Source: Candidatus Poribacteria bacterium (GTDB taxonomy: Bacteria; Poribacteria; WGA-4E; WGA-3G). Taken from it: a stretch of DNA of 64,000 nt. The notes beneath the pieces are model-generated. The model had not been told where the DNA came from. It searched no databases and was given only the letters and a program-made list of their open reading frames with translations. The stretch spans positions 96,001-160,000 of the forward strand of contig CBDBFU010000007.1 of NCBI GenBank assembly GCA_965205025.1. Reading direction: 5' to 3'. Below, piece after piece: positions 1 through 64,000 of this stretch (position 1 is its first letter; every line of letters begins with the position of its first letter). A program made the position numbers and the translations under genes.

Positions 1-1
1 A

Positions 2-268
2 TCCTTTCTAAATGGATTCCGTGATGGAAGCTATTCTATCTTAGTCACTTCAAAAGCGTTGAATGAAGGGGTTGATGTGCCAGAAGCGAATGTAGCAATT
101 ATCGTATCTGGAAGTGGGAGCGTTAGAGAACATGTGCAACGTTTAGGACGTATCCTACGGAAAAAAGAAGGAAAACAAGCTATCCTTTACGAACTCATAT
201 CAAAACAGACCGGTGAACATTTTGTCAATAAACGCCGTCGACAACATAACGCTTATCAACGAAAATAG
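2..268 (+). CDS. XPB/Rad25(SSL2)-like SF2 helicase, C-terminal fragment truncated by window edge
   Basis: Frame open from base 2 ([29 protein letters not shown]); helicase motifs V/VI ([15 protein letters not shown]); adjacent to DUF790 gene. Confidence 0.85.
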
Positions 269-283
269 ACCTATCAACTAATT

Positions 284-1528
284 ATGCTTACTAAAGACCT
301 TCTACGATATAAAATTCAAAAGGGACAGATTTACCCTCAATTTGTTGATCCCACGAATTCCGAATTGCTGAAGGTTGCAGAACAATTAATCACGGTATTC
401 GAAGCTGCGACTGACGATAAAAGGTCAACACTTTTGGAGAATAGTAAGACGATAATTGATGGCACATCTGAGTCCCCAATAATATTACGAGGACTCGAAA
501 AGTTGCTGTTAGATCGTACAGAATTCGATACAGCACCAAATGAAGAACTGATTACCTTTCGTAACAGGCTCTTCACTGAGACAAGCCGTATTCTCTCACA
601 AGAACAATTTCAAGATTATACAGAATACCACCAAAAAGTTCTTGGATTAATGGGTAACGAATCGGAATTACCAGAAACAGAATTATCTGATTATCTATAC
701 GCAGATTTACCGAGTTGCCAACAAATTCTGTCATTTAGGAGTATTTCTCCGGAACACCTACTGCATCGGTACAATACTGCACAAGTACAAGGTTTATTGT
801 TGCATTGTAATTCACTTACACTAAGACTTACCGATTCGATGACTGCTGAACTTCGACAATTGTTTAAGTATCTTCGATTTCACCAACTTTTATCCAGCAT
901 TCGAAAAGAAAAAACCGATACAGGAGATATATTCCAGATTACTGTGGATGGTCCTTTGAACTTATTCTATAAGACAAAACGGTACGGTATGAATTTGGCA
1001 AACTTCTTTGTCGCTGTGCTACATCAACAGAAGTGGGAACTTACTGCAGAAATTCAGTTTAGAAATAAACGTGCCTCTCAGTTGTCTATTGATGACTCCT
1101 GCGGAATTAAACCGATTTCACAACAGTTCCTTGCATATATACCTGAAGATATTCAGCACTTTCAGCAAATGCTTCAAAACAAGACTGATAAGTGGCAGAT
1201 CCAACCTGGTAGTCAATTCTTCCCTTTACCTGGGGATAACTACTGTTTCCCAGATTATCAGTTAATCCACAGTAGTGGTGTAGAAGTGGCAATTGAGTTA
1301 TTCCACCCATGGCATCAAGGACATCTGCTTACTCGGTTGAATTCACTACCGAATAAGACGGATATACCGCTCATCATTGGAGTATCCAAGGAATTAGAGA
1401 AAAACGCTACGATCACAGATGCATTAGAGACATCAAGCTATTTCTCACACTATGGGTTTATATTCCGCGATGTTCCGACTATGGGTACACTTCTACCTAT
1501 TCTGAATTCAATTGTGTGTGAAGGATAA
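284..1528 (+). CDS. DUF790 / Bax1-like predicted nuclease
   Basis: MLTKDLL start, LYADL, RYNTAQVQGLL, DGPLNLF..TKRYG and C-terminal FPD..IE motifs; 15 bp downstream of the XPB-like helicase. Confidence 0.8.
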   Translation: MLTKDLLRYKIQKGQIYPQFVDPTNSELLKVAEQLITVFEAATDDKRSTLLENSKTIIDGTSESPIILRGLEKLLLDRTEFDTAPNEELITFRNRLFTETSRILSQEQFQDYTEYHQKVLGLMGNESELPETELSDYLYADLPSCQQILSFRSISPEHLLHRYNTAQVQGLLLHCNSLTLRLTDSMTAELRQLFKYLRFHQLLSSIRKEKTDTGDIFQITVDGPLNLFYKTKRYGMNLANFFVAVLHQQKWELTAEIQFRNKRASQLSIDDSCGIKPISQQFLAYIPEDIQHFQQMLQNKTDKWQIQPGSQFFPLPGDNYCFPDYQLIHSSGVEVAIELFHPWHQGHLLTRLNSLPNKTDIPLIIGVSKELEKNATITDALETSSYFSHYGFIFRDVPTMGTLLPILNSIVCEG

Positions 1529-1535
1529 TTCCACA

Positions 1536-2858
1536 TTACTGGTTTGCAGATTTATCTTTCAGGGCTTCCACTACGAGCCCTTCTAACTTCTCACCTCTCG
1601 CTTTATGCGTAATTAATTTGCCATCTCTATCAATAAGCCACTGTGATGGAACACCCGTAATTTTAAACTGCTGTGCGAGTGGATCCTCCTCCCACCTTTT
1701 GCCGCTGTAAATCTGCCGCCATTGGATGTCATTCTCTTTGAGGTAGTCCCGCAAAGCCGTTTCTTCATCATCAAGACTGACCCCGATGATATCAAATCCC
1801 TGATCCTTATAGGTAGCGTAGACTTTTTTGAGATTCGGCATTTCGTCAATGCAGAAGCCACACCAGACGCCCCAAAAATCGAGCAAGACGACTTTCCCCC
1901 GATAGTCCTGAAGCGAAATCGGTTTGCCATCAAGGTCGGTTGCGGAAAAGTCTGTCACAGGTTTTCCCCACAATTCATATTTGGGATCAGCCTTCCGATA
2001 GTAGACTTCGGCAAGTTCAGGATTGCCCAATTTCTCATAAATGTCGGCAATTCTCACGAGGATAACCCCCTCGTCGGGCTGCCGCTGCTCAGCTGCCTTA
2101 AAAATCTCAAGCAGCTCCTCATAGAGCCCCGCCCTCTTAAGTTTCATGTGCACTGAGCGGTACCCCTTATTGTCTGGTATCATGCCTGACTTGAAGCGTT
2201 CAATCAGGACATCTGCGGATTTTTCGTTTCCGACTTTGGTGTAAAGTCTAACAAGTTGTGGGTAGAGATCAAAGAAACGTCGATCATCCGGATATTGCGC
2301 AAGCGAATTTTCAAAGGCAGCAATAGCGGCTTCATGGCTACCGTACATATCTTCCGGCGTGGAGATCCAACTAAAACCTGACTTGTAAATTTTCAAGGAA
2401 AAACTCAAGTTCAGACCTTCTTTAGAGTCTTTATCCCAGTCGATGTGATGCAGACATCGGACAAGCGGTATGTTATCGCTATACACTTTGCGTTGTTCAG
2501 TTTTCTTCTCTCGGTTTTTAGGAAGAAACTCATACCCATAACTCACAGGCATTTTCGGGTCTGCGTTCCAATAAGAGATTGGCTTGCCACCCTCTTTATC
2601 CGCAGGACAAAGCAAGAAGTTTGCATCTGTCAAATATTTAGGGTGAAGTTCTGAAAGGCACTTTGGGAAATCACCGTGTTCCTTCTTGTATGCCTGAATT
2701 TCCTTGCCAATTTCGAGAAAATGCTGCCTGCAGATTTCAATGTTTTTCTGGCTTTGTGCCTCGGTGAGATCTTCACTCGGTTTTTCCGTAGGTGTATCTG
2801 TGTTTGCTGAAGTTATTAGTAAACTCAGCGCGATTGCCACGCTCAAGATTGTTTTCAT
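1536..2858 (-). CDS. Secreted TlpA/redoxin-family thiol-disulfide oxidoreductase with N-terminal pilin/DUF1559-like and TPR segments
   Basis: Signal peptide; GKVVLLDFWGVWCGFC; C...EIGKEIQAYKKEHGDFP...LLCPAD segment; TPR-like helices. Confidence 0.85.
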   Translation of the reverse strand: MKTILSVAIALSLLITSANTDTPTEKPSEDLTEAQSQKNIEICRQHFLEIGKEIQAYKKEHGDFPKCLSELHPKYLTDANFLLCPADKEGGKPISYWNADPKMPVSYGYEFLPKNREKKTEQRKVYSDNIPLVRCLHHIDWDKDSKEGLNLSFSLKIYKSGFSWISTPEDMYGSHEAAIAAFENSLAQYPDDRRFFDLYPQLVRLYTKVGNEKSADVLIERFKSGMIPDNKGYRSVHMKLKRAGLYEELLEIFKAAEQRQPDEGVILVRIADIYEKLGNPELAEVYYRKADPKYELWGKPVTDFSATDLDGKPISLQDYRGKVVLLDFWGVWCGFCIDEMPNLKKVYATYKDQGFDIIGVSLDDEETALRDYLKENDIQWRQIYSGKRWEEDPLAQQFKITGVPSQWLIDRDGKLITHKARGEKLEGLVVEALKDKSANQ

Positions 2859-2926
2859 TTTAGTATTCTCCTTTTTAGGTTTCTTACGAGATAATATTGA
2901 ACATTTTCCGCATCTGCGGAAAATGA

Positions 2927-3439
2927 CTATTCATGCTTCTCCAAAAATAGTTTCTGAAATTTAGAAACGACACCGCCTGCAAGGTTTCTTAAATCGTTCT
3001 TAGGGAATAGGTACAAACCTGCTTGAGAATGTTCAATCAGATTTACTGTGAGGTTGTTAACGCGTTCCCAATTTGACACAGCAACATCCGGTTTGAGAAT
3101 ACTGTTATCAAAGTAGTCAATATACTGAACACAGGCAGCAATATTACCGGTTCTTTGCTTATCTTCTCCAGCTCGTGCTTCGATAAGCACAATGGATACC
3201 ACATAAGATACACTTTTTTCTATCTCCAAAACAGCATTTATATTTTCAGTTTTACTAAATGCTTCAAGCAAATGTTTCTCTACTAAAGGTTTAAGGTCGG
3301 CGTCCCCTGCGATATCCAGAAGGATTTTGATGTTCCCGGACTGTTCTGAAAATCTTTGGACAGGTATGCCTTCTAATGAGATTGCTATGAAATTTAGTAT
3401 TACACTAACCACAAGAAAAAGTATCAAAAACCGTTTCAT
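2927..3439 (-). CDS. Hypothetical exported or membrane-anchored protein
   Basis: AAGGAG RBS before ATG at 3439 (MKRFLILFLVV); lies between two co-oriented genes. Confidence 0.65.
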   Translation of the reverse strand: MKRFLILFLVVSVILNFIAISLEGIPVQRFSEQSGNIKILLDIAGDADLKPLVEKHLLEAFSKTENINAVLEIEKSVSYVVSIVLIEARAGEDKQRTGNIAACVQYIDYFDNSILKPDVAVSNWERVNNLTVNLIEHSQAGLYLFPKNDLRNLAGGVVSKFQKLFLEKHE

Positions 3440-3463
3440 TTTGTTCTCCTTTGCCAATTTCGA

Positions 3464-5797
3464 CTATTCATTCTCGGTCTTATCCTTGAGTGCTTCTACT
3501 ACAAGTTGTTTTAACTTTAACCCTCTGGCTTTGCTTGAAATTAATGTGCCGTCTCTGGCGATGAGACACGGGGCAGGGATGGAGCGAATATGATACTGTT
3601 GGACAAGAGGACTTTTCCATTTTTGTCCGCTGAAAATTTGCCGCCACTGGATATCATTCTCCTTGAGGTAGTTGCGCAGTCTCGTTTCATCGGTGTCAAG
3701 GTTAACCCCGATGATGTCAAATCCCTGATCTTTATAGGTATCATAAACCCTTTTCACATTCGGCATTTCCGCGAGGCAAGGACCGCACCAAACAGCCCAG
3801 AAATCGAGTAGGACGACTTTCCCTCGATATTGCTGGAGCGAAATCGGTTTCCCATCAAGGTCAGTTGCAGAAAAGTCGGGCACAACCATTCCAACCAGTT
3901 CTGACATAGGATTTACCTTTTTCCGATATTCTTCAGCAAGTTCGGAATTGCCGAGTTCTTCATGAATTCGGGCGAGTTCATCAAGAACATAGTAGTTGTC
4001 CGGGTACCTTTCTTCCAGTTTCTCGAAAACCTCAAGTACTTCTTCATCCCGATTTGCCATCCCAAGCATCGTGCGGAGAAGAAAATGTGCCTGAAGGTCG
4101 TCGGGTTTTATAGCAGATTTGAAACGATTAATAAGTCTGTTGGCATCTTCCAGCCGTCCAACTTCAATATAGAGACGTACGAGCGAAGAGTAGAGATGAA
4201 AGGCAAGATGATTGTCCAGTTGTCGCTGAAGTCCCGCTTCTAAGGCGGTGATGGTTTCTTCGAGGGTTCCATACATATCTTCCGGTGTTTGTTCCCATAC
4301 ATTGGATGACTTGTAAACCTTGAACGAGAAACTCAGGTTTAAGCACTCAAACGGTTGATTGATATGATGCCGACAACGCGCAAGTGGTATAACATCGCCA
4401 TATAGAGCGAGGTTTCCCCGCGTTCTTTCTCGATATCCAGTGTGAAACTGGTAGCCATAACTTACAGGCATCTTCGGATCTGCGTTGATAAGAAAGATTG
4501 GCTTGCCACCTTTGGTATCCGCCGGACAAAGTAGTCTGTTTGCATCTGGCAAGTATTTCGGGTGGAGATCTGAGAGCCACTGAGGAAAATCGTTGTGTTC
4601 TTTCTGGTAGGTTTGAATCGCCTTACCAATCGCAAGCAAATTATGGGTGCAGATTTCAATATATTTCTGCTCCTGCTTTAAATTTGCGTCTTGTCCATGC
4701 GCGTTGGGTTTTGGTGACAACTCCTCTGGCGTTGGTTGGGATTTGAATGTTTCCTCTGGGTTAATCGCTTGTGCCAGACGCATTGCGCCCATTGGGACCG
4801 CAAAACAGATGAAGATGAGCAACCCGATTCCGGCAGCAACCTTTGTCATCGGATGCCGATTCAGGTTTTCAGCGAGGACGGTTCGGAGTCTTCTTTCAAT
4901 CTTTGAGGAGAGCGCTATCGCGACAGCTGTACGCGAAGTCGCCTTTGCTATTTTCACGTTGCGTGTCATATCAAGCAGAAGTTGCGCGTACTCGGTTGAT
5001 TGATATCCGGCGTTTAGTACTTGGTCGTCGCAGGCTTGCTCTGCTTCTATCCGCATCCAACGCACTGCGAACCACACAAGTGGGTTAAACCAGTAGACTG
5101 CACACGTTACCTGTGCAATTGTTTGCATCCCCCAATCCCATCGTTTGATGTGTGCCAATTCGTGGAGTAGCACAGCACGGAGCCGCTCGGTTTGCCATTG
5201 ATCCGCATCAACTGGCAGCAAGATTACAGGACGTAAGAAGCCCCAAACCATTGGTACTGTAATCCTATTGCTGAGACGGACATTTACCGGTTGATTCCAA
5301 TTGGATCGGCACAGCTCAGCAGCGCGGCTAAAATTGTTACCACAAGCAGAGATATGCCAGACAGCACCGATTCCGACAATCAAACGGATAAGAAGAAACA
5401 GACCGACACCTGCCCAGACTATCACCATCCAGTCTGTCCAATGCAGTGCGGTGAGAAGGTTGCTCTGACCTGTCACAGAGTTAGGTTGGGGCTGTGTTGA
5501 TGTGATTGGTATTGAGGATACTGGCTTTGGTGATAATTGGCTCTGAGCAATTGGAACTGGTGTTTCCAACGGTAGAATACCGAGTTCCCACTTCGGTAGC
5601 ACGAAAGAGAACAGTGGGACGATGAGGCATCCGACAATTGCCATGCTCCAAACGAAACCGCGGACCGCCGCCGATTTGCGACGGAGGCAAAATGCGAATA
5701 AACCTGCAACGACGAAAATAACGAAACCTTTCATCGTGGTGTCCACGAGAAATTTTAGCAATGGGTCTGCATAGAGCATCTCAATGAATCGTATCAT
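3464..5797 (-). CDS. BlaR1/MecR1-type M56 metallopeptidase signal transducer with C-terminal pilin-like/TPR/TlpA sensor module
   Basis: TM segments, HELAH zinc motif, YWFNPLVW, EQACD; C-terminal DFWAVWCGPC thioredoxin; 4-bp overlap with blaI-like gene. Confidence 0.9.
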   Translation of the reverse strand: MIRFIEMLYADPLLKFLVDTTMKGFVIFVVAGLFAFCLRRKSAAVRGFVWSMAIVGCLIVPLFSFVLPKWELGILPLETPVPIAQSQLSPKPVSSIPITSTQPQPNSVTGQSNLLTALHWTDWMVIVWAGVGLFLLIRLIVGIGAVWHISACGNNFSRAAELCRSNWNQPVNVRLSNRITVPMVWGFLRPVILLPVDADQWQTERLRAVLLHELAHIKRWDWGMQTIAQVTCAVYWFNPLVWFAVRWMRIEAEQACDDQVLNAGYQSTEYAQLLLDMTRNVKIAKATSRTAVAIALSSKIERRLRTVLAENLNRHPMTKVAAGIGLLIFICFAVPMGAMRLAQAINPEETFKSQPTPEELSPKPNAHGQDANLKQEQKYIEICTHNLLAIGKAIQTYQKEHNDFPQWLSDLHPKYLPDANRLLCPADTKGGKPIFLINADPKMPVSYGYQFHTGYRERTRGNLALYGDVIPLARCRHHINQPFECLNLSFSFKVYKSSNVWEQTPEDMYGTLEETITALEAGLQRQLDNHLAFHLYSSLVRLYIEVGRLEDANRLINRFKSAIKPDDLQAHFLLRTMLGMANRDEEVLEVFEKLEERYPDNYYVLDELARIHEELGNSELAEEYRKKVNPMSELVGMVVPDFSATDLDGKPISLQQYRGKVVLLDFWAVWCGPCLAEMPNVKRVYDTYKDQGFDIIGVNLDTDETRLRNYLKENDIQWRQIFSGQKWKSPLVQQYHIRSIPAPCLIARDGTLISSKARGLKLKQLVVEALKDKTENE

Positions 5798-6183
5798 GAC
5801 GAGGTGTCTCCTTTTTTCGCTTGCTCAATGAGTTGGCTTAAACGGTCAAGTTCCTCATCCGAAAGGTCAACCTCAGAAACCAGCGCGATGACAGTTTTCT
5901 CAATGGATTTATCAAAGAATGTCTGGAAAATCTGTTTGAGCGCGGAACGTCCTGCAAGATGGCGTGGTTGCGTTGGACAATAGATATAACGTTTGCCATC
6001 TTTTTCGTGGGTGAGGTACCCCTTCTCTTCCAAGATTCCCAACAGTGCCCGAACTGTAGAGTAAGTTGGTGGATCGGGGAGATCTTTGAGTACATCGGCA
6101 ACGGAAACGCGACCGCGTTGGTAGACAATATCCATGATTTGCCGTTCCCGTCGACTTAGTTTGACTGTCCCATAGTCTTCCAT
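5794..6183 (-). CDS. BlaI/MecI/CopY-family transcriptional repressor
   Basis: LSRRERQIMDIVY, YSTVRALLGILEEKGYL, ELDRLSQLI motifs; translationally coupled to the M56 gene. Confidence 0.93.
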   Translation of the reverse strand: MEDYGTVKLSRRERQIMDIVYQRGRVSVADVLKDLPDPPTYSTVRALLGILEEKGYLTHEKDGKRYIYCPTQPRHLAGRSALKQIFQTFFDKSIEKTVIALVSEVDLSDEELDRLSQLIEQAKKGDTSS

Positions 6184-6197
6184 TTTTTTTTCACCTC

Positions 6198-6269
6198 TTC
6201 TGGTAATATGCTAAAATTTTAGCATATTACCAGAAACTATGTCAAGGAAAAATGCTAAAAATTTAGCAT
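6198..6269 (-). promoter_or_regulatory. Promoter of the blaI-blaR1-like operon with two palindromic operators
   Basis: Perfect 38-bp palindrome TTCTGGTAATATGCTAAAA/TTTTAGCATATTACCAGAA (6198-6235); second core ATGCTAAA-AA-TTTAGCAT (6252-6269); minus-strand TTGACA (6240-6245), 18 bp, TGcTAAAAT. Confidence 0.85.
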
Positions 6270-6329
6270 AAATAAATGGGACAACCGATTGACACATTTG
6301 CAAGTACCACAATGAAGTTTTCTGTTGAT

Positions 6330-6387
6330 AACGTGAGTTTGATAAAAGAGACGGGTTTTTATAGGTGTTTATTTTCAAACTCACGTT
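6330..6387. mobile_element. 58-bp miniature inverted-repeat element (IS-end remnant)
   Basis: 13-bp perfect TIRs AACGTGAGTTTGA/TCAAACTCACGTT; another single end at ~15791-15803. Confidence 0.6.
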
Positions 6388-6529
6388 TTATAAGAGACAA
6401 CCCACATACCCAAAGTGGAAACTTACCGATAGTGAAACAAACAAACTACGTATCACTGCTTCTTGATAGAATCTTTGCGCTTTGTTGAGTGTTAGTTGTA
6501 GTACTTGTTGCAGCCACATCTGCGTAGCG

Positions 6530-6880
6530 TCAGATGCGACTTGAAAGTGCTGCGATTGCTGCATCCTCATTTTTATAGTGTTCAAAGATATTGATAAGTC
6601 GTGTTTGAACGACCACGTTTCTGATGTGTTTGCCGACATTTATGATACCGATGCGTCCTCCTTTTTTGGTACGTGCTATGTTGTATGCGGTAATGAACAC
6701 ACTCAGTCCTGCGCTATCCATTTTATGTACGCGTTCAAAGTCAATCAGGACGCGTGGTGTATACGTTGTGTCAATGTGTTTAACCATTGTTTTCCGTAAT
6801 TCCGGTATAGCGGTGCTGATGATTTTCCCTGTTGGTTTTAAAATCGCAACACCTTGTTTGTAGCGAATTGTTGTTGTCAT
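6530..6880 (-). CDS. STAS-domain anti-sigma factor antagonist
   Basis: AAGGAG RBS before ATG 6880; VLIDFERVHKMDSAGL motif. Confidence 0.88.
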   Translation of the reverse strand: MTTTIRYKQGVAILKPTGKIISTAIPELRKTMVKHIDTTYTPRVLIDFERVHKMDSAGLSVFITAYNIARTKKGGRIGIINVGKHIRNVVVQTRLINIFEHYKNEDAAIAALSSRI

Positions 6881-7070
6881 GAGTTCACTCCTTGTGATGC
6901 GTATCAGATGTGTTATGTTATAAATATACATCTTCCCTGAAATTCTTTAGCTTTTTTATGATTTTTTATAAAAAGTGTCGTGAGTAAAAGTTGTTCCTTA
7001 TTGCTTGAGCGTTTCTAACGTAAGACCATTTCAAAATATTGACAAAGTTTATACTTTATAAATTCCTATA

Positions 7071-7099
7071 TTGACTCAATGCATAGAATCAGGTATAGT
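7071..7099 (+). promoter_or_regulatory. Sigma70-like promoter
   Basis: TTGACT-17bp-TATAGT upstream of ATG 7126. Confidence 0.5.
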
Positions 7100-7125
7100 A
7101 TTGTAAGAGAAATGGTGATTAATCT

Positions 7126-7647
7126 ATGAAAACACTTATATTATTCTGTACATTCTGTATATTAATTGGATGTGGACTGAATACTATTCCATATTCCGAC
7201 GAGATGATTACTCAGGAACCTAATGAGGCTGCACAATCACATTATAAATGGGGTCTTATTTACGCCAAGAATGGTGACCATGTACAAGCTATTTCTGAGT
7301 TCAAATTGGCAATTCAGAATGAGCCGGGATGGGCACTGCCATACTATAATCTGGGTGCAGTGTATGGGAATATGGATGAACTCTATGAGGCAATCCTTGC
7401 CTGGGAACGTGCAACACAGTTAGATCCGAATTTTGCAAAGGCTTATTATAACCTTGCCATCAGTTATTCCATTCAAGCAGAGGAAACAAATGGAAAGGAT
7501 TTAGAAAAGGCAATTATTTCTCTCCATGAATCTATTCGGTTAGATAAGGCATTCCTGACTTCTGCTAAAATAGAACCTGCATTTGATAGAATTCGCAACC
7601 TACCTGAATACAAAGAATTAATAGACGCTACCGAACCGATACAGTAG
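7126..7647 (+). CDS. TPR-repeat lipoprotein
   Basis: Lipobox LIGC; TPR repeats (YYNLGAVY, AYYNLA). Confidence 0.85.
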   Translation: MKTLILFCTFCILIGCGLNTIPYSDEMITQEPNEAAQSHYKWGLIYAKNGDHVQAISEFKLAIQNEPGWALPYYNLGAVYGNMDELYEAILAWERATQLDPNFAKAYYNLAISYSIQAEETNGKDLEKAIISLHESIRLDKAFLTSAKIEPAFDRIRNLPEYKELIDATEPIQ

Positions 7648-7660
7648 AATCCATTATTAT

Positions 7661-8593
7661 ATGGCACAGTATACCACTCTTTCATCAACTGAACTTGCCG
7701 AAATAGTTTCCCATTATGCAATTGGCACACCAACAAAACTGGAAGAGATGTCCGGAGGGTATGGAAATAGCAACTTTAAACTGACTACTTCAAAGGGTGT
7801 TTTTCTACTGAAAATATGTGATGAAAAGACTACAGATGAACTTCAGTTGCAAATCTCACTATTAACACACCTTCAAGAACATAATTACCCTACTCCATAT
7901 CCGATTCCACAGATAAATGGAGAATTTCTCCATTTATCGCAAGATTTCCGTGTGATAATTTACCCTTTTATGAATGGAGCAACTCCACAACCATCACAGT
8001 GTGTGGTGAAGCAAATCGGAGAAGCATTAGCAAAACTACATCGGATATCACCGCTTATGGATCTTCCACATTTCCCAATGGGAATATCGCAAATAGTTCC
8101 ATTTATTAAGGAGGTAGAAGAGACAGAATATAATACACACCCATTTGTATTATGGTTAAAATCAGAACTCGAATGGATGATACCTGAATTGGAAAAACCA
8201 TTACCTTCGGGTCTATTACATGGAGATCTGTTCTTAGATAATACACTTTTTGATGGTGAAAAGATGGTCACAATTATTGATTTTGAAGAGGGATGTCACG
8301 ATACATTGTTAATTGATATCGCCATGACAATTATAGGGTGTTGCTACACTGAAGAACATTTATTGGAAGAAGAACTTGTGCATAGTTTCTTGGAGGCATA
8401 TATTGCAACTCGTCCGATTTCTGATGATGAATATAGAGGTTTAGATTCCTATGTGCACTATGCTGCGCTTACAATTGCTTTCTGGCGATTTAGACAATTT
8501 AACATACGAAGACCTGATATGAGTAGTGCTGATAAGTATCAAGAAATGATTCTTCGCAGTTCTAATTGGCAGATTTTGAATACATATAATTAA
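7661..8593 (+). CDS. thrB: Homoserine kinase type II (APH/protein-kinase fold)
   Basis: MAQYT.L start, G..NSNF, HGDLFLDN, IIDFE motifs. Confidence 0.8.
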   Translation: MAQYTTLSSTELAEIVSHYAIGTPTKLEEMSGGYGNSNFKLTTSKGVFLLKICDEKTTDELQLQISLLTHLQEHNYPTPYPIPQINGEFLHLSQDFRVIIYPFMNGATPQPSQCVVKQIGEALAKLHRISPLMDLPHFPMGISQIVPFIKEVEETEYNTHPFVLWLKSELEWMIPELEKPLPSGLLHGDLFLDNTLFDGEKMVTIIDFEEGCHDTLLIDIAMTIIGCCYTEEHLLEEELVHSFLEAYIATRPISDDEYRGLDSYVHYAALTIAFWRFRQFNIRRPDMSSADKYQEMILRSSNWQILNTYN

Positions 8594-8656
8594 TCCTGAG
8601 AATACTATTTGTGATTACATTACCATCTTGTTAAATGGATTTTAGGACAAAAGATA

Positions 8657-10381
8657 ATGTCATTAGTAGAATTTCAAAATGTAACGAAAATGTATGATCC
8701 AGATATAATTTTGGATGATATTTCAATCTCGATTGCACATGGGGATCGCTTAGGTTTGATTGGACGAAATGGGTGCGGAAAGACAACGTTACTGAAGATT
8801 ATGTGTGGTATACTCACGGATTTCAAAGGAAAAGTCATACATGCGAAAGGGATGCGTGTAGGTTACCTGAGCCAAGAACCGGAATTAGAACAGAATTGTA
8901 CACTCCGACAAGAAATGCTTAAGGTTTTTGCAGATAGACTTGCACTTGAGGATCAGATGCTCCTACTGGCAGAACAGATGGAATCCCAGGAAACACCGCA
9001 ACTTTTACAACAGTATTCTCATCTCCAAGATCAACATGAACGGTTGGGGGGTTACGATTATGAGCATCTGATTAATCGTGTTTTAGGTGGTTTAGGTTTT
9101 AGTGTAGAGGATTTCAACCTACCCGTTAGAGTACTTAGTGGTGGACAGAAAAGTCGCGCCACACTTGGAAAACTGTTACTTGAAGATCCTGACCTTCTAC
9201 TTCTGGATGAACCGACAAATCATCTTGATATTAATGGGATTGAATGGTTAGAAAACTATATTAATACCGAGTATAAAGGGGCAGTTCTTGTTGTCTCCCA
9301 CGATAGGTATTTTTTAGATAATGTTGTCAGCAAAGTATGGGATCTGAATCATCATCAAATCAAGATTTACAGAGGAAATTACTCCAAGTACTGTGAAATA
9401 AAGGGTATAGAGAGATTAGTTGGTGAAAGGACATTCAAAATACAACAAGACTTTATTGCCAAGGAATCGGATTTTATCGAACGGAACATAGCCGGTCAAC
9501 GAACTCGTGAAGCACAAGGACGTCTGAAAAGATTAGACAGAATGGAAAAAATCGAAAAACCGAGTTCTGATTCCCCTTCGTTGGACATTAATTTCTCTGG
9601 AGAGACACGTGGGGGCGATGATATCCTTCGTTGTGATAAGGTTAGCAAACAGTTTGATGAGAAAGTCCTATTCACAGATCTAACCTTTGAGGTATCTCGA
9701 GGGGATGTGGTTGGTATTCTCGGTCCAAATGGTGTTGGAAAGACTACATTCTTCCGTATGATGTTAGGAGTAGAACAACCAACAGAGGGTGAACTCTGGG
9801 TGGGACCAACACTTAAATTTGGGTATTATACACAAGAATTAGAAGGACTCAATCTCGACAATGAAGTCCTTGAGGAAATTTGGGAGCTTTGTCCTGATTA
9901 CACACAGACACAAGCTCGTGGTTTTTTAGCTAAATTTTTATTTTTTGGAGACGATGTGTTTAAACAGATCCGAAACTTGAGCGGAGGGGAACAAAGTCGT
10001 GTTCAACTGGCAAAACTACTACTGGAAAAAGCAAATGTACTTCTCCTTGATGAACCCACAAACCATTTGGATATACCCGCTCGTGAAGCACTTGAAAATG
10101 CTCTTTCTAATTATCCTGCCACTCTTTTCGTCATTTCACACGATCGGTATTTGTTAAATAGTTTAGCCACTAAGATGTTGATATTTGAAAATACTAAAGA
10201 GGGAATTACTACCCGATTCTTTGATGGCACTTATGCTGAATATGAGGCAGAACAAAAGCAGCTTACTGAATCAGAGAATATTGAACCAGAAAAGATAGTA
10301 CAGAAAAAAACAAATAATAAACGCACAAAGACCAAATCTAAGCGAAAAATGAAAGCACAACGTTTGGTTGGCAGTAATTAA
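8657..10381 (+). CDS. ABC-F family ATPase (Uup/YheS-like)
   Basis: Two ABC domains (GRNGCGKT, GPNGVGKT; LSGG; LDEPTNHLD twice); no TM segments. Confidence 0.92.
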   Translation: MSLVEFQNVTKMYDPDIILDDISISIAHGDRLGLIGRNGCGKTTLLKIMCGILTDFKGKVIHAKGMRVGYLSQEPELEQNCTLRQEMLKVFADRLALEDQMLLLAEQMESQETPQLLQQYSHLQDQHERLGGYDYEHLINRVLGGLGFSVEDFNLPVRVLSGGQKSRATLGKLLLEDPDLLLLDEPTNHLDINGIEWLENYINTEYKGAVLVVSHDRYFLDNVVSKVWDLNHHQIKIYRGNYSKYCEIKGIERLVGERTFKIQQDFIAKESDFIERNIAGQRTREAQGRLKRLDRMEKIEKPSSDSPSLDINFSGETRGGDDILRCDKVSKQFDEKVLFTDLTFEVSRGDVVGILGPNGVGKTTFFRMMLGVEQPTEGELWVGPTLKFGYYTQELEGLNLDNEVLEEIWELCPDYTQTQARGFLAKFLFFGDDVFKQIRNLSGGEQSRVQLAKLLLEKANVLLLDEPTNHLDIPAREALENALSNYPATLFVISHDRYLLNSLATKMLIFENTKEGITTRFFDGTYAEYEAEQKQLTESENIEPEKIVQKKTNNKRTKTKSKRKMKAQRLVGSN

Positions 10382-10427
10382 AACCCTCCTAAATTCTTAT
10401 TAATTCTGTATTTAATCCCATTTTAAT

Positions 10428-10471
10428 TTGACATTGCCTGAATTTATCACTATAATTATGTCGTATACGAC
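10428..10471 (+). promoter_or_regulatory. Consensus sigma70 promoter with a palindromic operator at the start site
   Basis: TTGACA(10428)-17bp-TATAAT(10451); perfect palindrome GTCGTATACGAC 10460-10471. Confidence 0.75.
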
Positions 10472-10506
10472 GGATTTACCTCTAATATAGGACGTAATTT
10501 TGAAAT

Positions 10507-11385
10507 ATGTCTAAAAACCGTGAATTTAACCAAGAAATTGATGTTGTTATGCGTGTGATGCGTCATGCCCAAGCATCAACCAAATCCCGGTTTATTCAGG
10601 ATTTAGTTCCGAATCGTCTAACAATTGTCCAATTTAACGCCTTACAACATTTACATTGGTATGGTCGTGAATCCGGCATGTATGTAAGTGAGTTAGGTGA
10701 ACATCTCGGTCTTGCTCACAATACAGTCTCTGGTTTAGTGACCAGATTAGAACGTCAAGGTTGGGTTGTCCGTCGTAAGTGTGATGAAGACAGGAGAAGA
10801 GCTCGCATTCAGCTAACACCACAATCTCAGGAGCTTTTTAGTGAAGGTGTAAAACAGGCAGAAGACTTTTGGGAACACACTTTTGGTCAATTGTCCCCAG
10901 AAGAACAGGATAGCCTAATTGAAAGTCTAAAGAGATTGAAACAGGTGATGGCGAAACCTGTTTGGCCAAGTTATTCCCAGTTGCACCCCCGTGATGCTGA
11001 TCATTTACGTGAGAAATTTGAAGTGGGTCTTGAGGAACTTGCTCAAGCCAAACTGAAACTCATCGGGATGCGGTTAATTCTCGCTCGAATCGCCGAGAAA
11101 CGAAATGAACATGAACTCGCTGCGTACCTAAACCAAGCTGCCTCAGAAGAATTACGGCACACCAACCAATTATTTTCACTCCTGGGTATGGGAGAGAACT
11201 TTGACAGTCTTCTCTCTGCGTTGGTAGATGAAGATAAAATCGTGTATGAGGAGTTGTTGGCATTACTGGCTGATGCGCCTTGTTCCGATGAAGATGAGGA
11301 ATTATCCCTTCTTCAACAGATGGTTAAAGATAACCGCAGATACAGAGAATGGTTTAATTGTGTACACAAAAAGACAAATCGGTGA
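10507..11385 (+). CDS. MarR-family regulator fused to a ferritin/rubrerythrin-like domain
   Basis: wHTH (ELGEHLGLAHNTVSGLVTRLE..GWV.R..DEDRR); C-terminal ARIAEK...AASEELRH helix pair. Confidence 0.8.
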   Translation: MSKNREFNQEIDVVMRVMRHAQASTKSRFIQDLVPNRLTIVQFNALQHLHWYGRESGMYVSELGEHLGLAHNTVSGLVTRLERQGWVVRRKCDEDRRRARIQLTPQSQELFSEGVKQAEDFWEHTFGQLSPEEQDSLIESLKRLKQVMAKPVWPSYSQLHPRDADHLREKFEVGLEELAQAKLKLIGMRLILARIAEKRNEHELAAYLNQAASEELRHTNQLFSLLGMGENFDSLLSALVDEDKIVYEELLALLADAPCSDEDEELSLLQQMVKDNRRYREWFNCVHKKTNR

Positions 11386-11445
11386 CTTCTATTCTATAAC
11401 TAACGACTGAATTTCTGTTCAGTCAATGCCATATAAGAGGAGAAC

Positions 11446-12063
11446 ATGCAGTCCCAAAGCCCCGAAAGTATTCCTCCAAGTTGTAATGATGATGCTGAAC
11501 TTATAGAACAATTTCAGAGTGGTGATACCACAGTATTTGATACGCTTTTTACCCGTTATCAAAAACGAACTTATCGGTTAGTGCTGCGTTTTGTACCTAA
11601 CCATGAAGATGCCCTTGATATTACACAAGATGCATTTATACGTGCTTACCAAGGTCTGGGTAAATTCAAGAGTCAATGCCAGTTCTATAGTTGGCTTTAT
11701 AAAATCACTGTCAACCTGTGTATAGATTTTTTACGTAAAAAATCGCGTTCGGAAGTAATGGTATATGATTCCGATGAATCTGAGGAATTACCGATGGCGA
11801 ATTTCCCAGACCTCCGGTTAGATTCACCTGCCAAAGCAGTGGAGAATAAGGAGCTTAGACTTCAGATCCGAAAGGCAATTCGTCAGCTGCCACCGAAACA
11901 ACGGAAGATTTTCATCTTACGCCATTGGGATGGTTTATCACTAAAAGATATTGCTACTGCGGTTGGTAGATCGGATGGAACTGTCAAAGCACACCTGTTC
12001 CATGCCCATCGCAATCTACGCAAACACTTACAGTCCTACCTTAAAGATGGAGATACCTCATAG
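11446..12063 (+). CDS. ECF sigma-70 factor
   Basis: DALDITQDAFIRAY, FYSWLYKITVN, region 4 GTVKAHLFHA. Confidence 0.92.
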   Translation: MQSQSPESIPPSCNDDAELIEQFQSGDTTVFDTLFTRYQKRTYRLVLRFVPNHEDALDITQDAFIRAYQGLGKFKSQCQFYSWLYKITVNLCIDFLRKKSRSEVMVYDSDESEELPMANFPDLRLDSPAKAVENKELRLQIRKAIRQLPPKQRKIFILRHWDGLSLKDIATAVGRSDGTVKAHLFHAHRNLRKHLQSYLKDGDTS

Positions 12064-12148
12064 GGCAAGTTCTACAAGTATGATTAAGATTGTCCTCTAC
12101 ATTAATAACCCACATCCTACAGTCAATCTTATAGAATCTATTATAGGG

Positions 12149-13180
12149 TTAGACTGTAGGATTTGCCTCTGATTCTTCTTCAGAAGCAAAAAGAGCTTCG
12201 ACGAAATCAGTTCCTACAAAATCTCTTAGGTCGTCGAGTTTTTCTCCAATTCCAATTAGTTTTACAGGTGCACCCAATTCAGATTTCACTCCAAGTATTA
12301 TCCCTCCTTTTGCAGTACCGTCAAGTTTAGTAACTGCCACCCCCGTAATAGGAACAGCTTCATTGAAAACCTTCGCCTGCATTAAGGCATTTTGTCCTAC
12401 GGTACCATCAATCACAAGTAGTACTTCATGGGGAGCCCCAGTATGTGCTTGTGCCATAACTCGTCCGATTTTTGACAACTCATCCATCAAAGGTTTTTTA
12501 GTATGTAATCTTCCTGCTGTGTCTACTATTAAGACATCCACTTCACGATTTTTTGCTGCGTGTATTGCATCAAAAACCACAGAAGCTGGTTCTGCATTTT
12601 CTCCGCCCCGAATTAAATCAACTCCCGCACGTTCACACCAGATTTCCAATTGATCTTCTGCAGCTGCCCGAAAAGTATCTCCTGCTGCAACGAGAACACG
12701 GTATCCATCAGTGTTAAATCTACTGGCAAGTTTACCAATAGTTGTAGTTTTTCCAGCCCCGTTTACGCCAAGAACCAGAATCGTATAAGGTCCTTCTCCT
12801 TCAAGTTTTAATGGTGTATCTTCCCCAAGGAGATTGCGAATTTCATCTCTGATAACTGTTTCTAACTCAGAGGAGTCATCTAATCCTTGAGAATTTACTG
12901 TCTCTCGAACATTATCCATCAATTTCAGAGTCGTCTCAACCCCTACGTCAGCTTGAATTAATATCTCTTCAATTTCATCCATAAGATCTTCGTCAATCTT
13001 CCTACCGATCCGAAGTAATCCAGATAGTTGAGACATTAAGTTATTTCGGGTTTTCGCCAAACTGGATTTTAGACGATTAAACCAATTCTCTTTCTCCTGT
13101 ATCTCCAGTTGGTCATCCTGTACAGTATCCTTTGGTTTATCAGCTTTACTATCACTACCTTTAAACAAGTTTCTAAGCAT
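12149..13180 (-). CDS. ftsY: Signal recognition particle receptor FtsY
   Basis: GVNGAGKTTT, DTFRAAA, DTAGR, TKLDGTAKGG, GIGE. Confidence 0.97.
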   Translation of the reverse strand: MLRNLFKGSDSKADKPKDTVQDDQLEIQEKENWFNRLKSSLAKTRNNLMSQLSGLLRIGRKIDEDLMDEIEEILIQADVGVETTLKLMDNVRETVNSQGLDDSSELETVIRDEIRNLLGEDTPLKLEGEGPYTILVLGVNGAGKTTTIGKLASRFNTDGYRVLVAAGDTFRAAAEDQLEIWCERAGVDLIRGGENAEPASVVFDAIHAAKNREVDVLIVDTAGRLHTKKPLMDELSKIGRVMAQAHTGAPHEVLLVIDGTVGQNALMQAKVFNEAVPITGVAVTKLDGTAKGGIILGVKSELGAPVKLIGIGEKLDDLRDFVGTDFVEALFASEEESEANPTV

Positions 13181-13532
13181 CCAATTCTCCTTTATTCACA
13201 TGTTAGTTCGTTATCATATATGATAAGTAATGTTTCATTTAGTCTTTGATTCAATTCGTATACTGACTTTACTAAATAACAGATGATAATATTACAACAA
13301 TTTAAGTCATTTTGGTATAAAAAGATAGAATGTAATAAAATAATACCTATTTGTCGTTATGTGTGACATAAGTATAATGGATTTATATTCTCCAATACAA
13401 TCTATACGACTGGAGATTATTCCATGAACGGATTTACTTATTCTACATTTTACTATCAACTGATAAATTAATGTATTGTATAGCATACAGGTTTAATATA
13501 TACTAAATTCATATTTGTATAAGGAGAAAGTT

Positions 13533-14120
13533 ATGAATATCCGAAAACATACTACACAATTACCCAAGACAATACTATGTATTGTTTTAGTTCTAATTAC
13601 TGGTATACTGTTCACTTCCTGTGTGGAAGAACAGCAGATAGAGGAACTTGTCCAGGAAACTGACAATGGAGAAAATAACCAAGAAGCTCAACAACCTGAA
13701 GAAACAATTGTTGCCCTACCGGGACTACCTGATTATACTGCAGGTTATGAGAAATGGCTTAAATTGAATGCAGAACCTATACCCCCTGTTCCTGGTGGTG
13801 ACCCGCATAACGGCACAAAAAATGTATATGTTAATCAAGACCGAGAGGTAATTGCACCAGATGGAGAACAGAAATTTCCATACCCAGATGGAAGTATTGT
13901 TGTAAAAGAAGCCTCCAGACCTAATAAAAATTATATCGGTTTGATAGCAATTATGCGTAAAGTTGCTGGTAGCGATCCTGATCATAACGATTGGGAGTTT
14001 ATTGAATACACAAGAGGTGCTCCTGATGATGATTTTACACTCTTAGCCCGAGACCGTGTATGTTGGGGTTGCCATGCCAGAGTTAAAGATATGGACTATG
14101 TTTTTACTGCACTTGATTGA
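13533..14120 (+). CDS. Cytochrome P460-family lipoprotein
   Basis: AAGGAG RBS; lipobox FTSC; YPDGSIVVKE, MRK, W.F.EY and C-terminal CWGCH...DYVF. Confidence 0.8.
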   Translation: MNIRKHTTQLPKTILCIVLVLITGILFTSCVEEQQIEELVQETDNGENNQEAQQPEETIVALPGLPDYTAGYEKWLKLNAEPIPPVPGGDPHNGTKNVYVNQDREVIAPDGEQKFPYPDGSIVVKEASRPNKNYIGLIAIMRKVAGSDPDHNDWEFIEYTRGAPDDDFTLLARDRVCWGCHARVKDMDYVFTALD

Positions 14121-14177
14121 TGTCAACTATAGATTGCAATAAAACCTAACCTACTTGACATTATAAGGAGTAAGCCT

Positions 14178-15395
14178 ATGGATTTTTATTTTACCAAATT
14201 GAATATACTTAATCCTCAAACGGATATGAAGCAATTCAATATTCCAAAATTGTTGATATTGACATTTCTATCAATTGTATTTATTAGCGTACTCATGATT
14301 AACCCTGCCGATGCCAGACCAGAATTTGCAGCCGAATTAGATAAGGATTGCACTTTTTGTCATATAGATCCTGCGGGGGGTGGACCCCGAAATCGTGTTG
14401 GTGAAATTTTCGAAGAAAACTACTTTGAATTCCCAGAAGACTTTGATATGGAGGCTGTGACAGAAGAAACAAAAGAGTTAATCAAACAAATAACCACTTC
14501 ACTCGATCTACAGACAGCATTTATCAAAACCACCCATGTTGATCAAGAGGAAGGAACAGTAGCGGGGTGTACATCATGTCATTCTTCTGTTGATAGATTT
14601 TTTCTCATGCAAGCAGAAGTTACATTTAACGCACAAGCTTCAGAAAACATCCGGTTAACCGTATCGAATAATGTTGGTACTACATTAAATGCTTTTGCAA
14701 CTGTTGATGCGATTCCAAAACATCTTTACGTTAGAGTTGGACAATTTCGACTTCCATTCGGCATTAAACAAAAAGATCATAATATACTGGTAAGAGAAGG
14801 CTACGATCTCGGGTCAAATAAACGGGATGTCGGTCTTGAGGCAGGGGGTAGTTATGGAAAAATATTCTACAATGCAGCATTTTTCAACGCGGGGAATAAC
14901 ACTGCCAATGGATCCCTTGGAACATTAGGTGGACAACTCGGTCCAATCCGTGCAGGTATTTCATGTATGTTAGAAAAACCTGATGAAGAATGGGAACGAG
15001 TACTTGGTGCTTTCTTGACTGCCTCATTCGGTGATCTCAGTTTAGAAGGTGAATTCAATTTTGGTAATGGTGGTGAAGTATTGTCCTTTGCAGACGATAC
15101 TGTAGATTCTAAAGGGTATTACTTCGGCGCAAAATATCGACTCTTTCCACAGTTATCACTCTCAGGTCGTTACGGTTTATTTGATCCTGATAGAAGGGTA
15201 TTAGGTGATGCTGGTAAGCGAATTACATTTACTGCCAAATACAATTTTATGGAAAATGGGGCAATTTCACTATTTTACTGGGCAAACCTACCAAATAATG
15301 ATCGTTTACCAGATGAGAAGATCTTAAGTAAGAGTGAATTACGACAACTCAAAGGTACAAATCAACTCATTCTAATGTCTCATTTCTGGTTTTGA
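14178..15395 (+). CDS. Cytochrome c-porin fusion (Cyc2-like) with two CxxCH motifs
   Basis: ARPEFA...CTFCH.DPAGGG.RN..G..F; second CTSCH; beta-strand-rich body (VGQFRLPFG); C-terminal Phe. Confidence 0.72.
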   Translation: MDFYFTKLNILNPQTDMKQFNIPKLLILTFLSIVFISVLMINPADARPEFAAELDKDCTFCHIDPAGGGPRNRVGEIFEENYFEFPEDFDMEAVTEETKELIKQITTSLDLQTAFIKTTHVDQEEGTVAGCTSCHSSVDRFFLMQAEVTFNAQASENIRLTVSNNVGTTLNAFATVDAIPKHLYVRVGQFRLPFGIKQKDHNILVREGYDLGSNKRDVGLEAGGSYGKIFYNAAFFNAGNNTANGSLGTLGGQLGPIRAGISCMLEKPDEEWERVLGAFLTASFGDLSLEGEFNFGNGGEVLSFADDTVDSKGYYFGAKYRLFPQLSLSGRYGLFDPDRRVLGDAGKRITFTAKYNFMENGAISLFYWANLPNNDRLPDEKILSKSELRQLKGTNQLILMSHFWF

Positions 15396-15564
15396 TTCAA
15401 CAAGAATATGAATAGGATATAAGTCCAATTCATATAAAAGATATATATTTTAGTTCATGTTATGGTAAAGATAATTGAGTGTGTTAATTTTTACACATGA
15501 TAGATTCTTCTTACAAAACTACCCGATTTTAGAAATAATATATAGATTTCTTGTAGTCCCATCT

Positions 15565-15602
15565 AACAATCTCGCTTAAAGATTGCTTTAAGCGAGATTG
15601 TT
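15565..15602. terminator. 17-bp perfect stem-loop, probable terminator
   Basis: AACAATCTCGCTTAAAG-attg-CTTTAAGCGAGATTGTT. Confidence 0.6.
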
Positions 15603-15649
15603 CTTTCTCCGAACCTATCGTAATTCAATCTCAATACTCTGCAAATTCC

Positions 15650-15803
15650 ATTAGTGGATTCGGTGTTTATATATGTAACCGTCGTTTTGCTATTGGAATC
15701 GACGAAACCGCGTATGGGATCCCTTATTTAAAAACCGTACCTATCGTGTCTTTAATAGGATATAAGGAAATAAATACTTAATTTCTTATATCAAACTCAC
15801 GTT
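15650..15803. repeat. Degenerate GTAG-REP/MITE remnant
   Basis: AAAACCGTACCTATC resembles the REP half AAACCGCACCTACC; ends in TCAAACTCACGTT, the same end as the 6330 element. Confidence 0.4.
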
Positions 15804-16078
15804 TAATATACTATAATATACTAATTATTGGCACGGAATTTGCTCAGTACATCATATTGGATTAACTCAATTGATATCAAGTTCTCAAATGAACTAAATG
15901 AACATCAGACAAATGTCATCGGAATTTTAAGTATTATACATAAATAGAAAGCCCGGATTTTCATATCAATAAAAATATGTTCACATTGACAGAATATAGG
16001 ATAAAGTTGACATATTAATGCAGTGACAAATAATAGACTTCAAGTTACAGTTTATTTGGACGCTTAGGAGAATTAACG

Positions 16079-19000
16079 ATGAAAACTAAACAATTATATA
16101 TAGGCGTTGTTGGCATACTCTCTTTGCTTTTATTGATAATAGGTTCACTATATATTCACAGTCTATCCACAGGTTCAAAAACACGGGTCCATGTGAAATC
16201 TTTCACACCAAAGGGTGAAAAAGTCCTTCAATGGGTGGACTTTACATTTACATTTTCAGAACCTGTCATAGACAATTCACTTGTTAATACCGAATTGCCA
16301 AGTCAGGCAGTTCAATTTACTCCAACAGTTGAAGGAGTAAGCCGTTGGATTAAGCGTGATACAATACGCTTCTTTTTAGAAAGTCCTTTAGCACCGTCTG
16401 CGAGTTACACCGTCGTACTCTCACCAAAATTACATCAAAGTTCATTGGGTTTTGTCATTACTGGTAACAGAAAATTCACTTTTTTAACAGAACCATTCCG
16501 TATTGAAAAGAAGAATCTGGAATTTAAATATACCAAGACTCATGCCAAAGTTATAGGGAAGTTAGCCTTTAACTATCCTGTGAATATTGCCGATTTACGT
16601 TCAAATCTATCTTTGAAGCTTCAAGATAATGTTCTATTACCCTATACACTTCAACCAGAAAGTGGAATTGCCAAAGAGATATCAATTGAGACAGAAGAAA
16701 TTCCACGACTACTTGGAAATCAATCTTTAAAAGTACAAATTGAGAAAGGATTTAATTGTATCGGTGGAAAAATAGGATTGAAGCAGGCAAGTATAAGAAC
16801 ATTAACCTTAGCAGGAAGGGATAGACTTAGAGTTACAAATGCAAATGTAGATGAATATTCTGGCAGTCCTCATATACGGCTTCGATTCAGTTCTAATGTA
16901 CCTGTAGACACTATCCAACCATACATTCAAATTGATCCCGAATTAGAAACGCAGATTATCCAACGTTATAATGGTGTTGATATATATGGTGATTTTCAAC
17001 GTCGTAATAAATATAAAATCAGCATTCAGGAAGGATTGGCTGCCCCTGATGGATCTATATTACAGAAACCCTATTCCGTTACACTTACCATACCAGATAT
17101 ACCTCCGCAGATTCGTTTTGCCGGAAATGGGTTTTTCTTAACTCGAAACCAAAACATGAATCTCGGATTAGCGACAACAAATATACAGAATGTCAACATT
17201 CAAATTGAAAAGGTTTTTGCTAATAACCTTATATATGCATCTAAACTGAGAAATTGGAGTACATATACAAGCGGTTTAGGTAAACCAATCCATTCGGGTA
17301 GTCTTTCAATTAAATCAAAACTGAATGAAGAGGTAAAAACACCTATTGATTTGGGGCAATATCTTGATGATAAGTATGTTGGTATCTTTAAAGTCACTGC
17401 GAGGCATCCTCATAACTATAGACCTCGAGCAACACAATGGGTAATGCTAACTGACCTTGGTATTATATCAAAGAGGGCAGGAGATGAATTATGGGTTTGG
17501 GTCAATTCTCTGTCCAATCTAAAACCTGTATCTCAAGCAACAATTAAACTCATTAGTGATAATAACCAAACCTTATTGACAGGTAAGACGAATTGGCAAG
17601 GTTTTGTAGAATTCTCCTCAGTTGATCAAAAAACCGAAGGGTTTACGCCTTTTATGCTAACAGCAGAAAAAGGTGAAGATATATCTTTCATCCAACTTAA
17701 CCGACATCAACTCTCTACAGGTGATTTTAATGTTGGTGGTACTGCTTACTTAGAAACCGGATATGACGCATTTCTATATACAAGTAGAGGTGTGTATCGT
17801 CCTGGAGAAAGGGTAGATATCGCAGGAATAGTACGTGGGAAAAATAATTTGACACCACCTATTCTTCCGACCCATATTGAGGTTACCGCACCAGATGGAA
17901 GAACTATAAGAGAATTTCAAAAAAATACAGACAAACACGGTGGATGTGAGGTGGAATTGACTTTACCTGCCTACGCACAAACTGGTGGTTATATCACTAA
18001 GATGAAAGTGGCAGAAAAAGAAATTGGTCGTGGTCAATTCCAAGTTGAAGAGTTTATGCCTGATCGTATGAAGGTAATTATCTCTACAGATAAACCAGAG
18101 TATGACATAGGAGCTGAGGTAGGTATGGAGGTAACTGCTGTTAACCTGTTTGGACCTCCAGCTACAAACCGCAAAGTCACTGCATACTATATGCTTGAAG
18201 CAGTTCCTTATGTACCAGCAGAAAAATGGCGTTCATTTCATTTCTCAAGTACTGCACGATTTGAAAAACAACGGATGAATTTAAAAGAAACTAAGACTAA
18301 TGATGAAGGTAAAGTCATATATCAGGTTATGCTACCGGAAAAAGTCAAAGCTCCTTCTCTCTTAAATGGTATATTTACAGCGAGTGTTAATGAACCCGGT
18401 GGGAGAGCTGTTACGGCTTCCCAAAGAGCTATTATTCATCCTTATTCACATTATGTTGGTATTAAACGTCCTAATGATGGTGCAATAAACCGCAACCAAG
18501 AGGTGACAATAGACTATATTACTGTGGATAAAAATGGTAATTCCGTGGCGGGAAGAGACCTTTTACTTACTGTTTACAAGGTTCGCTGGAATACTATTCT
18601 TAGAAGAAATTCACGCGGTCAGTCTCAATACGTCTCTAATTCTCAAAAAACGACATTAGAATCTCACCCGTTAGTTTCGACCACAGATATAGGAACTTTC
18701 ACATTCACACCTACTGAATATGGTGAATATCGCGTACATATAGAAGATACAGCCTCAGGGGCAAAATCAGAAATTAAGATGGAAACTTCTGGATGGGGAT
18801 ATGTACCTGTATCTATGGAAAATCCAAGTTTACTTGAGATGACCTTAGATAAAACCGCCTACAATCCAGGAGAGATAGCAAAGCTACATGTTAAAGCTCC
18901 ATTTCCTGGTAAATTATTGTTAACGATAGAACGGGAAAAGATTCTAAGTTATAGGATTGTAAACCTTAGAGGTAATACAGCAAGTTTGAATATACCCGTT

Positions 19001-21517
19001 CAATACGCTTATAAACCAAATATATACCTATCTGGAACTATAATCCGTTCAACAGAATCACTCAAAGAACACGGTTCCGCACGCGCTTTCGGTATAATCC
19101 CTTTGAAGATTGATGACACATCAAACCGTTTCACAATTGAACTGGATGCTCCTAAGGAGATAAGACCCAATACTGATGTAACAGTCAAGTATACTGTGAA
19201 GGGTAAAAACAACGGATTCTCCCAGGTGACAATTGCTGCAATTGATGAAGGGATTCTCCAGTTAACCGATTTCAAAACCCCTGATGCTCATAAATATTTC
19301 TATAGACAAAGAGGGTTAAAGACAGTTGCACATGATCTATATTCAGCTGTTTTACCGGAAATCGAATCGGCACAAACAGAATCAAGTACGGGGGGTGATG
19401 GAAGTTTAGCGGCAGGTCGTGCAAAACGGCTTAATACAGCGAGTATTATGCGTGTCAAACCGGTCTCCCTCTGGTCAGGTATATTAAAAACAGATCGATA
19501 TGGAAAAGGAACAATTGACTTTCATGTACCCCAGTTTAACGGAACGTTAAGAATAATGGCTGTAGCGTATGCCAATACAAACTTTGGGTCTGCTGAAAAA
19601 CCAATAATAGTTCGTGAACCTGTGGTAATCACACCGACTTTCCCACGGTTCCTCTCTGGTGGAGATCGTATTCAATTTCCAATAAACGTGCATAACGGAA
19701 CAGGTGTAGATGGAGAATTCAATGTTGAGATACAAGCAGAAGGAGATGTTCAATTCCTATCAGATGCCGAAGCAGTTGAAGCTACAACTGAAAATCGTAA
19801 AGTTCAAAAACAGATATATATCGGGTCTGATGTTGAGGAGCAACTCTTATTTGAGCTAATCACACACGATTCAATTGGCAAAGCGACCTTCACTGTATCT
19901 GCTTACGGGAACAACGAACGATCAGAAATGAACGTCCAACTTCCTCTGCGATCAGCTGCACCACCTGTAACTGATACTGGATATGGACTTGTGAATGAAG
20001 ATGAACCGGTAGATTTCATTCTACCATCAAACTTTATTCCGGAGTCTTCTGAATTTGGTTTAACTGTTTCTCCATTCCCAGCAGTTAAATTTGCAGGTGG
20101 TATCCGTTATTTACTTAGATATCCATACGGGTGTCTTGAGCAAACAACAAGTAGGGTTTTTCCCTTACTCTATTTTAGTGATGTTGCTCGTACAGTCGAA
20201 CCTGATCTCGCTACAGATGAACGTATAGATTATTACATTACCCAAGGGATAAATAAACTTGAAAGCATGCTTACCTCCCAAAATCATTTCTCGTATTGGC
20301 CCGGTGGAGGTTATATTAATCATTGGAGTAGTGTATATGCAACCCACTTTTTGGTTGAAGCTCGAAAATCTGGATATGAGGTATCTGACCGTGTTTACAC
20401 TGCCATGCTTGATGGATTAAAAAATCAAGCAAAACAGATTTCAAGCAACCAAAAGACAATAAATAACAACAATAGATATAATGCTGAACGTGCAATCTAT
20501 GCATGTTATGTTTTGGCTGCAGCTGGACATCCTGAAAAAGGTGTGATGCACTACTTTAAGAATAACTTGTTAAGTGGTTTAACTGGATTTAGTCGCTTTC
20601 AATTAGCAGGTGCATTCGGACTTAGTGGTGATTTGGAAACAGCCCTTTCTATGTTACCTATTTCTATTCCAACATCAAACGGTGGTAAAAGACAATCTGG
20701 TAATAACTTCAATTCACCTATCCGATCTCAAGCAATTATGCTCGACGTGCTTGCTGAAGTGAATGAAAATCATCCATCAATTCCCATGTTGGTCAATAAT
20801 CTGAGTGAATCTGCATCTGAGAAGAGACGTTGGGGAACAACACAAGAAAATGCTTTTGCTTTCCTCGCATTAGGTAAAATATTAAGGAAGCAAATGGATG
20901 GTAATTACACAGGAACAATTACTATCAATGGCACCCATTTGGCTGATTTTGATTCAGAAACACCATCAGTTCGATTGGCAAATAACGATTGGGATGGGGC
21001 ACAGATAGAAATCTCCATTGAAGGTGAAGGTAATTGCTATTATTATTGGTCAGCATTCGGTATACGGCGTGATTCCTTTATTCAGGAATATGATCGAGAT
21101 TTACAGGTGCGTCGTCGTTACCTTAACCAAGATGGAACTCCATACGAAAAAGAATTCAAACATGGGGATATGGTGATAGCAGAAATCACTGTAAAAGCAC
21201 TTAACTTCAACCTTGAAAACGTCGTCGTTGTGGATATGTTACCAGCCGGTTTTGAAATAGAGAATGCAAGATTAGCATCTCGTGCCAGTATTCCATGGCT
21301 GAAAACTAATGATTTTAAGCCTGATTATGTTGACATACGGGATGATCGTATGATATTTTTCGGCACATTCCCACGTCAGAGAGAACGCAAGTTTCACTAC
21401 GCATTAAGAGCCGTAACACGTGGTGAATTCAATCTACCACCTGTATCTGCAGAAGCAATGTATGATCCAGCCAATTCCTCTGTCGCAAGTAGTGGTAAGA
21501 TTACGATTATTGATTAA
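16079..21517 (+). CDS. yfhM: Bacterial alpha-2-macroglobulin
   Basis: 1812 aa; YRPGE, EEFMPDR, thioester YPYGCLEQ, WGTTQENA, AEAMYDP; upstream of pbpC. Confidence 0.95.
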   Translation: MKTKQLYIGVVGILSLLLLIIGSLYIHSLSTGSKTRVHVKSFTPKGEKVLQWVDFTFTFSEPVIDNSLVNTELPSQAVQFTPTVEGVSRWIKRDTIRFFLESPLAPSASYTVVLSPKLHQSSLGFVITGNRKFTFLTEPFRIEKKNLEFKYTKTHAKVIGKLAFNYPVNIADLRSNLSLKLQDNVLLPYTLQPESGIAKEISIETEEIPRLLGNQSLKVQIEKGFNCIGGKIGLKQASIRTLTLAGRDRLRVTNANVDEYSGSPHIRLRFSSNVPVDTIQPYIQIDPELETQIIQRYNGVDIYGDFQRRNKYKISIQEGLAAPDGSILQKPYSVTLTIPDIPPQIRFAGNGFFLTRNQNMNLGLATTNIQNVNIQIEKVFANNLIYASKLRNWSTYTSGLGKPIHSGSLSIKSKLNEEVKTPIDLGQYLDDKYVGIFKVTARHPHNYRPRATQWVMLTDLGIISKRAGDELWVWVNSLSNLKPVSQATIKLISDNNQTLLTGKTNWQGFVEFSSVDQKTEGFTPFMLTAEKGEDISFIQLNRHQLSTGDFNVGGTAYLETGYDAFLYTSRGVYRPGERVDIAGIVRGKNNLTPPILPTHIEVTAPDGRTIREFQKNTDKHGGCEVELTLPAYAQTGGYITKMKVAEKEIGRGQFQVEEFMPDRMKVIISTDKPEYDIGAEVGMEVTAVNLFGPPATNRKVTAYYMLEAVPYVPAEKWRSFHFSSTARFEKQRMNLKETKTNDEGKVIYQVMLPEKVKAPSLLNGIFTASVNEPGGRAVTASQRAIIHPYSHYVGIKRPNDGAINRNQEVTIDYITVDKNGNSVAGRDLLLTVYKVRWNTILRRNSRGQSQYVSNSQKTTLESHPLVSTTDIGTFTFTPTEYGEYRVHIEDTASGAKSEIKMETSGWGYVPVSMENPSLLEMTLDKTAYNPGEIAKLHVKAPFPGKLLLTIEREKILSYRIVNLRGNTASLNIPVQYAYKPNIYLSGTIIRSTESLKEHGSARAFGIIPLKIDDTSNRFTIELDAPKEIRPNTDVTVKYTVKGKNNGFSQVTIAAIDEGILQLTDFKTPDAHKYFYRQRGLKTVAHDLYSAVLPEIESAQTESSTGGDGSLAAGRAKRLNTASIMRVKPVSLWSGILKTDRYGKGTIDFHVPQFNGTLRIMAVAYANTNFGSAEKPIIVREPVVITPTFPRFLSGGDRIQFPINVHNGTGVDGEFNVEIQAEGDVQFLSDAEAVEATTENRKVQKQIYIGSDVEEQLLFELITHDSIGKATFTVSAYGNNERSEMNVQLPLRSAAPPVTDTGYGLVNEDEPVDFILPSNFIPESSEFGLTVSPFPAVKFAGGIRYLLRYPYGCLEQTTSRVFPLLYFSDVARTVEPDLATDERIDYYITQGINKLESMLTSQNHFSYWPGGGYINHWSSVYATHFLVEARKSGYEVSDRVYTAMLDGLKNQAKQISSNQKTINNNNRYNAERAIYACYVLAAAGHPEKGVMHYFKNNLLSGLTGFSRFQLAGAFGLSGDLETALSMLPISIPTSNGGKRQSGNNFNSPIRSQAIMLDVLAEVNENHPSIPMLVNNLSESASEKRRWGTTQENAFAFLALGKILRKQMDGNYTGTITINGTHLADFDSETPSVRLANNDWDGAQIEISIEGEGNCYYYWSAFGIRRDSFIQEYDRDLQVRRRYLNQDGTPYEKEFKHGDMVIAEITVKALNFNLENVVVVDMLPAGFEIENARLASRASIPWLKTNDFKPDYVDIRDDRMIFFGTFPRQRERKFHYALRAVTRGEFNLPPVSAEAMYDPANSSVASSGKITIID

Positions 21518-21615
21518 CCGAAACTGTAAGATTTTTCGATGCCCAAATTTGTAGGGCAACCCGCGGAAGAGATGGAGGGTTTATCCTCTTCCCCCATCTC
21601 TTTCATCATAATCAT

Positions 21616-24066
21616 ATGAAAATTCTCTATCTACCCTTCTTCAATCAACGGGTATCTCCCATGTTCAATTATATAAAAACACATAGAATATCTCGATATT
21701 TTCTTGCAATCCCAGCAATTATACTCTTGCTTTTCTTGATTTTACATTTGTGTTTCCCACTACCTAAAGAAAAACTACACCAACCTCCATCTACAGTTGT
21801 ACTTGATAGGAATGGTGAATGGCTACGTGCATTTACTTCAACCGATGATATGTGGCGAATTACGGAGACCACACTTGAGAACGTATCCCCTCAATTCCAA
21901 ACTGCCATGTTAACATACGAAGATAGATGGTTTTACCATCATTGGGGTATTAACCCAGTTGCACTTTTTGGAGCAATGTATGATAACTTAAAAACAGGTA
22001 AGGTGGTACGCGGCGGTTCCACAATTACTATGCAATTAGCAAGACTTATGGAACCTAAGGAACGAACTATACCAAATAAAATGATAGAGATGTTCCGCGC
22101 AGTACAGTTGGAATTGACCTATAAGAAATCGGAGATATTGACATACTATTTCAATATGCTACCCTATGGTGGGAACATCGTAGGTTCTGCTGCGGCATCG
22201 CGTCTATATTTCAATAAGCCACAAAATGCTCTAAGTCTTGGTGAAGCCGCATTATTAGCAGCAATTCCAAACTCTCCAGAACGATTACGACCAGACCGGT
22301 ACCCCAACCGTGCGTTGAAGGCAAGAAAAAAAGTCCTGCAACGCATGAAAAATGCTGGGAAAATAACCGAACATCAGATGGCAGAAGCCTTACAAGAGCA
22401 TATACCTGCAGAACGTTACTCACTTCCATTTAAAGCACCACACCTTTCTCGTATACTTGCCAAAAAACGGACTTCAGATTCGTCTGGTAATTTAAAAAAT
22501 CCGTGGATTCACACAACTATTGACTCCCGATATCAGGACATTGCTGAACGAATCCTCCGTGAACGGTTACGACCTTTACAAGCACAAGGCATTTCTACTG
22601 GTGCAGTAATCGTAATGGATACAAAGAGCCATGATGTTCTGGCTATGGTAGGGTCGCACGATTTTTTCGATGCAAAATATTCAGGTCAAGTTAATGGTAC
22701 ACTTGCCATACGATCCCCCGGTTCAACGCTAAAACCTTTTATCTATGCTCTTGCTATTGACAAAGGTCTAATTACCCCCGGGACATTACTGTATGATGTG
22801 CCAGTTGACTATCTTGGATATAGTCCTGTGAACTTTGATGGGAAATACACTGGATATGTTACTGCACGAGAAGCTTTAGCAAATTCTCTGAATGTTCCAG
22901 CAGTCAATCTCTATGCTAAATTAGGAAAGAATCAACTATATTTATTTCTTCTTCGTGCCGGTATTTCTACATTCGCTAATGAAAATAAATATGGTCTATC
23001 ACTTGTGCTTGGTGGATGTGGTGTTAATCTTCTCGAGTTAACAAACCTGTATGCAGGATTAGCAAATATGGGTGTGTTTACTCCCTATAAAATCCTAAAG
23101 AAAGATGAAAATGATATTGGTATACAAAAAAGGAATAGAACTAAACCTGTTCATCCGGTTTCAACTCCTACATCAGATTATCAATTATTAACACCTGAGA
23201 CCAGTTGGATAGTGACAGAGATGTTGACAACTCTGAAACGTCCCGATTTCCCGGAAGTCTTTGAATTAACTGGTACCATGCCTAAAGTTGCATGGAAAAC
23301 AGGAACATCTTATGGACATAGAGATGCATGGAGTATAGGTTATTCACCTGATTTTACAATAGGTGTATGGATTGGAAATTTTAATGGTACCGGTTCACCC
23401 ATTTTAAGTGGTTCTGACACGGCAGCACCTATTCTTTTCTCACTTTTTACTGTTCTATCTGGAGAAAAGACAAGTCAATGGTTTAGCAAACCAGAGAAAT
23501 TAGAAGAACGTCGTGTTTGTTCATTAAGTGGTAAACTTCTCACACCACATTGTCCTACATCTACAACTGATATGTATATCCCAGGTATCTCGCCTGTGGA
23601 TAAGTGTCACATTCATAAAAATATACAAATTGATATATCGACAGGTGAAAGGTTATGTTCATCATGCAGGACTGGGAAACAATATAGAGACGAAACAATT
23701 GTTGTGTGGCCGTCAGAGGTTGCTACATGGCTAAATGCCTCAGGGTATGCTGTTCCAGTACTACCTGCACATAATGCCAACTGTACACGTCTACTAACAG
23801 GAACACCACCCATAATCCTATCCCCAACCCGTGAAACTGTATATCACATCCGTTCGGGTGTGCCGCCTGAATTTCAAAAAATACGATTGTCAGCATCAGT
23901 TTCAGGGGACACACAGGACCTCTACTGGTTTTTAAATGGTGAACTTATATCAAAAGGCGAAGCAGTTGAACCAGCATTTCTTACACCAGTTGTTGGTAAC
24001 CATCAATTAACATGCATTGATGAGGCAGGTAGATCTACAAGTCTCTCTCTTACAATTGTTCAGTAG
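21616..24066 (+). CDS. pbpC: Penicillin-binding protein 1C (start may be ATG 21661)
   Basis: EDRWF, GGSTITMQL, STLK, SLN, KTGTSYG, C-terminal PBP1C domain; canonical yfhM-pbpC pair. Confidence 0.95.
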   Translation: MKILYLPFFNQRVSPMFNYIKTHRISRYFLAIPAIILLLFLILHLCFPLPKEKLHQPPSTVVLDRNGEWLRAFTSTDDMWRITETTLENVSPQFQTAMLTYEDRWFYHHWGINPVALFGAMYDNLKTGKVVRGGSTITMQLARLMEPKERTIPNKMIEMFRAVQLELTYKKSEILTYYFNMLPYGGNIVGSAAASRLYFNKPQNALSLGEAALLAAIPNSPERLRPDRYPNRALKARKKVLQRMKNAGKITEHQMAEALQEHIPAERYSLPFKAPHLSRILAKKRTSDSSGNLKNPWIHTTIDSRYQDIAERILRERLRPLQAQGISTGAVIVMDTKSHDVLAMVGSHDFFDAKYSGQVNGTLAIRSPGSTLKPFIYALAIDKGLITPGTLLYDVPVDYLGYSPVNFDGKYTGYVTAREALANSLNVPAVNLYAKLGKNQLYLFLLRAGISTFANENKYGLSLVLGGCGVNLLELTNLYAGLANMGVFTPYKILKKDENDIGIQKRNRTKPVHPVSTPTSDYQLLTPETSWIVTEMLTTLKRPDFPEVFELTGTMPKVAWKTGTSYGHRDAWSIGYSPDFTIGVWIGNFNGTGSPILSGSDTAAPILFSLFTVLSGEKTSQWFSKPEKLEERRVCSLSGKLLTPHCPTSTTDMYIPGISPVDKCHIHKNIQIDISTGERLCSSCRTGKQYRDETIVVWPSEVATWLNASGYAVPVLPAHNANCTRLLTGTPPIILSPTRETVYHIRSGVPPEFQKIRLSASVSGDTQDLYWFLNGELISKGEAVEPAFLTPVVGNHQLTCIDEAGRSTSLSLTIVQ

Positions 24067-24118
24067 AAATAGACTTTCACAATTACGCATTCATGCCAGA
24101 ATCTTTATTATTACAATA

Positions 24119-24496
24119 TCATTTCCGGAATACAGCCAATATCAAGCATGCCCATCCTGCAATGAAAGCTAACCCGCCAATTGGAGTCATCGCACCAAGC
24201 CAACGGATACCAGTCATACTGAGAATATATAAACTGCCAGAAAAGATAGCTATTCCACCGATAAAACACCATCCAGCTGCGGTTGTAAAGGAATTCTGCC
24301 ATTGTGATATTGCCCAGGCAACAATTATTAGACCTATACCGTGATATACTTGATATCGTACAGCCACTTCAAAGATGTCTAACATCTCTTTTGATATTTT
24401 AGTCTTAAGAGTATGTGCACCGAACGCACCCATGAACACACTCAGTAAACAAAATGCTGAACCTATTATAAAGAAAAAACCTTTCATTTTTATCAC
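24119..24496 (-). CDS. DUF423 (YgdD/TMEM256) membrane protein
   Basis: GAFGAH, YQVYH, FSGSLY, TPIGG motifs. Confidence 0.93.
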   Translation of the reverse strand: MIKMKGFFFIIGSAFCLLSVFMGAFGAHTLKTKISKEMLDIFEVAVRYQVYHGIGLIIVAWAISQWQNSFTTAAGWCFIGGIAIFSGSLYILSMTGIRWLGAMTPIGGLAFIAGWACLILAVFRK

Positions 24497-24696
24497 CTAT
24501 TTCATTCAATTTGTATCTACAATTATATCCTATTTGGTAAAAAATACTAATAATTCCTACGATGTCTTACAGATACGCACTATTTCAAATCGTTTAAGTT
24601 GCTATTTTCTATCACATATGCTAAAATTATGTATCTTAATAACGGCATAGTTTGACCTATTCCGTGTGGTTTACAAAAGGAGAACTTTCTAAGAAG

Positions 24697-26781
24697 ATGA
24701 GACAATACAGAACAGAAGAAATTCGGAATATCGGTATTATTTCTCATTCAGGGGCTGGCAAAACATCCTTAATTGAAGCTATGCTATACAACGGTGGTGC
24801 CATAGAGCGGATGGGATCTGTGGATGATGGAAACACGGTAGCTGATTATGCCTCTGATGAGATTGAACGTAAAACGTCACTAAATTGTTCAGTGTGTATC
24901 ACGGAATGGGGGGAACATAAACTTAATCTAATTGATACACCCGGAGCAGAGGATTTTTACGGTGACCTATACGGTGTGCTTCGAGTTGTAGATGCGGTAA
25001 TCGTTGTTGTAGATGCTACTACAGGCGTAGAGGGTGGAACCGAAAAAGTATGGGAAATTGCAGATAAATATAACCTTCCACGACTACTATTTATAAATAA
25101 AATGGATAAAGAAAATGCAAGCTTTGAGAATGCGCTTGCAAGTATATCCGAAATATTAGAAACACGTGCTGTACCGATTCAACTCCCGATAGGAAAAGAA
25201 GACCAGTTCACAGGGGTGGTAGATGTTGTACAGAATGGAGCATTTCTTGAACCAAGCAGTAACGCTCCTGGCACAAAATCTGATATTCCTGACGACCTAA
25301 CAAGTGCAGCTGAAGAAACAAGAGAAGCACTCGTTGAAGTCGCTGCTGAAAGTGATGACGCATTGATAGAGAAGTTCTTTGAAGGCGAACTTTCAGATGA
25401 AGAAATTCAGCAAGGAATTCAGACTGGAATCCTTGAAAGTCAGTTTGTACCAGTTCTATGTGGATCCGCTTTGAAAAACATTGGTGTACAACAGTTAATG
25501 GATACGCTCGTAAATTGCTGTCCCTCACCTATACAGGTAGGTGCTGTCCATGATGCAGATGACGAATCCAAAACTCGAGAACCATCAACAGAAGCACCGA
25601 TGTCTGCCCTTGTATTCAAAACAATCGCAGACCCATTTTCAGGACAACTCAGTTTATTCCGTGTGTATTCCGGATCTTTAACGGGTGATTTACAAGCAAA
25701 TAATCCTAATCGTGGTGAGTTGGAAAGAATTGGAAAACCAGCATACATGAATGGTAACCAATCAATAAACACCACCAGTGTACCTGCTGGTGATATTGGC
25801 GCATTGACTAAACTATCTCTCACACAGACTGGGGATACTCTCTGTGATAGAGATAATTCAATAACACTTCCTGGAATCGAATTTCCTCAGGCTGTAATCT
25901 CTTTTGCTATTTCACCTACCCGTGAGGGAGACGACGAAAAACTTATCACTGCCCTTACTCGGATTTCCGAAGAAGATCCATCATTCAAGATTGAACGTAA
26001 TGATGTTACAAAACAGTTGTTAGTTTCAGGTTTAGGGGAACTTCACATCAACGTGAATCGTCAGAGAATTGTGGAAAAATTCAGTGTCGAAACAGAATTA
26101 TTCCCACCGAAAGTCCCCTATCGTGAAACTGTACGACGCAGTGTTAAAGGAATCCAAGAAAGGCACAAGAAACAATCTGGTGGAAAAGGACAATTTGGGG
26201 ATGTTACAATCAATTTAGGTCCCCTTCAACGCGGTGAAGGATTTGAATTTATTAACAACATTAAAGGGGGTGTAATACCAAGCAATTACATTCCAGCCGT
26301 TGAAAAAGGTATCCGTGACAGAATGGGTCGTGGAATAATTGCCGGTTATCCATTAGTTGACATTCAGATAGACCTATACGATGGGAAATATCATGATGTT
26401 GATTCTTCAGATATGGCTTTCCAAATTGCAGGTTCCATGGCATTTGCTACTGCGGTACAACAAGCTGAGCCGTGCTTACTTGAACCTATCATGAACGTCT
26501 CAATCTCAGTTCCGGACCAATTTATGGGAAGTATCATAGGTGATCTTAATGGACGACGGGGACAGGTTATGGGTGTTGACCAGGTGGGTAAACGACAAGA
26601 AATAAACGCCTTAGTTCCACTATCAGAAATGCTTCGTTATTCCATTGATTTGAAATCTATGACAAGTGCCCGTGGACAGTTTACTATGGAATTCTCAAAT
26701 TATGAGATTGTTCCAGATGATGTGGCACAGAAGGTAATAGCAATATCAAAAGAAGGTGAAGAAGAAGAAGAGGAAGCATAG
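24697..26781 (+). CDS. fusA: Elongation factor G paralog (EF-G2 type)
   Basis: GAGKT, DTPG, NKMD; ERKTSL replaces RGITI; HKKQSGGKGQFG, DSSDMAF; not in an str operon. Confidence 0.9.
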   Translation: MRQYRTEEIRNIGIISHSGAGKTSLIEAMLYNGGAIERMGSVDDGNTVADYASDEIERKTSLNCSVCITEWGEHKLNLIDTPGAEDFYGDLYGVLRVVDAVIVVVDATTGVEGGTEKVWEIADKYNLPRLLFINKMDKENASFENALASISEILETRAVPIQLPIGKEDQFTGVVDVVQNGAFLEPSSNAPGTKSDIPDDLTSAAEETREALVEVAAESDDALIEKFFEGELSDEEIQQGIQTGILESQFVPVLCGSALKNIGVQQLMDTLVNCCPSPIQVGAVHDADDESKTREPSTEAPMSALVFKTIADPFSGQLSLFRVYSGSLTGDLQANNPNRGELERIGKPAYMNGNQSINTTSVPAGDIGALTKLSLTQTGDTLCDRDNSITLPGIEFPQAVISFAISPTREGDDEKLITALTRISEEDPSFKIERNDVTKQLLVSGLGELHINVNRQRIVEKFSVETELFPPKVPYRETVRRSVKGIQERHKKQSGGKGQFGDVTINLGPLQRGEGFEFINNIKGGVIPSNYIPAVEKGIRDRMGRGIIAGYPLVDIQIDLYDGKYHDVDSSDMAFQIAGSMAFATAVQQAEPCLLEPIMNVSISVPDQFMGSIIGDLNGRRGQVMGVDQVGKRQEINALVPLSEMLRYSIDLKSMTSARGQFTMEFSNYEIVPDDVAQKVIAISKEGEEEEEEA

Positions 26782-26827
26782 ACCTCTATATAATTCATTC
26801 TGGGCATACAAATCAATACTTATACTT

Positions 26828-26861
26828 AATAGGCGTGCTCGATGAATAGAGTACGCCTATT
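26828..26861 (+). terminator. Stem-loop after EF-G2
   Basis: AATAGGCGTGCTC...GAGTACGCCTATT. Confidence 0.55.
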
Positions 26862-26895
26862 GTCATTAATCCTCTATACATATACAGTAAGGAAT

Positions 26896-28056
26896 ATGAG
26901 ATCTGTGAAAGGAATAATACTATTACTCTCTATTTGTATCGTAATTTCTGGATTTCTAATTGCTGAAATAGGCAAATCAGATTCTTTAAATGTTGATAAT
27001 CACAATCCTCTGGAGAATCCTAAGATTATACTACCTAAGGTTAAGAACTTAAAGAAACCTGAATATCCAGTTGAAGCGAAGATAACAGGTAAGGAGGGAA
27101 AAGTTCTTCTACAGGCAACTATTAACGTAGATGGCATAGCAGAAGATATTACAGCTCTAACAGAACTCGGTTTTGGGTTAGAGGAAGCAGCTATTGAATC
27201 GTTAAAAAATGGTGTTTTCTATCCTGCTACTTCAAATGGAAAACCTGTAAGTTTTAAAGTCAGGATACCGTATGAATTCAAACTCACACTTGACGATACC
27301 GATATGGTTTTAATTCCAGCGGGAGAGTTCCAGATGGGTAGCAACACTGGAGATACAGATGAAAAGCCTATCCACACCGTTTACGTTGATGCATTCTATA
27401 TTGACATGTATGAAGTCACCAATGCACAATATAAGGCATTTATTGATGCTAATCCTGAGTGGGGTAAAGACCAAATTCCACCTGCATATCATGATGGTTA
27501 TTACCTAATTCATTGGATTGGGAACGATTATCCTGTGGGGAAGGAGAATCATCCTGTTGTTTACGTGAGTTGGTATGCAGCAATGGCTTATGCAAAATGG
27601 GCAGGTAAACGGTTACCAACAGAAGCAGAATGGGAAAAGGCTGCTCGTGGAGAATTAAAAGATAAGCTATATCCATGGGGTGACACAATTGATGATACGA
27701 AAGCGAATTATTATAGGGATACAGAAGGTAATGGAACATTACCAGTTGGTAGGTTTCCTGCAAACCCATTTGGTCTGTATGATATGTCAGGAAATGTAAG
27801 AGAATGGTGTCTTGATGTGTATGAAGCCACTTTCTATGTTAATTCTCCCAAAGAAAATCCAATCGCTGGTGTGGAAAGCATAGATAAAGCAATTTCAGAT
27901 TTTTTAAATGTTAAGAAGAATTGTGTATTACGGGGTGGTTCATGGTTGAATATACCTGAAAAATTACGGGTTTCTGAACGCACCTCAAGACTTCCTAATG
28001 CTACAAATCCGAATGATGGATTTCGTTGTGTGAAAAATATATATAATCTAAGGTAA
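26896..28056 (+). CDS. TonB C-terminal domain fused to FGE-sulfatase (SUMF1/PvdO-like) domain
   Basis: N-terminal TM; PEYPVEAK..G.EG.V (TonB_C); F.MGS, RLPTEAEWEKAARG, NPFGLYDMSGNVREW, RGGSW, GFRCV. Confidence 0.85.
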   Translation: MRSVKGIILLLSICIVISGFLIAEIGKSDSLNVDNHNPLENPKIILPKVKNLKKPEYPVEAKITGKEGKVLLQATINVDGIAEDITALTELGFGLEEAAIESLKNGVFYPATSNGKPVSFKVRIPYEFKLTLDDTDMVLIPAGEFQMGSNTGDTDEKPIHTVYVDAFYIDMYEVTNAQYKAFIDANPEWGKDQIPPAYHDGYYLIHWIGNDYPVGKENHPVVYVSWYAAMAYAKWAGKRLPTEAEWEKAARGELKDKLYPWGDTIDDTKANYYRDTEGNGTLPVGRFPANPFGLYDMSGNVREWCLDVYEATFYVNSPKENPIAGVESIDKAISDFLNVKKNCVLRGGSWLNIPEKLRVSERTSRLPNATNPNDGFRCVKNIYNLR

Positions 28057-28258
28057 GTAAGCTATAGACTAACAACTTTGAATAAATGCAGTTATAGTTC
28101 ATCCCACTCAACTGTAGGAACAGCACTTGAATAATCCAGGCTTTGAATTTGACATGCCTGTATTATTCTGATATATTTTAATCTGGATTACTTCGGATTA
28201 TATAACCATCACACAATACATCATAGATGAAACAACATAGAAAAAAGGATAAATAAAA

Positions 28259-29404
28259 TTGAGATCAATTTTAATGCTAACGACATTAACAGCCTTGTTA
28301 GTATGCTTTTCGGCTTGCGAACGAATACCACAAATTATCGAACCTCCAATACAACAAGTAGATGATAAGAGTGGTGAGATTACTATCGGAGTAGTTTTAC
28401 CGCTAACAGGACACTTAAATGCTTCCGGTGAACGCATGAAGCAGGGATTTGAACTTGCCCTAAAAGAAATTAACAGTACTCAACTCAATAACATAGTACT
28501 CAAAATAATCATTGAAGACGATATGAGTTCACCACCTGCAGCGGCTGATGCTTTCAAAAAACTAATTCACGAAGACCGTGTATCTGTTATTCTCGGTCCC
28601 GCAACCTCAAGTGCAACTAAGTTGGCATTCCCAGTCGCACAAGAAAATCAAACTGTCGCTATTAGTCCAACGTCAGGGGCAAGGGGATTAAGTGCAATAG
28701 GAGATTTCGTCTTTCGAATTCCCCTCGCTACGAATGTCTTAGCACTTAATGGGGTTAAGATCACACACGCAAAACTCGATTATGAACGTGTAGCTACAAT
28801 GTATGATGAAACTGATGTATTCTCTACAGACAGAGACACTGCATTACGCGAAGCATTAAGTGATATCAATATTGAAGTGTTAACTACAGAAGTTTTCAAG
28901 AGTGGTGATACAGATTTCACAGCACAATTAAATCGGATAAATGAGTTGGAACCCCATGCTATCTTCATCTCTGCTCTGCCACCAGAAAAAGCACCAATCC
29001 TGATACAAGCACAAACACACGGCACCACTGTTCCTATCATCATGAGTTCATTAACCAATTTAGATGTAACTGCTGCAGGTACTGCTGCTGAAGGTGTGAT
29101 AACCTTTATCGGTTGGCTTCCCACAGATGACACACCTGGAAATCAGTCGTTTGTTCAAAAGTATACCGATACTTACGGTAACGAACCAGATGCCTTCGCT
29201 GCAGCATCCTATACCTCTCTCTATATTTTGGCTGAGGCAATTAAAAATGCTACAGCAACCGATTCAATCTCAATCAGAGACGCATTGGCAAATATCCGTG
29301 ACTTAGACACAATTCTTGGTAAGTTCTCCTTTAATGCTGATGGAGATGCTGTTTATCAACAGAAAGTATTGATTGTAAAAGATGGTATGTTGCAACCTTT
29401 TTAG
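28259..29404 (+). CDS. LivK/LivJ-like ABC substrate-binding lipoprotein (no permease nearby)
   Basis: Lipobox FSAC; IGVVLPLTG, DFTAQL, G.FSFNADGD. Confidence 0.88.
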   Translation: MRSILMLTTLTALLVCFSACERIPQIIEPPIQQVDDKSGEITIGVVLPLTGHLNASGERMKQGFELALKEINSTQLNNIVLKIIIEDDMSSPPAAADAFKKLIHEDRVSVILGPATSSATKLAFPVAQENQTVAISPTSGARGLSAIGDFVFRIPLATNVLALNGVKITHAKLDYERVATMYDETDVFSTDRDTALREALSDINIEVLTTEVFKSGDTDFTAQLNRINELEPHAIFISALPPEKAPILIQAQTHGTTVPIIMSSLTNLDVTAAGTAAEGVITFIGWLPTDDTPGNQSFVQKYTDTYGNEPDAFAAASYTSLYILAEAIKNATATDSISIRDALANIRDLDTILGKFSFNADGDAVYQQKVLIVKDGMLQPF

Positions 29405-29422
29405 TAATTTCCATCCGGACCC

Positions 29423-29478
29423 AGGTAGGTGCGGTTTTGCGATGTGCTATAAGCGTCAATTAGAATTTGCCGATTGAC
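29423..29478. repeat. REP half plus MITE-end remnant
   Basis: GGTAGGTGCGGTTTT and TATAAGCGTCAATT, matching the ends of the 50231 element. Confidence 0.45.
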
Positions 29479-29491
29479 GGAGACTGGAATA

Positions 29492-30096
29492 CTATTTATC
29501 GTCTTGTTGAGGATTCTGATCTGCTGATGAATCAGAATGTGTCTCATTTTGTGGCTTATATATTAGTCTCAGTATTATAAGTATATAACAAATTGCAGTT
29601 AGAAAAGCACCATATTGAGTATTGTCGATTTCTTGTTGTGAGTCCAAAAGATATCCACTGCTAAATGCCAGTATTAGAAAGCAAGACCAACAAAGCTACA
29701 TGTTAGTAATATTCGTTTCACTAAAGATTCATGGTGTATATGGTGAGTCAATAAGTAGACAGAACTAACTATAATAACTATAGTAGAAACAAAGGAAATG
29801 GTGATAAAGTTTATTCTCTCATCTATTAGATTTATTATGGATGCTACACCTAACAGTGGTCCAAGACCACACAAGAGTAGTCCCAATGTGATTGAACGAG
29901 GATTCACAGGGGTGGTTTTTAACGATAATATACCAAGACCCAGTATAAATATTGATCCTATCAGAACCAATGTAGTTAGCCATCCTGAGCCATTCGCTAA
30001 TACTATCCCTGAAAAATTGTGTTTCCATGGTAATGCAAAAGAAAAGAATGCTAATAATCCTATCCCTAAGACGAAGAAGCGTGAGTACTGTTTCAT
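29492..30096 (-). pseudogene. Membrane protein, paralog of the upstream gene, broken by a 1-bp deletion at ~29681
   Basis: AGGAG RBS and ATG 30096 (MKQYSRFF..LPW); adding one T restores GLCFLILAF...QYGAFLTAICYILI...DDK* ending at 29492. Confidence 0.6.
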
Positions 30097-30103
30097 ATTT
30101 CTC

Positions 30104-30643
30104 CTAAGAATCCGAATCTGAATTTGAAGGTATCTCTTTAGGTATATTAGACACCCCGATATAGACAAGAATAAAACCAAGAAGCGTACCAAAAGCACCG
30201 ACTTTATAACGGAAGAGATTATCAAATTCTATTTGCTGTGAAGCAGTATATTGCTGAGTGGCATATTGTGTTCCGGCATATATTGTGATGAATTTCCTCG
30301 TTTCTGGGTTCAACAAAGGGTTTAATTGTATAATCGTATAAAGTGTACAAAAGAATCCTGCAACTGTAAAAATCAGAAGTATAGTTCTAAATTTCCATGG
30401 TGTTGTGAGTGTTAACCGATAGATACATAAACCGAAAATGAATAGTGTACTTATTAAGGCAAGAGTAGTGATATTCATGTCATTTGTTGCAATATAGAAA
30501 CCTGAAAGACTTGTAATCCCATTTAATACGCCTGTGGAATAAGTGGCTATTTCAGGTGAGATAAACTTAATCCATGGCAAAAAGAAGCAAAGAAAGCCAA
30601 GTCCAGCCCCTACCATTGTTATGTATAATGAATAGCGTTTCAT
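30104..30643 (-). CDS. Hypothetical multi-pass membrane protein
   Basis: About 4 TM helices; FFLPW...SG and GAF motifs shared with the downstream paralog. Confidence 0.7.
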   Translation of the reverse strand: MKRYSLYITMVGAGLGFLCFFLPWIKFISPEIATYSTGVLNGITSLSGFYIATNDMNITTLALISTLFIFGLCIYRLTLTTPWKFRTILLIFTVAGFFCTLYTIIQLNPLLNPETRKFITIYAGTQYATQQYTASQQIEFDNLFRYKVGAFGTLLGFILVYIGVSNIPKEIPSNSDSDS

Positions 30644-30691
30644 AACTACTTCCGGTGTAATAACATATTGATATAATAACCTAATTAATAA

Positions 30692-30724
30692 AAGGTCTTC
30701 AAACCGATTCTGTTTAAAGACCTT
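30692..30724. terminator. Stem-loop, probable terminator
   Basis: AAGGTCTTCAAAC...GTTTAAAGACCTT. Confidence 0.45.
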
Positions 30725-30835
30725 ATTTATATCTCTGTCAGGACTTACGTTATTTTATAATACGATAATTAATGGATGTCTTGTTAGAGGTGGTCTAATC
30801 ATTAGTATATCACATTGAACTTAGTCAGCATCTTG

Positions 30836-31186
30836 TCAGGTGTCTCCTAACAAAGCAGTAATAGCATCATCTTGGCATTTATAACATTCAATAACCGTAG
30901 ATAATTGCGTCATAACAGTAAGGTTGCTGATGTTCTTGTTCATATTAATCACTGCCATTTTCCCTCCATGTGGCAGGATTTGGGTAAATATCTTCATGAG
31001 TGTACCGAGTCCAGCACAATCTATTCGAGTAATTTCTTTAAAGTCAAACACAAGCTTTGGATATGAGGTGTGATCACAGAGAGTTTGCTCCACAGTTTCT
31101 AAAACCTTTCCGATATATGGGGAGATAAATTTTCCCTTCATCCCAAAAATAACGATTTCTTTTTTCTTAGATACCGTGATTATCAT
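30836..31186 (-). CDS. STAS-domain protein
   Basis: LVFDFKEITRIDCAGLG; paralog of 6530-6880. Confidence 0.82.
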   Translation of the reverse strand: MIITVSKKKEIVIFGMKGKFISPYIGKVLETVEQTLCDHTSYPKLVFDFKEITRIDCAGLGTLMKIFTQILPHGGKMAVINMNKNISNLTVMTQLSTVIECYKCQDDAITALLGDT

Positions 31187-31299
31187 ATTGTAAGTGCCCT
31201 AACACTCAAGCGAAGAATATCAAGAAATCTTCTTGAGTGAGAATGTATATCAAATAGAGAATCCCAATTTACGAGAATCATTTCAACAATATGTCAATG

Positions 31300-32517
31300 C
31301 TATAGTGATTTGAGGAAGGCGATAACAGCCTGCTGATTGGGTTCGGACAAATTGAAAAACGCTTCTTTTGCGTTTTGTGCTTCACCACCGTGTGCTCGGA
31401 TTGCGCCTTCAAGTGTCGTGGCGCGACCGTCATGGAGGAAAAACTGTGTCCCATCAAGGAATTCCGCGATCAAGCGTGTTCCCCAGAGCGGAGCTGTTCG
31501 CCATTCTCTCCCCGTCGCGTCACCATCAGGTCGATTATCCGCCAATTCCTCCCCCATATCATGTAAGAGAAAATCAGAATATACGTTGGCATTGACTCGG
31601 TTCAAGGCATCAATCGGAGAAGGACCCGTCATCAGTGTCGGGACGTGGCAAGAGGCACATCCGATTTCGTTGAAAAACTTATCGCCTTTTTTGACTTTTT
31701 GAGTTATTTCACCACGCGGTGGTGGCGAAAGCAATCGCATGAAAATTACGATATCCATGACTGTTGACCTTTCCACCTCTGGATCAGGAACAGTGTCACC
31801 AACGTCGGAGGGTTCCTCGTGTAAAAAATTGTTAGTTATCCCCATGTCTTGTTGGAACGCTGTTGCAGTTTGCTGAACCAAAGACGATACGGAAGCCTTC
31901 CGTCCAAATCTACCAAGTTGTTTGCCTTGTCCACCGCCAATCTCAGTAGATGGCACAAATTCGGGAGCGGTTACCCAGTGCGGTCTGCCAGAAATACCAT
32001 CGCCATCAGTATCGTCAACATCGGCATAGGATAAGATGGTTTCAAGCGGAATATTTTCAATAAGTCCCATACCGAAAACAGGTGGTGGTAGCCTTGTTGA
32101 TTTATCTACACCCATTGGAAGAGTTTCGTAAGGTGCACCAGGGATAGTTTTGTCTTGGAACTGGGGACCTCCCATGTCAAGCATGAGATTATGTCCTATG
32201 CTAAATCGGATAAGTGCTGTGTCTGGTAGTCCACGACCATTTCCGGGATGACAACCAACACAACTTGTCTGATTAAAAATGGGACCTAAGCCTTCTTCTA
32301 CTGTAAATTCCTTCATAAATGCTTCCTTTCCTCGTGCAAATATGGCACTCAGATCAGAAGGTAACATCTCAAAGGGTGTCTCAAAATCACCAAATGGTGA
32401 ATCAATATCATCGTCAGGTGGTATTAATTGAGGAATATTAATCCTACCATCACACCCAATTAAAGATGTGAGAACAATAAAAGCAACAAACAATGTGTAA
32501 AATCTCTTCAATGTCAA
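31300..32517 (-). CDS. Di-heme oxidoreductase family (DHOR/DUF1111) lipoprotein
   Basis: Lipobox LIGC; GLGP.FN..SCVGCH, DGDGISGR, GRFGRKA, GCASCH, LLHDMG, EWRTAPLWG, LHDGRA. Confidence 0.92.
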   Translation of the reverse strand: MTLKRFYTLFVAFIVLTSLIGCDGRINIPQLIPPDDDIDSPFGDFETPFEMLPSDLSAIFARGKEAFMKEFTVEEGLGPIFNQTSCVGCHPGNGRGLPDTALIRFSIGHNLMLDMGGPQFQDKTIPGAPYETLPMGVDKSTRLPPPVFGMGLIENIPLETILSYADVDDTDGDGISGRPHWVTAPEFVPSTEIGGGQGKQLGRFGRKASVSSLVQQTATAFQQDMGITNNFLHEEPSDVGDTVPDPEVERSTVMDIVIFMRLLSPPPRGEITQKVKKGDKFFNEIGCASCHVPTLMTGPSPIDALNRVNANVYSDFLLHDMGEELADNRPDGDATGREWRTAPLWGTRLIAEFLDGTQFFLHDGRATTLEGAIRAHGGEAQNAKEAFFNLSEPNQQAVIAFLKSL

Positions 32518-33087
32518 CTCCTTGTAAATATAATTAGTAAAAATCTATATATTAAGACTTGCTTAATGCAATATCATATTTGTTTCATCTGATTACAATC
32601 AACTGATAAATTGTGGCTTATTGCGATATACTGATAAAAATATCCTATCACAACAAGAAGATGAAAGTACTAATATAAGGACATATATATATCAATTATA
32701 ATATATTATAATAATTTGTCCTGTTATCAGTAAATTATACTTTGTCCAGATAAGTAAGTCAAATTAATTCTGTAGAATAGCATTCAGTATATCAGAGTTA
32801 GTGACAGTCTATTTTGTTGGAAACCTTGAATTATATAGATTACCTCTGATATAATATAAACTAACGTTCCATACTAATACCGTAAGTTCTGAACTGGTAG
32901 AAATTTAGGTTTTTACATTTCTTTTTTAATTGTAGGTAAAAATTATCTTAAGAACGCGCATCTGGTAAGATTAAAACATCAATACCGGAGGAGGCACAAA
33001 ACATATTTGTTCAAACAAGGTAACCTATAATAATGCTGCCAGTGTCAGGATAGGTTATGCCATTGAGTTTAGGAGGTAGTCAAAACA

Positions 33088-36000
33088 ATGGAATCTATAA
33101 AAAATATCATCCAGCAATGTCATCAACGACATGAAAAACCTCTTCGTCAACGTATGACTGAGCTCACACCTGCGATGTATACAAAGGATCACCCGTACCA
33201 GTATACGGTTTATTGTGCGCACCGCTACCCTGTAATGCTTCATGACTTGGAACAAGCACATATCTCTTTTATGCCTATTGGACTCACTCCTTGGAACGAT
33301 CAGGGTCCTGAGGATTATAAGGGAAATAGGTTCTTGGAACGACAGGGGATAACGGATTGGGATACTAAGCAGTGGAATACCTCATGGGGAATTAAGCAGT
33401 ATACAGGAATTCCATCGGAACGCAATGGTGCACGATGGCACAATTTGCACTTTAAGTATGAGGCAATCTGTGCAGCACCCGATGCTGTTGCCGAATGCAT
33501 TGAAGCCCTTGTCAATATTGTGAATAACCCACTTTTGACATTAGGGAAATCGGGTGGACTCCGCTTCTCCTGTAGAGTTCAAGATTATCTTCACTCCAAT
33601 ACAGAAGCATCGAAATTGTATATCTACAAAGATACCTTGAAGGTAGAACATACATATCAACGTGACGTGTATCTTGAGATATATGGTGACAAAGGACTTG
33701 CACGTTGGGATGCGCGTTATGAAATCCTCGTGGGAAACTTGTTAGACCCACCAGTCCTTGACAAAGAAGTACTCTTCGCCCCCATTGATGTACTCCGTGC
33801 GAAACTTCACGAACCTGTCCCTGATAACGCGGAAGGGAAGCAAATTGTCACCCGTGCCCCGCTATCTCTCGGTTCAGAAAACCTTGATCTGGCAAAAAAA
33901 GCATTTTTGCAGCGTGGATTTTCTTATATCCGACAAGAGGATAGTATTCACCGTTGGACACAATCTGAAGCAACTGATGATGATTATGAGGTATCACTAT
34001 TTGAAAGCGATGGGGTGGTATGGATCCGCGCGTCCGCTTCTAACAGTGAACTGCCGAATCAACCAACACGAATAACTGATGTTTGGGACGATACGGGTAT
34101 TTCCTTTCTAATAGAAAATGCAACGCCTCCTATTCACGGTAAAATGAAGCAGGTACGAAGAGATGAACTCAGTCCATTGGCGATAAAACGCCCTTCTCCC
34201 GTGTTAAGACAAGAGGATAATACCGAAAAGGATGAAATACTTGAAAGGGATGTGTCTCAGATAGAACACGTGTTTGACCAAGGTGTACGTATTCTGGGAA
34301 TCATTACAGGTATAGGACCGTGGGACAAACAAGCAGAAGAAACATATTTTTTTAAGGGTGGTGTAATTACCGTAAATACGCCAGATATGGAATTCGCAGA
34401 GGGACCGGAAAGATACTTTCAAAAGTTGAATATGCCATCGGTTGTTTATTGGAAGCCGAGAACTCACCTCTGGGAAGAAGTCAAAGATATCCCAATGCAA
34501 GAACGTATGAGTACTCCATTTAAAAATGGAAATGTCTGTGAAGATGCAGAAAGGTGTACCGCACTTGAGGAGAAAGGCGGAAACCCGGATGAAAGCATCT
34601 GTCCACAGTGTCCCGTCTATACAGTGTGCCAACAGAAGGGATACTTATCCCAATTTACCTCATCACAAAGTGCAAAAGTACAATTGTTGACAATTCCACA
34701 ACTGTTTTTTGACCCCCAATACACCGAATTAGTTAAACAGATACTTGAACGAGAAGATGAAACCGAACGACTCTGTATTATCAACCAGCAACGAACACAT
34801 AAGTTTTTTCTCGAATGTAAAATCTCAAAAAACGTTATGGAGGAATGGGCTACGATTTGGCAAGGATCCGAATTAGGAAACTTCGCAAAAACATTGCTAA
34901 GTGCATTGGATATTAAGGACAAACTTTACGGTGATGCTGTCAAAGGTATACGTGCAGTGATGCAAACCTTTGAATGGCAAGAAGAAAGGCTTATCCAGCA
35001 AATGTGTCAAGTGGTTACACACGGCAGGTTAGTCGAACAGGAATTCGTTGACCCTGATACCAGAAAGACATTGGCACGGTTCACCATCGAATTTGAAGGT
35101 GACGCATCTGCATACATTCCCTTGGATAGTAGTGCCGCAGACAAACTTAAAGAAAAGGGATTACCCGTTTTTCTAAAATCTTTTCCACTTAACGAAACCA
35201 TAAGAGTTACAATGTTAATGACACAGGCTATTGAGTTAGGTATCTTGAATACAGAAACTGTGGACAGCATTCATCATTTTCCAGCCGTATGTCGCCAGCA
35301 AGACTGGACATATTGGCACCAGCTCAAACGCTTCATCACACATTACAAAAGAGATAATGATGCACCGATCCGTTGGGATGGTGAAGTCCTACGATTTTGG
35401 GTACCACCAGTGCTACACACAAACGTAAGACGTCTTTTATTGGTTTCCTCAGTCTTTTCTGATGAACACCTTCATAGAGTGTTCCCCGATGGAAACTTAC
35501 AGACCCATTGGACCGAACCCATACCATGGAACCACGGAAGCCGAGTCTTTCAGGTTCGCACAGGCATCTATCCGTCGGAGACTATTCTTGATGACCGCAT
35601 CTGGAGTCATGTCAGACTCTCCGAAACAGGACAACGTTTCCTTCGCGGTATCCAAGCGGAAATTGAAGCGAATTTGAACGTTAAACATGGAATTATAACC
35701 AATAAAGATATTGCCAGATATTTGGATGATATCGCAAAGAAAAAGAACGTATGCTTTGTAGAGGATTTCCAAAAGATAAGAGTGTCAGACACTATTTCTG
35801 AAGATGCCGATGTCATTTGGGTGATTGGAACGCCACAACGTTCAACGAATGCTATTTGGCAGCGCGCCCAGATGTTGTACGGGAACACTAAAGAACCGCT
35901 CTCTTATAAATACGAAATAGAATCCGGTACCTACAAAGACCCGCGGCTTCAAAGTATTTACGAGGAAGATGCAATTTATTCACTCACTCAGATTATTTTA

Positions 36001-36471
36001 CAAGCTGAATTGGATCAATTGACGGATAGACGGATTGTGTTGATCACAGGGGTACCACTTCCCAACATTACTAACAGACCTGAAACATCCATCTTTGATT
36101 GGGAAGATTTTGAGATTGCCGGCGGATTAGATAAACTACCTGAGATAATCGCTACACGTGAACGCTTTGAACAAGAACGTGAAAACTTAACGGCTGAATC
36201 AAGTAGAGAGGAAGTGCAACGGGTTTTGGGTTGTTCCCATAGACAAGCAAACCGAGTCTTGCAAAGGCTTAGAGGTGGGAATATCACACGTAAAACCTTC
36301 CGAGAACAAATACTTTCCATCCTCACCAACGGAGAGAAAAAAACAGCCGAAATTACTGATGCAATCAGCGGACACCCAGAGGCAATACAACACGAACTCA
36401 GACGTCTTGTAGAGTCGGATGAAATTGTCAGAATTCGACGCGGCGTATACACTTTACCAGAAGCTAAATAA
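33088..36471 (+). CDS. Large hypothetical protein: degenerate Prim-Pol-like N-terminus, Cys cluster, helicase-like core, C-terminal HTH/wHTH
   Basis: AGGAGG RBS; 1127 aa; WGI..YTG.PS, KSGGLRF, C.DAERC...CPQCPV...C, REEVQRVLGCSHRQANR, ELRRLVESDEIVRIRRGVY. Confidence 0.7.
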   Translation: MESIKNIIQQCHQRHEKPLRQRMTELTPAMYTKDHPYQYTVYCAHRYPVMLHDLEQAHISFMPIGLTPWNDQGPEDYKGNRFLERQGITDWDTKQWNTSWGIKQYTGIPSERNGARWHNLHFKYEAICAAPDAVAECIEALVNIVNNPLLTLGKSGGLRFSCRVQDYLHSNTEASKLYIYKDTLKVEHTYQRDVYLEIYGDKGLARWDARYEILVGNLLDPPVLDKEVLFAPIDVLRAKLHEPVPDNAEGKQIVTRAPLSLGSENLDLAKKAFLQRGFSYIRQEDSIHRWTQSEATDDDYEVSLFESDGVVWIRASASNSELPNQPTRITDVWDDTGISFLIENATPPIHGKMKQVRRDELSPLAIKRPSPVLRQEDNTEKDEILERDVSQIEHVFDQGVRILGIITGIGPWDKQAEETYFFKGGVITVNTPDMEFAEGPERYFQKLNMPSVVYWKPRTHLWEEVKDIPMQERMSTPFKNGNVCEDAERCTALEEKGGNPDESICPQCPVYTVCQQKGYLSQFTSSQSAKVQLLTIPQLFFDPQYTELVKQILEREDETERLCIINQQRTHKFFLECKISKNVMEEWATIWQGSELGNFAKTLLSALDIKDKLYGDAVKGIRAVMQTFEWQEERLIQQMCQVVTHGRLVEQEFVDPDTRKTLARFTIEFEGDASAYIPLDSSAADKLKEKGLPVFLKSFPLNETIRVTMLMTQAIELGILNTETVDSIHHFPAVCRQQDWTYWHQLKRFITHYKRDNDAPIRWDGEVLRFWVPPVLHTNVRRLLLVSSVFSDEHLHRVFPDGNLQTHWTEPIPWNHGSRVFQVRTGIYPSETILDDRIWSHVRLSETGQRFLRGIQAEIEANLNVKHGIITNKDIARYLDDIAKKKNVCFVEDFQKIRVSDTISEDADVIWVIGTPQRSTNAIWQRAQMLYGNTKEPLSYKYEIESGTYKDPRLQSIYEEDAIYSLTQIILQAELDQLTDRRIVLITGVPLPNITNRPETSIFDWEDFEIAGGLDKLPEIIATRERFEQERENLTAESSREEVQRVLGCSHRQANRVLQRLRGGNITRKTFREQILSILTNGEKKTAEITDAISGHPEAIQHELRRLVESDEIVRIRRGVYTLPEAK

Positions 36472-36487
36472 TCCCTAACTAAAATAA

Positions 36488-36523
36488 CTTTGTAATCCGC
36501 GTTTTCTTTGTAATCCGCGTTTT
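36488..36523. repeat. 18-bp tandem duplication
   Basis: CTTTGTAATCCGCGTTTT twice. Confidence 0.8.
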
Positions 36524-36526
36524 TCG

Positions 36527-36573
36527 ATGAATTCCTTACTGGATGTTCGGAGAGTGTCCAGTATGGAATTCAT
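36527..36573. terminator. Long stem-loop between convergent genes
   Basis: ATGAATTCC-t-TACTGGA...TCCAGTA-t-GGAATTCAT. Confidence 0.6.
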
Positions 36574-36626
36574 ATCGTTGATTTTGTGGTTATGTAAATA
36601 CTATTTGAGATAGATTTTTACGATAA

Positions 36627-37424
36627 TTAACGTGCACCGCACGCTTGTAAACACGCCTGCATATGACCGCGTGATTCAGCTGCAATAGTACAACACTGTT
36701 CTAAACTATATTCTTTTGCACCAATCACTTCAAGGTTTAGTGGTCCGGTATACCCGTTTTCGTGTAATACGCGTATGTACCCGACAAGGTCAATATCTCC
36801 TCTTCCGTTAGCTTGTAATTCAGGATCGCCAGGCCCGCGTTGTGTGCCTTTACAATCTCTTATATGTACATGTTTTACACGTGAAACAACAGCAGCAATT
36901 GCTTCCACAGGATTCTCATCCGCCCGATGAATGTGGGATGGATCCATATCAATTCCAAATGCTGGAGATGAAATCTCTTCCATTGCACGTAGTGTGGTTG
37001 GTGTATTATATATACTTGCCCCTACATGTGCTTTGACACATAGTGTTACACCGTAATGTTCGGCACGTTCCGATAAGGTTCCGAGAGAATCAATCACTTC
37101 TTGCCAAGTATCCTCATTATCCGATGCACCACCCGGACCGCAATTAATAATTGGAATTCCTATTTCAGCAGCAGCTTGAAAAGCAAGTTCCATTTTTTCT
37201 GCATCGCGGGAAGGTTGTTCCATCGCTAACAATTCCAGATTATATTCTTTTCCAAGTCTCTTGATGTCGTCAGCGAGTTCCTGCCAGTTTGCAAGAACAA
37301 GATGTTGACTCATTCCATCAATTGCAGAAAGTTCAATGCCATCATACCCAGCCATGGCAATGTGTTTAAAGGCAGTGTCCATATCATAACCACCAAAAAG
37401 CACTGAATTTGCACCTAATTTCAA
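36627..37424 (-). CDS. Sugar phosphate isomerase/epimerase (xylose isomerase-like TIM barrel)
   Basis: GYDGIEL, DMDPSH, HVHIRD, G.GDID, GPLNLE; TTG start with AAGGAG. Confidence 0.9.
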   Translation of the reverse strand: MKLGANSVLFGGYDMDTAFKHIAMAGYDGIELSAIDGMSQHLVLANWQELADDIKRLGKEYNLELLAMEQPSRDAEKMELAFQAAAEIGIPIINCGPGGASDNEDTWQEVIDSLGTLSERAEHYGVTLCVKAHVGASIYNTPTTLRAMEEISSPAFGIDMDPSHIHRADENPVEAIAAVVSRVKHVHIRDCKGTQRGPGDPELQANGRGDIDLVGYIRVLHENGYTGPLNLEVIGAKEYSLEQCCTIAAESRGHMQACLQACGAR

Positions 37425-37505
37425 ATGTGTTCTCCTTCTATACTGTCCATAAGGACGAATTCAAGGTTGGGTGTTATTCCTTTAATTGTCTACAGTTAAT
37501 ATTGA

Positions 37506-38585
37506 CTAAAGGCCATTAAGAGTTGGAAGCGGATGTGGACGTACTAAAACTCCACCCTCTTCATAAGATTCCATAGCTGCCCAGGTATATTCAAGTGCTG
37601 CAAGAGCATCTCTACCAGAAGCGCGAACTTTTTCTTTTGACACACCGTTTGTAATGTCTTCTAAAAAAGCATGTATTCTACGAGGAAATGTCTGTCCAAA
37701 ATCACTTATTCCCGAATCAGTGACAATTGTCTCACTACCGTCAGGAGCACCAGGGGATGGCCAGTAAGTGATCTTTTCTATGCAATTCTCAATACAGAAT
37801 GTACCACGCGTACCAGCGAGTTCCACACTCCACCATCCACCAAGTCCGAAGGTGGCATCCCCGCGTTGACTTAGCAGATACCCAATACAACCATTTTCAA
37901 AACGGAGATGTATGCTGTTAATTGAGACCATCAGATCGCCTTCTTTACGCCGAAAGTGAGGACGTTCCATGAACGCTTGTACATGTGTTACATCTCCGCA
38001 GAAATGTCGCATCACACTAAATGGATGGGATAAGAATGCCTTCACATGGAAATATGGAAAACCATCAGAACGGGGTGCTTTAGAGTAACTATAGTTATAT
38101 TCTCCACCAGCAAATCCCATCTTGTGGAGTATATATACCATCTCCCCAATTTGTCCATTGTCTATATATTGTTGTGCTTGTTCAGCGGGGGGAGTGAAAT
38201 AGTGGTTTAGATTGCACCCAAGGTAAAGATCCATTTCTGTAGCAAGCGCGACCATGTCGCGTGCTTGACCTATATCGTTGGAGATTGGTTTTTCAACAAG
38301 AACGTGTTTGCCACTCTCTAATGCTTCCATAGTAGGTTCATAATGCCAACTGCCGTTTTCATTCCCACCCGTGGTTACATCAACGATATCTAAATCTGCT
38401 TCTCCATCAATCATATCTGCTAAACTATAATAAGCTTTCACACCGAGCCGTTCTGCAGCACTATCTGCCCGTTCTTTTTCTATATCACAGACCGCAACAA
38501 GCTCTGCTAAATCATCATTTGCGTGGCAATTAGCATGATTATTCCCTATTCCACTCATGCCAACAACGCCAACTTTTAATGCCAT
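37506..38585 (-). CDS. Gfo/Idh/MocA oxidoreductase
   Basis: KVGVVGMSGIG..H, GKHVLVEKP. Confidence 0.93.
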   Translation of the reverse strand: MALKVGVVGMSGIGNNHANCHANDDLAELVAVCDIEKERADSAAERLGVKAYYSLADMIDGEADLDIVDVTTGGNENGSWHYEPTMEALESGKHVLVEKPISNDIGQARDMVALATEMDLYLGCNLNHYFTPPAEQAQQYIDNGQIGEMVYILHKMGFAGGEYNYSYSKAPRSDGFPYFHVKAFLSHPFSVMRHFCGDVTHVQAFMERPHFRRKEGDLMVSINSIHLRFENGCIGYLLSQRGDATFGLGGWWSVELAGTRGTFCIENCIEKITYWPSPGAPDGSETIVTDSGISDFGQTFPRRIHAFLEDITNGVSKEKVRASGRDALAALEYTWAAMESYEEGGVLVRPHPLPTLNGL

Positions 38586-38771
38586 TTTGTATTCCTTCCA
38601 AATTAGTAAAAATAGACTTTAAAAATCTATTCTATACCGTCGAAGTCCGTTATGTCAACCAATATCTTCGTTACGGATGCGTAAAGTTTTTGTCATAAAA
38701 CCTTATGCTGCTATTGTATCTGGATACCACAAACGCTACTTATACTTTCAAAGTGAGATAGAATACCTAAT

Positions 38772-38924
38772 TATAGTGAAAGTGAACAATAAATTAATAC
38801 TACATTTTCTATTGGCTCAACTTACGTTTGCGTCCTACCCCTCTTCTGTAGGAGCGACCTCCCGGTCGCGACCAGGAGGTCGCTCCTACAAGTAAAGAGT
38901 CTAATTAAATCTAAAGTTACTATA
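38772..38924. mobile_element. MITE carrying a GTAG-type REP hairpin (copy 1)
   Basis: TATAGT...ACTATA ends; internal GTAGGAGCGACCTCC-CGGTCGCGACCA-GGAGGTCGCTCCTAC; related copy at 48796-48945. Confidence 0.75.
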
Positions 38925-39320
38925 TGTTAGATGTATGGAAAAAGTGTTAATATATATTGTTCTGAGATGACTGCACTTTCACGGAAACCTTCACGGAGCA
39001 ATTTTACGAACCCTTACTCTATAAGGGTTTATAATTTAAGTGTATCAATTCTCCGTGAATCACGCATGTTAATATTTATACAACTCACAGCGTTTTTGCC
39101 AGTTTTATATGGGGTTTTATACCAAAACTTACATCCTGTCAAAGGTATTCAATTGTTCAGTTTATTCGAAGGATTTAAGAGATTTTCAATTAATAGATTC
39201 AGATCCTCTGATAGAATATTGTAGCAACTTGGGTTAGCTCAATAAACAACATGGATTTCTCGTATTTTTTGCCGATATATCAAGCTCATGTGGCACACAC
39301 TATTAGGACAGCAAACAGGC

Positions 39321-39355
39321 AAAAAGTTACACTTTTTGTCACATCGTGTGACATT
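39321..39355 (+). repeat. Left 35-bp inverted repeat (two adjacent 7-3-7 palindromes)
   Basis: AAAAAGTTACACTTTTTGTCACATCGTGTGACATT; 33/35 match to the reverse complement of 47191-47225. Confidence 0.85.
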
Positions 39356-39768
39356 TTAAATTGTGCTATACCGCCAGTACTACACGGGGTTTATAGGACT
39401 TTTTTAAGAATTCGAAAATTTGCAAAAAAGATAACTTTTATGTCTTTTACTCTTCTTCTAAACCATTAACTTGGAATGGTTTGACTAAGTAATATCCTAT
39501 CATCCATTCTGACATGATACTTCTGGTTTCTCTGCATTCTATTTTCATAACACAATTTCCAATACATAATTTTACTGTTTAAAGTCAGATATAGAAAAAG
39601 TAGAAGATATTTAGTAAGAATTTCACTTTTTTGCTTGTTATGAAAGTTGATAAAGGTTTCATGATACATCTAAAACCTTCTACTATATTGAAATCACCTT
39701 GAATATATTACTTAGCGTATCAGTTAATCAGTCAAGTAGAAGTTAGGATTTCAAATTGGTTGTTAGTC

Positions 39769-40242
39769 TTAGTACTTCAAATTTTCTTTAGTCATAAACC
39801 CTTCAAGATTTGTGCATTCAATTTTAAATTCTTTGCATATATTTGGTATGCTTGAACTATTCGGTTTTTCTTTTTCCTCTGTAACAACACATGCGTTTTT
39901 TACTTTAGCTAAAGCTATAATAAAAGGATCCGCAAAATACCCTCCTTGTAGAAACCTTTTTGCTTCTAATAGTGCCTTGAACTTTTTGGACAAAAAGATC
40001 TGTTCAACAAAAGTAGTTTCTGCTAATGTTGGAACAAGAAAAATATCTCTATTTTCTGTTGCCCATTTTAGTATCTGTTCATCGTCTTGAAATCTCACAT
40101 CAAGTTCATTTTTCACCTCTCTTGTTGATATTATTTTTTCGTAAATTACATAATTTTGTATATCACTCCAAAAGTTTAAAAACCGACTTTGAAAAATAAA
40201 GCGTAAGGTAGAAACACTACTTGTGTCAAATGCATAAGTCAT
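39769..40242 (-). CDS. DUF4411 family PIN-like protein
   Basis: YAFDTSS, EVKNEL, ADPFIIALAK..ACVVTEE...IPNIC..F.IEC; 4-bp overlap with upstream IrrE-like gene. Confidence 0.88.
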   Translation of the reverse strand: MTYAFDTSSVSTLRFIFQSRFLNFWSDIQNYVIYEKIISTREVKNELDVRFQDDEQILKWATENRDIFLVPTLAETTFVEQIFLSKKFKALLEAKRFLQGGYFADPFIIALAKVKNACVVTEEKEKPNSSSIPNICKEFKIECTNLEGFMTKENLKY

Positions 40243-41390
40243 GAATTCGCTATCCTCTGTATAAAACTATCTTCAAGTTTAGGTATATTTTTTTCCTGAA
40301 CATTAAAATAACTGGCCAATTGATCAATAGAACATTTGCCTTCATAATGTTTTTTAAATGCAAGTGTTAAAAAATGTTGGCCTAAATACATAATTTGATT
40401 ATAGTAATAGTTTCCTCCTCCTGAAGATTGGCTATTTTTTGACTTATTTTTACCTTCTTTACGCCACTTAGACAATTGTTTTTGGTAAATAGTATCGGAT
40501 ATTGCCTCTATTTGCAGAAACTTTAATAAAATCACGTGTAAGCTTACTTTATAAACATTAGCAATATCTCTTACTGCTTTCTCACTATATTCAACAGTTG
40601 CATAATGATCGGTAAAATGCTTTAATGGCACTAAAAACTCTGATGAAAACTTGTTGCAAAATACCTCATCTCTTTTATTCTTTGAGACTAGATCGCTTGT
40701 AATACCATTGTTTCCTAATAAAATATGAGCCAACTCATGAAACAAGGTAAATATTTGCCTGCTTTCAACATTTGTATTATTTAAGTAAATTACTGGAAAC
40801 ATATCATGTGTTAAGCAAAACCCGTCTACTTGATCATCATCAAAAGCCTCTTTAAAGACAAAAATGCCTTTATCTTGAATTTTATCTCTCCACCTAACAA
40901 GTGCTGATTGTGTATCTTTCCAAAAGATTTGATCCTCTACAGATATATCTAAATATTCTCTAACCTCCGCAGCTAGTCTTATAGGAGATCTGTTACGTTT
41001 GGCTTGAATAGTATCAAAAATTTTGTCCCCTTCAAAGTCCTCTTTTTCGTAAAGTTCCTCTAACGCAAGTTGTCGGGTAAAAGCTTGACGATATAGACGA
41101 TATATTTTGGGTTTCAATTTTTCAATTTCGGAAGATCGTAACATTGGCTGATCCATAATATATTCTTCTTCTGGAGGTTCTGGTAAGAAAAAAACTGCTA
41201 TTGGTCGTCCATATTTCCTCGCTAATGTTTCAAGTTGAATATAAGTTGGTGCTTTTATTCCTGCCTCCCAATCTTCTATAGTTTCTTTTTCTTTATTGAA
41301 TTCTTTTGCAATACCCTCTTCGGAATAACCTGAACGTATCCGTGCCCATTTAAGAATGTCGCAATTTACATTTGTAATTTTTTCACGCAT
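40239..41390 (-). CDS. XRE-HTH plus ImmA/IrrE metallo-endopeptidase
   Basis: LKWAR.RSG..WE.G..PT..QL HTH; RQIFTLFHELAH; E.FCNKF.SEFLVP. Confidence 0.92.
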   Translation of the reverse strand: MREKITNVNCDILKWARIRSGYSEEGIAKEFNKEKETIEDWEAGIKAPTYIQLETLARKYGRPIAVFFLPEPPEEEYIMDQPMLRSSEIEKLKPKIYRLYRQAFTRQLALEELYEKEDFEGDKIFDTIQAKRNRSPIRLAAEVREYLDISVEDQIFWKDTQSALVRWRDKIQDKGIFVFKEAFDDDQVDGFCLTHDMFPVIYLNNTNVESRQIFTLFHELAHILLGNNGITSDLVSKNKRDEVFCNKFSSEFLVPLKHFTDHYATVEYSEKAVRDIANVYKVSLHVILLKFLQIEAISDTIYQKQLSKWRKEGKNKSKNSQSSGGGNYYYNQIMYLGQHFLTLAFKKHYEGKCSIDQLASYFNVQEKNIPKLEDSFIQRIANS

Positions 41391-41879
41391 AATATACTCC
41401 CTATATCATACATTCTACAATACAACGACTATCCTGTACCGCTACACTCTTATGATTCTTTGAAGGTAATTTTGGTGACAGAAAATCAATGACTTGCCAT
41501 TCTATTTTACTCAGTTCCATCTAAAACCAACTACCAATAATTTTATATGATATAGTTTAACAGAAATGATTTAGGATTAAAAGACAAATTTATACTATTG
41601 CAATTTATGAGATATACTGTATTTTCTAATCACCATAGTTGGAAGATTATAGATTTTAAATCATTCTAAATATATTTTATGTGATTGTAATATATGGATG
41701 TTAGATGTTAGTGATTTATATTTCTTCAATTTAATTTGAAATTGTAGAATTGGGAGTTGTTGAAGGTTTGGGAATAACTTATACCATTTCTGATAATTAA
41801 AATCTCTTTGAATGTTGCACAAACTTCATGAAGATTAACTTTTTAAATCGGTAATTCTAATTCCCCAGACCCGGTATGT

Positions 41880-41960
41880 ATTGAGTCCCGTAGGGACGGA
41901 ATGTCTATAGAAAAACGTGGATACTCCATAATTGAGTCCCGTAGGGACGGAATGTTTATA
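41880..41960 (+). repeat. Hairpin doublet, 51-bp period
   Basis: ATTGAGTCCCGTAGGGACGGAATGT at 41880 and 41931. Confidence 0.85.
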
Positions 41961-42058
41961 TTTTGAAATGTAATACCATTTCTATAATATTGATCCCACA
42001 TCACTCATTGTAAAAAGAGAATTTATAGAACTAAATAACCTGCCCCAACCATTCTTCT

Positions 42059-42087
42059 TTGACACATACAGGTGTCTATGTTAAAAT
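42059..42087 (+). promoter_or_regulatory. Sigma70-like promoter
   Basis: TTGACA-17bp-TAAAAT with TG extension, ~150 nt upstream of ATG 42239. Confidence 0.55.
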
Positions 42088-42238
42088 GCTTTCAACTTTA
42101 AGTGTCAAAGTAACATAAATGGCGAAACTTTAAGCTCAGAAAAGGGCGAGAAAAGTACAGAAGGGCAAGAAACTGATCGGCGTAATGTTTTATAGAGAAA
42201 GCTCTACATAATCATCTTTTGCTGAAAGGATTATAGTT

Positions 42239-42619
42239 ATGATAGAATTTTTATCAATTTTTATCTCACTTATAGGACTGTGGTTCCAACTTGTTGGAAA
42301 GAGCGACAAAGTAAAATTCCAACGTTACAAAGAGAAAGGAACGGAGATAAAAGAGTCCGGTCAACTTGCAAAAGCTGCGAAATTTTATAAAAAAGCCCTT
42401 GATATTGCAGAAGAAGACACCCAACAAGCAGAAATATGGGAGTTACTTGTATATATTCACACAGATAGAGCAATCGGAGCGAGTAAACAATACAAGCAAA
42501 AAACAGGACATATTATGCTATCTAAGAATAACGAAGGAAAATTGGAACCATGGAATTTCGGACCAGGTAAAATATCAAGTGACTACAAACCTCCACCCAA
42601 AGAAGAACTCCTAAAATGA
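42239..42619 (+). CDS. Small membrane-anchored protein with a TPR-like helix pair
   Basis: N-terminal hydrophobic helix; AAKFYKKALDIA; AAGGA RBS. Confidence 0.6.
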   Translation: MIEFLSIFISLIGLWFQLVGKSDKVKFQRYKEKGTEIKESGQLAKAAKFYKKALDIAEEDTQQAEIWELLVYIHTDRAIGASKQYKQKTGHIMLSKNNEGKLEPWNFGPGKISSDYKPPPKEELLK

Positions 42620-42770
42620 TAGAAGTTTAGGAATAATTAGTAAGCAAAGTGTTAGTTGCACTGAGACCTACTAAATTAGCTGACAGTATAGTATTATCCA
42701 CATTTACTACATACTTTATCATCAGACGCTGATAAAGCATCAAAACATTTGATGACTTTGTAAATTTATC

Positions 42771-42821
42771 CAGGACTTACGCAGTTTTAAATATTGCGTA
42801 ATGTGAATATTGCGTAATGTG
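42771..42821. repeat. IS-end-like CAGGACTTACGCA plus a 16-bp tandem duplication
   Basis: CAGGACTTACG also at 30739; AATATTGCGTAATGTG twice (42790-42821). Confidence 0.55.
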
Positions 42822-42880
42822 CGGGAAATCTGTGAGTTTTTCATCTGACCACATTCAAAATATCAACGCTTCTGCAATAT

Positions 42881-43288
42881 TTAAACGACTTTGTATGCTA
42901 TTTTGATGTTTTGTGCCCGTAAGAACTCACATATATCTTCAATGGGTTGTAGAAACTGCTTTGTAATAATAAATAAGCGTAGATGTTTAGAGTAATCTTT
43001 TGATACTGTTTTATGTTTATAATACTTCATGTAACCAATGGCACAATCTAACACTTGTCCTACAGATTCGCGAATTCTGTCATTCGGATGATCACCAATC
43101 TTGTTTTTAACTTCGACGATTACAATTGAACCTTTGGAATCCTTCCCTACTAAATCGGGTTTTACATGTTTTCTACTATTATATGTTCTTGGAATATGTG
43201 TTACAGAATCATCCCAACAAATATCAGGATACCATCTGTTAATATTATACTTAACTTCGTTTAGATATTTATCATGTACTTCACTCAT
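42881..43288 (-). CDS. Stand-alone PD-(D/E)xK nuclease, similar to the NucS/EndoMS C-terminal domain
   Basis: KPDLVGKDSKGSIVIVEVK...ESVGQVL. Confidence 0.72.
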   Translation of the reverse strand: MSEVHDKYLNEVKYNINRWYPDICWDDSVTHIPRTYNSRKHVKPDLVGKDSKGSIVIVEVKNKIGDHPNDRIRESVGQVLDCAIGYMKYYKHKTVSKDYSKHLRLFIITKQFLQPIEDICEFLRAQNIKIAYKVV

Positions 43289-43337
43289 ACTTACATAATC
43301 CTTTTTATAAGGGTTTATGCATTTCCTCTTTGTCTAT

Positions 43338-43439
43338 AGCCCCAGCGGGGCGAAAGGTGTGTAGAAACGCCATAACTCCCAAAGTCCAAGCCCCAGCGGG
43401 GCGAAAGGTGTGTCGCTTAAAATTGTCCAAACTATAGTA
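43338..43439 (+). repeat. Hairpin doublet (51-bp period) with one MITE end
   Basis: AGCCCCAGCGGGGCGAAAGGTGTGT at 43338 and 43389; AAATTGTCCAAACTATAGTA at 43420. Confidence 0.85.
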
Positions 43440-43443
43440 GTAA

Positions 43444-44856
43444 TTACAACACATCTCTTACAGCGTGGGGTAATTTAGGTAATACGTCGTTATAGTAATC
43501 TTGAATCTGGTATATCTGTAAACGTGGGGCAGTGAATTCGTAACTGGGATGCTCATACATTCCAGATTTTGCTGCCTCTGCTTCCATTCCAGGAGAGGGT
43601 GGTGTCGTAACCAAAAATACACCCATCTCTGCCTCTTCATTCTCCATTGCAGTTCGGAAATCACGGATTTGTCCGAGTGTGTATGTTCCGGCTTTTATCT
43701 GTGCAACCACTGTTCCATAAGCCTGTCTACCTTGTTCTCTACCTAATGGAAATCTCATAGTTCCGTCAATGCCACCATCACCACCTCGTCTTACATTGGC
43801 TTTGAATTTCAGCGCGTGTGTAACAGTCCACTGTTCGAAACCATGTGGCTCGGTTCGTGCAAGTTCTAATGCTTGTTCCAGACTTTCTGGTGTACCTGCA
43901 AGTGTGATTAGGTTTTGTAATTGCGGGAGATACTTCTCTATTTGGAGTTTTACTGCACCTGTAGCAAGATAGGTTAAATCAATTCCGATCCAATGCCTTC
44001 CCAGTTCTTCAGCTGCCATGAGCGTTGTTCCACATCCACAGAATGGGTCAAGAACGAAGTCATCTTTGTTTGATGAGGCAGCGACGATCCGTTTGTAGAG
44101 TTCTAACGGTTTTTGTGTGGGGTAGCCAGTGCGTTCCTTAGATGATGGCATAATAGGTTGCATTACCCACCAGTCTTCAGGATGTTTTCCTTTTTCGTTC
44201 ATATCGTAGTTGTCATAAACTCTGTCCCCTCTGAATGCTTTTGCCGTGTATCTTAACCTTTCTTGGCTCTCTTGTGAATAAGGCATTCTAATGTCGTCAA
44301 CATTAAAAGTCATATCTTTGGATTGGGAGTATCTAAAAATAATATCGTGCTTTCTTGAGAAATCATTTTTTGGAACTCCACCACCCCTATAACACCAGAT
44401 TATCTCATTTCTAAAATGCATCGCTCCAAACACAGAATCCAAGATAATTTTGAGATAGTGGCTTGCTGTTGGATCGCAATGGAGGTATAGGCTACCGGTT
44501 GGCTTGAGTATCCTGTGCATTTCTACAATTCTTATTGCCATCATGACAAGATATGCCATCATTGGTGTTTCGTTTAGAAATTTGCGTAATCCCTCAATAG
44601 TATCCCCTACCTGTCCACCAACACCAACAACCAATTCATCGTATGTAATTTCAGCTTCAGTCCCCCAGTTCCATGTGTCAGTAAATGCTTTAACCAAGAC
44701 ATCGGGTTGACGTCCCTGTTCGTCCCGGTATGGTACAAAATAGTCGCGTTTGGAATTGAAGGGTGGGTCGGTTGCAATGAGATCTATACATTCGTCAGGG
44801 AAGTTTCGCATTTCGGTGAGGTTATCACCACGTATTAGTGTTCGGTTTGGGTGCAT
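43444..44856 (-). CDS. N4/N6 DNA methyltransferase (beta class) fused to an Mrr-like endonuclease domain
   Basis: DPPF before FCGCG; GYPTQKP; C-terminal FEQW..GGDGGIDG...AQIK. Confidence 0.9.
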   Translation of the reverse strand: MHPNRTLIRGDNLTEMRNFPDECIDLIATDPPFNSKRDYFVPYRDEQGRQPDVLVKAFTDTWNWGTEAEITYDELVVGVGGQVGDTIEGLRKFLNETPMMAYLVMMAIRIVEMHRILKPTGSLYLHCDPTASHYLKIILDSVFGAMHFRNEIIWCYRGGGVPKNDFSRKHDIIFRYSQSKDMTFNVDDIRMPYSQESQERLRYTAKAFRGDRVYDNYDMNEKGKHPEDWWVMQPIMPSSKERTGYPTQKPLELYKRIVAASSNKDDFVLDPFCGCGTTLMAAEELGRHWIGIDLTYLATGAVKLQIEKYLPQLQNLITLAGTPESLEQALELARTEPHGFEQWTVTHALKFKANVRRGGDGGIDGTMRFPLGREQGRQAYGTVVAQIKAGTYTLGQIRDFRTAMENEEAEMGVFLVTTPPSPGMEAEAAKSGMYEHPSYEFTAPRLQIYQIQDYYNDVLPKLPHAVRDVL

Positions 44857-45097
44857 CTACGTTATCCTTCGGAATCTGGAAGTTTTCTACTTATTAATAC
44901 TGTCTTTATTTCTTGTAAGTTATCGTTAATTTGATTCAATGATTTCGACTTACTTTCAATAAGATTGTTATTATACCACAATCTTGTTTTAGAGAGTGGC
45001 CTGAATTTCCGATGGCAGTACAATGCTTTAATATTTAATATAGCACAAATCATGTATACATGTTAGAATACTTCTATTAGGTTATGTGAGGTGTCCC

Positions 45098-45573
45098 TTG
45101 GATAACACGAAAGCACCCAACAAGATAAAGAACATTATTTAGCTCGTTATACGTGGTATGCTAAGGCATCAAAAAACTATTTCTTAATATTTTTTATTGT
45201 TGTCATTGGATATATCCTATACTTAATATTTTTTGTTTCCGGACAACCTTCTTTGGGTATCATCACAACGTTATTCAATAATAGTCCGAAAATCTTTGTG
45301 ACTTTAACCTTAATCATTACATTTTTGGAAGGCGGAGGTGTTATTGTGTTCTTGTTTCGTTTACTCTGGGAAGAGAGAAAAAGAAAAAATCAGGAAGCGC
45401 GCGATAAAGAAAAATTAGAAATTATCCAACCATTTTTAGATTGGGATAGACAAAGACGAGCAGCTGAAGCACGAGGGGAGATATTCACTGAACCAATGCC
45501 GTCGGCTGCTGATTTCAATATCAATATTCCCATAACTACGCAGGACTCTCAAATAGATAATAATCCAGTGTGA
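45098..45573 (+). pseudogene. Two-TM membrane protein, frameshifted near the start
   Basis: GAGGTG RBS and TTG 45098; one added A at ~45104 gives MDKHESTQQDKEHYL...FLIFFIVV in frame with ORF 45253-45573. Confidence 0.5.
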
Positions 45574-45579
45574 TAAACT

Positions 45580-45895
45580 ATGTTTGTGAAAACACAATTT
45601 GAAAAGATTGTAAACCTTACTCATCATTCTACAATTGAAATAGATTTTAGTCTGCCAATCCATGGACATCATTTTCATCAAATATGGGCATGGGTAGAAA
45701 CGCCTGGATCGTAGAAGTAGCAAACAGACACTTGCCCAATGGAAAGCTGACATCAATGATCAAATAAAGGATATTGAAGCAAAGCAGGCAACAAAAGTTT
45801 TTGACGAAATATTCAACCGTCTATTTGCTGGCGACAACGCTTTTGATTTGAAAGCATATATTAACAATTTATCTAACGATCCATCCTCTTTCTGA
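45580..45895 (+). pseudogene. Small hypothetical protein (~104 aa) with a +1 frameshift at ~45700
   Basis: MFVKTQFEKIVNL...WAWVE then RLDRRSSKQTLAQW...NAFDLKAYINNLSNDPSSF* after removing one A. Confidence 0.5.
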
Positions 45896-45958
45896 TTATG
45901 TAATGCTGGCAGCGAAATCCGATGCCAGCACTCTCAATCCGATATAACATACCCTAAC

Positions 45959-46550
45959 CTAAGATTCCGAAGTTGTTAGTATGCGCTTGAGTTTAGCATA
46001 TTCTGTTTCGCATGCTTCTTTCGTACCTTGGAACAGAATATAAGGGTCTTCACCTCCGCTTGCTCTCCAAGCATGGATTTCGTATTCATCCTCAGTTCGT
46101 AGCATCTCAAAATGTTTTATTGAATTTCTCCTTTTCCTCTGGAGTCATATCATCAGTAAAGTCAAGCGAGGTAACATTCAACTAATACGTCTTTAACATA
46201 ACCTGTGTCAGTTATTCCACCAACAGGTATTATGGCGTTATACTCCTGCCAGTGTTGGCTATATGGGGATGTCACTTTTACAGGTATCTCAGGAGGTAAC
46301 GTGCCTTCTTCCACATATCTTTGTTTATTCTGTTCGGTATTCTCAATTGCCACCTTTGGTGTTTTCCATACACGATTAAGTCTTACTCTGCATTCTATTG
46401 GAACCTTGGACTTTCTTAGGTTACGACCTGCCTCCAACATATTTTGAAAAATTCAACTAAAACACAACAACCAAAAAATAATTGAAGAATTATTTGAAGA
46501 AAACCAAACCATAATACAACTAAAGATATAATATTGTAGAGATTCTCATA
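45959..46550 (-). pseudogene. Multiply frameshifted hypothetical gene remnant
   Basis: Abutting fragments in different frames (SLVVLWFGFLQ..; ORF 46162-46440; VTSLDFTDDMTPEEKEKFNK; HFEMLRTEDE...TSES*). Confidence 0.4.
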
Positions 46551-46610
46551 ACATATTACTAATATCAGTAAATAAAATAAAACAATATGTCACAATATAT
46601 AATTTTTTGC

Positions 46611-46639
46611 TTGACATATACATCTTATTATGTTACTAT
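46611..46639 (+). promoter_or_regulatory. Near-consensus promoter with no credible downstream ORF
   Basis: TTGACA-17bp-TACTAT with TG extension. Confidence 0.55.
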
Positions 46640-47190
46640 ATATATCACATTAAAAGTATTCCTGAAATGTATTCACGAAACTTTTACAACTGTTGTAAAA
46701 AAAGAAATTAAAATCTCATACTCTTACAAACCTATACCAGAACAGGGATAGAACACTTCAAACAAGAACAGAGTATGAATTTTCTAAAAAAAATAAAAAA
46801 AATGGCGATTTCTCAGGTATATCTATAAACCCTTTCTGGGACTGATTTTAGACCAGTTTTAATTCTGGAATTTAAAAAATGTGTTGTAAAAATAATAATA
46901 CTAAGTTTACACAATTTGTAACGTGGAGGAAAAATGTGAATATTCTTGTAAGTGGACTATTCGTTCTCTGTTACCGCGGAGAAAACAGATGGCATTTTAT
47001 AGAATTTACACACATAACCAAGCAACAAACACACCTAAGAATCCGTCTAAATTTACCTATATGAAATGTCATATTGAACAAGGTCAACGAAATGAAAAAA
47101 GGACAAATTTGGAATTTATTAATTTTTCAATTTAGAACGCTATAAAGTCAGTCTATAACAGGGGTTACAGGGTAATTTTACACCAATTTC

Positions 47191-47225
47191 AATGTCACAC
47201 CGTGTGACAAAAAGTGTAACTTTTT
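47191..47225 (-). repeat. Right 35-bp inverted repeat
   Basis: AATGTCACACCGTGTGACAAAAAGTGTAACTTTTT, the inverted partner of 39321-39355. Confidence 0.85.
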
Positions 47226-47547
47226 CGACTTATGAGTAGAATCGAGAAAACAATAAATTCACCTTATATGTATATTTTGAAACCGCACTACCTGACAAGT
47301 GTGTAATCTCTAATAAGAATATACGAACTTAACAAGTTGATTGATGAAAAGGATCAACCTATATGACCTAAAATGTGTTGCGAATCGCAGGTTAAGGCAG
47401 TATAATAGGAATACCGAAGAGGGATTTTAGATATAAGTTCTTGTTTGAGAATATTGATACTTTCAGGTTGGATATTTTTGCTCAGGTATTCTTATTATAA
47501 TAGATGATATAAACAATCTATCATATATAAATCAAAAACAATACTTT

Positions 47548-47769
47548 TACTAAACTTTGGACAATTTAAAGATACACATTTCGCCCCGCTGGGGCTTGGA
47601 GCTTGGGGGGTATGGCGTTTCTATAGACATTTCGCCCCGCTGGGGCTGCGTTTTGGTGTATCCGAGTTTATTTTTCTCCGAGTTGGATCGTTGTGAGAAA
47701 CATTGAGAAAAATCAGAAACGCTTTGAAAAGAGGTTATGTATCTCACAGAAATTGTCCAAACTTTAGTA
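47548..47769. mobile_element. 222-bp MITE with 20-bp TIRs carrying a 51-bp-period hairpin doublet
   Basis: TACTAAACTTTGGACAATTT / AAATTGTCCAAACTTTAGTA (19/20); ACATTTCGCCCCGCTGGGGCT at 47576 and 47627. Confidence 0.82.
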
Positions 47770-47819
47770 CTTTCAGTAAAGTGTGAATAATAAAAAGAGG
47801 GCCGACAAAGGAGATTACG

Positions 47820-48780
47820 ATGGCGAATATAAGAATCCCTAAAGGATGGGAAATACCTGAAAATCAGGTGACTCCTGAATCAACATATATAAATCGAAGA
47901 AAATTCATCAAAAATCTTGGCATAGTAGGGGCAGGCACATTATCTCTTTTTGGTACACCCGCTTGTGCTCAAAATAGGGGTGTTGCCAAGCAACTGGAAG
48001 AATATAAGAAACATACTCTTAACGCAGAAAAGAACACAAACTATACCGTCACCCGTCCACAGACAGATGAAATTACTGCCGCAACATATAATAACTATTA
48101 TGAATTCACAAGTTCAAAAACCACTGTTTGGAAAAGAGTAGAAAAGTTTGAAACGCGTCCCTGGGAAATTGAGATATCTGGACTGGTTGAAAATCCGATG
48201 ACGTTAGATGTAGATGAATTAATTAAACAAATGCCACTTGAAGAACGGATCTATCGTTTTCGTTGTGTTGAAACGTGGGCAATGGTTGTGCCGTGGATTG
48301 GGTTTCCAATGAAAGCACTTATTGACAAAGTTCAACCGAAATCTTCCGCTAAATACGTCGAGATGTTAACTTTCCTTGATCCTGATATTGCTCCCCAACA
48401 AAGAAATGCTCGTATGCCGTGGCCCTATTTGGAAGGATTGACGATTGACGAAGCAATGAATGAGCTAACGCTTTTAGTTGTAGGGATCTATGGACATATC
48501 TTACCGCCACAACACGGTGCTCCTATACGATAATTGTACCATGGAAATACGGCTTTAAGAGTATCAAATCTATAGTTAGCATAGAGTTTACGAACAAGAA
48601 ACCTCGTAATTTCTGGAATCGTTTATTACCAAGGAGAATACGGTTTTGAAGCAAATGTTAACCCTAACGTTCCACATCCCACGTTGGTCGCAAGCTATGG
48701 AATGGATGATCGGTTCAAGAGACAGATACCCCACTAAAATCTATAATGGCTATGGTGAGAGTGTTGCACATCTTTACTAA
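47820..48780 (+). pseudogene. msrP: Protein-methionine-sulfoxide reductase catalytic subunit MsrP with three 1-bp frameshifts (possibly sequencing errors)
   Basis: Tat NRRKFI; YNNYYEF; RFRCVETW; GAPIR|[12 protein letters not shown]...|[13 protein letters not shown]|RWSQA...YNGYGE.VAHLY* at 48780. Confidence 0.9.
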
Positions 48781-48795
48781 GAACAAATTCCAAAG

Positions 48796-48945
48796 TATAG
48801 TGAACAATAAAATTAATACAACATTTTCTGTTGGCTCAACTTACGTTTGCGTCCCACATCTCTTCTGTAGGAACAACCTCTTGGTCGCGACCGGGAGGTC
48901 GCTCCTACAAGTAAAGTGTCTAAATTAAATCTAATGTTTATTATA
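48796..48945. mobile_element. MITE carrying a GTAG-type REP hairpin (copy 2)
   Basis: Colinear with 38772-38924 (TTGGCTCAACTTACGTTTGCGTCC, GGTCGCGACC, GGAGGTCGCTCCTACAAGTAAAG). Confidence 0.75.
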
Positions 48946-48951
48946 TATCCA

Positions 48952-50202
48952 ATGAGTTTAACAGTTATCTATAAAGTATGTGTCTTCGTTATCATATCTG
49001 GAATGATATTATCCACTATAAGTGGTTGTAAACGCGATCCAGATTTACCAAATGATGTGTTATTGGATGGACCAATTGATCCAAATATCGTTGAAGCTAA
49101 TACCAAATTTGGTTTTAATTTGTTCAATGAGATTCTCAAAACAGAACAAGATTCAAATGTATTCATATCCCCATTTAGTATTTCTGTTGCTGTCGCTATG
49201 GCACTAAACGGAGCAGCAGGAGATACAGAGCAAGGAATGATTAACACACTTCAGATACAGAATATTGACCCAGAAGATATCAATCAAGGTTATGCAATAC
49301 TTCAAAAAAACCTTCAAACATCTGACTCTAAAGTTACGCTAACAATTGCAAATTCGCTGTGGGGTAACCAAGATTTTTCGTTTGATTCTGACTATCTTCA
49401 ACGCAATACCCAATTCTTTGATGCTGAAATAACTTCACTGGATTTTATGGATCCAGGTTCTGTGAATACTATTAATCATTGGGTCAATAATAAAACGAAC
49501 GGAAAAATACCAGAGATTATAGATAAGATTTCTTCAGATGATGTGTTATTCCTTATCAATGCAATCTATTTTAAAGGGAGTTGGCAGACCGAATTTGATC
49601 CTGCTAACACACGGGACGCTATGTTTCATTTAGTTGATGGCAGTAATAAACAGGTTCCAATGATGTTTAGAGAGGATAAATACCCGTTCTTTTACTCTAA
49701 AGAATTTCAGGCAGTCAGTCTGCCTTATGGTGATGGACAGGTAGCAATGTATATATTCTTACCATCGGTTGACTCAGATCTCAACACCTTCTTAGAAAGC
49801 TTGAATATAGAGAATTGGGAAGAATGGATTTCGCAGTTTAGGGAACAGAAAGTTGGGGTGCAAATTCCAAAGTTTAAACTGGAGTATAAAATTGAACTGA
49901 ATGAAATCCTGAAGAATCTGGGTATGGAAACTGCCTTCAATCGTACTCAAGCGGATTTCAGTCGAATGGTATCTACCGATACAACATTAACCGGTAATCT
50001 GTATATATCTAAAGTAGATCATAAAACTTTTGTAGAAGTTAACGAAGAAGGGACAGAAGCAGCAGCCGTGACAGGGATAGGTATTAGTGTTACATCGTTA
50101 CCTCCGCAGTTTATAGTTAACCGACCATTTTTCTTCGCAATTCGGGACAATGAATCAGGAACAATATTATTCATGGGTACGGTAGTAGATCCTTTGAAGT
50201 AA
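48952..50202 (+). CDS. Serpin-family lipoprotein
   Basis: Lipobox ISGC; NVFISPFSI, NAIYFKGSW, EVNEEGTEAAAVT, F.VNRPF.F.IRD. Confidence 0.95.
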   Translation: MSLTVIYKVCVFVIISGMILSTISGCKRDPDLPNDVLLDGPIDPNIVEANTKFGFNLFNEILKTEQDSNVFISPFSISVAVAMALNGAAGDTEQGMINTLQIQNIDPEDINQGYAILQKNLQTSDSKVTLTIANSLWGNQDFSFDSDYLQRNTQFFDAEITSLDFMDPGSVNTINHWVNNKTNGKIPEIIDKISSDDVLFLINAIYFKGSWQTEFDPANTRDAMFHLVDGSNKQVPMMFREDKYPFFYSKEFQAVSLPYGDGQVAMYIFLPSVDSDLNTFLESLNIENWEEWISQFREQKVGVQIPKFKLEYKIELNEILKNLGMETAFNRTQADFSRMVSTDTTLTGNLYISKVDHKTFVEVNEEGTEAAAVTGIGISVTSLPPQFIVNRPFFFAIRDNESGTILFMGTVVDPLK

Positions 50203-50211
50203 ATTGGATTT

Positions 50212-50421
50212 GTTTAAGTTAACGTTGTACTATAGGCGTCAATTTAAGGAGAAGTATGCTATAAATTTCAGGTCGGTAGGTTCGGTTTCCTAACCGAACC
50301 GGGTTTGTTCCAATTGCGTTCATAAAGTTTTTCGCGAAGGATCCAGTGCGATTAGGAAATCGCACCTACCGGCCTGGGAAAACCACTAAATTGACGCCCA
50401 TGGTTTAAGTTAACATTGTAC
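50212..50421. mobile_element. MITE (50231-50402) with an inverted REP pair and 19-bp flanking direct repeats
   Basis: TIR TATAGGCGTCAATTTA/TAAATTGACGCCCATG; direct repeat GTTTAAGTTAAC(G/A)TTGTAC at 50212 and 50403; internal GGTAGGTTCGGTT...AATCGCACCTACC. Confidence 0.8.
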
Positions 50422-50431
50422 CTACAACAAT

Positions 50432-51385
50432 ATGTACACAGTGGTATATCTAAACAATTCTAAAACACTTAACATAATAAAGTATATTGTATTCATTCTA
50501 TTGCTGATAACACCTTTTTCTGGGTTGGCATCTTGGAAAACAGGGGAGAGTGAACATTTTCGTGTATACTATCAACATGGTGTTGTCGATTCTGCATCAA
50601 TTCTTCAAATCGCTGAAATCTTCTATGCAGAGGTTCCACGGATTACACGTTATATCTCAGATGAGAAAATAGAAATTAAAGTGTGCGATACTCCAAAGGA
50701 TTTTCAATCGGCTGTCCATGCACCAATTCAGGATTGGGCAGTTGGGTGTGCATTTCCTCTTAGTCGTAGAATCATTATCCAGAATCCAACTCAGATAACT
50801 CAGGCAAAACTTCAAGTGGCTCAAGTCCTACGTCATGAAATAGCACATATTCTTTTTGGACAATACACGCAGAAAGCAGGTAATGGCGTTCCATTATGGT
50901 TTATTGAAGGAATTGCAATCTATTTGGCAAAAGAATGGGTGCCAAGTCGTCATGAAACCCTATTAAAGCATGTTTTCTCAAAATCTATTATTCCACTACA
51001 GGAACTTACCAAAAAATTTCCTACCTTACATACAGGAGCGGATCTTGCTTATGCTCAGAGTCAAGATGCATTACGCTGGTTTGTTCAAGTAAACGGAATT
51101 GAAACCCTATGGACAGTCATTGATCGGTTACATCAAGGTATGAACCTTAATAGTGCTTTTGAAGCAGTATTAGGTTATAATCTCCAAGTGTTCGACAAAC
51201 TTTGGCAAGAATCTCTTCCACAACGGTATCATTGGGCGTCTTTTCTATCCAGTTCTTATGTCTTTTGGGGTGGTCTCGGTATCTTGTTTGTACTAAGTTA
51301 TTTTATTTGTTGGCATCGGAGACGAAGACAACTTAATCAACTTGCTGATCAGGAGAACACTGTTGATCCATTTTTCAGAGATTGA
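50432..51385 (+). CDS. Peptidase MA-like zinc metallopeptidase with C-terminal TM
   Basis: HEIAH, PLWFIEGIA, AYAQS. Confidence 0.85.
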   Translation: MYTVVYLNNSKTLNIIKYIVFILLLITPFSGLASWKTGESEHFRVYYQHGVVDSASILQIAEIFYAEVPRITRYISDEKIEIKVCDTPKDFQSAVHAPIQDWAVGCAFPLSRRIIIQNPTQITQAKLQVAQVLRHEIAHILFGQYTQKAGNGVPLWFIEGIAIYLAKEWVPSRHETLLKHVFSKSIIPLQELTKKFPTLHTGADLAYAQSQDALRWFVQVNGIETLWTVIDRLHQGMNLNSAFEAVLGYNLQVFDKLWQESLPQRYHWASFLSSSYVFWGGLGILFVLSYFICWHRRRRQLNQLADQENTVDPFFRD

Positions 51386-51388
51386 TAT

Positions 51389-52366
51389 ATGAATAGTACA
51401 TTAGTTATTGGAACAGTCATACTCACCTTTTTCACATTAAATATATCTGCCCAAACTAAAGATCTTACAGAATCTACAAATCAGATGTCCCGAGATGGAC
51501 ATGTAATCCTACTACCCGAACAAGGCATTGTCTATATTGTTTCAGATTTACATGCGCATTGGAATGATTTTAATCAATGGCTGGAACAAACTCGACTCAT
51601 AGAAAGAATTGAAGCAGGTGAGGATGTCTATGGTGTTATGCTGGGTGATTCAATAGATTATAAACCTACAGAACGTCCAAAACCCCCTTATGGGGATATA
51701 CAGATCGTCAATCGAGTCATCGAATTACAACAGCAACTTGGTGAAAAAGGGAAAAGGTTAATTTACATCCGAGGAAACCATGAGTATGCTGCAGCAGAGG
51801 CTTATGCTATGTTGAAGAGTGCTGGGATGACCGAGCTGAATCGTCCCGCTTATATACGAAAATTATACAACGGACCTACAGGAAGTTATTATAGACAGTT
51901 TAATTTCATTGAACGTATGAATGATACTCATTACGATTTTCTAATTAACCTACCAACTGTCGTAGTTGGCAAAAATGGTTTTGTTGCTGTTCATGCTGGT
52001 CCTGCACGATCTATAGGCAGTTTATCTGATCTTGTTAAACCGAGTCAAAAGACTCTTGATGCAATTCTTTGGGATCGTCCTAAAATTACACGTATTGGTG
52101 GATATACATTTGAACATACGAAGAATTTTCTCAAGGCAATCAACGGTAGGTTTCTTATTGTTGGACATACTCCCATAAGTTATTTCCCACCTGAGACTAT
52201 CAGGGATAGTGTGGCACGATTAGATGGGAAGCAGTTAATATTCTCCACTGGATATGGTGGACTTCGTGGCGGACAAACCTATATTGAGATAGATTTGTCC
52301 AAGACATACACCTCAGTTGATGAACTAACATCAGGTGTGAATATCCACCGACTCTACCCAAAATAA
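51389..52366 (+). CDS. Exported metallophosphoesterase
   Basis: SDLHA, LGDSID, RGNHE, VHAG, VGHT. Confidence 0.88.
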   Translation: MNSTLVIGTVILTFFTLNISAQTKDLTESTNQMSRDGHVILLPEQGIVYIVSDLHAHWNDFNQWLEQTRLIERIEAGEDVYGVMLGDSIDYKPTERPKPPYGDIQIVNRVIELQQQLGEKGKRLIYIRGNHEYAAAEAYAMLKSAGMTELNRPAYIRKLYNGPTGSYYRQFNFIERMNDTHYDFLINLPTVVVGKNGFVAVHAGPARSIGSLSDLVKPSQKTLDAILWDRPKITRIGGYTFEHTKNFLKAINGRFLIVGHTPISYFPPETIRDSVARLDGKQLIFSTGYGGLRGGQTYIEIDLSKTYTSVDELTSGVNIHRLYPK

Positions 52367-52367
52367 A

Positions 52368-53276
52368 ATGCGTGCATTAATATATATCATGACGCCAGTC
52401 TTGATACTGACATTTATCGTTGCTTCACGGTATGTTACATGGGATAAATTAAAAGGTGTAGATACCGATAGTAAAGCCTTTAAACATCTCACTGATGCAG
52501 CACAATTCTTTCAAGATGAAGAAAGACATAAAGCCCTTCACGCATTAACCTTGGCAATACAGGATGATCCGAATTATGCTGAGGCATATATACAAAGAGG
52601 ACTAATTTATTTTCAACTTAAACGATATCAGGAAGCAATTGCAGACTATACACAAACTATATCTTTAAATAGGTTTTTTGCTGATGCTTATGCAGGACGG
52701 GGAGACGCATACCGTGCACTAAAAAACCTACCAAAGGCTCTTGATGATTATACAGTATCTATAAAAAAGAGAAGAAGTGCACAAATTTTGACGAAAAGAG
52801 CAAAATGTTATATAGAATCAGGTAGAATTGATTCCGCTCTTGATGATTATACCTATATTATAAAACGACGTCCAACAGCAATTGCATACTATAATCGAGG
52901 AAAAGCGTATTACAAGAAATACATAGTATCTGAGAATGATGTAGAAATCGCTAAACTTGCTATAAGGGATTTTGATAAGAGTATTGAGATGCAACCACTC
53001 TTTGCTTTGTCATTCTATCATCGAGGTAATATGTATGGATACTTGGGACAGTCGAATTTACAAGAAACAGATTACGCTCATACAATTGAATTGCTGTCTG
53101 ACGCATTAAGAGAATGGAAAACTGATCCGCATTTACAAATACCAATCCTATTGTGGCGCGCAGTCGCTTATGAAAAACATAATCTAACCGAGAATGCTCA
53201 GAATGATATCGTGAAGATCTATGAATTGTATACACAATATTACTTGAAAAAAGTGTCAATTTCTGATATACTATAG
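52368..53276 (+). CDS. TPR-repeat protein with N-terminal anchor
   Basis: AEAYIQRG, AYAGRG, AYYNRG repeats. Confidence 0.88.
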   Translation: MRALIYIMTPVLILTFIVASRYVTWDKLKGVDTDSKAFKHLTDAAQFFQDEERHKALHALTLAIQDDPNYAEAYIQRGLIYFQLKRYQEAIADYTQTISLNRFFADAYAGRGDAYRALKNLPKALDDYTVSIKKRRSAQILTKRAKCYIESGRIDSALDDYTYIIKRRPTAIAYYNRGKAYYKKYIVSENDVEIAKLAIRDFDKSIEMQPLFALSFYHRGNMYGYLGQSNLQETDYAHTIELLSDALREWKTDPHLQIPILLWRAVAYEKHNLTENAQNDIVKIYELYTQYYLKKVSISDIL

Positions 53277-53320
53277 GTTGGTTTAGACAATATATTTCAT
53301 AGGAGGATACAAGGTTCAAT

Positions 53321-53596
53321 ATGATAGGTGAAGCATTAGGTTTAGTCGAAACAAGAGGCTTGGTTGGGAGTATTGAAGCAGCAGATGCTATGGTAAAAGC
53401 AGCAAATGTGCGGTTAGTAGGGTACCAACAAATCGGTGGTGGATTCGTTACTGTGATGGTACGCGGAGATGTAGGTGCTGTGAAAGCCGCGACCGATGTT
53501 GGAGCTGAAGCCGCTGCACGTGTAGGAGAAGTTGTTTCAGTACATGTAATTCCACGACCACACGCCGATGTAGAAACTATTCTGCCAAATCAATAA
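53321..53596 (+). CDS. Bacterial microcompartment hexameric shell protein (EutM/PduA-like)
   Basis: [23 protein letters not shown]...[16 protein letters not shown]. Confidence 0.97.
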
Positions 53597-53654
53597 TCAC
53601 TTCCTGAACCATCCTTTGCTAAAAATTTCATAATAATAGAAAGATATAATCGAA

Positions 53655-54368
53655 ATGCCTGACCAAGACTTAGTTAAGCTAATTACCCAGCGTGTGGTGA
53701 ATCGTTTATCTAACGAACAACCTTGCAGCGGTTGTGCTTTACGGACCTGTGACGCAGGAAACCGAGCATGCGATGTTGCTGGATCACAACAGAAAATACC
53801 GGTAGGTGTATCGGCACGACACGCACATGTTACCCAAGAACACCTTGAAATACTCTACGGTCCTGGACATCAACTTACTGTCTATGCTCCACTTTACCAA
53901 CCAGAAGCATTCGCTGCAAATGAGACAGTAACAGTCGTTGGGAAACGGATGCGCGCTATTGAGCATGTACGTATACTTGGTCCCGTGAGAGATTATTCCC
54001 AAGTTGAGGTGGCACAGACGGAAGCAATTCGACTGGGTTTAAACCCACCAATTCGGGATTCTGGTGATCTCGCAGGTGCTGAAGCAATTACTCTCATCGG
54101 TCCAGCAGGGAGTGTCTATTTGGAAGAAGGAGCAATCTGTGCATCAAGACACATACATATGACACCGGAACAGGCACAGGAATTTGGACTTACAGAAAGT
54201 GATCGGGTAAGGGTACGCATTCCTGGAGAACGAGCACTTACTTTCGAGAATATACGACCGAAAATACACGAATCCTACGTACTACAAATGCATCTTGATA
54301 CGGATGATTCTAATGCCGCTGGCTTGATAGGTGGCGAAGCTGTTGAACTGGTACGTGACGAAGCATGA
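53655..54368 (+). CDS. pduL: Phosphate propanoyl/acetyltransferase PduL
   Basis: VSARHAH, QP..FA, RILGPVR..SQVE, RHIHM, MHLDTDDSNA; N-terminal encapsulation peptide. Confidence 0.93.
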   Translation: MPDQDLVKLITQRVVNRLSNEQPCSGCALRTCDAGNRACDVAGSQQKIPVGVSARHAHVTQEHLEILYGPGHQLTVYAPLYQPEAFAANETVTVVGKRMRAIEHVRILGPVRDYSQVEVAQTEAIRLGLNPPIRDSGDLAGAEAITLIGPAGSVYLEEGAICASRHIHMTPEQAQEFGLTESDRVRVRIPGERALTFENIRPKIHESYVLQMHLDTDDSNAAGLIGGEAVELVRDEA

Positions 54369-55108
54369 AACCAGAACAGATTGCTCAAATTGAGAAAATA
54401 GTTAAAGATATACTACAATCCCAGGTTAATGAAACTCAACCTTCCAATAAAAATCTTCTTGTAATCCTCGGGGCAACCGAAAAACCTTTAGATATTTTAT
54501 TCCAACAACTTGATAAATGTACGCAGGAAGGATGGAAATTACAAATTATTCTATCTGAACTGGCTACTAAGGTAATAGACCTTAATTCTATAAAATCTCT
54601 ATTCGGTGAAGACAAGGTTATCAGTGAAGAAGAATTAACAGATATACCAAGCATTGTAGAGAATTCCTCAGTAATTCTTCTGCCTGCTTTTTCCTACCCT
54701 ATGGTTGGGAAACTCGCATTGAAGTTAGTTGACACACCATGTACATATTTAGTGTATCACGCACTTTGTCAAGGGAAACAGGTTGTAGCGACAGCAGATA
54801 CATTACTTAGAAAAAAGCACTATTCAGATGAAAAAATACAACCACTTGATAAAATTAATGAAAACCATGTCAACACATTATCCGGTTTTGGCGTTATATG
54901 GGTAACAGGGGATAAGATCATTGAGGCAATTCGGGATGCAGATATATCTTATAAGGTGTTCACACAAACATCCATCATTAGTGCTTCAGTGATTGATAAT
55001 CTCGCTATAAATGTTAGGGAATTGGTATACACTGAACCGACAATAATTACACCTCTTGCCCGTGACCACGCGCGAAAACGCGGTATTAAGTTAATTCACA
55101 AACAGTAG
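54365..55108 (+). CDS. BMC-associated flavoprotein-like protein with encapsulation peptide
   Basis: QIEKIVKDIL helix; KLALKLVDTP; C-terminal IITPLARDHARKRGI; 4-bp overlap with pduL. Confidence 0.65.
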   Translation: MKPEQIAQIEKIVKDILQSQVNETQPSNKNLLVILGATEKPLDILFQQLDKCTQEGWKLQIILSELATKVIDLNSIKSLFGEDKVISEEELTDIPSIVENSSVILLPAFSYPMVGKLALKLVDTPCTYLVYHALCQGKQVVATADTLLRKKHYSDEKIQPLDKINENHVNTLSGFGVIWVTGDKIIEAIRDADISYKVFTQTSIISASVIDNLAINVRELVYTEPTIITPLARDHARKRGIKLIHKQ

Positions 55109-55264
55109 GATCCAACTACTATTTGAAGAATTACAAATTTTCATTCCTTATATCGAAATCACAGTAAATCGGTAAATTGAAAAATTAATTGAAGAAAATA
55201 AATGTATTATACATCTAAGTGTATATAACCCGATTTAACTAAAGAGTTGTATATACTTAAACCC

Positions 55265-55293
55265 TTGACAATTGTTATGAGTAATTGTATAAT
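55265..55293 (+). promoter_or_regulatory. Consensus sigma70 promoter
   Basis: TTGACA-17bp-TATAAT. Confidence 0.65.
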
Positions 55294-55481
55294 GTATCGC
55301 ATGTTAGGTTGATAATTATAATAAAATACAATTGTTCATCTTATTTGTGGTAAGGACATTACAAGACAGTATAAATATTTTATTTTGCTGATATAGCAAA
55401 TACAAGATTGTTAATATACCTACTTTTCTATGATAGAAACAGTTATAATAGTTATGAGTTATTACATGGGAGGAACGCAGG

Positions 55482-57038
55482 ATGAACCGCATTTTTTCTT
55501 ACACGATTACAGGACTTCTCATTTGCTTGATGTTTGGAACTTTGGCAGCAGTGAGTTATGCCGATTACGGTTATTACGCGGACCGCTTGAGCCGTGAACA
55601 TAGGGTCGCAAATGATGTTGATGAATGGATAGAACGAGGTAATGCTACAATAACATCGAGTCCTATTTTTGAAGATGGTATGCGACTTACTGCTTGGGCA
55701 AATACACCCCAAAATGCAGAAAATTACGAATTCGCTATAGCAAGTGGTGTGTATCTATTTGAAATTCCGCGTGGTGCACAGTCTATTGAAGTTCTAATTC
55801 GTTATAAAGGTGAACCAAATAAACTTGAAATTGACGATTACAATGAGCCAATTGCTGGACGGGTCTGGATTCGAAATATTAAAAGAGAATCAACGCGTAG
55901 CGGTTATAATGACCAGAACGCTGCTGAAACAAGATACGGCGACACTTTCTTACTACGAGCAAAAAATCGTTCTGAATCTATTAAAATTCCTGTTGCTGGA
56001 CACGTAGATAATGGGTGGATGGAACTTCATGTGGTTGCTGAAGGTGGAGAACAACTGGATGTTGAATATATAGAAGTTTCTTCATATCGTAGAGCACCAA
56101 AGGTCCGTGTAATTCAGCATTATACCCCCTCTTATAGATGGCGTCCATGGCATAGATATACATACCTCTATTTTTATGATGGACCGGTATTTTACTCATC
56201 AGGGTATAATACATATCGCTGCTGGAGTTATCCGGTTTACGACCATAACTATCTGTCAATCCGAACCTATTATGGTGGATACTTAGGTCGGTACCGTACA
56301 TACTATCCTACACGATATTCATATTATCACTCACCATACTATGCAGGATACGGTAGAACAATACCCGTTTACACCAAACGAACTCAGTTAAATAGGTGGA
56401 GCGCAAAACATGAAGTCACTCGGAAACAGTATTCTCGAAGTCGATTGGCTGTGTCTCCCCGTACTTCAGAACGTACTCAAATTCAAAATAATGTCCGTGT
56501 TGTTATAGATAACCATCGCAGACAAGCACCCGCACCGACTGAACGGGTGGCAAGATCTTCTATGATATCTCAAAGAAAAAGAACTGCTGCGACTTCGTCT
56601 GCATCACGATATAACAATGCCGTACGTACCTATAGCAACCGTTCTCGGTCTACTCAGACTTCTAACTATAGTAGACAACGAACATTGTTGAATTCACGAG
56701 TAAGTTCAAGTACGAATAGAAGTAATTTTACTACAAACAGAACGTCGCAACCATATAGAAGGTCTGTATCTTCTTCAACTCGAACCAGCTCTTCGTCCAG
56801 TTCGCAACTTCGCAGTGGTAGTTCACGAACAGAACGCACTTCGTCTGTTACACGACCAAGTACAACAAAGACAAGAACTGCACAAAGATCATCACGAGTC
56901 TCATCATCAAGTTCGCGCACCAGACCAACTACAACCACTCGTTCTTCTTCAAGTTCAAGTAGTTCTGCGAGTGACGACGATGACGATGACAACAAGAGTC
57001 GAAGTAAGACAACGGAACGGACAAGACGTAGACGCTAA
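55482..57038 (+). CDS. Secreted hypothetical protein with Tyr-rich and Arg/Ser/Thr-rich disordered C-terminus
   Basis: GGAGG RBS, signal peptide (..VSYA), beta-rich N-terminal domain, low-complexity tail. Confidence 0.75.
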   Translation: MNRIFSYTITGLLICLMFGTLAAVSYADYGYYADRLSREHRVANDVDEWIERGNATITSSPIFEDGMRLTAWANTPQNAENYEFAIASGVYLFEIPRGAQSIEVLIRYKGEPNKLEIDDYNEPIAGRVWIRNIKRESTRSGYNDQNAAETRYGDTFLLRAKNRSESIKIPVAGHVDNGWMELHVVAEGGEQLDVEYIEVSSYRRAPKVRVIQHYTPSYRWRPWHRYTYLYFYDGPVFYSSGYNTYRCWSYPVYDHNYLSIRTYYGGYLGRYRTYYPTRYSYYHSPYYAGYGRTIPVYTKRTQLNRWSAKHEVTRKQYSRSRLAVSPRTSERTQIQNNVRVVIDNHRRQAPAPTERVARSSMISQRKRTAATSSASRYNNAVRTYSNRSRSTQTSNYSRQRTLLNSRVSSSTNRSNFTTNRTSQPYRRSVSSSTRTSSSSSSQLRSGSSRTERTSSVTRPSTTKTRTAQRSSRVSSSSSRTRPTTTTRSSSSSSSSASDDDDDDNKSRSKTTERTRRRR

Positions 57039-57073
57039 ATTCGTTTCAACATAAATCGAATTTGTATAATACA

Positions 57074-57104
57074 GATGCCTCGCACAAATTTTGTGTGAGG
57101 CATC
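57074..57104 (+). terminator. Stem-loop, probable terminator
   Basis: GATGCCTCGCACAAA-t-TTTGTGTGAGGCATC. Confidence 0.65.
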
Positions 57105-57215
57105 GTTAACAATAGTATAACCATATTTATATATACCTAAATGTATTAAACAGCCATTCTTCAATATTTGAAGTTGAATAATTAGATTAGGATCTATAGT
57201 AACCCGGTACAACTG

Positions 57216-57767
57216 ATGCGGTATTTATTATTTTTTTTAATATTGCTTTTAAGCATGAAGTTTAGTTTCGCTGATGAAGCTAACGAAGAACAGATATTGA
57301 CCGAACCCGATAAATCAATAAGACTGATATCTCCAATTGGTACGATGGTACGATCCACAATAATTCCCGGTTGGGGGCAATATCACAGTCGCAACTATTT
57401 TCGGGGTGGTTTGGTACAGCTCGGAATCGCCAGTTCAGTAGTCGGTGCTTATTTAGCACATCAATCCTTTTCAACGCATTATGATAACTATTTACTCACA
57501 GCAAGCAACGAACCTGACGATTCATTTGCTGTTTTTGAAAGTTATGATGCTGCCAATCAAAAGTATAAACTCCAGATGTTCTTTATCTATTCAGGAATCG
57601 GTTTTTGGGTTTATAGCATCATTGACTCTTATGTTAGTTCAAACTTTTATAATGCCAAATCACAAATTCAATCAATAAAAGAGGATGCACAGCAAATTGA
57701 GAAATTGGGGTTACAAGTCGGAATTACTCCTTCTCGTATGTATTTAGGTTTCGTAAAAACATTTTAA
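57216..57767 (+). CDS. DUF5683-like membrane protein
   Basis: RSTIIPGWGQY, W.YSIIDSYV. Confidence 0.75.
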   Translation: MRYLLFFLILLLSMKFSFADEANEEQILTEPDKSIRLISPIGTMVRSTIIPGWGQYHSRNYFRGGLVQLGIASSVVGAYLAHQSFSTHYDNYLLTASNEPDDSFAVFESYDAANQKYKLQMFFIYSGIGFWVYSIIDSYVSSNFYNAKSQIQSIKEDAQQIEKLGLQVGITPSRMYLGFVKTF

Positions 57768-57781
57768 TTCGGAGCGATATT

Positions 57782-58342
57782 ATGATAAGGGATTTTGCAA
57801 TACTCAGTGGTCTGTTTATTTTACTCTTGTCTTTCTCTGGGTGTGGAGACGTAGACAAGTTTAACGCTACACTACCTGAGGATAGAATAGAAATAAACGG
57901 TGTTTTAAAAAGATGGCGTGAAGGGTATGAAACTGAAGATGTTGAGATGTATATTAATACCTATTGGTCACAAGGATTTCGCTATGTTTCTGACATGGGT
58001 ACAGATGGGGATAAGACCGACGATCTTATCTTTGACGATATAAGAGATGAACGAGATGCAGCAATTCGCGTATTTAGCCGATTCCAAGATATTGAGATAG
58101 AGCTGTCTAAACCACCTGAAATACAAATGAATAAAGAAGGTGATGAAGCAGAAGTTCGAAATCATTATCGAATTCAAGGATTTGTCGCCGACGGTGAGTC
58201 GCTTGAAGGTGGATTTACAGGATGGTTCGCTGAAGGAGATAACTTGTTCATTTTTCAAAAAATAGATGAAGAATGGCGTATTAGGGAATGGCATGACGAA
58301 GCCTTCAATGATGAGGAAATTCGCATTGCAAATAATCTATAG
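57782..58342 (+). CDS. NTF2/SnoaL-like lipoprotein
   Basis: Lipobox FSGC; W..GYE.ED...Y, F.K.DEEWRI. Confidence 0.7.
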   Translation: MIRDFAILSGLFILLLSFSGCGDVDKFNATLPEDRIEINGVLKRWREGYETEDVEMYINTYWSQGFRYVSDMGTDGDKTDDLIFDDIRDERDAAIRVFSRFQDIEIELSKPPEIQMNKEGDEAEVRNHYRIQGFVADGESLEGGFTGWFAEGDNLFIFQKIDEEWRIREWHDEAFNDEEIRIANNL

Positions 58343-58396
58343 CAAACATATTGAAAGAATGGAGAGAGTTTTCCCGTTTAATGGGAATGATAATCT

Positions 58397-59803
58397 ATGC
58401 CTCAGAAAGAGGAACCGCTACAAACCTACCTACAATTTATACGGAAGTATGATTTTATAATCTGCCTGAGTACTATATTAGTATTAGGAATTGCTCTTGT
58501 AATTGCTCTCCGTTTACCTAAAACTTATTCTGCATCTACCTTGATGCAACTCATCCAAAGCAACAATACCCCTCCTATATCCTCTGGTAATTTGTTTCAA
58601 ACAGTTTTTTCCGGTGGAGTTGATACCAGAGAGATGTCAACAATAGGTAAGCGGTTTTCTACAGAATCAATGCTGAATGCAGCAATTGAAAACCTTGAAG
58701 ATAGAGGACAGGATGGGGTATATCACTTGCCAAGTATTGGACTTCTGAAGCGGAACATAAAGGCACAAATTGATCCTGATGCAGACTATATTGAGCTGTC
58801 AATTGAGTTAACGGAGGATCAGGGAGGAGAACGAAATGCTGCTCTCTTAGTAAATCAGTTAGCACGAGATATGCAGAATCTAAGAAGTGAAAATGAGAAA
58901 AACAGACTGGCTAAACATCAGAATTTCCTTAACAATAAGAAGCAAGAGGTAGAGAAGGAAATTACACAACTCGTAGAGGATTCATTAGGATTTGTTCGAC
59001 AAAAAGGTAGTCCTGAGACTTGGTATCCGAGATTAGCAAGTTTATTAGAACAACATCGTAACTTACAAGAACGACATGGTATATCTGAACAAAACCTTCA
59101 TGGAGCACGTGGTCGGTATTCCCATTTAAAGGAAAAACACTCTAACCTTGATAAACAAACCCAATTAACAACGACACAATCCAACAATCCTTTATGGGTA
59201 TATCAGAAAGAGAAGTTAATTGATTTAGAATCACAACGTATAGGGGATGTCGAAAAAACCGGAAAAAGTAGTTATGATCTTGCTGGACTTAACGCCCAGA
59301 TTGAAGAACTTAGTAAACAGATTGATGATACACCACAATTGTCTTCCAACACCACATTTGGCACTTCCCCCCATTACACTTATATTGAGAATGAACTAAT
59401 AGAATTACCACCATTGATTGAAAATCTTGAAAACACAACTAAGCAGATAAGTAAAGAATTAGCAAGTGTCAAAAGTGAGTTAGCATTATTACTCACACAG
59501 ATCCCAGTAAACCAACATATTTTTGAACGTCTACGTGCAAAGATAGAGCTTTCTGGTACCCTCCTTACAGAAATCGAAAAGCGTTATCTTGAATCTGAGA
59601 TTGTTGGTGCAGAGTCAGATAACGAAGCCTTTCAAAAAGGCGGAATTCAAATCATTGATGTTGCAGTTCCCAGAAAAATATCCGTAAGTCCACAGTTCAA
59701 ATTGATTTTCATTCTTGCGGGAATTGTAGGTTTATGTTTTGGAATTACTCTTGCTTTGTTATTTGAATATTTCAAGACTTCATCAGAAAGTCTTAATAGT
59801 TGA
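58397..59803 (+). CDS. Wzz/GumC polysaccharide co-polymerase (chain-length determinant)
   Basis: Two terminal TMs, PKTYSAS, coiled-coil, IIDVAVP...SP motif. Confidence 0.85.
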   Translation: MPQKEEPLQTYLQFIRKYDFIICLSTILVLGIALVIALRLPKTYSASTLMQLIQSNNTPPISSGNLFQTVFSGGVDTREMSTIGKRFSTESMLNAAIENLEDRGQDGVYHLPSIGLLKRNIKAQIDPDADYIELSIELTEDQGGERNAALLVNQLARDMQNLRSENEKNRLAKHQNFLNNKKQEVEKEITQLVEDSLGFVRQKGSPETWYPRLASLLEQHRNLQERHGISEQNLHGARGRYSHLKEKHSNLDKQTQLTTTQSNNPLWVYQKEKLIDLESQRIGDVEKTGKSSYDLAGLNAQIEELSKQIDDTPQLSSNTTFGTSPHYTYIENELIELPPLIENLENTTKQISKELASVKSELALLLTQIPVNQHIFERLRAKIELSGTLLTEIEKRYLESEIVGAESDNEAFQKGGIQIIDVAVPRKISVSPQFKLIFILAGIVGLCFGITLALLFEYFKTSSESLNS

Positions 59804-60064
59804 ATCTTCAGATTTCCCCAAAAATCACTATCCAATTAAATTCATAGATTTACTACAATTTTTCTGTTGAAGAGAAAATACAATTATGATATGATTACAT
59901 TTAATTTTAATTAACATATACAAAAAAACTGTTGTTATTAAATTGTTACGGCTATAACACTTTGTTATTTAATTCTTTCTTATTGGGAAGGAACTCAGAT
60001 TCACAACTATTATATATGGGAAGGATCTTTATAGAAAACTAATTAAACTACCAATAAAACTATC

Positions 60065-60104
60065 TTTGTCAAGACTTGACAAAAAGTTACACATTTGCTA
60101 TGCT
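60065..60104 (+). promoter_or_regulatory. Promoter with overlapping palindrome
   Basis: TTTGTCAAG-A-CTTGACAAA palindrome containing TTGACA, 17 bp before TATGCT. Confidence 0.5.
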
Positions 60105-60395
60105 AAGCACTAAATCAGTAGTATGCAAGTGTTTCGTTAGTATGTAAATTCATTTCAACAGTTTAAATATATCAATATGATAATTGGGAATAATGTTGAA
60201 TTGTTATTCAATCCAATTCACTCATATAATTTACAAAAAATAAAACGGATACAGTCATTACTATCTAAGGGCTTCATAGATTCAATCAAAATCATAAGGT
60301 TTTCGGTGCCTTGACATCTGTCTTAGCACTTGTTAGTTAAGTCGAGTATGTTTAATATCCGAACATAATATTTCCTAAGGAGGAATATCAAACTA

Positions 60396-63300
60396 ATGAA
60401 CAAGTTAAAACGATTAGTTAATGTTTTGCTTGTAGCGTCTTGCATCCTAAGCGGGATTGTGCTTTACGGTTGTGGCGCTCAAAGCCTAGGGCCGCAAGAG
60501 CCACTCTTGCCTACCATTGAGGGTGACTCGAAATTCTCAGACCGATTCCAATTGGAAGAAGAGCCACAGTTCTTCTATGACCTTTTTGGTAAAGAACTTT
60601 TGGAAGGTAGTGAAGTTTACAACTACCGTGAAAGGAAGGAATTTAACCAAAATGGTGAATTGGTTGTCGGTTGGACAGGTCAATTGGATAGTGAAAAATT
60701 CTCTGCCCAGTTAGACCGAACTATCTTGACAGAAGATGCCTACCGTGGTAGATATAACGAGTTTGCAATTGGTGACCATATGCGGCTTAAGCCATCTACC
60801 CTATTCCCAAATCGATATATACTCTACAAAACAGAATTTGATGGATTTCGATGGGATATCTCATTTGCCCAAGAACGGCATCTCTTTACACTCATAAACT
60901 CACGTATTTCTAACCCTGTCCAAATTACTGAAGGTGCTGCAAACCTGGCACCAGTACTTGGACGGCGAAATGGGTTAAACGAAGATGCCGGTGTCCGTCA
61001 TCTTGAAAACGCACGACTGGTCGGTTTTAGGGGACAAGGTCTTTTAGGTGACATATTCCGTGTTGGGTTTACTTATGTAAATCTTCACAAAGAACATCCG
61101 GAACGCGTGGAAAACCCATTAATGGGGACAGTCGCAAATACCCCACCTAACAGCATCTCTGTTGTTTTTAGGGACGATTCACCTGAAGATAACCATGTAG
61201 CAAGTATTACCGACTTTGAAGGTTATGATGAAATTTCACATGGTGAAAACATTCAGGGTGGAGTCGGTGCTGCTTTCAAAACGATGAAAATCACTATAGT
61301 TACACAAGAACTTGAAGATGTAAGTGCAGAGGACCTTGCTGAAGGGTATGAACCCGCTCTTGAACCTCAGCAATCACTAGAAATTGAGGTATTCGTAGAT
61401 GAGATCGTTCCTGTCACTGCTGGTACCGATATCGTAAAAGATTCTGTTGACGGAGATTGGAAGATCGTTGACGGATTCAATAAGATGAAGTATGACCTCA
61501 ATTTTGAACAACACGATATTGAACCAAGAACTGTAAAATCAGTTGTGTTTGACCTTGTTGTTGCCGGTGATTACAATATTCAGATTATTGGCTTTAGTGA
61601 AGCCAATATGGCTGAATCAGATCCAGAAATTCAAGAATGGATTAAGACCGAAGATGGTCACATCCAGATGCCTTACCGAGATATTATTGAAGCACCCGGA
61701 AACTATGGTCAATCTGCAGATTACACAGAAAACAGAGCAGAACTCGTTGACAATCCCAGTGCTTGGGAAGGTGAAGGAAGACCTCGAAAGATCAGTTACC
61801 AATATGGTGCCGCACGCGCAGCAGTTCTCTACGGTTTAGACCTTGAAGGAACTGTTGGAAATGTCTTTGTAAGAGCACACTATTCAATTAATGGTAAATA
61901 CAAACAGTTTCCCACAATCCCTAAAAATAAGATGGGATTTAGCAGACTTACCGACAACATTGTAACCGAAGATGGGGATGAACCAACAGGTATAACTATT
62001 GACCCTGCTTCTGGTTTACCTGTGGACGCAAATGGTATTCCTACCTATTCAGAAACCGAAGGTGAACGATTTGAGGCCATGTTAGGTGGAGACGGTACGG
62101 ATGAAGGCGGTGATGGACAGATGGGGAGAGAATCCGCATGGTTTGTTCAACTCAAATCACGGTTTGGGAAACTTTACTTAGAAGGTGTTTTATACCATAT
62201 TGACCCCGGTTATACCACCACCTATCTAAACTTTGGTTCAAACACTGACCGAGATCAACCCTACGCTCTTCCACGGACACAGTTGTCTGCAAATGAACGA
62301 GATCCGTGGGATGTAGAGAACTACGCGCTCGTTGAAGATGATGATGATGATGATGATTGGCCCGATGACGATGACTTTGATGGTGTGCTCCCAAGAGCTG
62401 ATGATAGGGATCAGAACGGGATCTTAGACTATCAAGAAGATTTTCTCATTTTTGAGGCGGATCCACCTGTATTCACGGATTTGATTGATCTTAACAATAA
62501 TGGAACAATTGATTCTCTTGAAGATGATTTTGAACCACAGTATGAATATGGGATTGACCGTGATGGATATCATCTTAAGGCAGAATACGATTTACTTGAT
62601 AACCTATCTCTTCAAGTCGGTTGGTTGAACGAAAGTGAAATTTCAAGTCGACGCAAGAATGACTCCAAATATCTACACGTAACTTACCAACGTGATATCC
62701 CTGATTTCGGTACTATTCTGTTCCAGAATCGTTTCGTCAGAGTTCGAGACGATATCCCTGATTACACAATAACATTGCGGGTTGGTGAATTAGAACCAAC
62801 TCAAATTGCTGATGAACTGGATTACTACAATGCACGGGTGAATACGACAACCCTCCAGTTCCTCTATACAGCTGTTCCAAACCTTACATTGGAAGCCAAG
62901 TTATTGGTTGTACTTCAGAAGCAATATGAACAGGATGAAGCAGACGCTCTCTTCTTAGATGTAGAGTATGATGCTGCCGCAGATCTATTTGAACCAGATG
63001 AGCGCGTTGACTTTATGGTGCCTGAAGAACAAGTACGTACCAGTGGGCAGAAACGGGAATACCCGTTCTACCCAGATCACGGTATAAACGCTCTGGATGT
63101 AGACGATACTGGATTGATCTATAATGCTGATAACTGGAAATCACGACGGTATCCAGAACGAAACATTCGGAGTCAGCAGACGATCCTGAAAGCAAGATAT
63201 GAAATACCACTTGGTGACTTGCCATATATAAACAAAATAGGTGAAGATCTGACTTTGACACCTATGGTGAAATATATTTGGGATCGGGCATTTGACAGAA

Positions 63301-63710
63301 GTGGAGATGAAATCGGGCTTGCATTAAACTCGCGTTTCTATGTTCCCACCGATGACGAACCGATTGAATACTTACGATTCAATCGTAGAAGTCGGGAAGA
63401 TATTCTCGGTGTCCGTCTTGATTACCAGTTTACACAGAGAATGAATATTCTTGGTGGCTTCCAATATAGAAAGTTCACCAACCGAGACAAAAACTTTACT
63501 AACTATTTAACCAAATTCCCTGCTGATGAACCTGTGCCGATTCTTTACCGGCCAGATCTACGGACTCGGATTTTTGAAATCCAAGCCATCAACAGAGGGG
63601 AATGGCTCGGTTTCAATATCGTAATTCTCGCAGGTTATCGTAGAACTACTATCTTGCTACAACATACAACCAGTAATACGACGTTTGTTAGAGCAATGAT
63701 GGGTTTCTAA
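60396..63710 (+). CDS. Large acidic outer-membrane beta-barrel lipoprotein with Asp-rich Ca-binding-like repeats
   Basis: AAGGAGG RBS; lipobox LYGC; DDDDDDDWPD, DRDQNG.LD, DLNNNG.ID; C-terminal strand ending in Phe. Confidence 0.7.
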   Translation: MNKLKRLVNVLLVASCILSGIVLYGCGAQSLGPQEPLLPTIEGDSKFSDRFQLEEEPQFFYDLFGKELLEGSEVYNYRERKEFNQNGELVVGWTGQLDSEKFSAQLDRTILTEDAYRGRYNEFAIGDHMRLKPSTLFPNRYILYKTEFDGFRWDISFAQERHLFTLINSRISNPVQITEGAANLAPVLGRRNGLNEDAGVRHLENARLVGFRGQGLLGDIFRVGFTYVNLHKEHPERVENPLMGTVANTPPNSISVVFRDDSPEDNHVASITDFEGYDEISHGENIQGGVGAAFKTMKITIVTQELEDVSAEDLAEGYEPALEPQQSLEIEVFVDEIVPVTAGTDIVKDSVDGDWKIVDGFNKMKYDLNFEQHDIEPRTVKSVVFDLVVAGDYNIQIIGFSEANMAESDPEIQEWIKTEDGHIQMPYRDIIEAPGNYGQSADYTENRAELVDNPSAWEGEGRPRKISYQYGAARAAVLYGLDLEGTVGNVFVRAHYSINGKYKQFPTIPKNKMGFSRLTDNIVTEDGDEPTGITIDPASGLPVDANGIPTYSETEGERFEAMLGGDGTDEGGDGQMGRESAWFVQLKSRFGKLYLEGVLYHIDPGYTTTYLNFGSNTDRDQPYALPRTQLSANERDPWDVENYALVEDDDDDDDWPDDDDFDGVLPRADDRDQNGILDYQEDFLIFEADPPVFTDLIDLNNNGTIDSLEDDFEPQYEYGIDRDGYHLKAEYDLLDNLSLQVGWLNESEISSRRKNDSKYLHVTYQRDIPDFGTILFQNRFVRVRDDIPDYTITLRVGELEPTQIADELDYYNARVNTTTLQFLYTAVPNLTLEAKLLVVLQKQYEQDEADALFLDVEYDAAADLFEPDERVDFMVPEEQVRTSGQKREYPFYPDHGINALDVDDTGLIYNADNWKSRRYPERNIRSQQTILKARYEIPLGDLPYINKIGEDLTLTPMVKYIWDRAFDRSGDEIGLALNSRFYVPTDDEPIEYLRFNRRSREDILGVRLDYQFTQRMNILGGFQYRKFTNRDKNFTNYLTKFPADEPVPILYRPDLRTRIFEIQAINRGEWLGFNIVILAGYRRTTILLQHTTSNTTFVRAMMGF

Positions 63711-63724
63711 GATTCTTACAATAT

Positions 63725-63752
63725 TGCCGGATGCATTTACCTGTATCCGGCA
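63725..63752 (+). terminator. Stem-loop, probable terminator
   Basis: TGCCGGATGCA-tttacc-TGTATCCGGCA. Confidence 0.6.
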
Positions 63753-64000
63753 CTTCATTGATAACACCATATAATATAGAATTGATTATAGATTGGGTGT
63801 TGATAGATAAGGTATTTCAAAACCTTTAACCTATAATAAAATCGTAACTATTTGTATATTCAGGTGTTGATAATACAGATTCGGTTTGTAACTTCTATGA
63901 AACACGTTCGGACGTGTACTTGACGTGTACTTATTGATTATTGAATCCTCTTAGATTTATAGAATAACCTAACTGCCAAATTGGCAGGTTACCTAAAGGA

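Follow-up and report, generated by a model that had tools for sequence, protein, structure and literature searches.

What does a bacterium gain from a long, intact gene that resembles a primase-helicase and appears to have lost its catalytic residues? The gene in question lies in a 64,000-nucleotide stretch from the genome of a sponge symbiont, a Candidatus Poribacteria bacterium (assembly GCA_965205025.1, contig CBDBFU010000007.1, positions 96,001 to 160,000; hereafter the window). A first-pass annotation, made from the DNA letters, had described it as a solitary primase-helicase-like protein with dead catalytic sites, an intact Cys cluster and a double helix-turn-helix (HTH) tail. All the strings quoted there are present in the translation of the gene, which we call P0001. 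The features of the locus are as follows.

31300..32517, minus strand: di-haem oxidoreductase/peroxidase (DHOR) gene, the divergent neighbour (Pfam DHOR, 1.3e-61)
32826..32855, plus strand: promoter-like site of P0001, TTGAAT, 18 nt, TG-extended TATAAT (consensus scan)
33071..33076, plus strand: Shine-Dalgarno sequence AGGAGG, 11 nt 5' of the ATG (read from the sequence)
33088..36471, plus strand: ORF P0001, 1127 aa, ATG start, open frame of 1127 codons
33202..33819, plus strand: Prim-Pol (AEP) domain, aa 39-244 (structure comparison and Foldseek)
33871..34107, plus strand: small alpha/beta domain, former zinc-binding domain, aa 262-340
34153..34194, plus strand: conserved linker motif VRxxxLSPLAIKRP, aa 356-369
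34267..36144, plus strand: XPD/DinG-like SF2 helicase core without ATPase motifs, aa 394-1019 (Foldseek and VIA)
34297..34332, plus strand: Walker A relic GIITGIGPWDKQ, aa 404-415 (aligned to relatives)
34537..34629, plus strand: Cys cluster C484, C490, C505, C508, C514
34774..34788, plus strand: Walker B relic, CIINQ instead of hhhDE (aligned to relatives)
36193..36270, plus strand: first HTH, aa 1036-1061 (helices in the model)
36280..36468, plus strand: winged HTH, aa 1065-1127 (Pfam and VIA)
36488..36573, no strand: 18-nt perfect tandem duplication (36488-36523), then a 17-nt inverted repeat (36527-36573)

The long uninterrupted frame and strong ribosome-binding site noted at first pass hold up, and P0001 has a predicted, conserved promoter of its own: TTGA and TGnTATAAT are invariant upstream of all four orthologues, where the flanking DNA does not align. 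The distance from promoter to ATG is approximately 190 nt longer in this copy. A look-up of RNA runs listed none that contains P0001. Downstream, the repeat region at 36488..36573 is a possible terminator between convergent genes, although the terminator scan passed it over.

The N-terminal part of P0001 (residues 39-244) has a Prim-Pol fold. Its closest solved relative is pRN1 ORF904 (VIA Z 12.2, rmsd 3.4 over 175 residues against 1ro2; Z 11.9 against 3m1m), with the next unrelated rows at approximately Z 5, and Foldseek matched the domain to 1rni (probability 1.00, E 2.8e-3). The proposal that Prim-Pol motifs occur in order with a lost DxD was borne out, since the strings align at the true motif positions of intact relatives. 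WGIKQYTGIPS occupies residues 100-110. Motif I, which aligns to hhDhD of the motif-intact relatives, reads WHNLHFK (aa 117-123), so that N119 and H121 replace DxD by NxH; among 50 sampled family members, position 119 is D in 45 and position 121 is D or E in 23. In the part of Kazlauskas et al. (2018, PMC5862659) covered here, AEP motif I is defined as hhhDhD/E and its acids are required for metal binding. At motif II, P0001 reads KSGGLRF (aa 154-160) where sxH is expected. The first-pass annotation had taken GGLRF in place of the His as a mark of a dead copy; the string is there, but the Arg (R159) is invariant in 50/50 members, including those with all other motifs intact, so it does not distinguish dead copies. 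One relative, P0204, has SGGQH in this column. Motif III (hD/E) is intact as WDARYE (aa 207-212), with W207 and D208 invariant in all 50, as are W117, H118 and R210. The best-conserved stretches of the family are WH.L.F, SGGLRFSCR, WDARYE, the four Cys described below and the HTH helix RQANRVL.

The small alpha/beta domain that follows (aa 262-340) yields weak fold matches (Z approximately 5) and retains none of the four ligands found in the C..H...C.C columns of relatives. In the linker beyond it, S362, P363, L364 and R368 are invariant in 50/50 members and the motif is kept in distant relatives too; model pLDDT is low there.

The fold searches, run by domain, recovered the suspected SF2 helicase. 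Best Foldseek matches of residues 394-1019 were XPD, DinG and CasDinG (2vsf, E 4.5e-8; 6fwr, E 4.8e-8), and VIA aligned 450 residues to 2vsf with a Z-score of 10.4 (model 394-1019, chain 29-611; model pLDDT 69 overall). The predicted model has two RecA-like lobes and insertions of the arch/Fe-S type. When PDB sequences were searched by profile, P0001 returned four rows (E 0.062-0.87), none of them credible. The ATPase motifs are another matter. The degenerate Walker A noted at first pass is real: GIGPWDK aligns to TGAGK[NDST] or xTGxGK[NDST] of relatives and departs from GxGK[ST], and G.GK[STN] is kept in 8 of the 50 members. Walker B is IINQQ against hhDE, and motif VI is ILQAEL against xGRxRL; P0001 has lost the lysine of Walker A, the DE of Walker B and the arginine of motif VI. 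Aligned relatives keep these helicase motifs. With both acids of primase motif I, the zinc ligands and three helicase motifs (I, II and VI) missing, P0001 is predicted from its sequence to be incapable of ATP hydrolysis and primer synthesis by the canonical chemistry.

The Cys cluster has fared differently. It is spaced C484-x5-C490-x14-C505-x2-C508-x5-C514, and C484, C505, C508 and C514 are invariant in 50/50 family members and 16/16 distant relatives. XPD and DinG carry an Fe-S domain between helicase motifs I and II, and the cluster of P0001 sits at the same place, in keeping with the resemblance seen at first pass; model pLDDT is below 50 in this region. The cluster may hold zinc instead of Fe-S.

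Both C-terminal DNA-binding modules of the first-pass annotation were recovered. The first, seen as helices in the model, scores poorly with Pfam HTH_23 in P0001 (aa 1036-1061, E 0.12) and significantly at the same place in the relatives P0282 and P0284. The winged helix (aa 1065-1127) matches ZBP1 Z-alpha, BigR and SqrR (VIA Z 9.4-10.2), and residues 1099-1124 match Pfam AbiEi_4 at 27.8 bits (cut-off 25). AbiEi models covering this same stretch are the sole PADLOC matches of P0001, and neither NCBIfam nor PHROGs had a meaningful match for it. The likeness is to the N-terminal winged helix of the AbiEi antitoxin (PF13338), shared with the C-terminal 26 residues of P0001. Unlike this type IV toxin-antitoxin protein, P0001 lacks the AbiEi C-terminal domain, the match being confined to its last 30 residues, and no AbiEii nucleotidyltransferase toxin gene is present among the 19 neighbouring ORFs.

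How does this architecture compare with known proteins? ORF904 and P0001 share the order primase, NTPase-type core and DNA-binding winged helix. The ORF904 helicase belongs to superfamily 3, whereas the core of P0001 is XPD/DinG-like SF2, and ORF904 is active, while P0001 has neither DxD/E nor any ATPase motif. With XPD, Rad3, DinG and CasDinG, P0001 shares the fold of residues 394-1019 and the four-Cys insertion between motifs I and II; it differs in lacking the Walker A lysine, DE(A)H and the motif VI arginines, in its Cys spacing (C-x20-C-x2-C-x5-C for the invariant four) and in the fusion of the core to AEP and HTH modules. In TFIIH, XPD serves transcription as a structural factor, and its promoter-proximal role does not need the ATPase; this is an analogy only, from a eukaryotic, multi-subunit setting. 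The domain order of P0001 is also that of the AEP-PriCT/zinc-binding-domain-ATPase-winged-helix primases of integrated mobile elements (PrimPol-PV1 supergroup; BT4734-like family), according to the portion of Kazlauskas et al. (2018, PMC5862659) covered here. Within that portion, SF2 is named only in a figure legend, 'DinG' occurs nowhere, and neither an XPD-like Fe-S helicase partner nor a chromosomal, catalytically dead, multi-copy family is described. Literature searches on Poribacteria primases and on AEP/XPD in mobile elements found no AEP primase fused to an XPD/DinG-type Cys-cluster helicase, and such a fusion appears to be undescribed so far.

P0001 is not solitary, contrary to the first-pass annotation: the source genome (G000) carries four copies and the family comprises 1346 database matches. 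It is a lineage-specific multigene family of Poribacteria, spread over two genera (33 of 37 and 48 of 57 genomes), and some paralogues keep all motifs; the complete set (DxD/E, Walker A, Walker B and motif VI Arg) is found in 6 of the 50 sampled members. Some copies are truncated or split. Among distant relatives, BT4734-like_N was detected in 4 of 26 and PriCT_2 in 2 of 26. Searches of metagenome contigs with P0001 and with A5, and of genome contigs with P0183, gave no confirmed loci. As a separate observation, one paralogue clade has a conserved in-frame TGA, at which Rfam found no SECIS and no other family; this may be a new recoding site.

The first-pass annotation had supposed that the dead gene is retained, and proposed dN/dS as the check. 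Values were 0.13-0.19 in 6/6 pairs among four orthologues (dS 0.45-0.85), far from the decay value of approximately 1. By part, the HTH tail is lowest (0.06-0.16), with the AEP domain at 0.10-0.18 and the helicase lobes at 0.10-0.19. P0001 is thus kept by purifying selection on every domain and is not decaying.

The suggestion that P0001 is a domesticated mobile-element replication protein divides into two parts. Descent from a primase-polymerase, Fe-S-type SF2 helicase and HTH protein is supported by the folds and the aligned intact relatives. A mobile origin we infer from the domain order and from a relative of the same genus, with every motif intact, that adjoins NACHT and SIR2 genes. No plasmid, phage or integrative element can be recognised around P0001 itself. 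As noted at first pass, no integrase or phage gene is nearby (0 of 19 neighbouring ORFs, covering 18-50 kb of the window), and a search for flanking terminal inverted repeats found none. P0183 matched nothing in the phage and plasmid collections, and P0223 was matched there by its AEP/PriCT part only (at most 18% of the query); the helicase part of these two queries occurs in no record searched.

We then turn to gene arrangement. For hand-picked loci in kin genomes, set against a background from one genome with crude ORF calls, 35 of 42 family copies point away from the gene upstream of them, an arrangement seen for 22% of ORFs in G000, and 22 of 42 (16 immediately adjacent) are head-to-head with giant secreted LRR/cadherin/lamin-tail genes (background 0.74%). 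The latter pairing is present in 15 of 27 sequence groups. Genes of the LRR, cadherin and lamin-tail type are a hallmark of Poribacteria, as described in the part of PMC3909097 covered here. A DHOR gene stands head-to-head with a family member in G007, G003, G006, G043 and six further loci as well as here. Such a layout tilts the balance towards a role in the intergenic region that the divergent genes share. A de novo k-mer search of 46 upstream groups against 526 controls found no robust shared DNA motif. Two operator candidates were rejected: ATTGTAGG (12/46 groups versus 10/526 controls) was traced to a REP-like element with GC hairpins after it, and ACTTAATATG (8/46 versus 2/526) came partly from orthologous loci and was not solid.

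Our preferred reading, to which we give a probability of roughly 0.45, is that P0001 is a pseudoenzyme, a non-catalytic DNA-binding protein that is possibly regulatory at the shared intergenic region. Loss of catalytic residues from a gene kept by selection makes it probably a DNA-binding protein rather than an enzyme. The ancestor would have been a replication-type protein combining an archaeo-eukaryotic Prim-Pol, a zinc-binding domain, an XPD/DinG-like four-Cys helicase and HTH and winged-helix tails. P0001 would be anchored to double-stranded DNA by its two HTH modules at the C-terminus. Single-stranded or distorted DNA may be held in the helicase groove, with the Cys cluster as a wedge, and the conserved basic primase pocket (H118, R159, R163, R210, D208) may also grip such DNA. 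The likeliest site of action would be the AT-rich intergenic region between P0001 and its divergent neighbour, where it could control transcription or DNA opening; the gene controlled would be the di-haem peroxidase here and a giant secreted repeat-protein gene for most paralogues. In favour of a non-catalytic role, dead copies exist in genomes that have no Walker-A-intact paralogue. A locus-specific regulator fits poorly, however, because the neighbour varies within P0001's own orthologue group: DHOR takes that place in two of five cases, and the remaining three have a SpoIIE/cNMP phosphatase, an ORF without a name and a type ISP enzyme encoded on the same strand. Paralogues hardly differ in their HTH recognition helices, so that operators specific to each paralogue are unlikely.

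Two further readings, both of which we consider unlikely, turn on mobile elements. P0001 could be a dominant-negative replication initiator or decoy in defence: by binding the origin or iterons of related elements, plasmid- or phage-like, that employ the active protein, it would keep them from replicating. Active-looking relatives in the same genus, one of them beside NACHT and SIR2, would fit, as would copy numbers ranging from 0 to approximately 11 between species of one genus, the ImmA/IrrE-DUF4411 pair and methylase-Mrr fusion 3-8 kb downstream and the PADLOC matches, albeit to the AbiEi winged helix only. Yet no known defence gene adjoins P0001, a search of phage and plasmid collections found no related element, constraint covers the whole protein, dead cores included, and the near-invariance of the DNA-reading helices is the reverse of the diversification that an arms race would predict. 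Alternatively, the loci could be former integrated elements, in which Rep genes brought giant repeat-protein genes as cargo and the head-to-head layout is an old rep-ori-cargo unit where only repression now persists. The Rep-type domain order (in the part of PMC5862659 covered here), long AT-rich upstream intergenic regions (149-2523 bp, GC 0.24-0.40), association with accessory secreted-protein genes, the patchy distribution of the family and transposase genes close to some copies agree with this. Against it, the surroundings of P0001 contain neither an integrase nor terminal repeats nor target duplications, members of one orthologue group sit in differing contexts, and all domains have been under long-term purifying selection. 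A bolder reading, somewhat less likely again, ties each family copy to its locus: it would bind the AT-rich, origin-like DNA between itself and the giant secreted 'eukaryote-like' repeat-protein gene that it faces in these sponge symbionts. In such a locus-bound system, intact paralogues would open and prime that DNA, to amplify or diversify the neighbouring surface-protein gene locally, and dead ones such as P0001 would have turned into switches or repressors only.

Might catalysis persist elsewhere, or in another form? A non-catalytic subunit could partner an active paralogue, as many pseudoenzymes do, and the six fully equipped members and the genomes holding both kinds of copy (G003, for example) would allow this. 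All four copies of G000 lack Walker A in an assembly that is 95% complete, however, the single copy of G017 is dead and so are both copies of G005, and we regard a partnership as improbable. An enzyme of altered chemistry, with H118, N119, H121 and D208 binding another metal or a core that translocates without canonical motifs, is more improbable still: the former active-site strands are indeed the best conserved of the AEP domain, with five residues invariant throughout, but AEP metal binding depends on the missing motif I acids (PMC5862659, the part covered here) and the helicase residues are lost as well. Least credible is a decaying relic without function. Lost catalytic motifs and the broken copies elsewhere in the family could be read in that way, but the frame is open over 1127 codons, the promoter is conserved in orthologues, and dN/dS in all six pairs, at dS of up to 0.85, contradicts decay. 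Decay and partnership were both ranked low on these grounds, dN/dS for the one and genomes with dead copies only for the other.

If the pseudoenzyme reading holds, P0001 would show clearly, in a bacterium, how a replication enzyme can become a DNA-binding protein without catalysis, and the series from intact to dead paralogues within one genus would allow the steps of pseudoenzyme evolution to be read directly. The positional link to LRR/cadherin/lamin-tail genes would likewise offer a testable handle on the control of symbiosis-associated genes. Were the less likely locus-bound system true, the family would parallel, by means of a primase-helicase, the diversification that retroelements drive, and symbiosis factors would have regulators of a new class.

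The N-terminal 345 residues of P0001, the 1127-residue product of the gene under study, were folded on their own (pLDDT 89.5, pTM 0.82). Residues 39–244 of this model aligned best in VIA with the Prim-Pol domain of pRN1 ORF904 (Z 12.2, rmsd 3.4, 175 residues), followed by phage NrS-1 Prim-Pol (Z 7.2) and the LigD polymerase (Z 5.3), and Foldseek matched it to 1rni (probability 1.00, E 2.8e-3). A full-length AlphaFold model from a 50-sequence alignment (mean pLDDT 69, pTM 0.62) yielded XPD, DinG, TFIIH-XPD, CasDinG and DdmD chains as its top Foldseek matches (E 4.5e-8 upward); in VIA, residues 394–1019 were placed on residues 29–611 of Thermoplasma XPD (Z 10.4, rmsd 6.0, 450 residues) and residues 1065–1127 on winged-helix domains (Z 9.4–10.2). 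The Prim-Pol and SF2 (XPD/DinG) folds proposed in the first-pass annotation were thus both recovered, while residues 262–340 form a small α/β domain with weak fold matches (Z ~5). Profile methods gave less: the sole Pfam matches were an AbiEi_4 winged helix (residues 1099–1124, 27.8 bits with the cut-off at 25) and, below threshold, HTH_23 (residues 1039–1064), PADLOC returned AbiEi models only, confined to the last 30 residues, NCBIfam and PHROGs scans produced nothing useful, and a PDB sequence-profile search found no relative.

Motif losses were called from alignments to relatives, not guessed from patterns. Among 1.84 billion representatives, a profile search picked up 605 relatives at E ≤ 1e-3, and 26 distant ones were scanned against Pfam; BT4734-like_N, an archaeo-eukaryotic primase (AEP) family, was found in four and PriCT_2 in two, and P0223 and P0284 gave sub-threshold DEAD/ResIII matches at the Walker A region.

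Catalytic motifs in relatives and in P0001
AEP motif I: relatives hhDhD/E; P0001 WHNLHF
Zinc signature: relatives C..H...C.C; P0001 without the ligands
Walker A: relatives xTGxGK[NDST]; P0001 GIGPWDK
Walker B: relatives hhDE; P0001 IINQQ
Helicase motif III: relatives SAT; P0001 SSV
Motif VI: relatives QxxGRxRL; P0001 QIILQAEL

The replaced DxD and degenerate Walker A noted earlier are upheld by this alignment. The GGLRF string, previously read as a lost motif II histidine and hence a dead site, is not such a mark: the position is arginine in 50/50 family members (histidine in the relative P0204), so it is a family trait. D208 of AEP motif III is invariant in the family. The cysteine cluster is intact, as had been claimed, with C484, C505, C508 and C514 invariant in 50/50 members and 16/16 distant relatives and C490 kept in 49/50. 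We conclude that P0001 is a pseudoenzyme descended from an AEP–XPD-like helicase–HTH protein.

The gene starts at an ATG and runs as one uninterrupted frame for 1127 codons; a Shine–Dalgarno sequence, AGGAGG, lies 11 nt 5′ of the ATG, and all sequence strings quoted earlier are found in its translation.

Window 32826–32855: promoter-like site of the P0001 gene, TTGAAT-18-TGnTATAAT, from a sequence scan
Window 33088–36471 (+): P0001 gene
Window 36488–36523: perfect tandem duplication of the 18-nt unit CTTTGTAATCCGCGTTTT, right after the stop codon

The promoter elements TTGA and TGnTATAAT are invariant in four of four orthologues, amid DNA that cannot be aligned. Some 190 nt between promoter and ribosome-binding site (approximately window 32886–33060) are exclusive to this copy; the leaders in G035 and G007 are of ~45 nt. 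The tandem repeat is followed by a 17-nt inverted repeat or hairpin. Nei–Gojobori dN/dS was calculated over all six pairs of P0001 and its orthologues with available DNA, in genomes G035 (84% identity), G043 (80%) and G007 (74%). Whole-gene values of 0.13–0.19 (dS 0.45–0.85), far from the value near 1 expected of decay, contradict the view that P0001 is degenerating. Constraint extends over the AEP domain (0.10–0.18), the helicase lobes (0.10–0.19) and the HTH tail (0.06–0.16), with 0.25–0.61 in the arch-like insert (residues 641–735). P0001, a member of a lineage-specific family, has been maintained by selection and has a promoter of its own.

Named members of this family are from Candidatus Poribacteria, and no published description of it was found in the literature. 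P0001 as query matched 14/18 genomes of its own genus, whereas in the rest of the order 0/12 genomes, from seven genera, matched; hits at E ≤ 1e-100 occur in 34/40 genomes of the genus. A profile search over 151 genomes of the phylum gave matches in genera g1 (33/37), g9 (48/57) and g6 (3/20), and in 0/36 genomes of 19 other genera. Copy number ranges from 0 to ~11 per genome. The gene is not solitary, as had been supposed: the window's genome holds four copies, with Walker A kept in none, DxD/E in two and the cysteine-cluster region absent from one.

Among 50 family sequences picked from the 120 best matches, a sample biased towards P0001's clade, DxD/E is retained in 23, motif VI GR in 11 and both Walker A and B in eight; six retain all four motifs and 27, P0001 included, none. 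N119 is common to only the five closest sequences. Judged by these motifs, the family is a mosaic of states, not uniformly dead. A short form (~955–975 aa) lacks residues ~435–526, with the whole cysteine cluster, and 642–723; its recurrence in several species indicates that a cluster-less variant is also maintained.

G000:C15:455866–458739 (L029, in the window's own genome), L045 and L046: short cluster-less form, with similar matches in G007, G012, G014, G015, G047 and G051
L085:9489–12575 (+): motif-complete relative of 1028 aa in G010, same genus, 29% identity

The latter has every primase, zinc and helicase motif and a resolvase-type HTH, adjoins numerous small ORFs as well as NACHT and SIR2_2 genes, and is possibly an active, element-borne form.

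A sister clade of ten loci in ten genomes, mostly adjacent to a di-haem peroxidase (DHOR) gene, carries one in-frame TGA per locus, aligned with the nearly invariant W455.

L007:3445–3552 (−) and L008:2833–2940 (+): in-frame TGA loci
L009, L011, L032, L049, L050, L051, L053 and L055: further in-frame TGA loci

With dS between members of up to 1.6 and dN/dS of 0.07–0.19 on either side, the TGA must be of long standing, and both halves of the gene have been retained. Synonymous change is almost absent from the 45 nt 3′ of it, which contain an invariant small hairpin, tacctgtgggagcaggt, beginning 14 nt downstream. Rfam gave no match at the site; selB and selA scored above cut-off in 5/5 of the clade's genomes tested. 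The TGA is a candidate for recoding, by readthrough as Trp or by insertion of selenocysteine, or may mark a gene stably split in two.

Gene neighbourhoods were compared at 42 loci from 12 genomes, hand-picked from match tables, each copy having its N-terminus. The upstream neighbour is divergent at 35/42 (unclassified ORFs <160 aa ignored), and at 22/42 the family gene lies head-to-head with one that encodes a giant secreted repeat protein bearing LRR, cadherin, lamin-tail, Ig, dockerin or Por_Secre_tail domains, the two being immediately adjacent in 16. At least one such case occurs in 15/27 sequence groups, and the first and replication sets agree (13/22 and 9/20). Among 4330 crude ORFs of the window's genome, divergence from the upstream neighbour is seen for 22%, the repeat-protein class accounts for 3.9% and 0.74% are head-to-head with such a gene, an expectation of ~0.3/42, in a comparison of picked loci from kin genomes with a single-genome background. 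This divergent, repeat-protein-facing arrangement is a new observation. P0001 itself faces the DHOR gene (window 31300–32517, −), a pairing shared with G007 and, for the sister clade, at least nine other genomes; the neighbour differs in 3/5 members of P0001's own orthologue group.

A REP-like element (tATTGTAGG plus a GC-rich hairpin) is enriched 5′ of family genes, for example at L042, L043, L038 and L069 (12/46 upstream groups versus 10/526 control intergenic regions). An AT-rich word, ACATATTAAGT, often in inverted pairs or palindromes, lies 225–310 nt 5′ of family genes at L028, L030, L044, L062, L069 and L072; its 10-mer occurs in 8/46 upstream groups versus 2/526 controls, the loci being partly orthologous, and it might tentatively be considered an operator. 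Other features of the window are as follows.

38600–44900: AT-rich stretch (GC 0.31–0.35)
39769–41390 (−): genes for an ImmA/IrrE-type HTH-M78 peptidase and a DUF4411 protein, within that stretch
43444–44856 (−): fusion of an N6/N4 methylase with an Mrr-like nuclease, also within it
16079–24066: bacterial α2-macroglobulin gene (1812 aa), then a PBP1c-type penicillin-binding protein gene
48916–50202: full-length serpin gene, 25 kb from the preceding pair

The AT-rich stretch looks like a small defence or toxin–antitoxin islet; protease inhibition is a theme common to the α2-macroglobulin, PBP1c-type and serpin genes.

The ancestor of P0001 probably served a mobile element, as the first-pass annotation proposed in calling it a domesticated replication protein. 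The domain architecture fits the mobile-element primases described in the part of PMC5862659 consulted, which favours that origin; the helicase part matched nothing in the phage or plasmid records searched. As for present function, a role as partner to an active paralogue is weakened by genomes that hold dead copies exclusively. Among the competing, less likely accounts of P0001, decoy defence and a former rep–cargo linkage with the neighbour genes rank ahead of the partner role, altered chemistry at the replaced sites and decay. We favour P0001 as a non-catalytic nucleic-acid binder, which would probably act at the divergent intergenic region shared with its neighbour.
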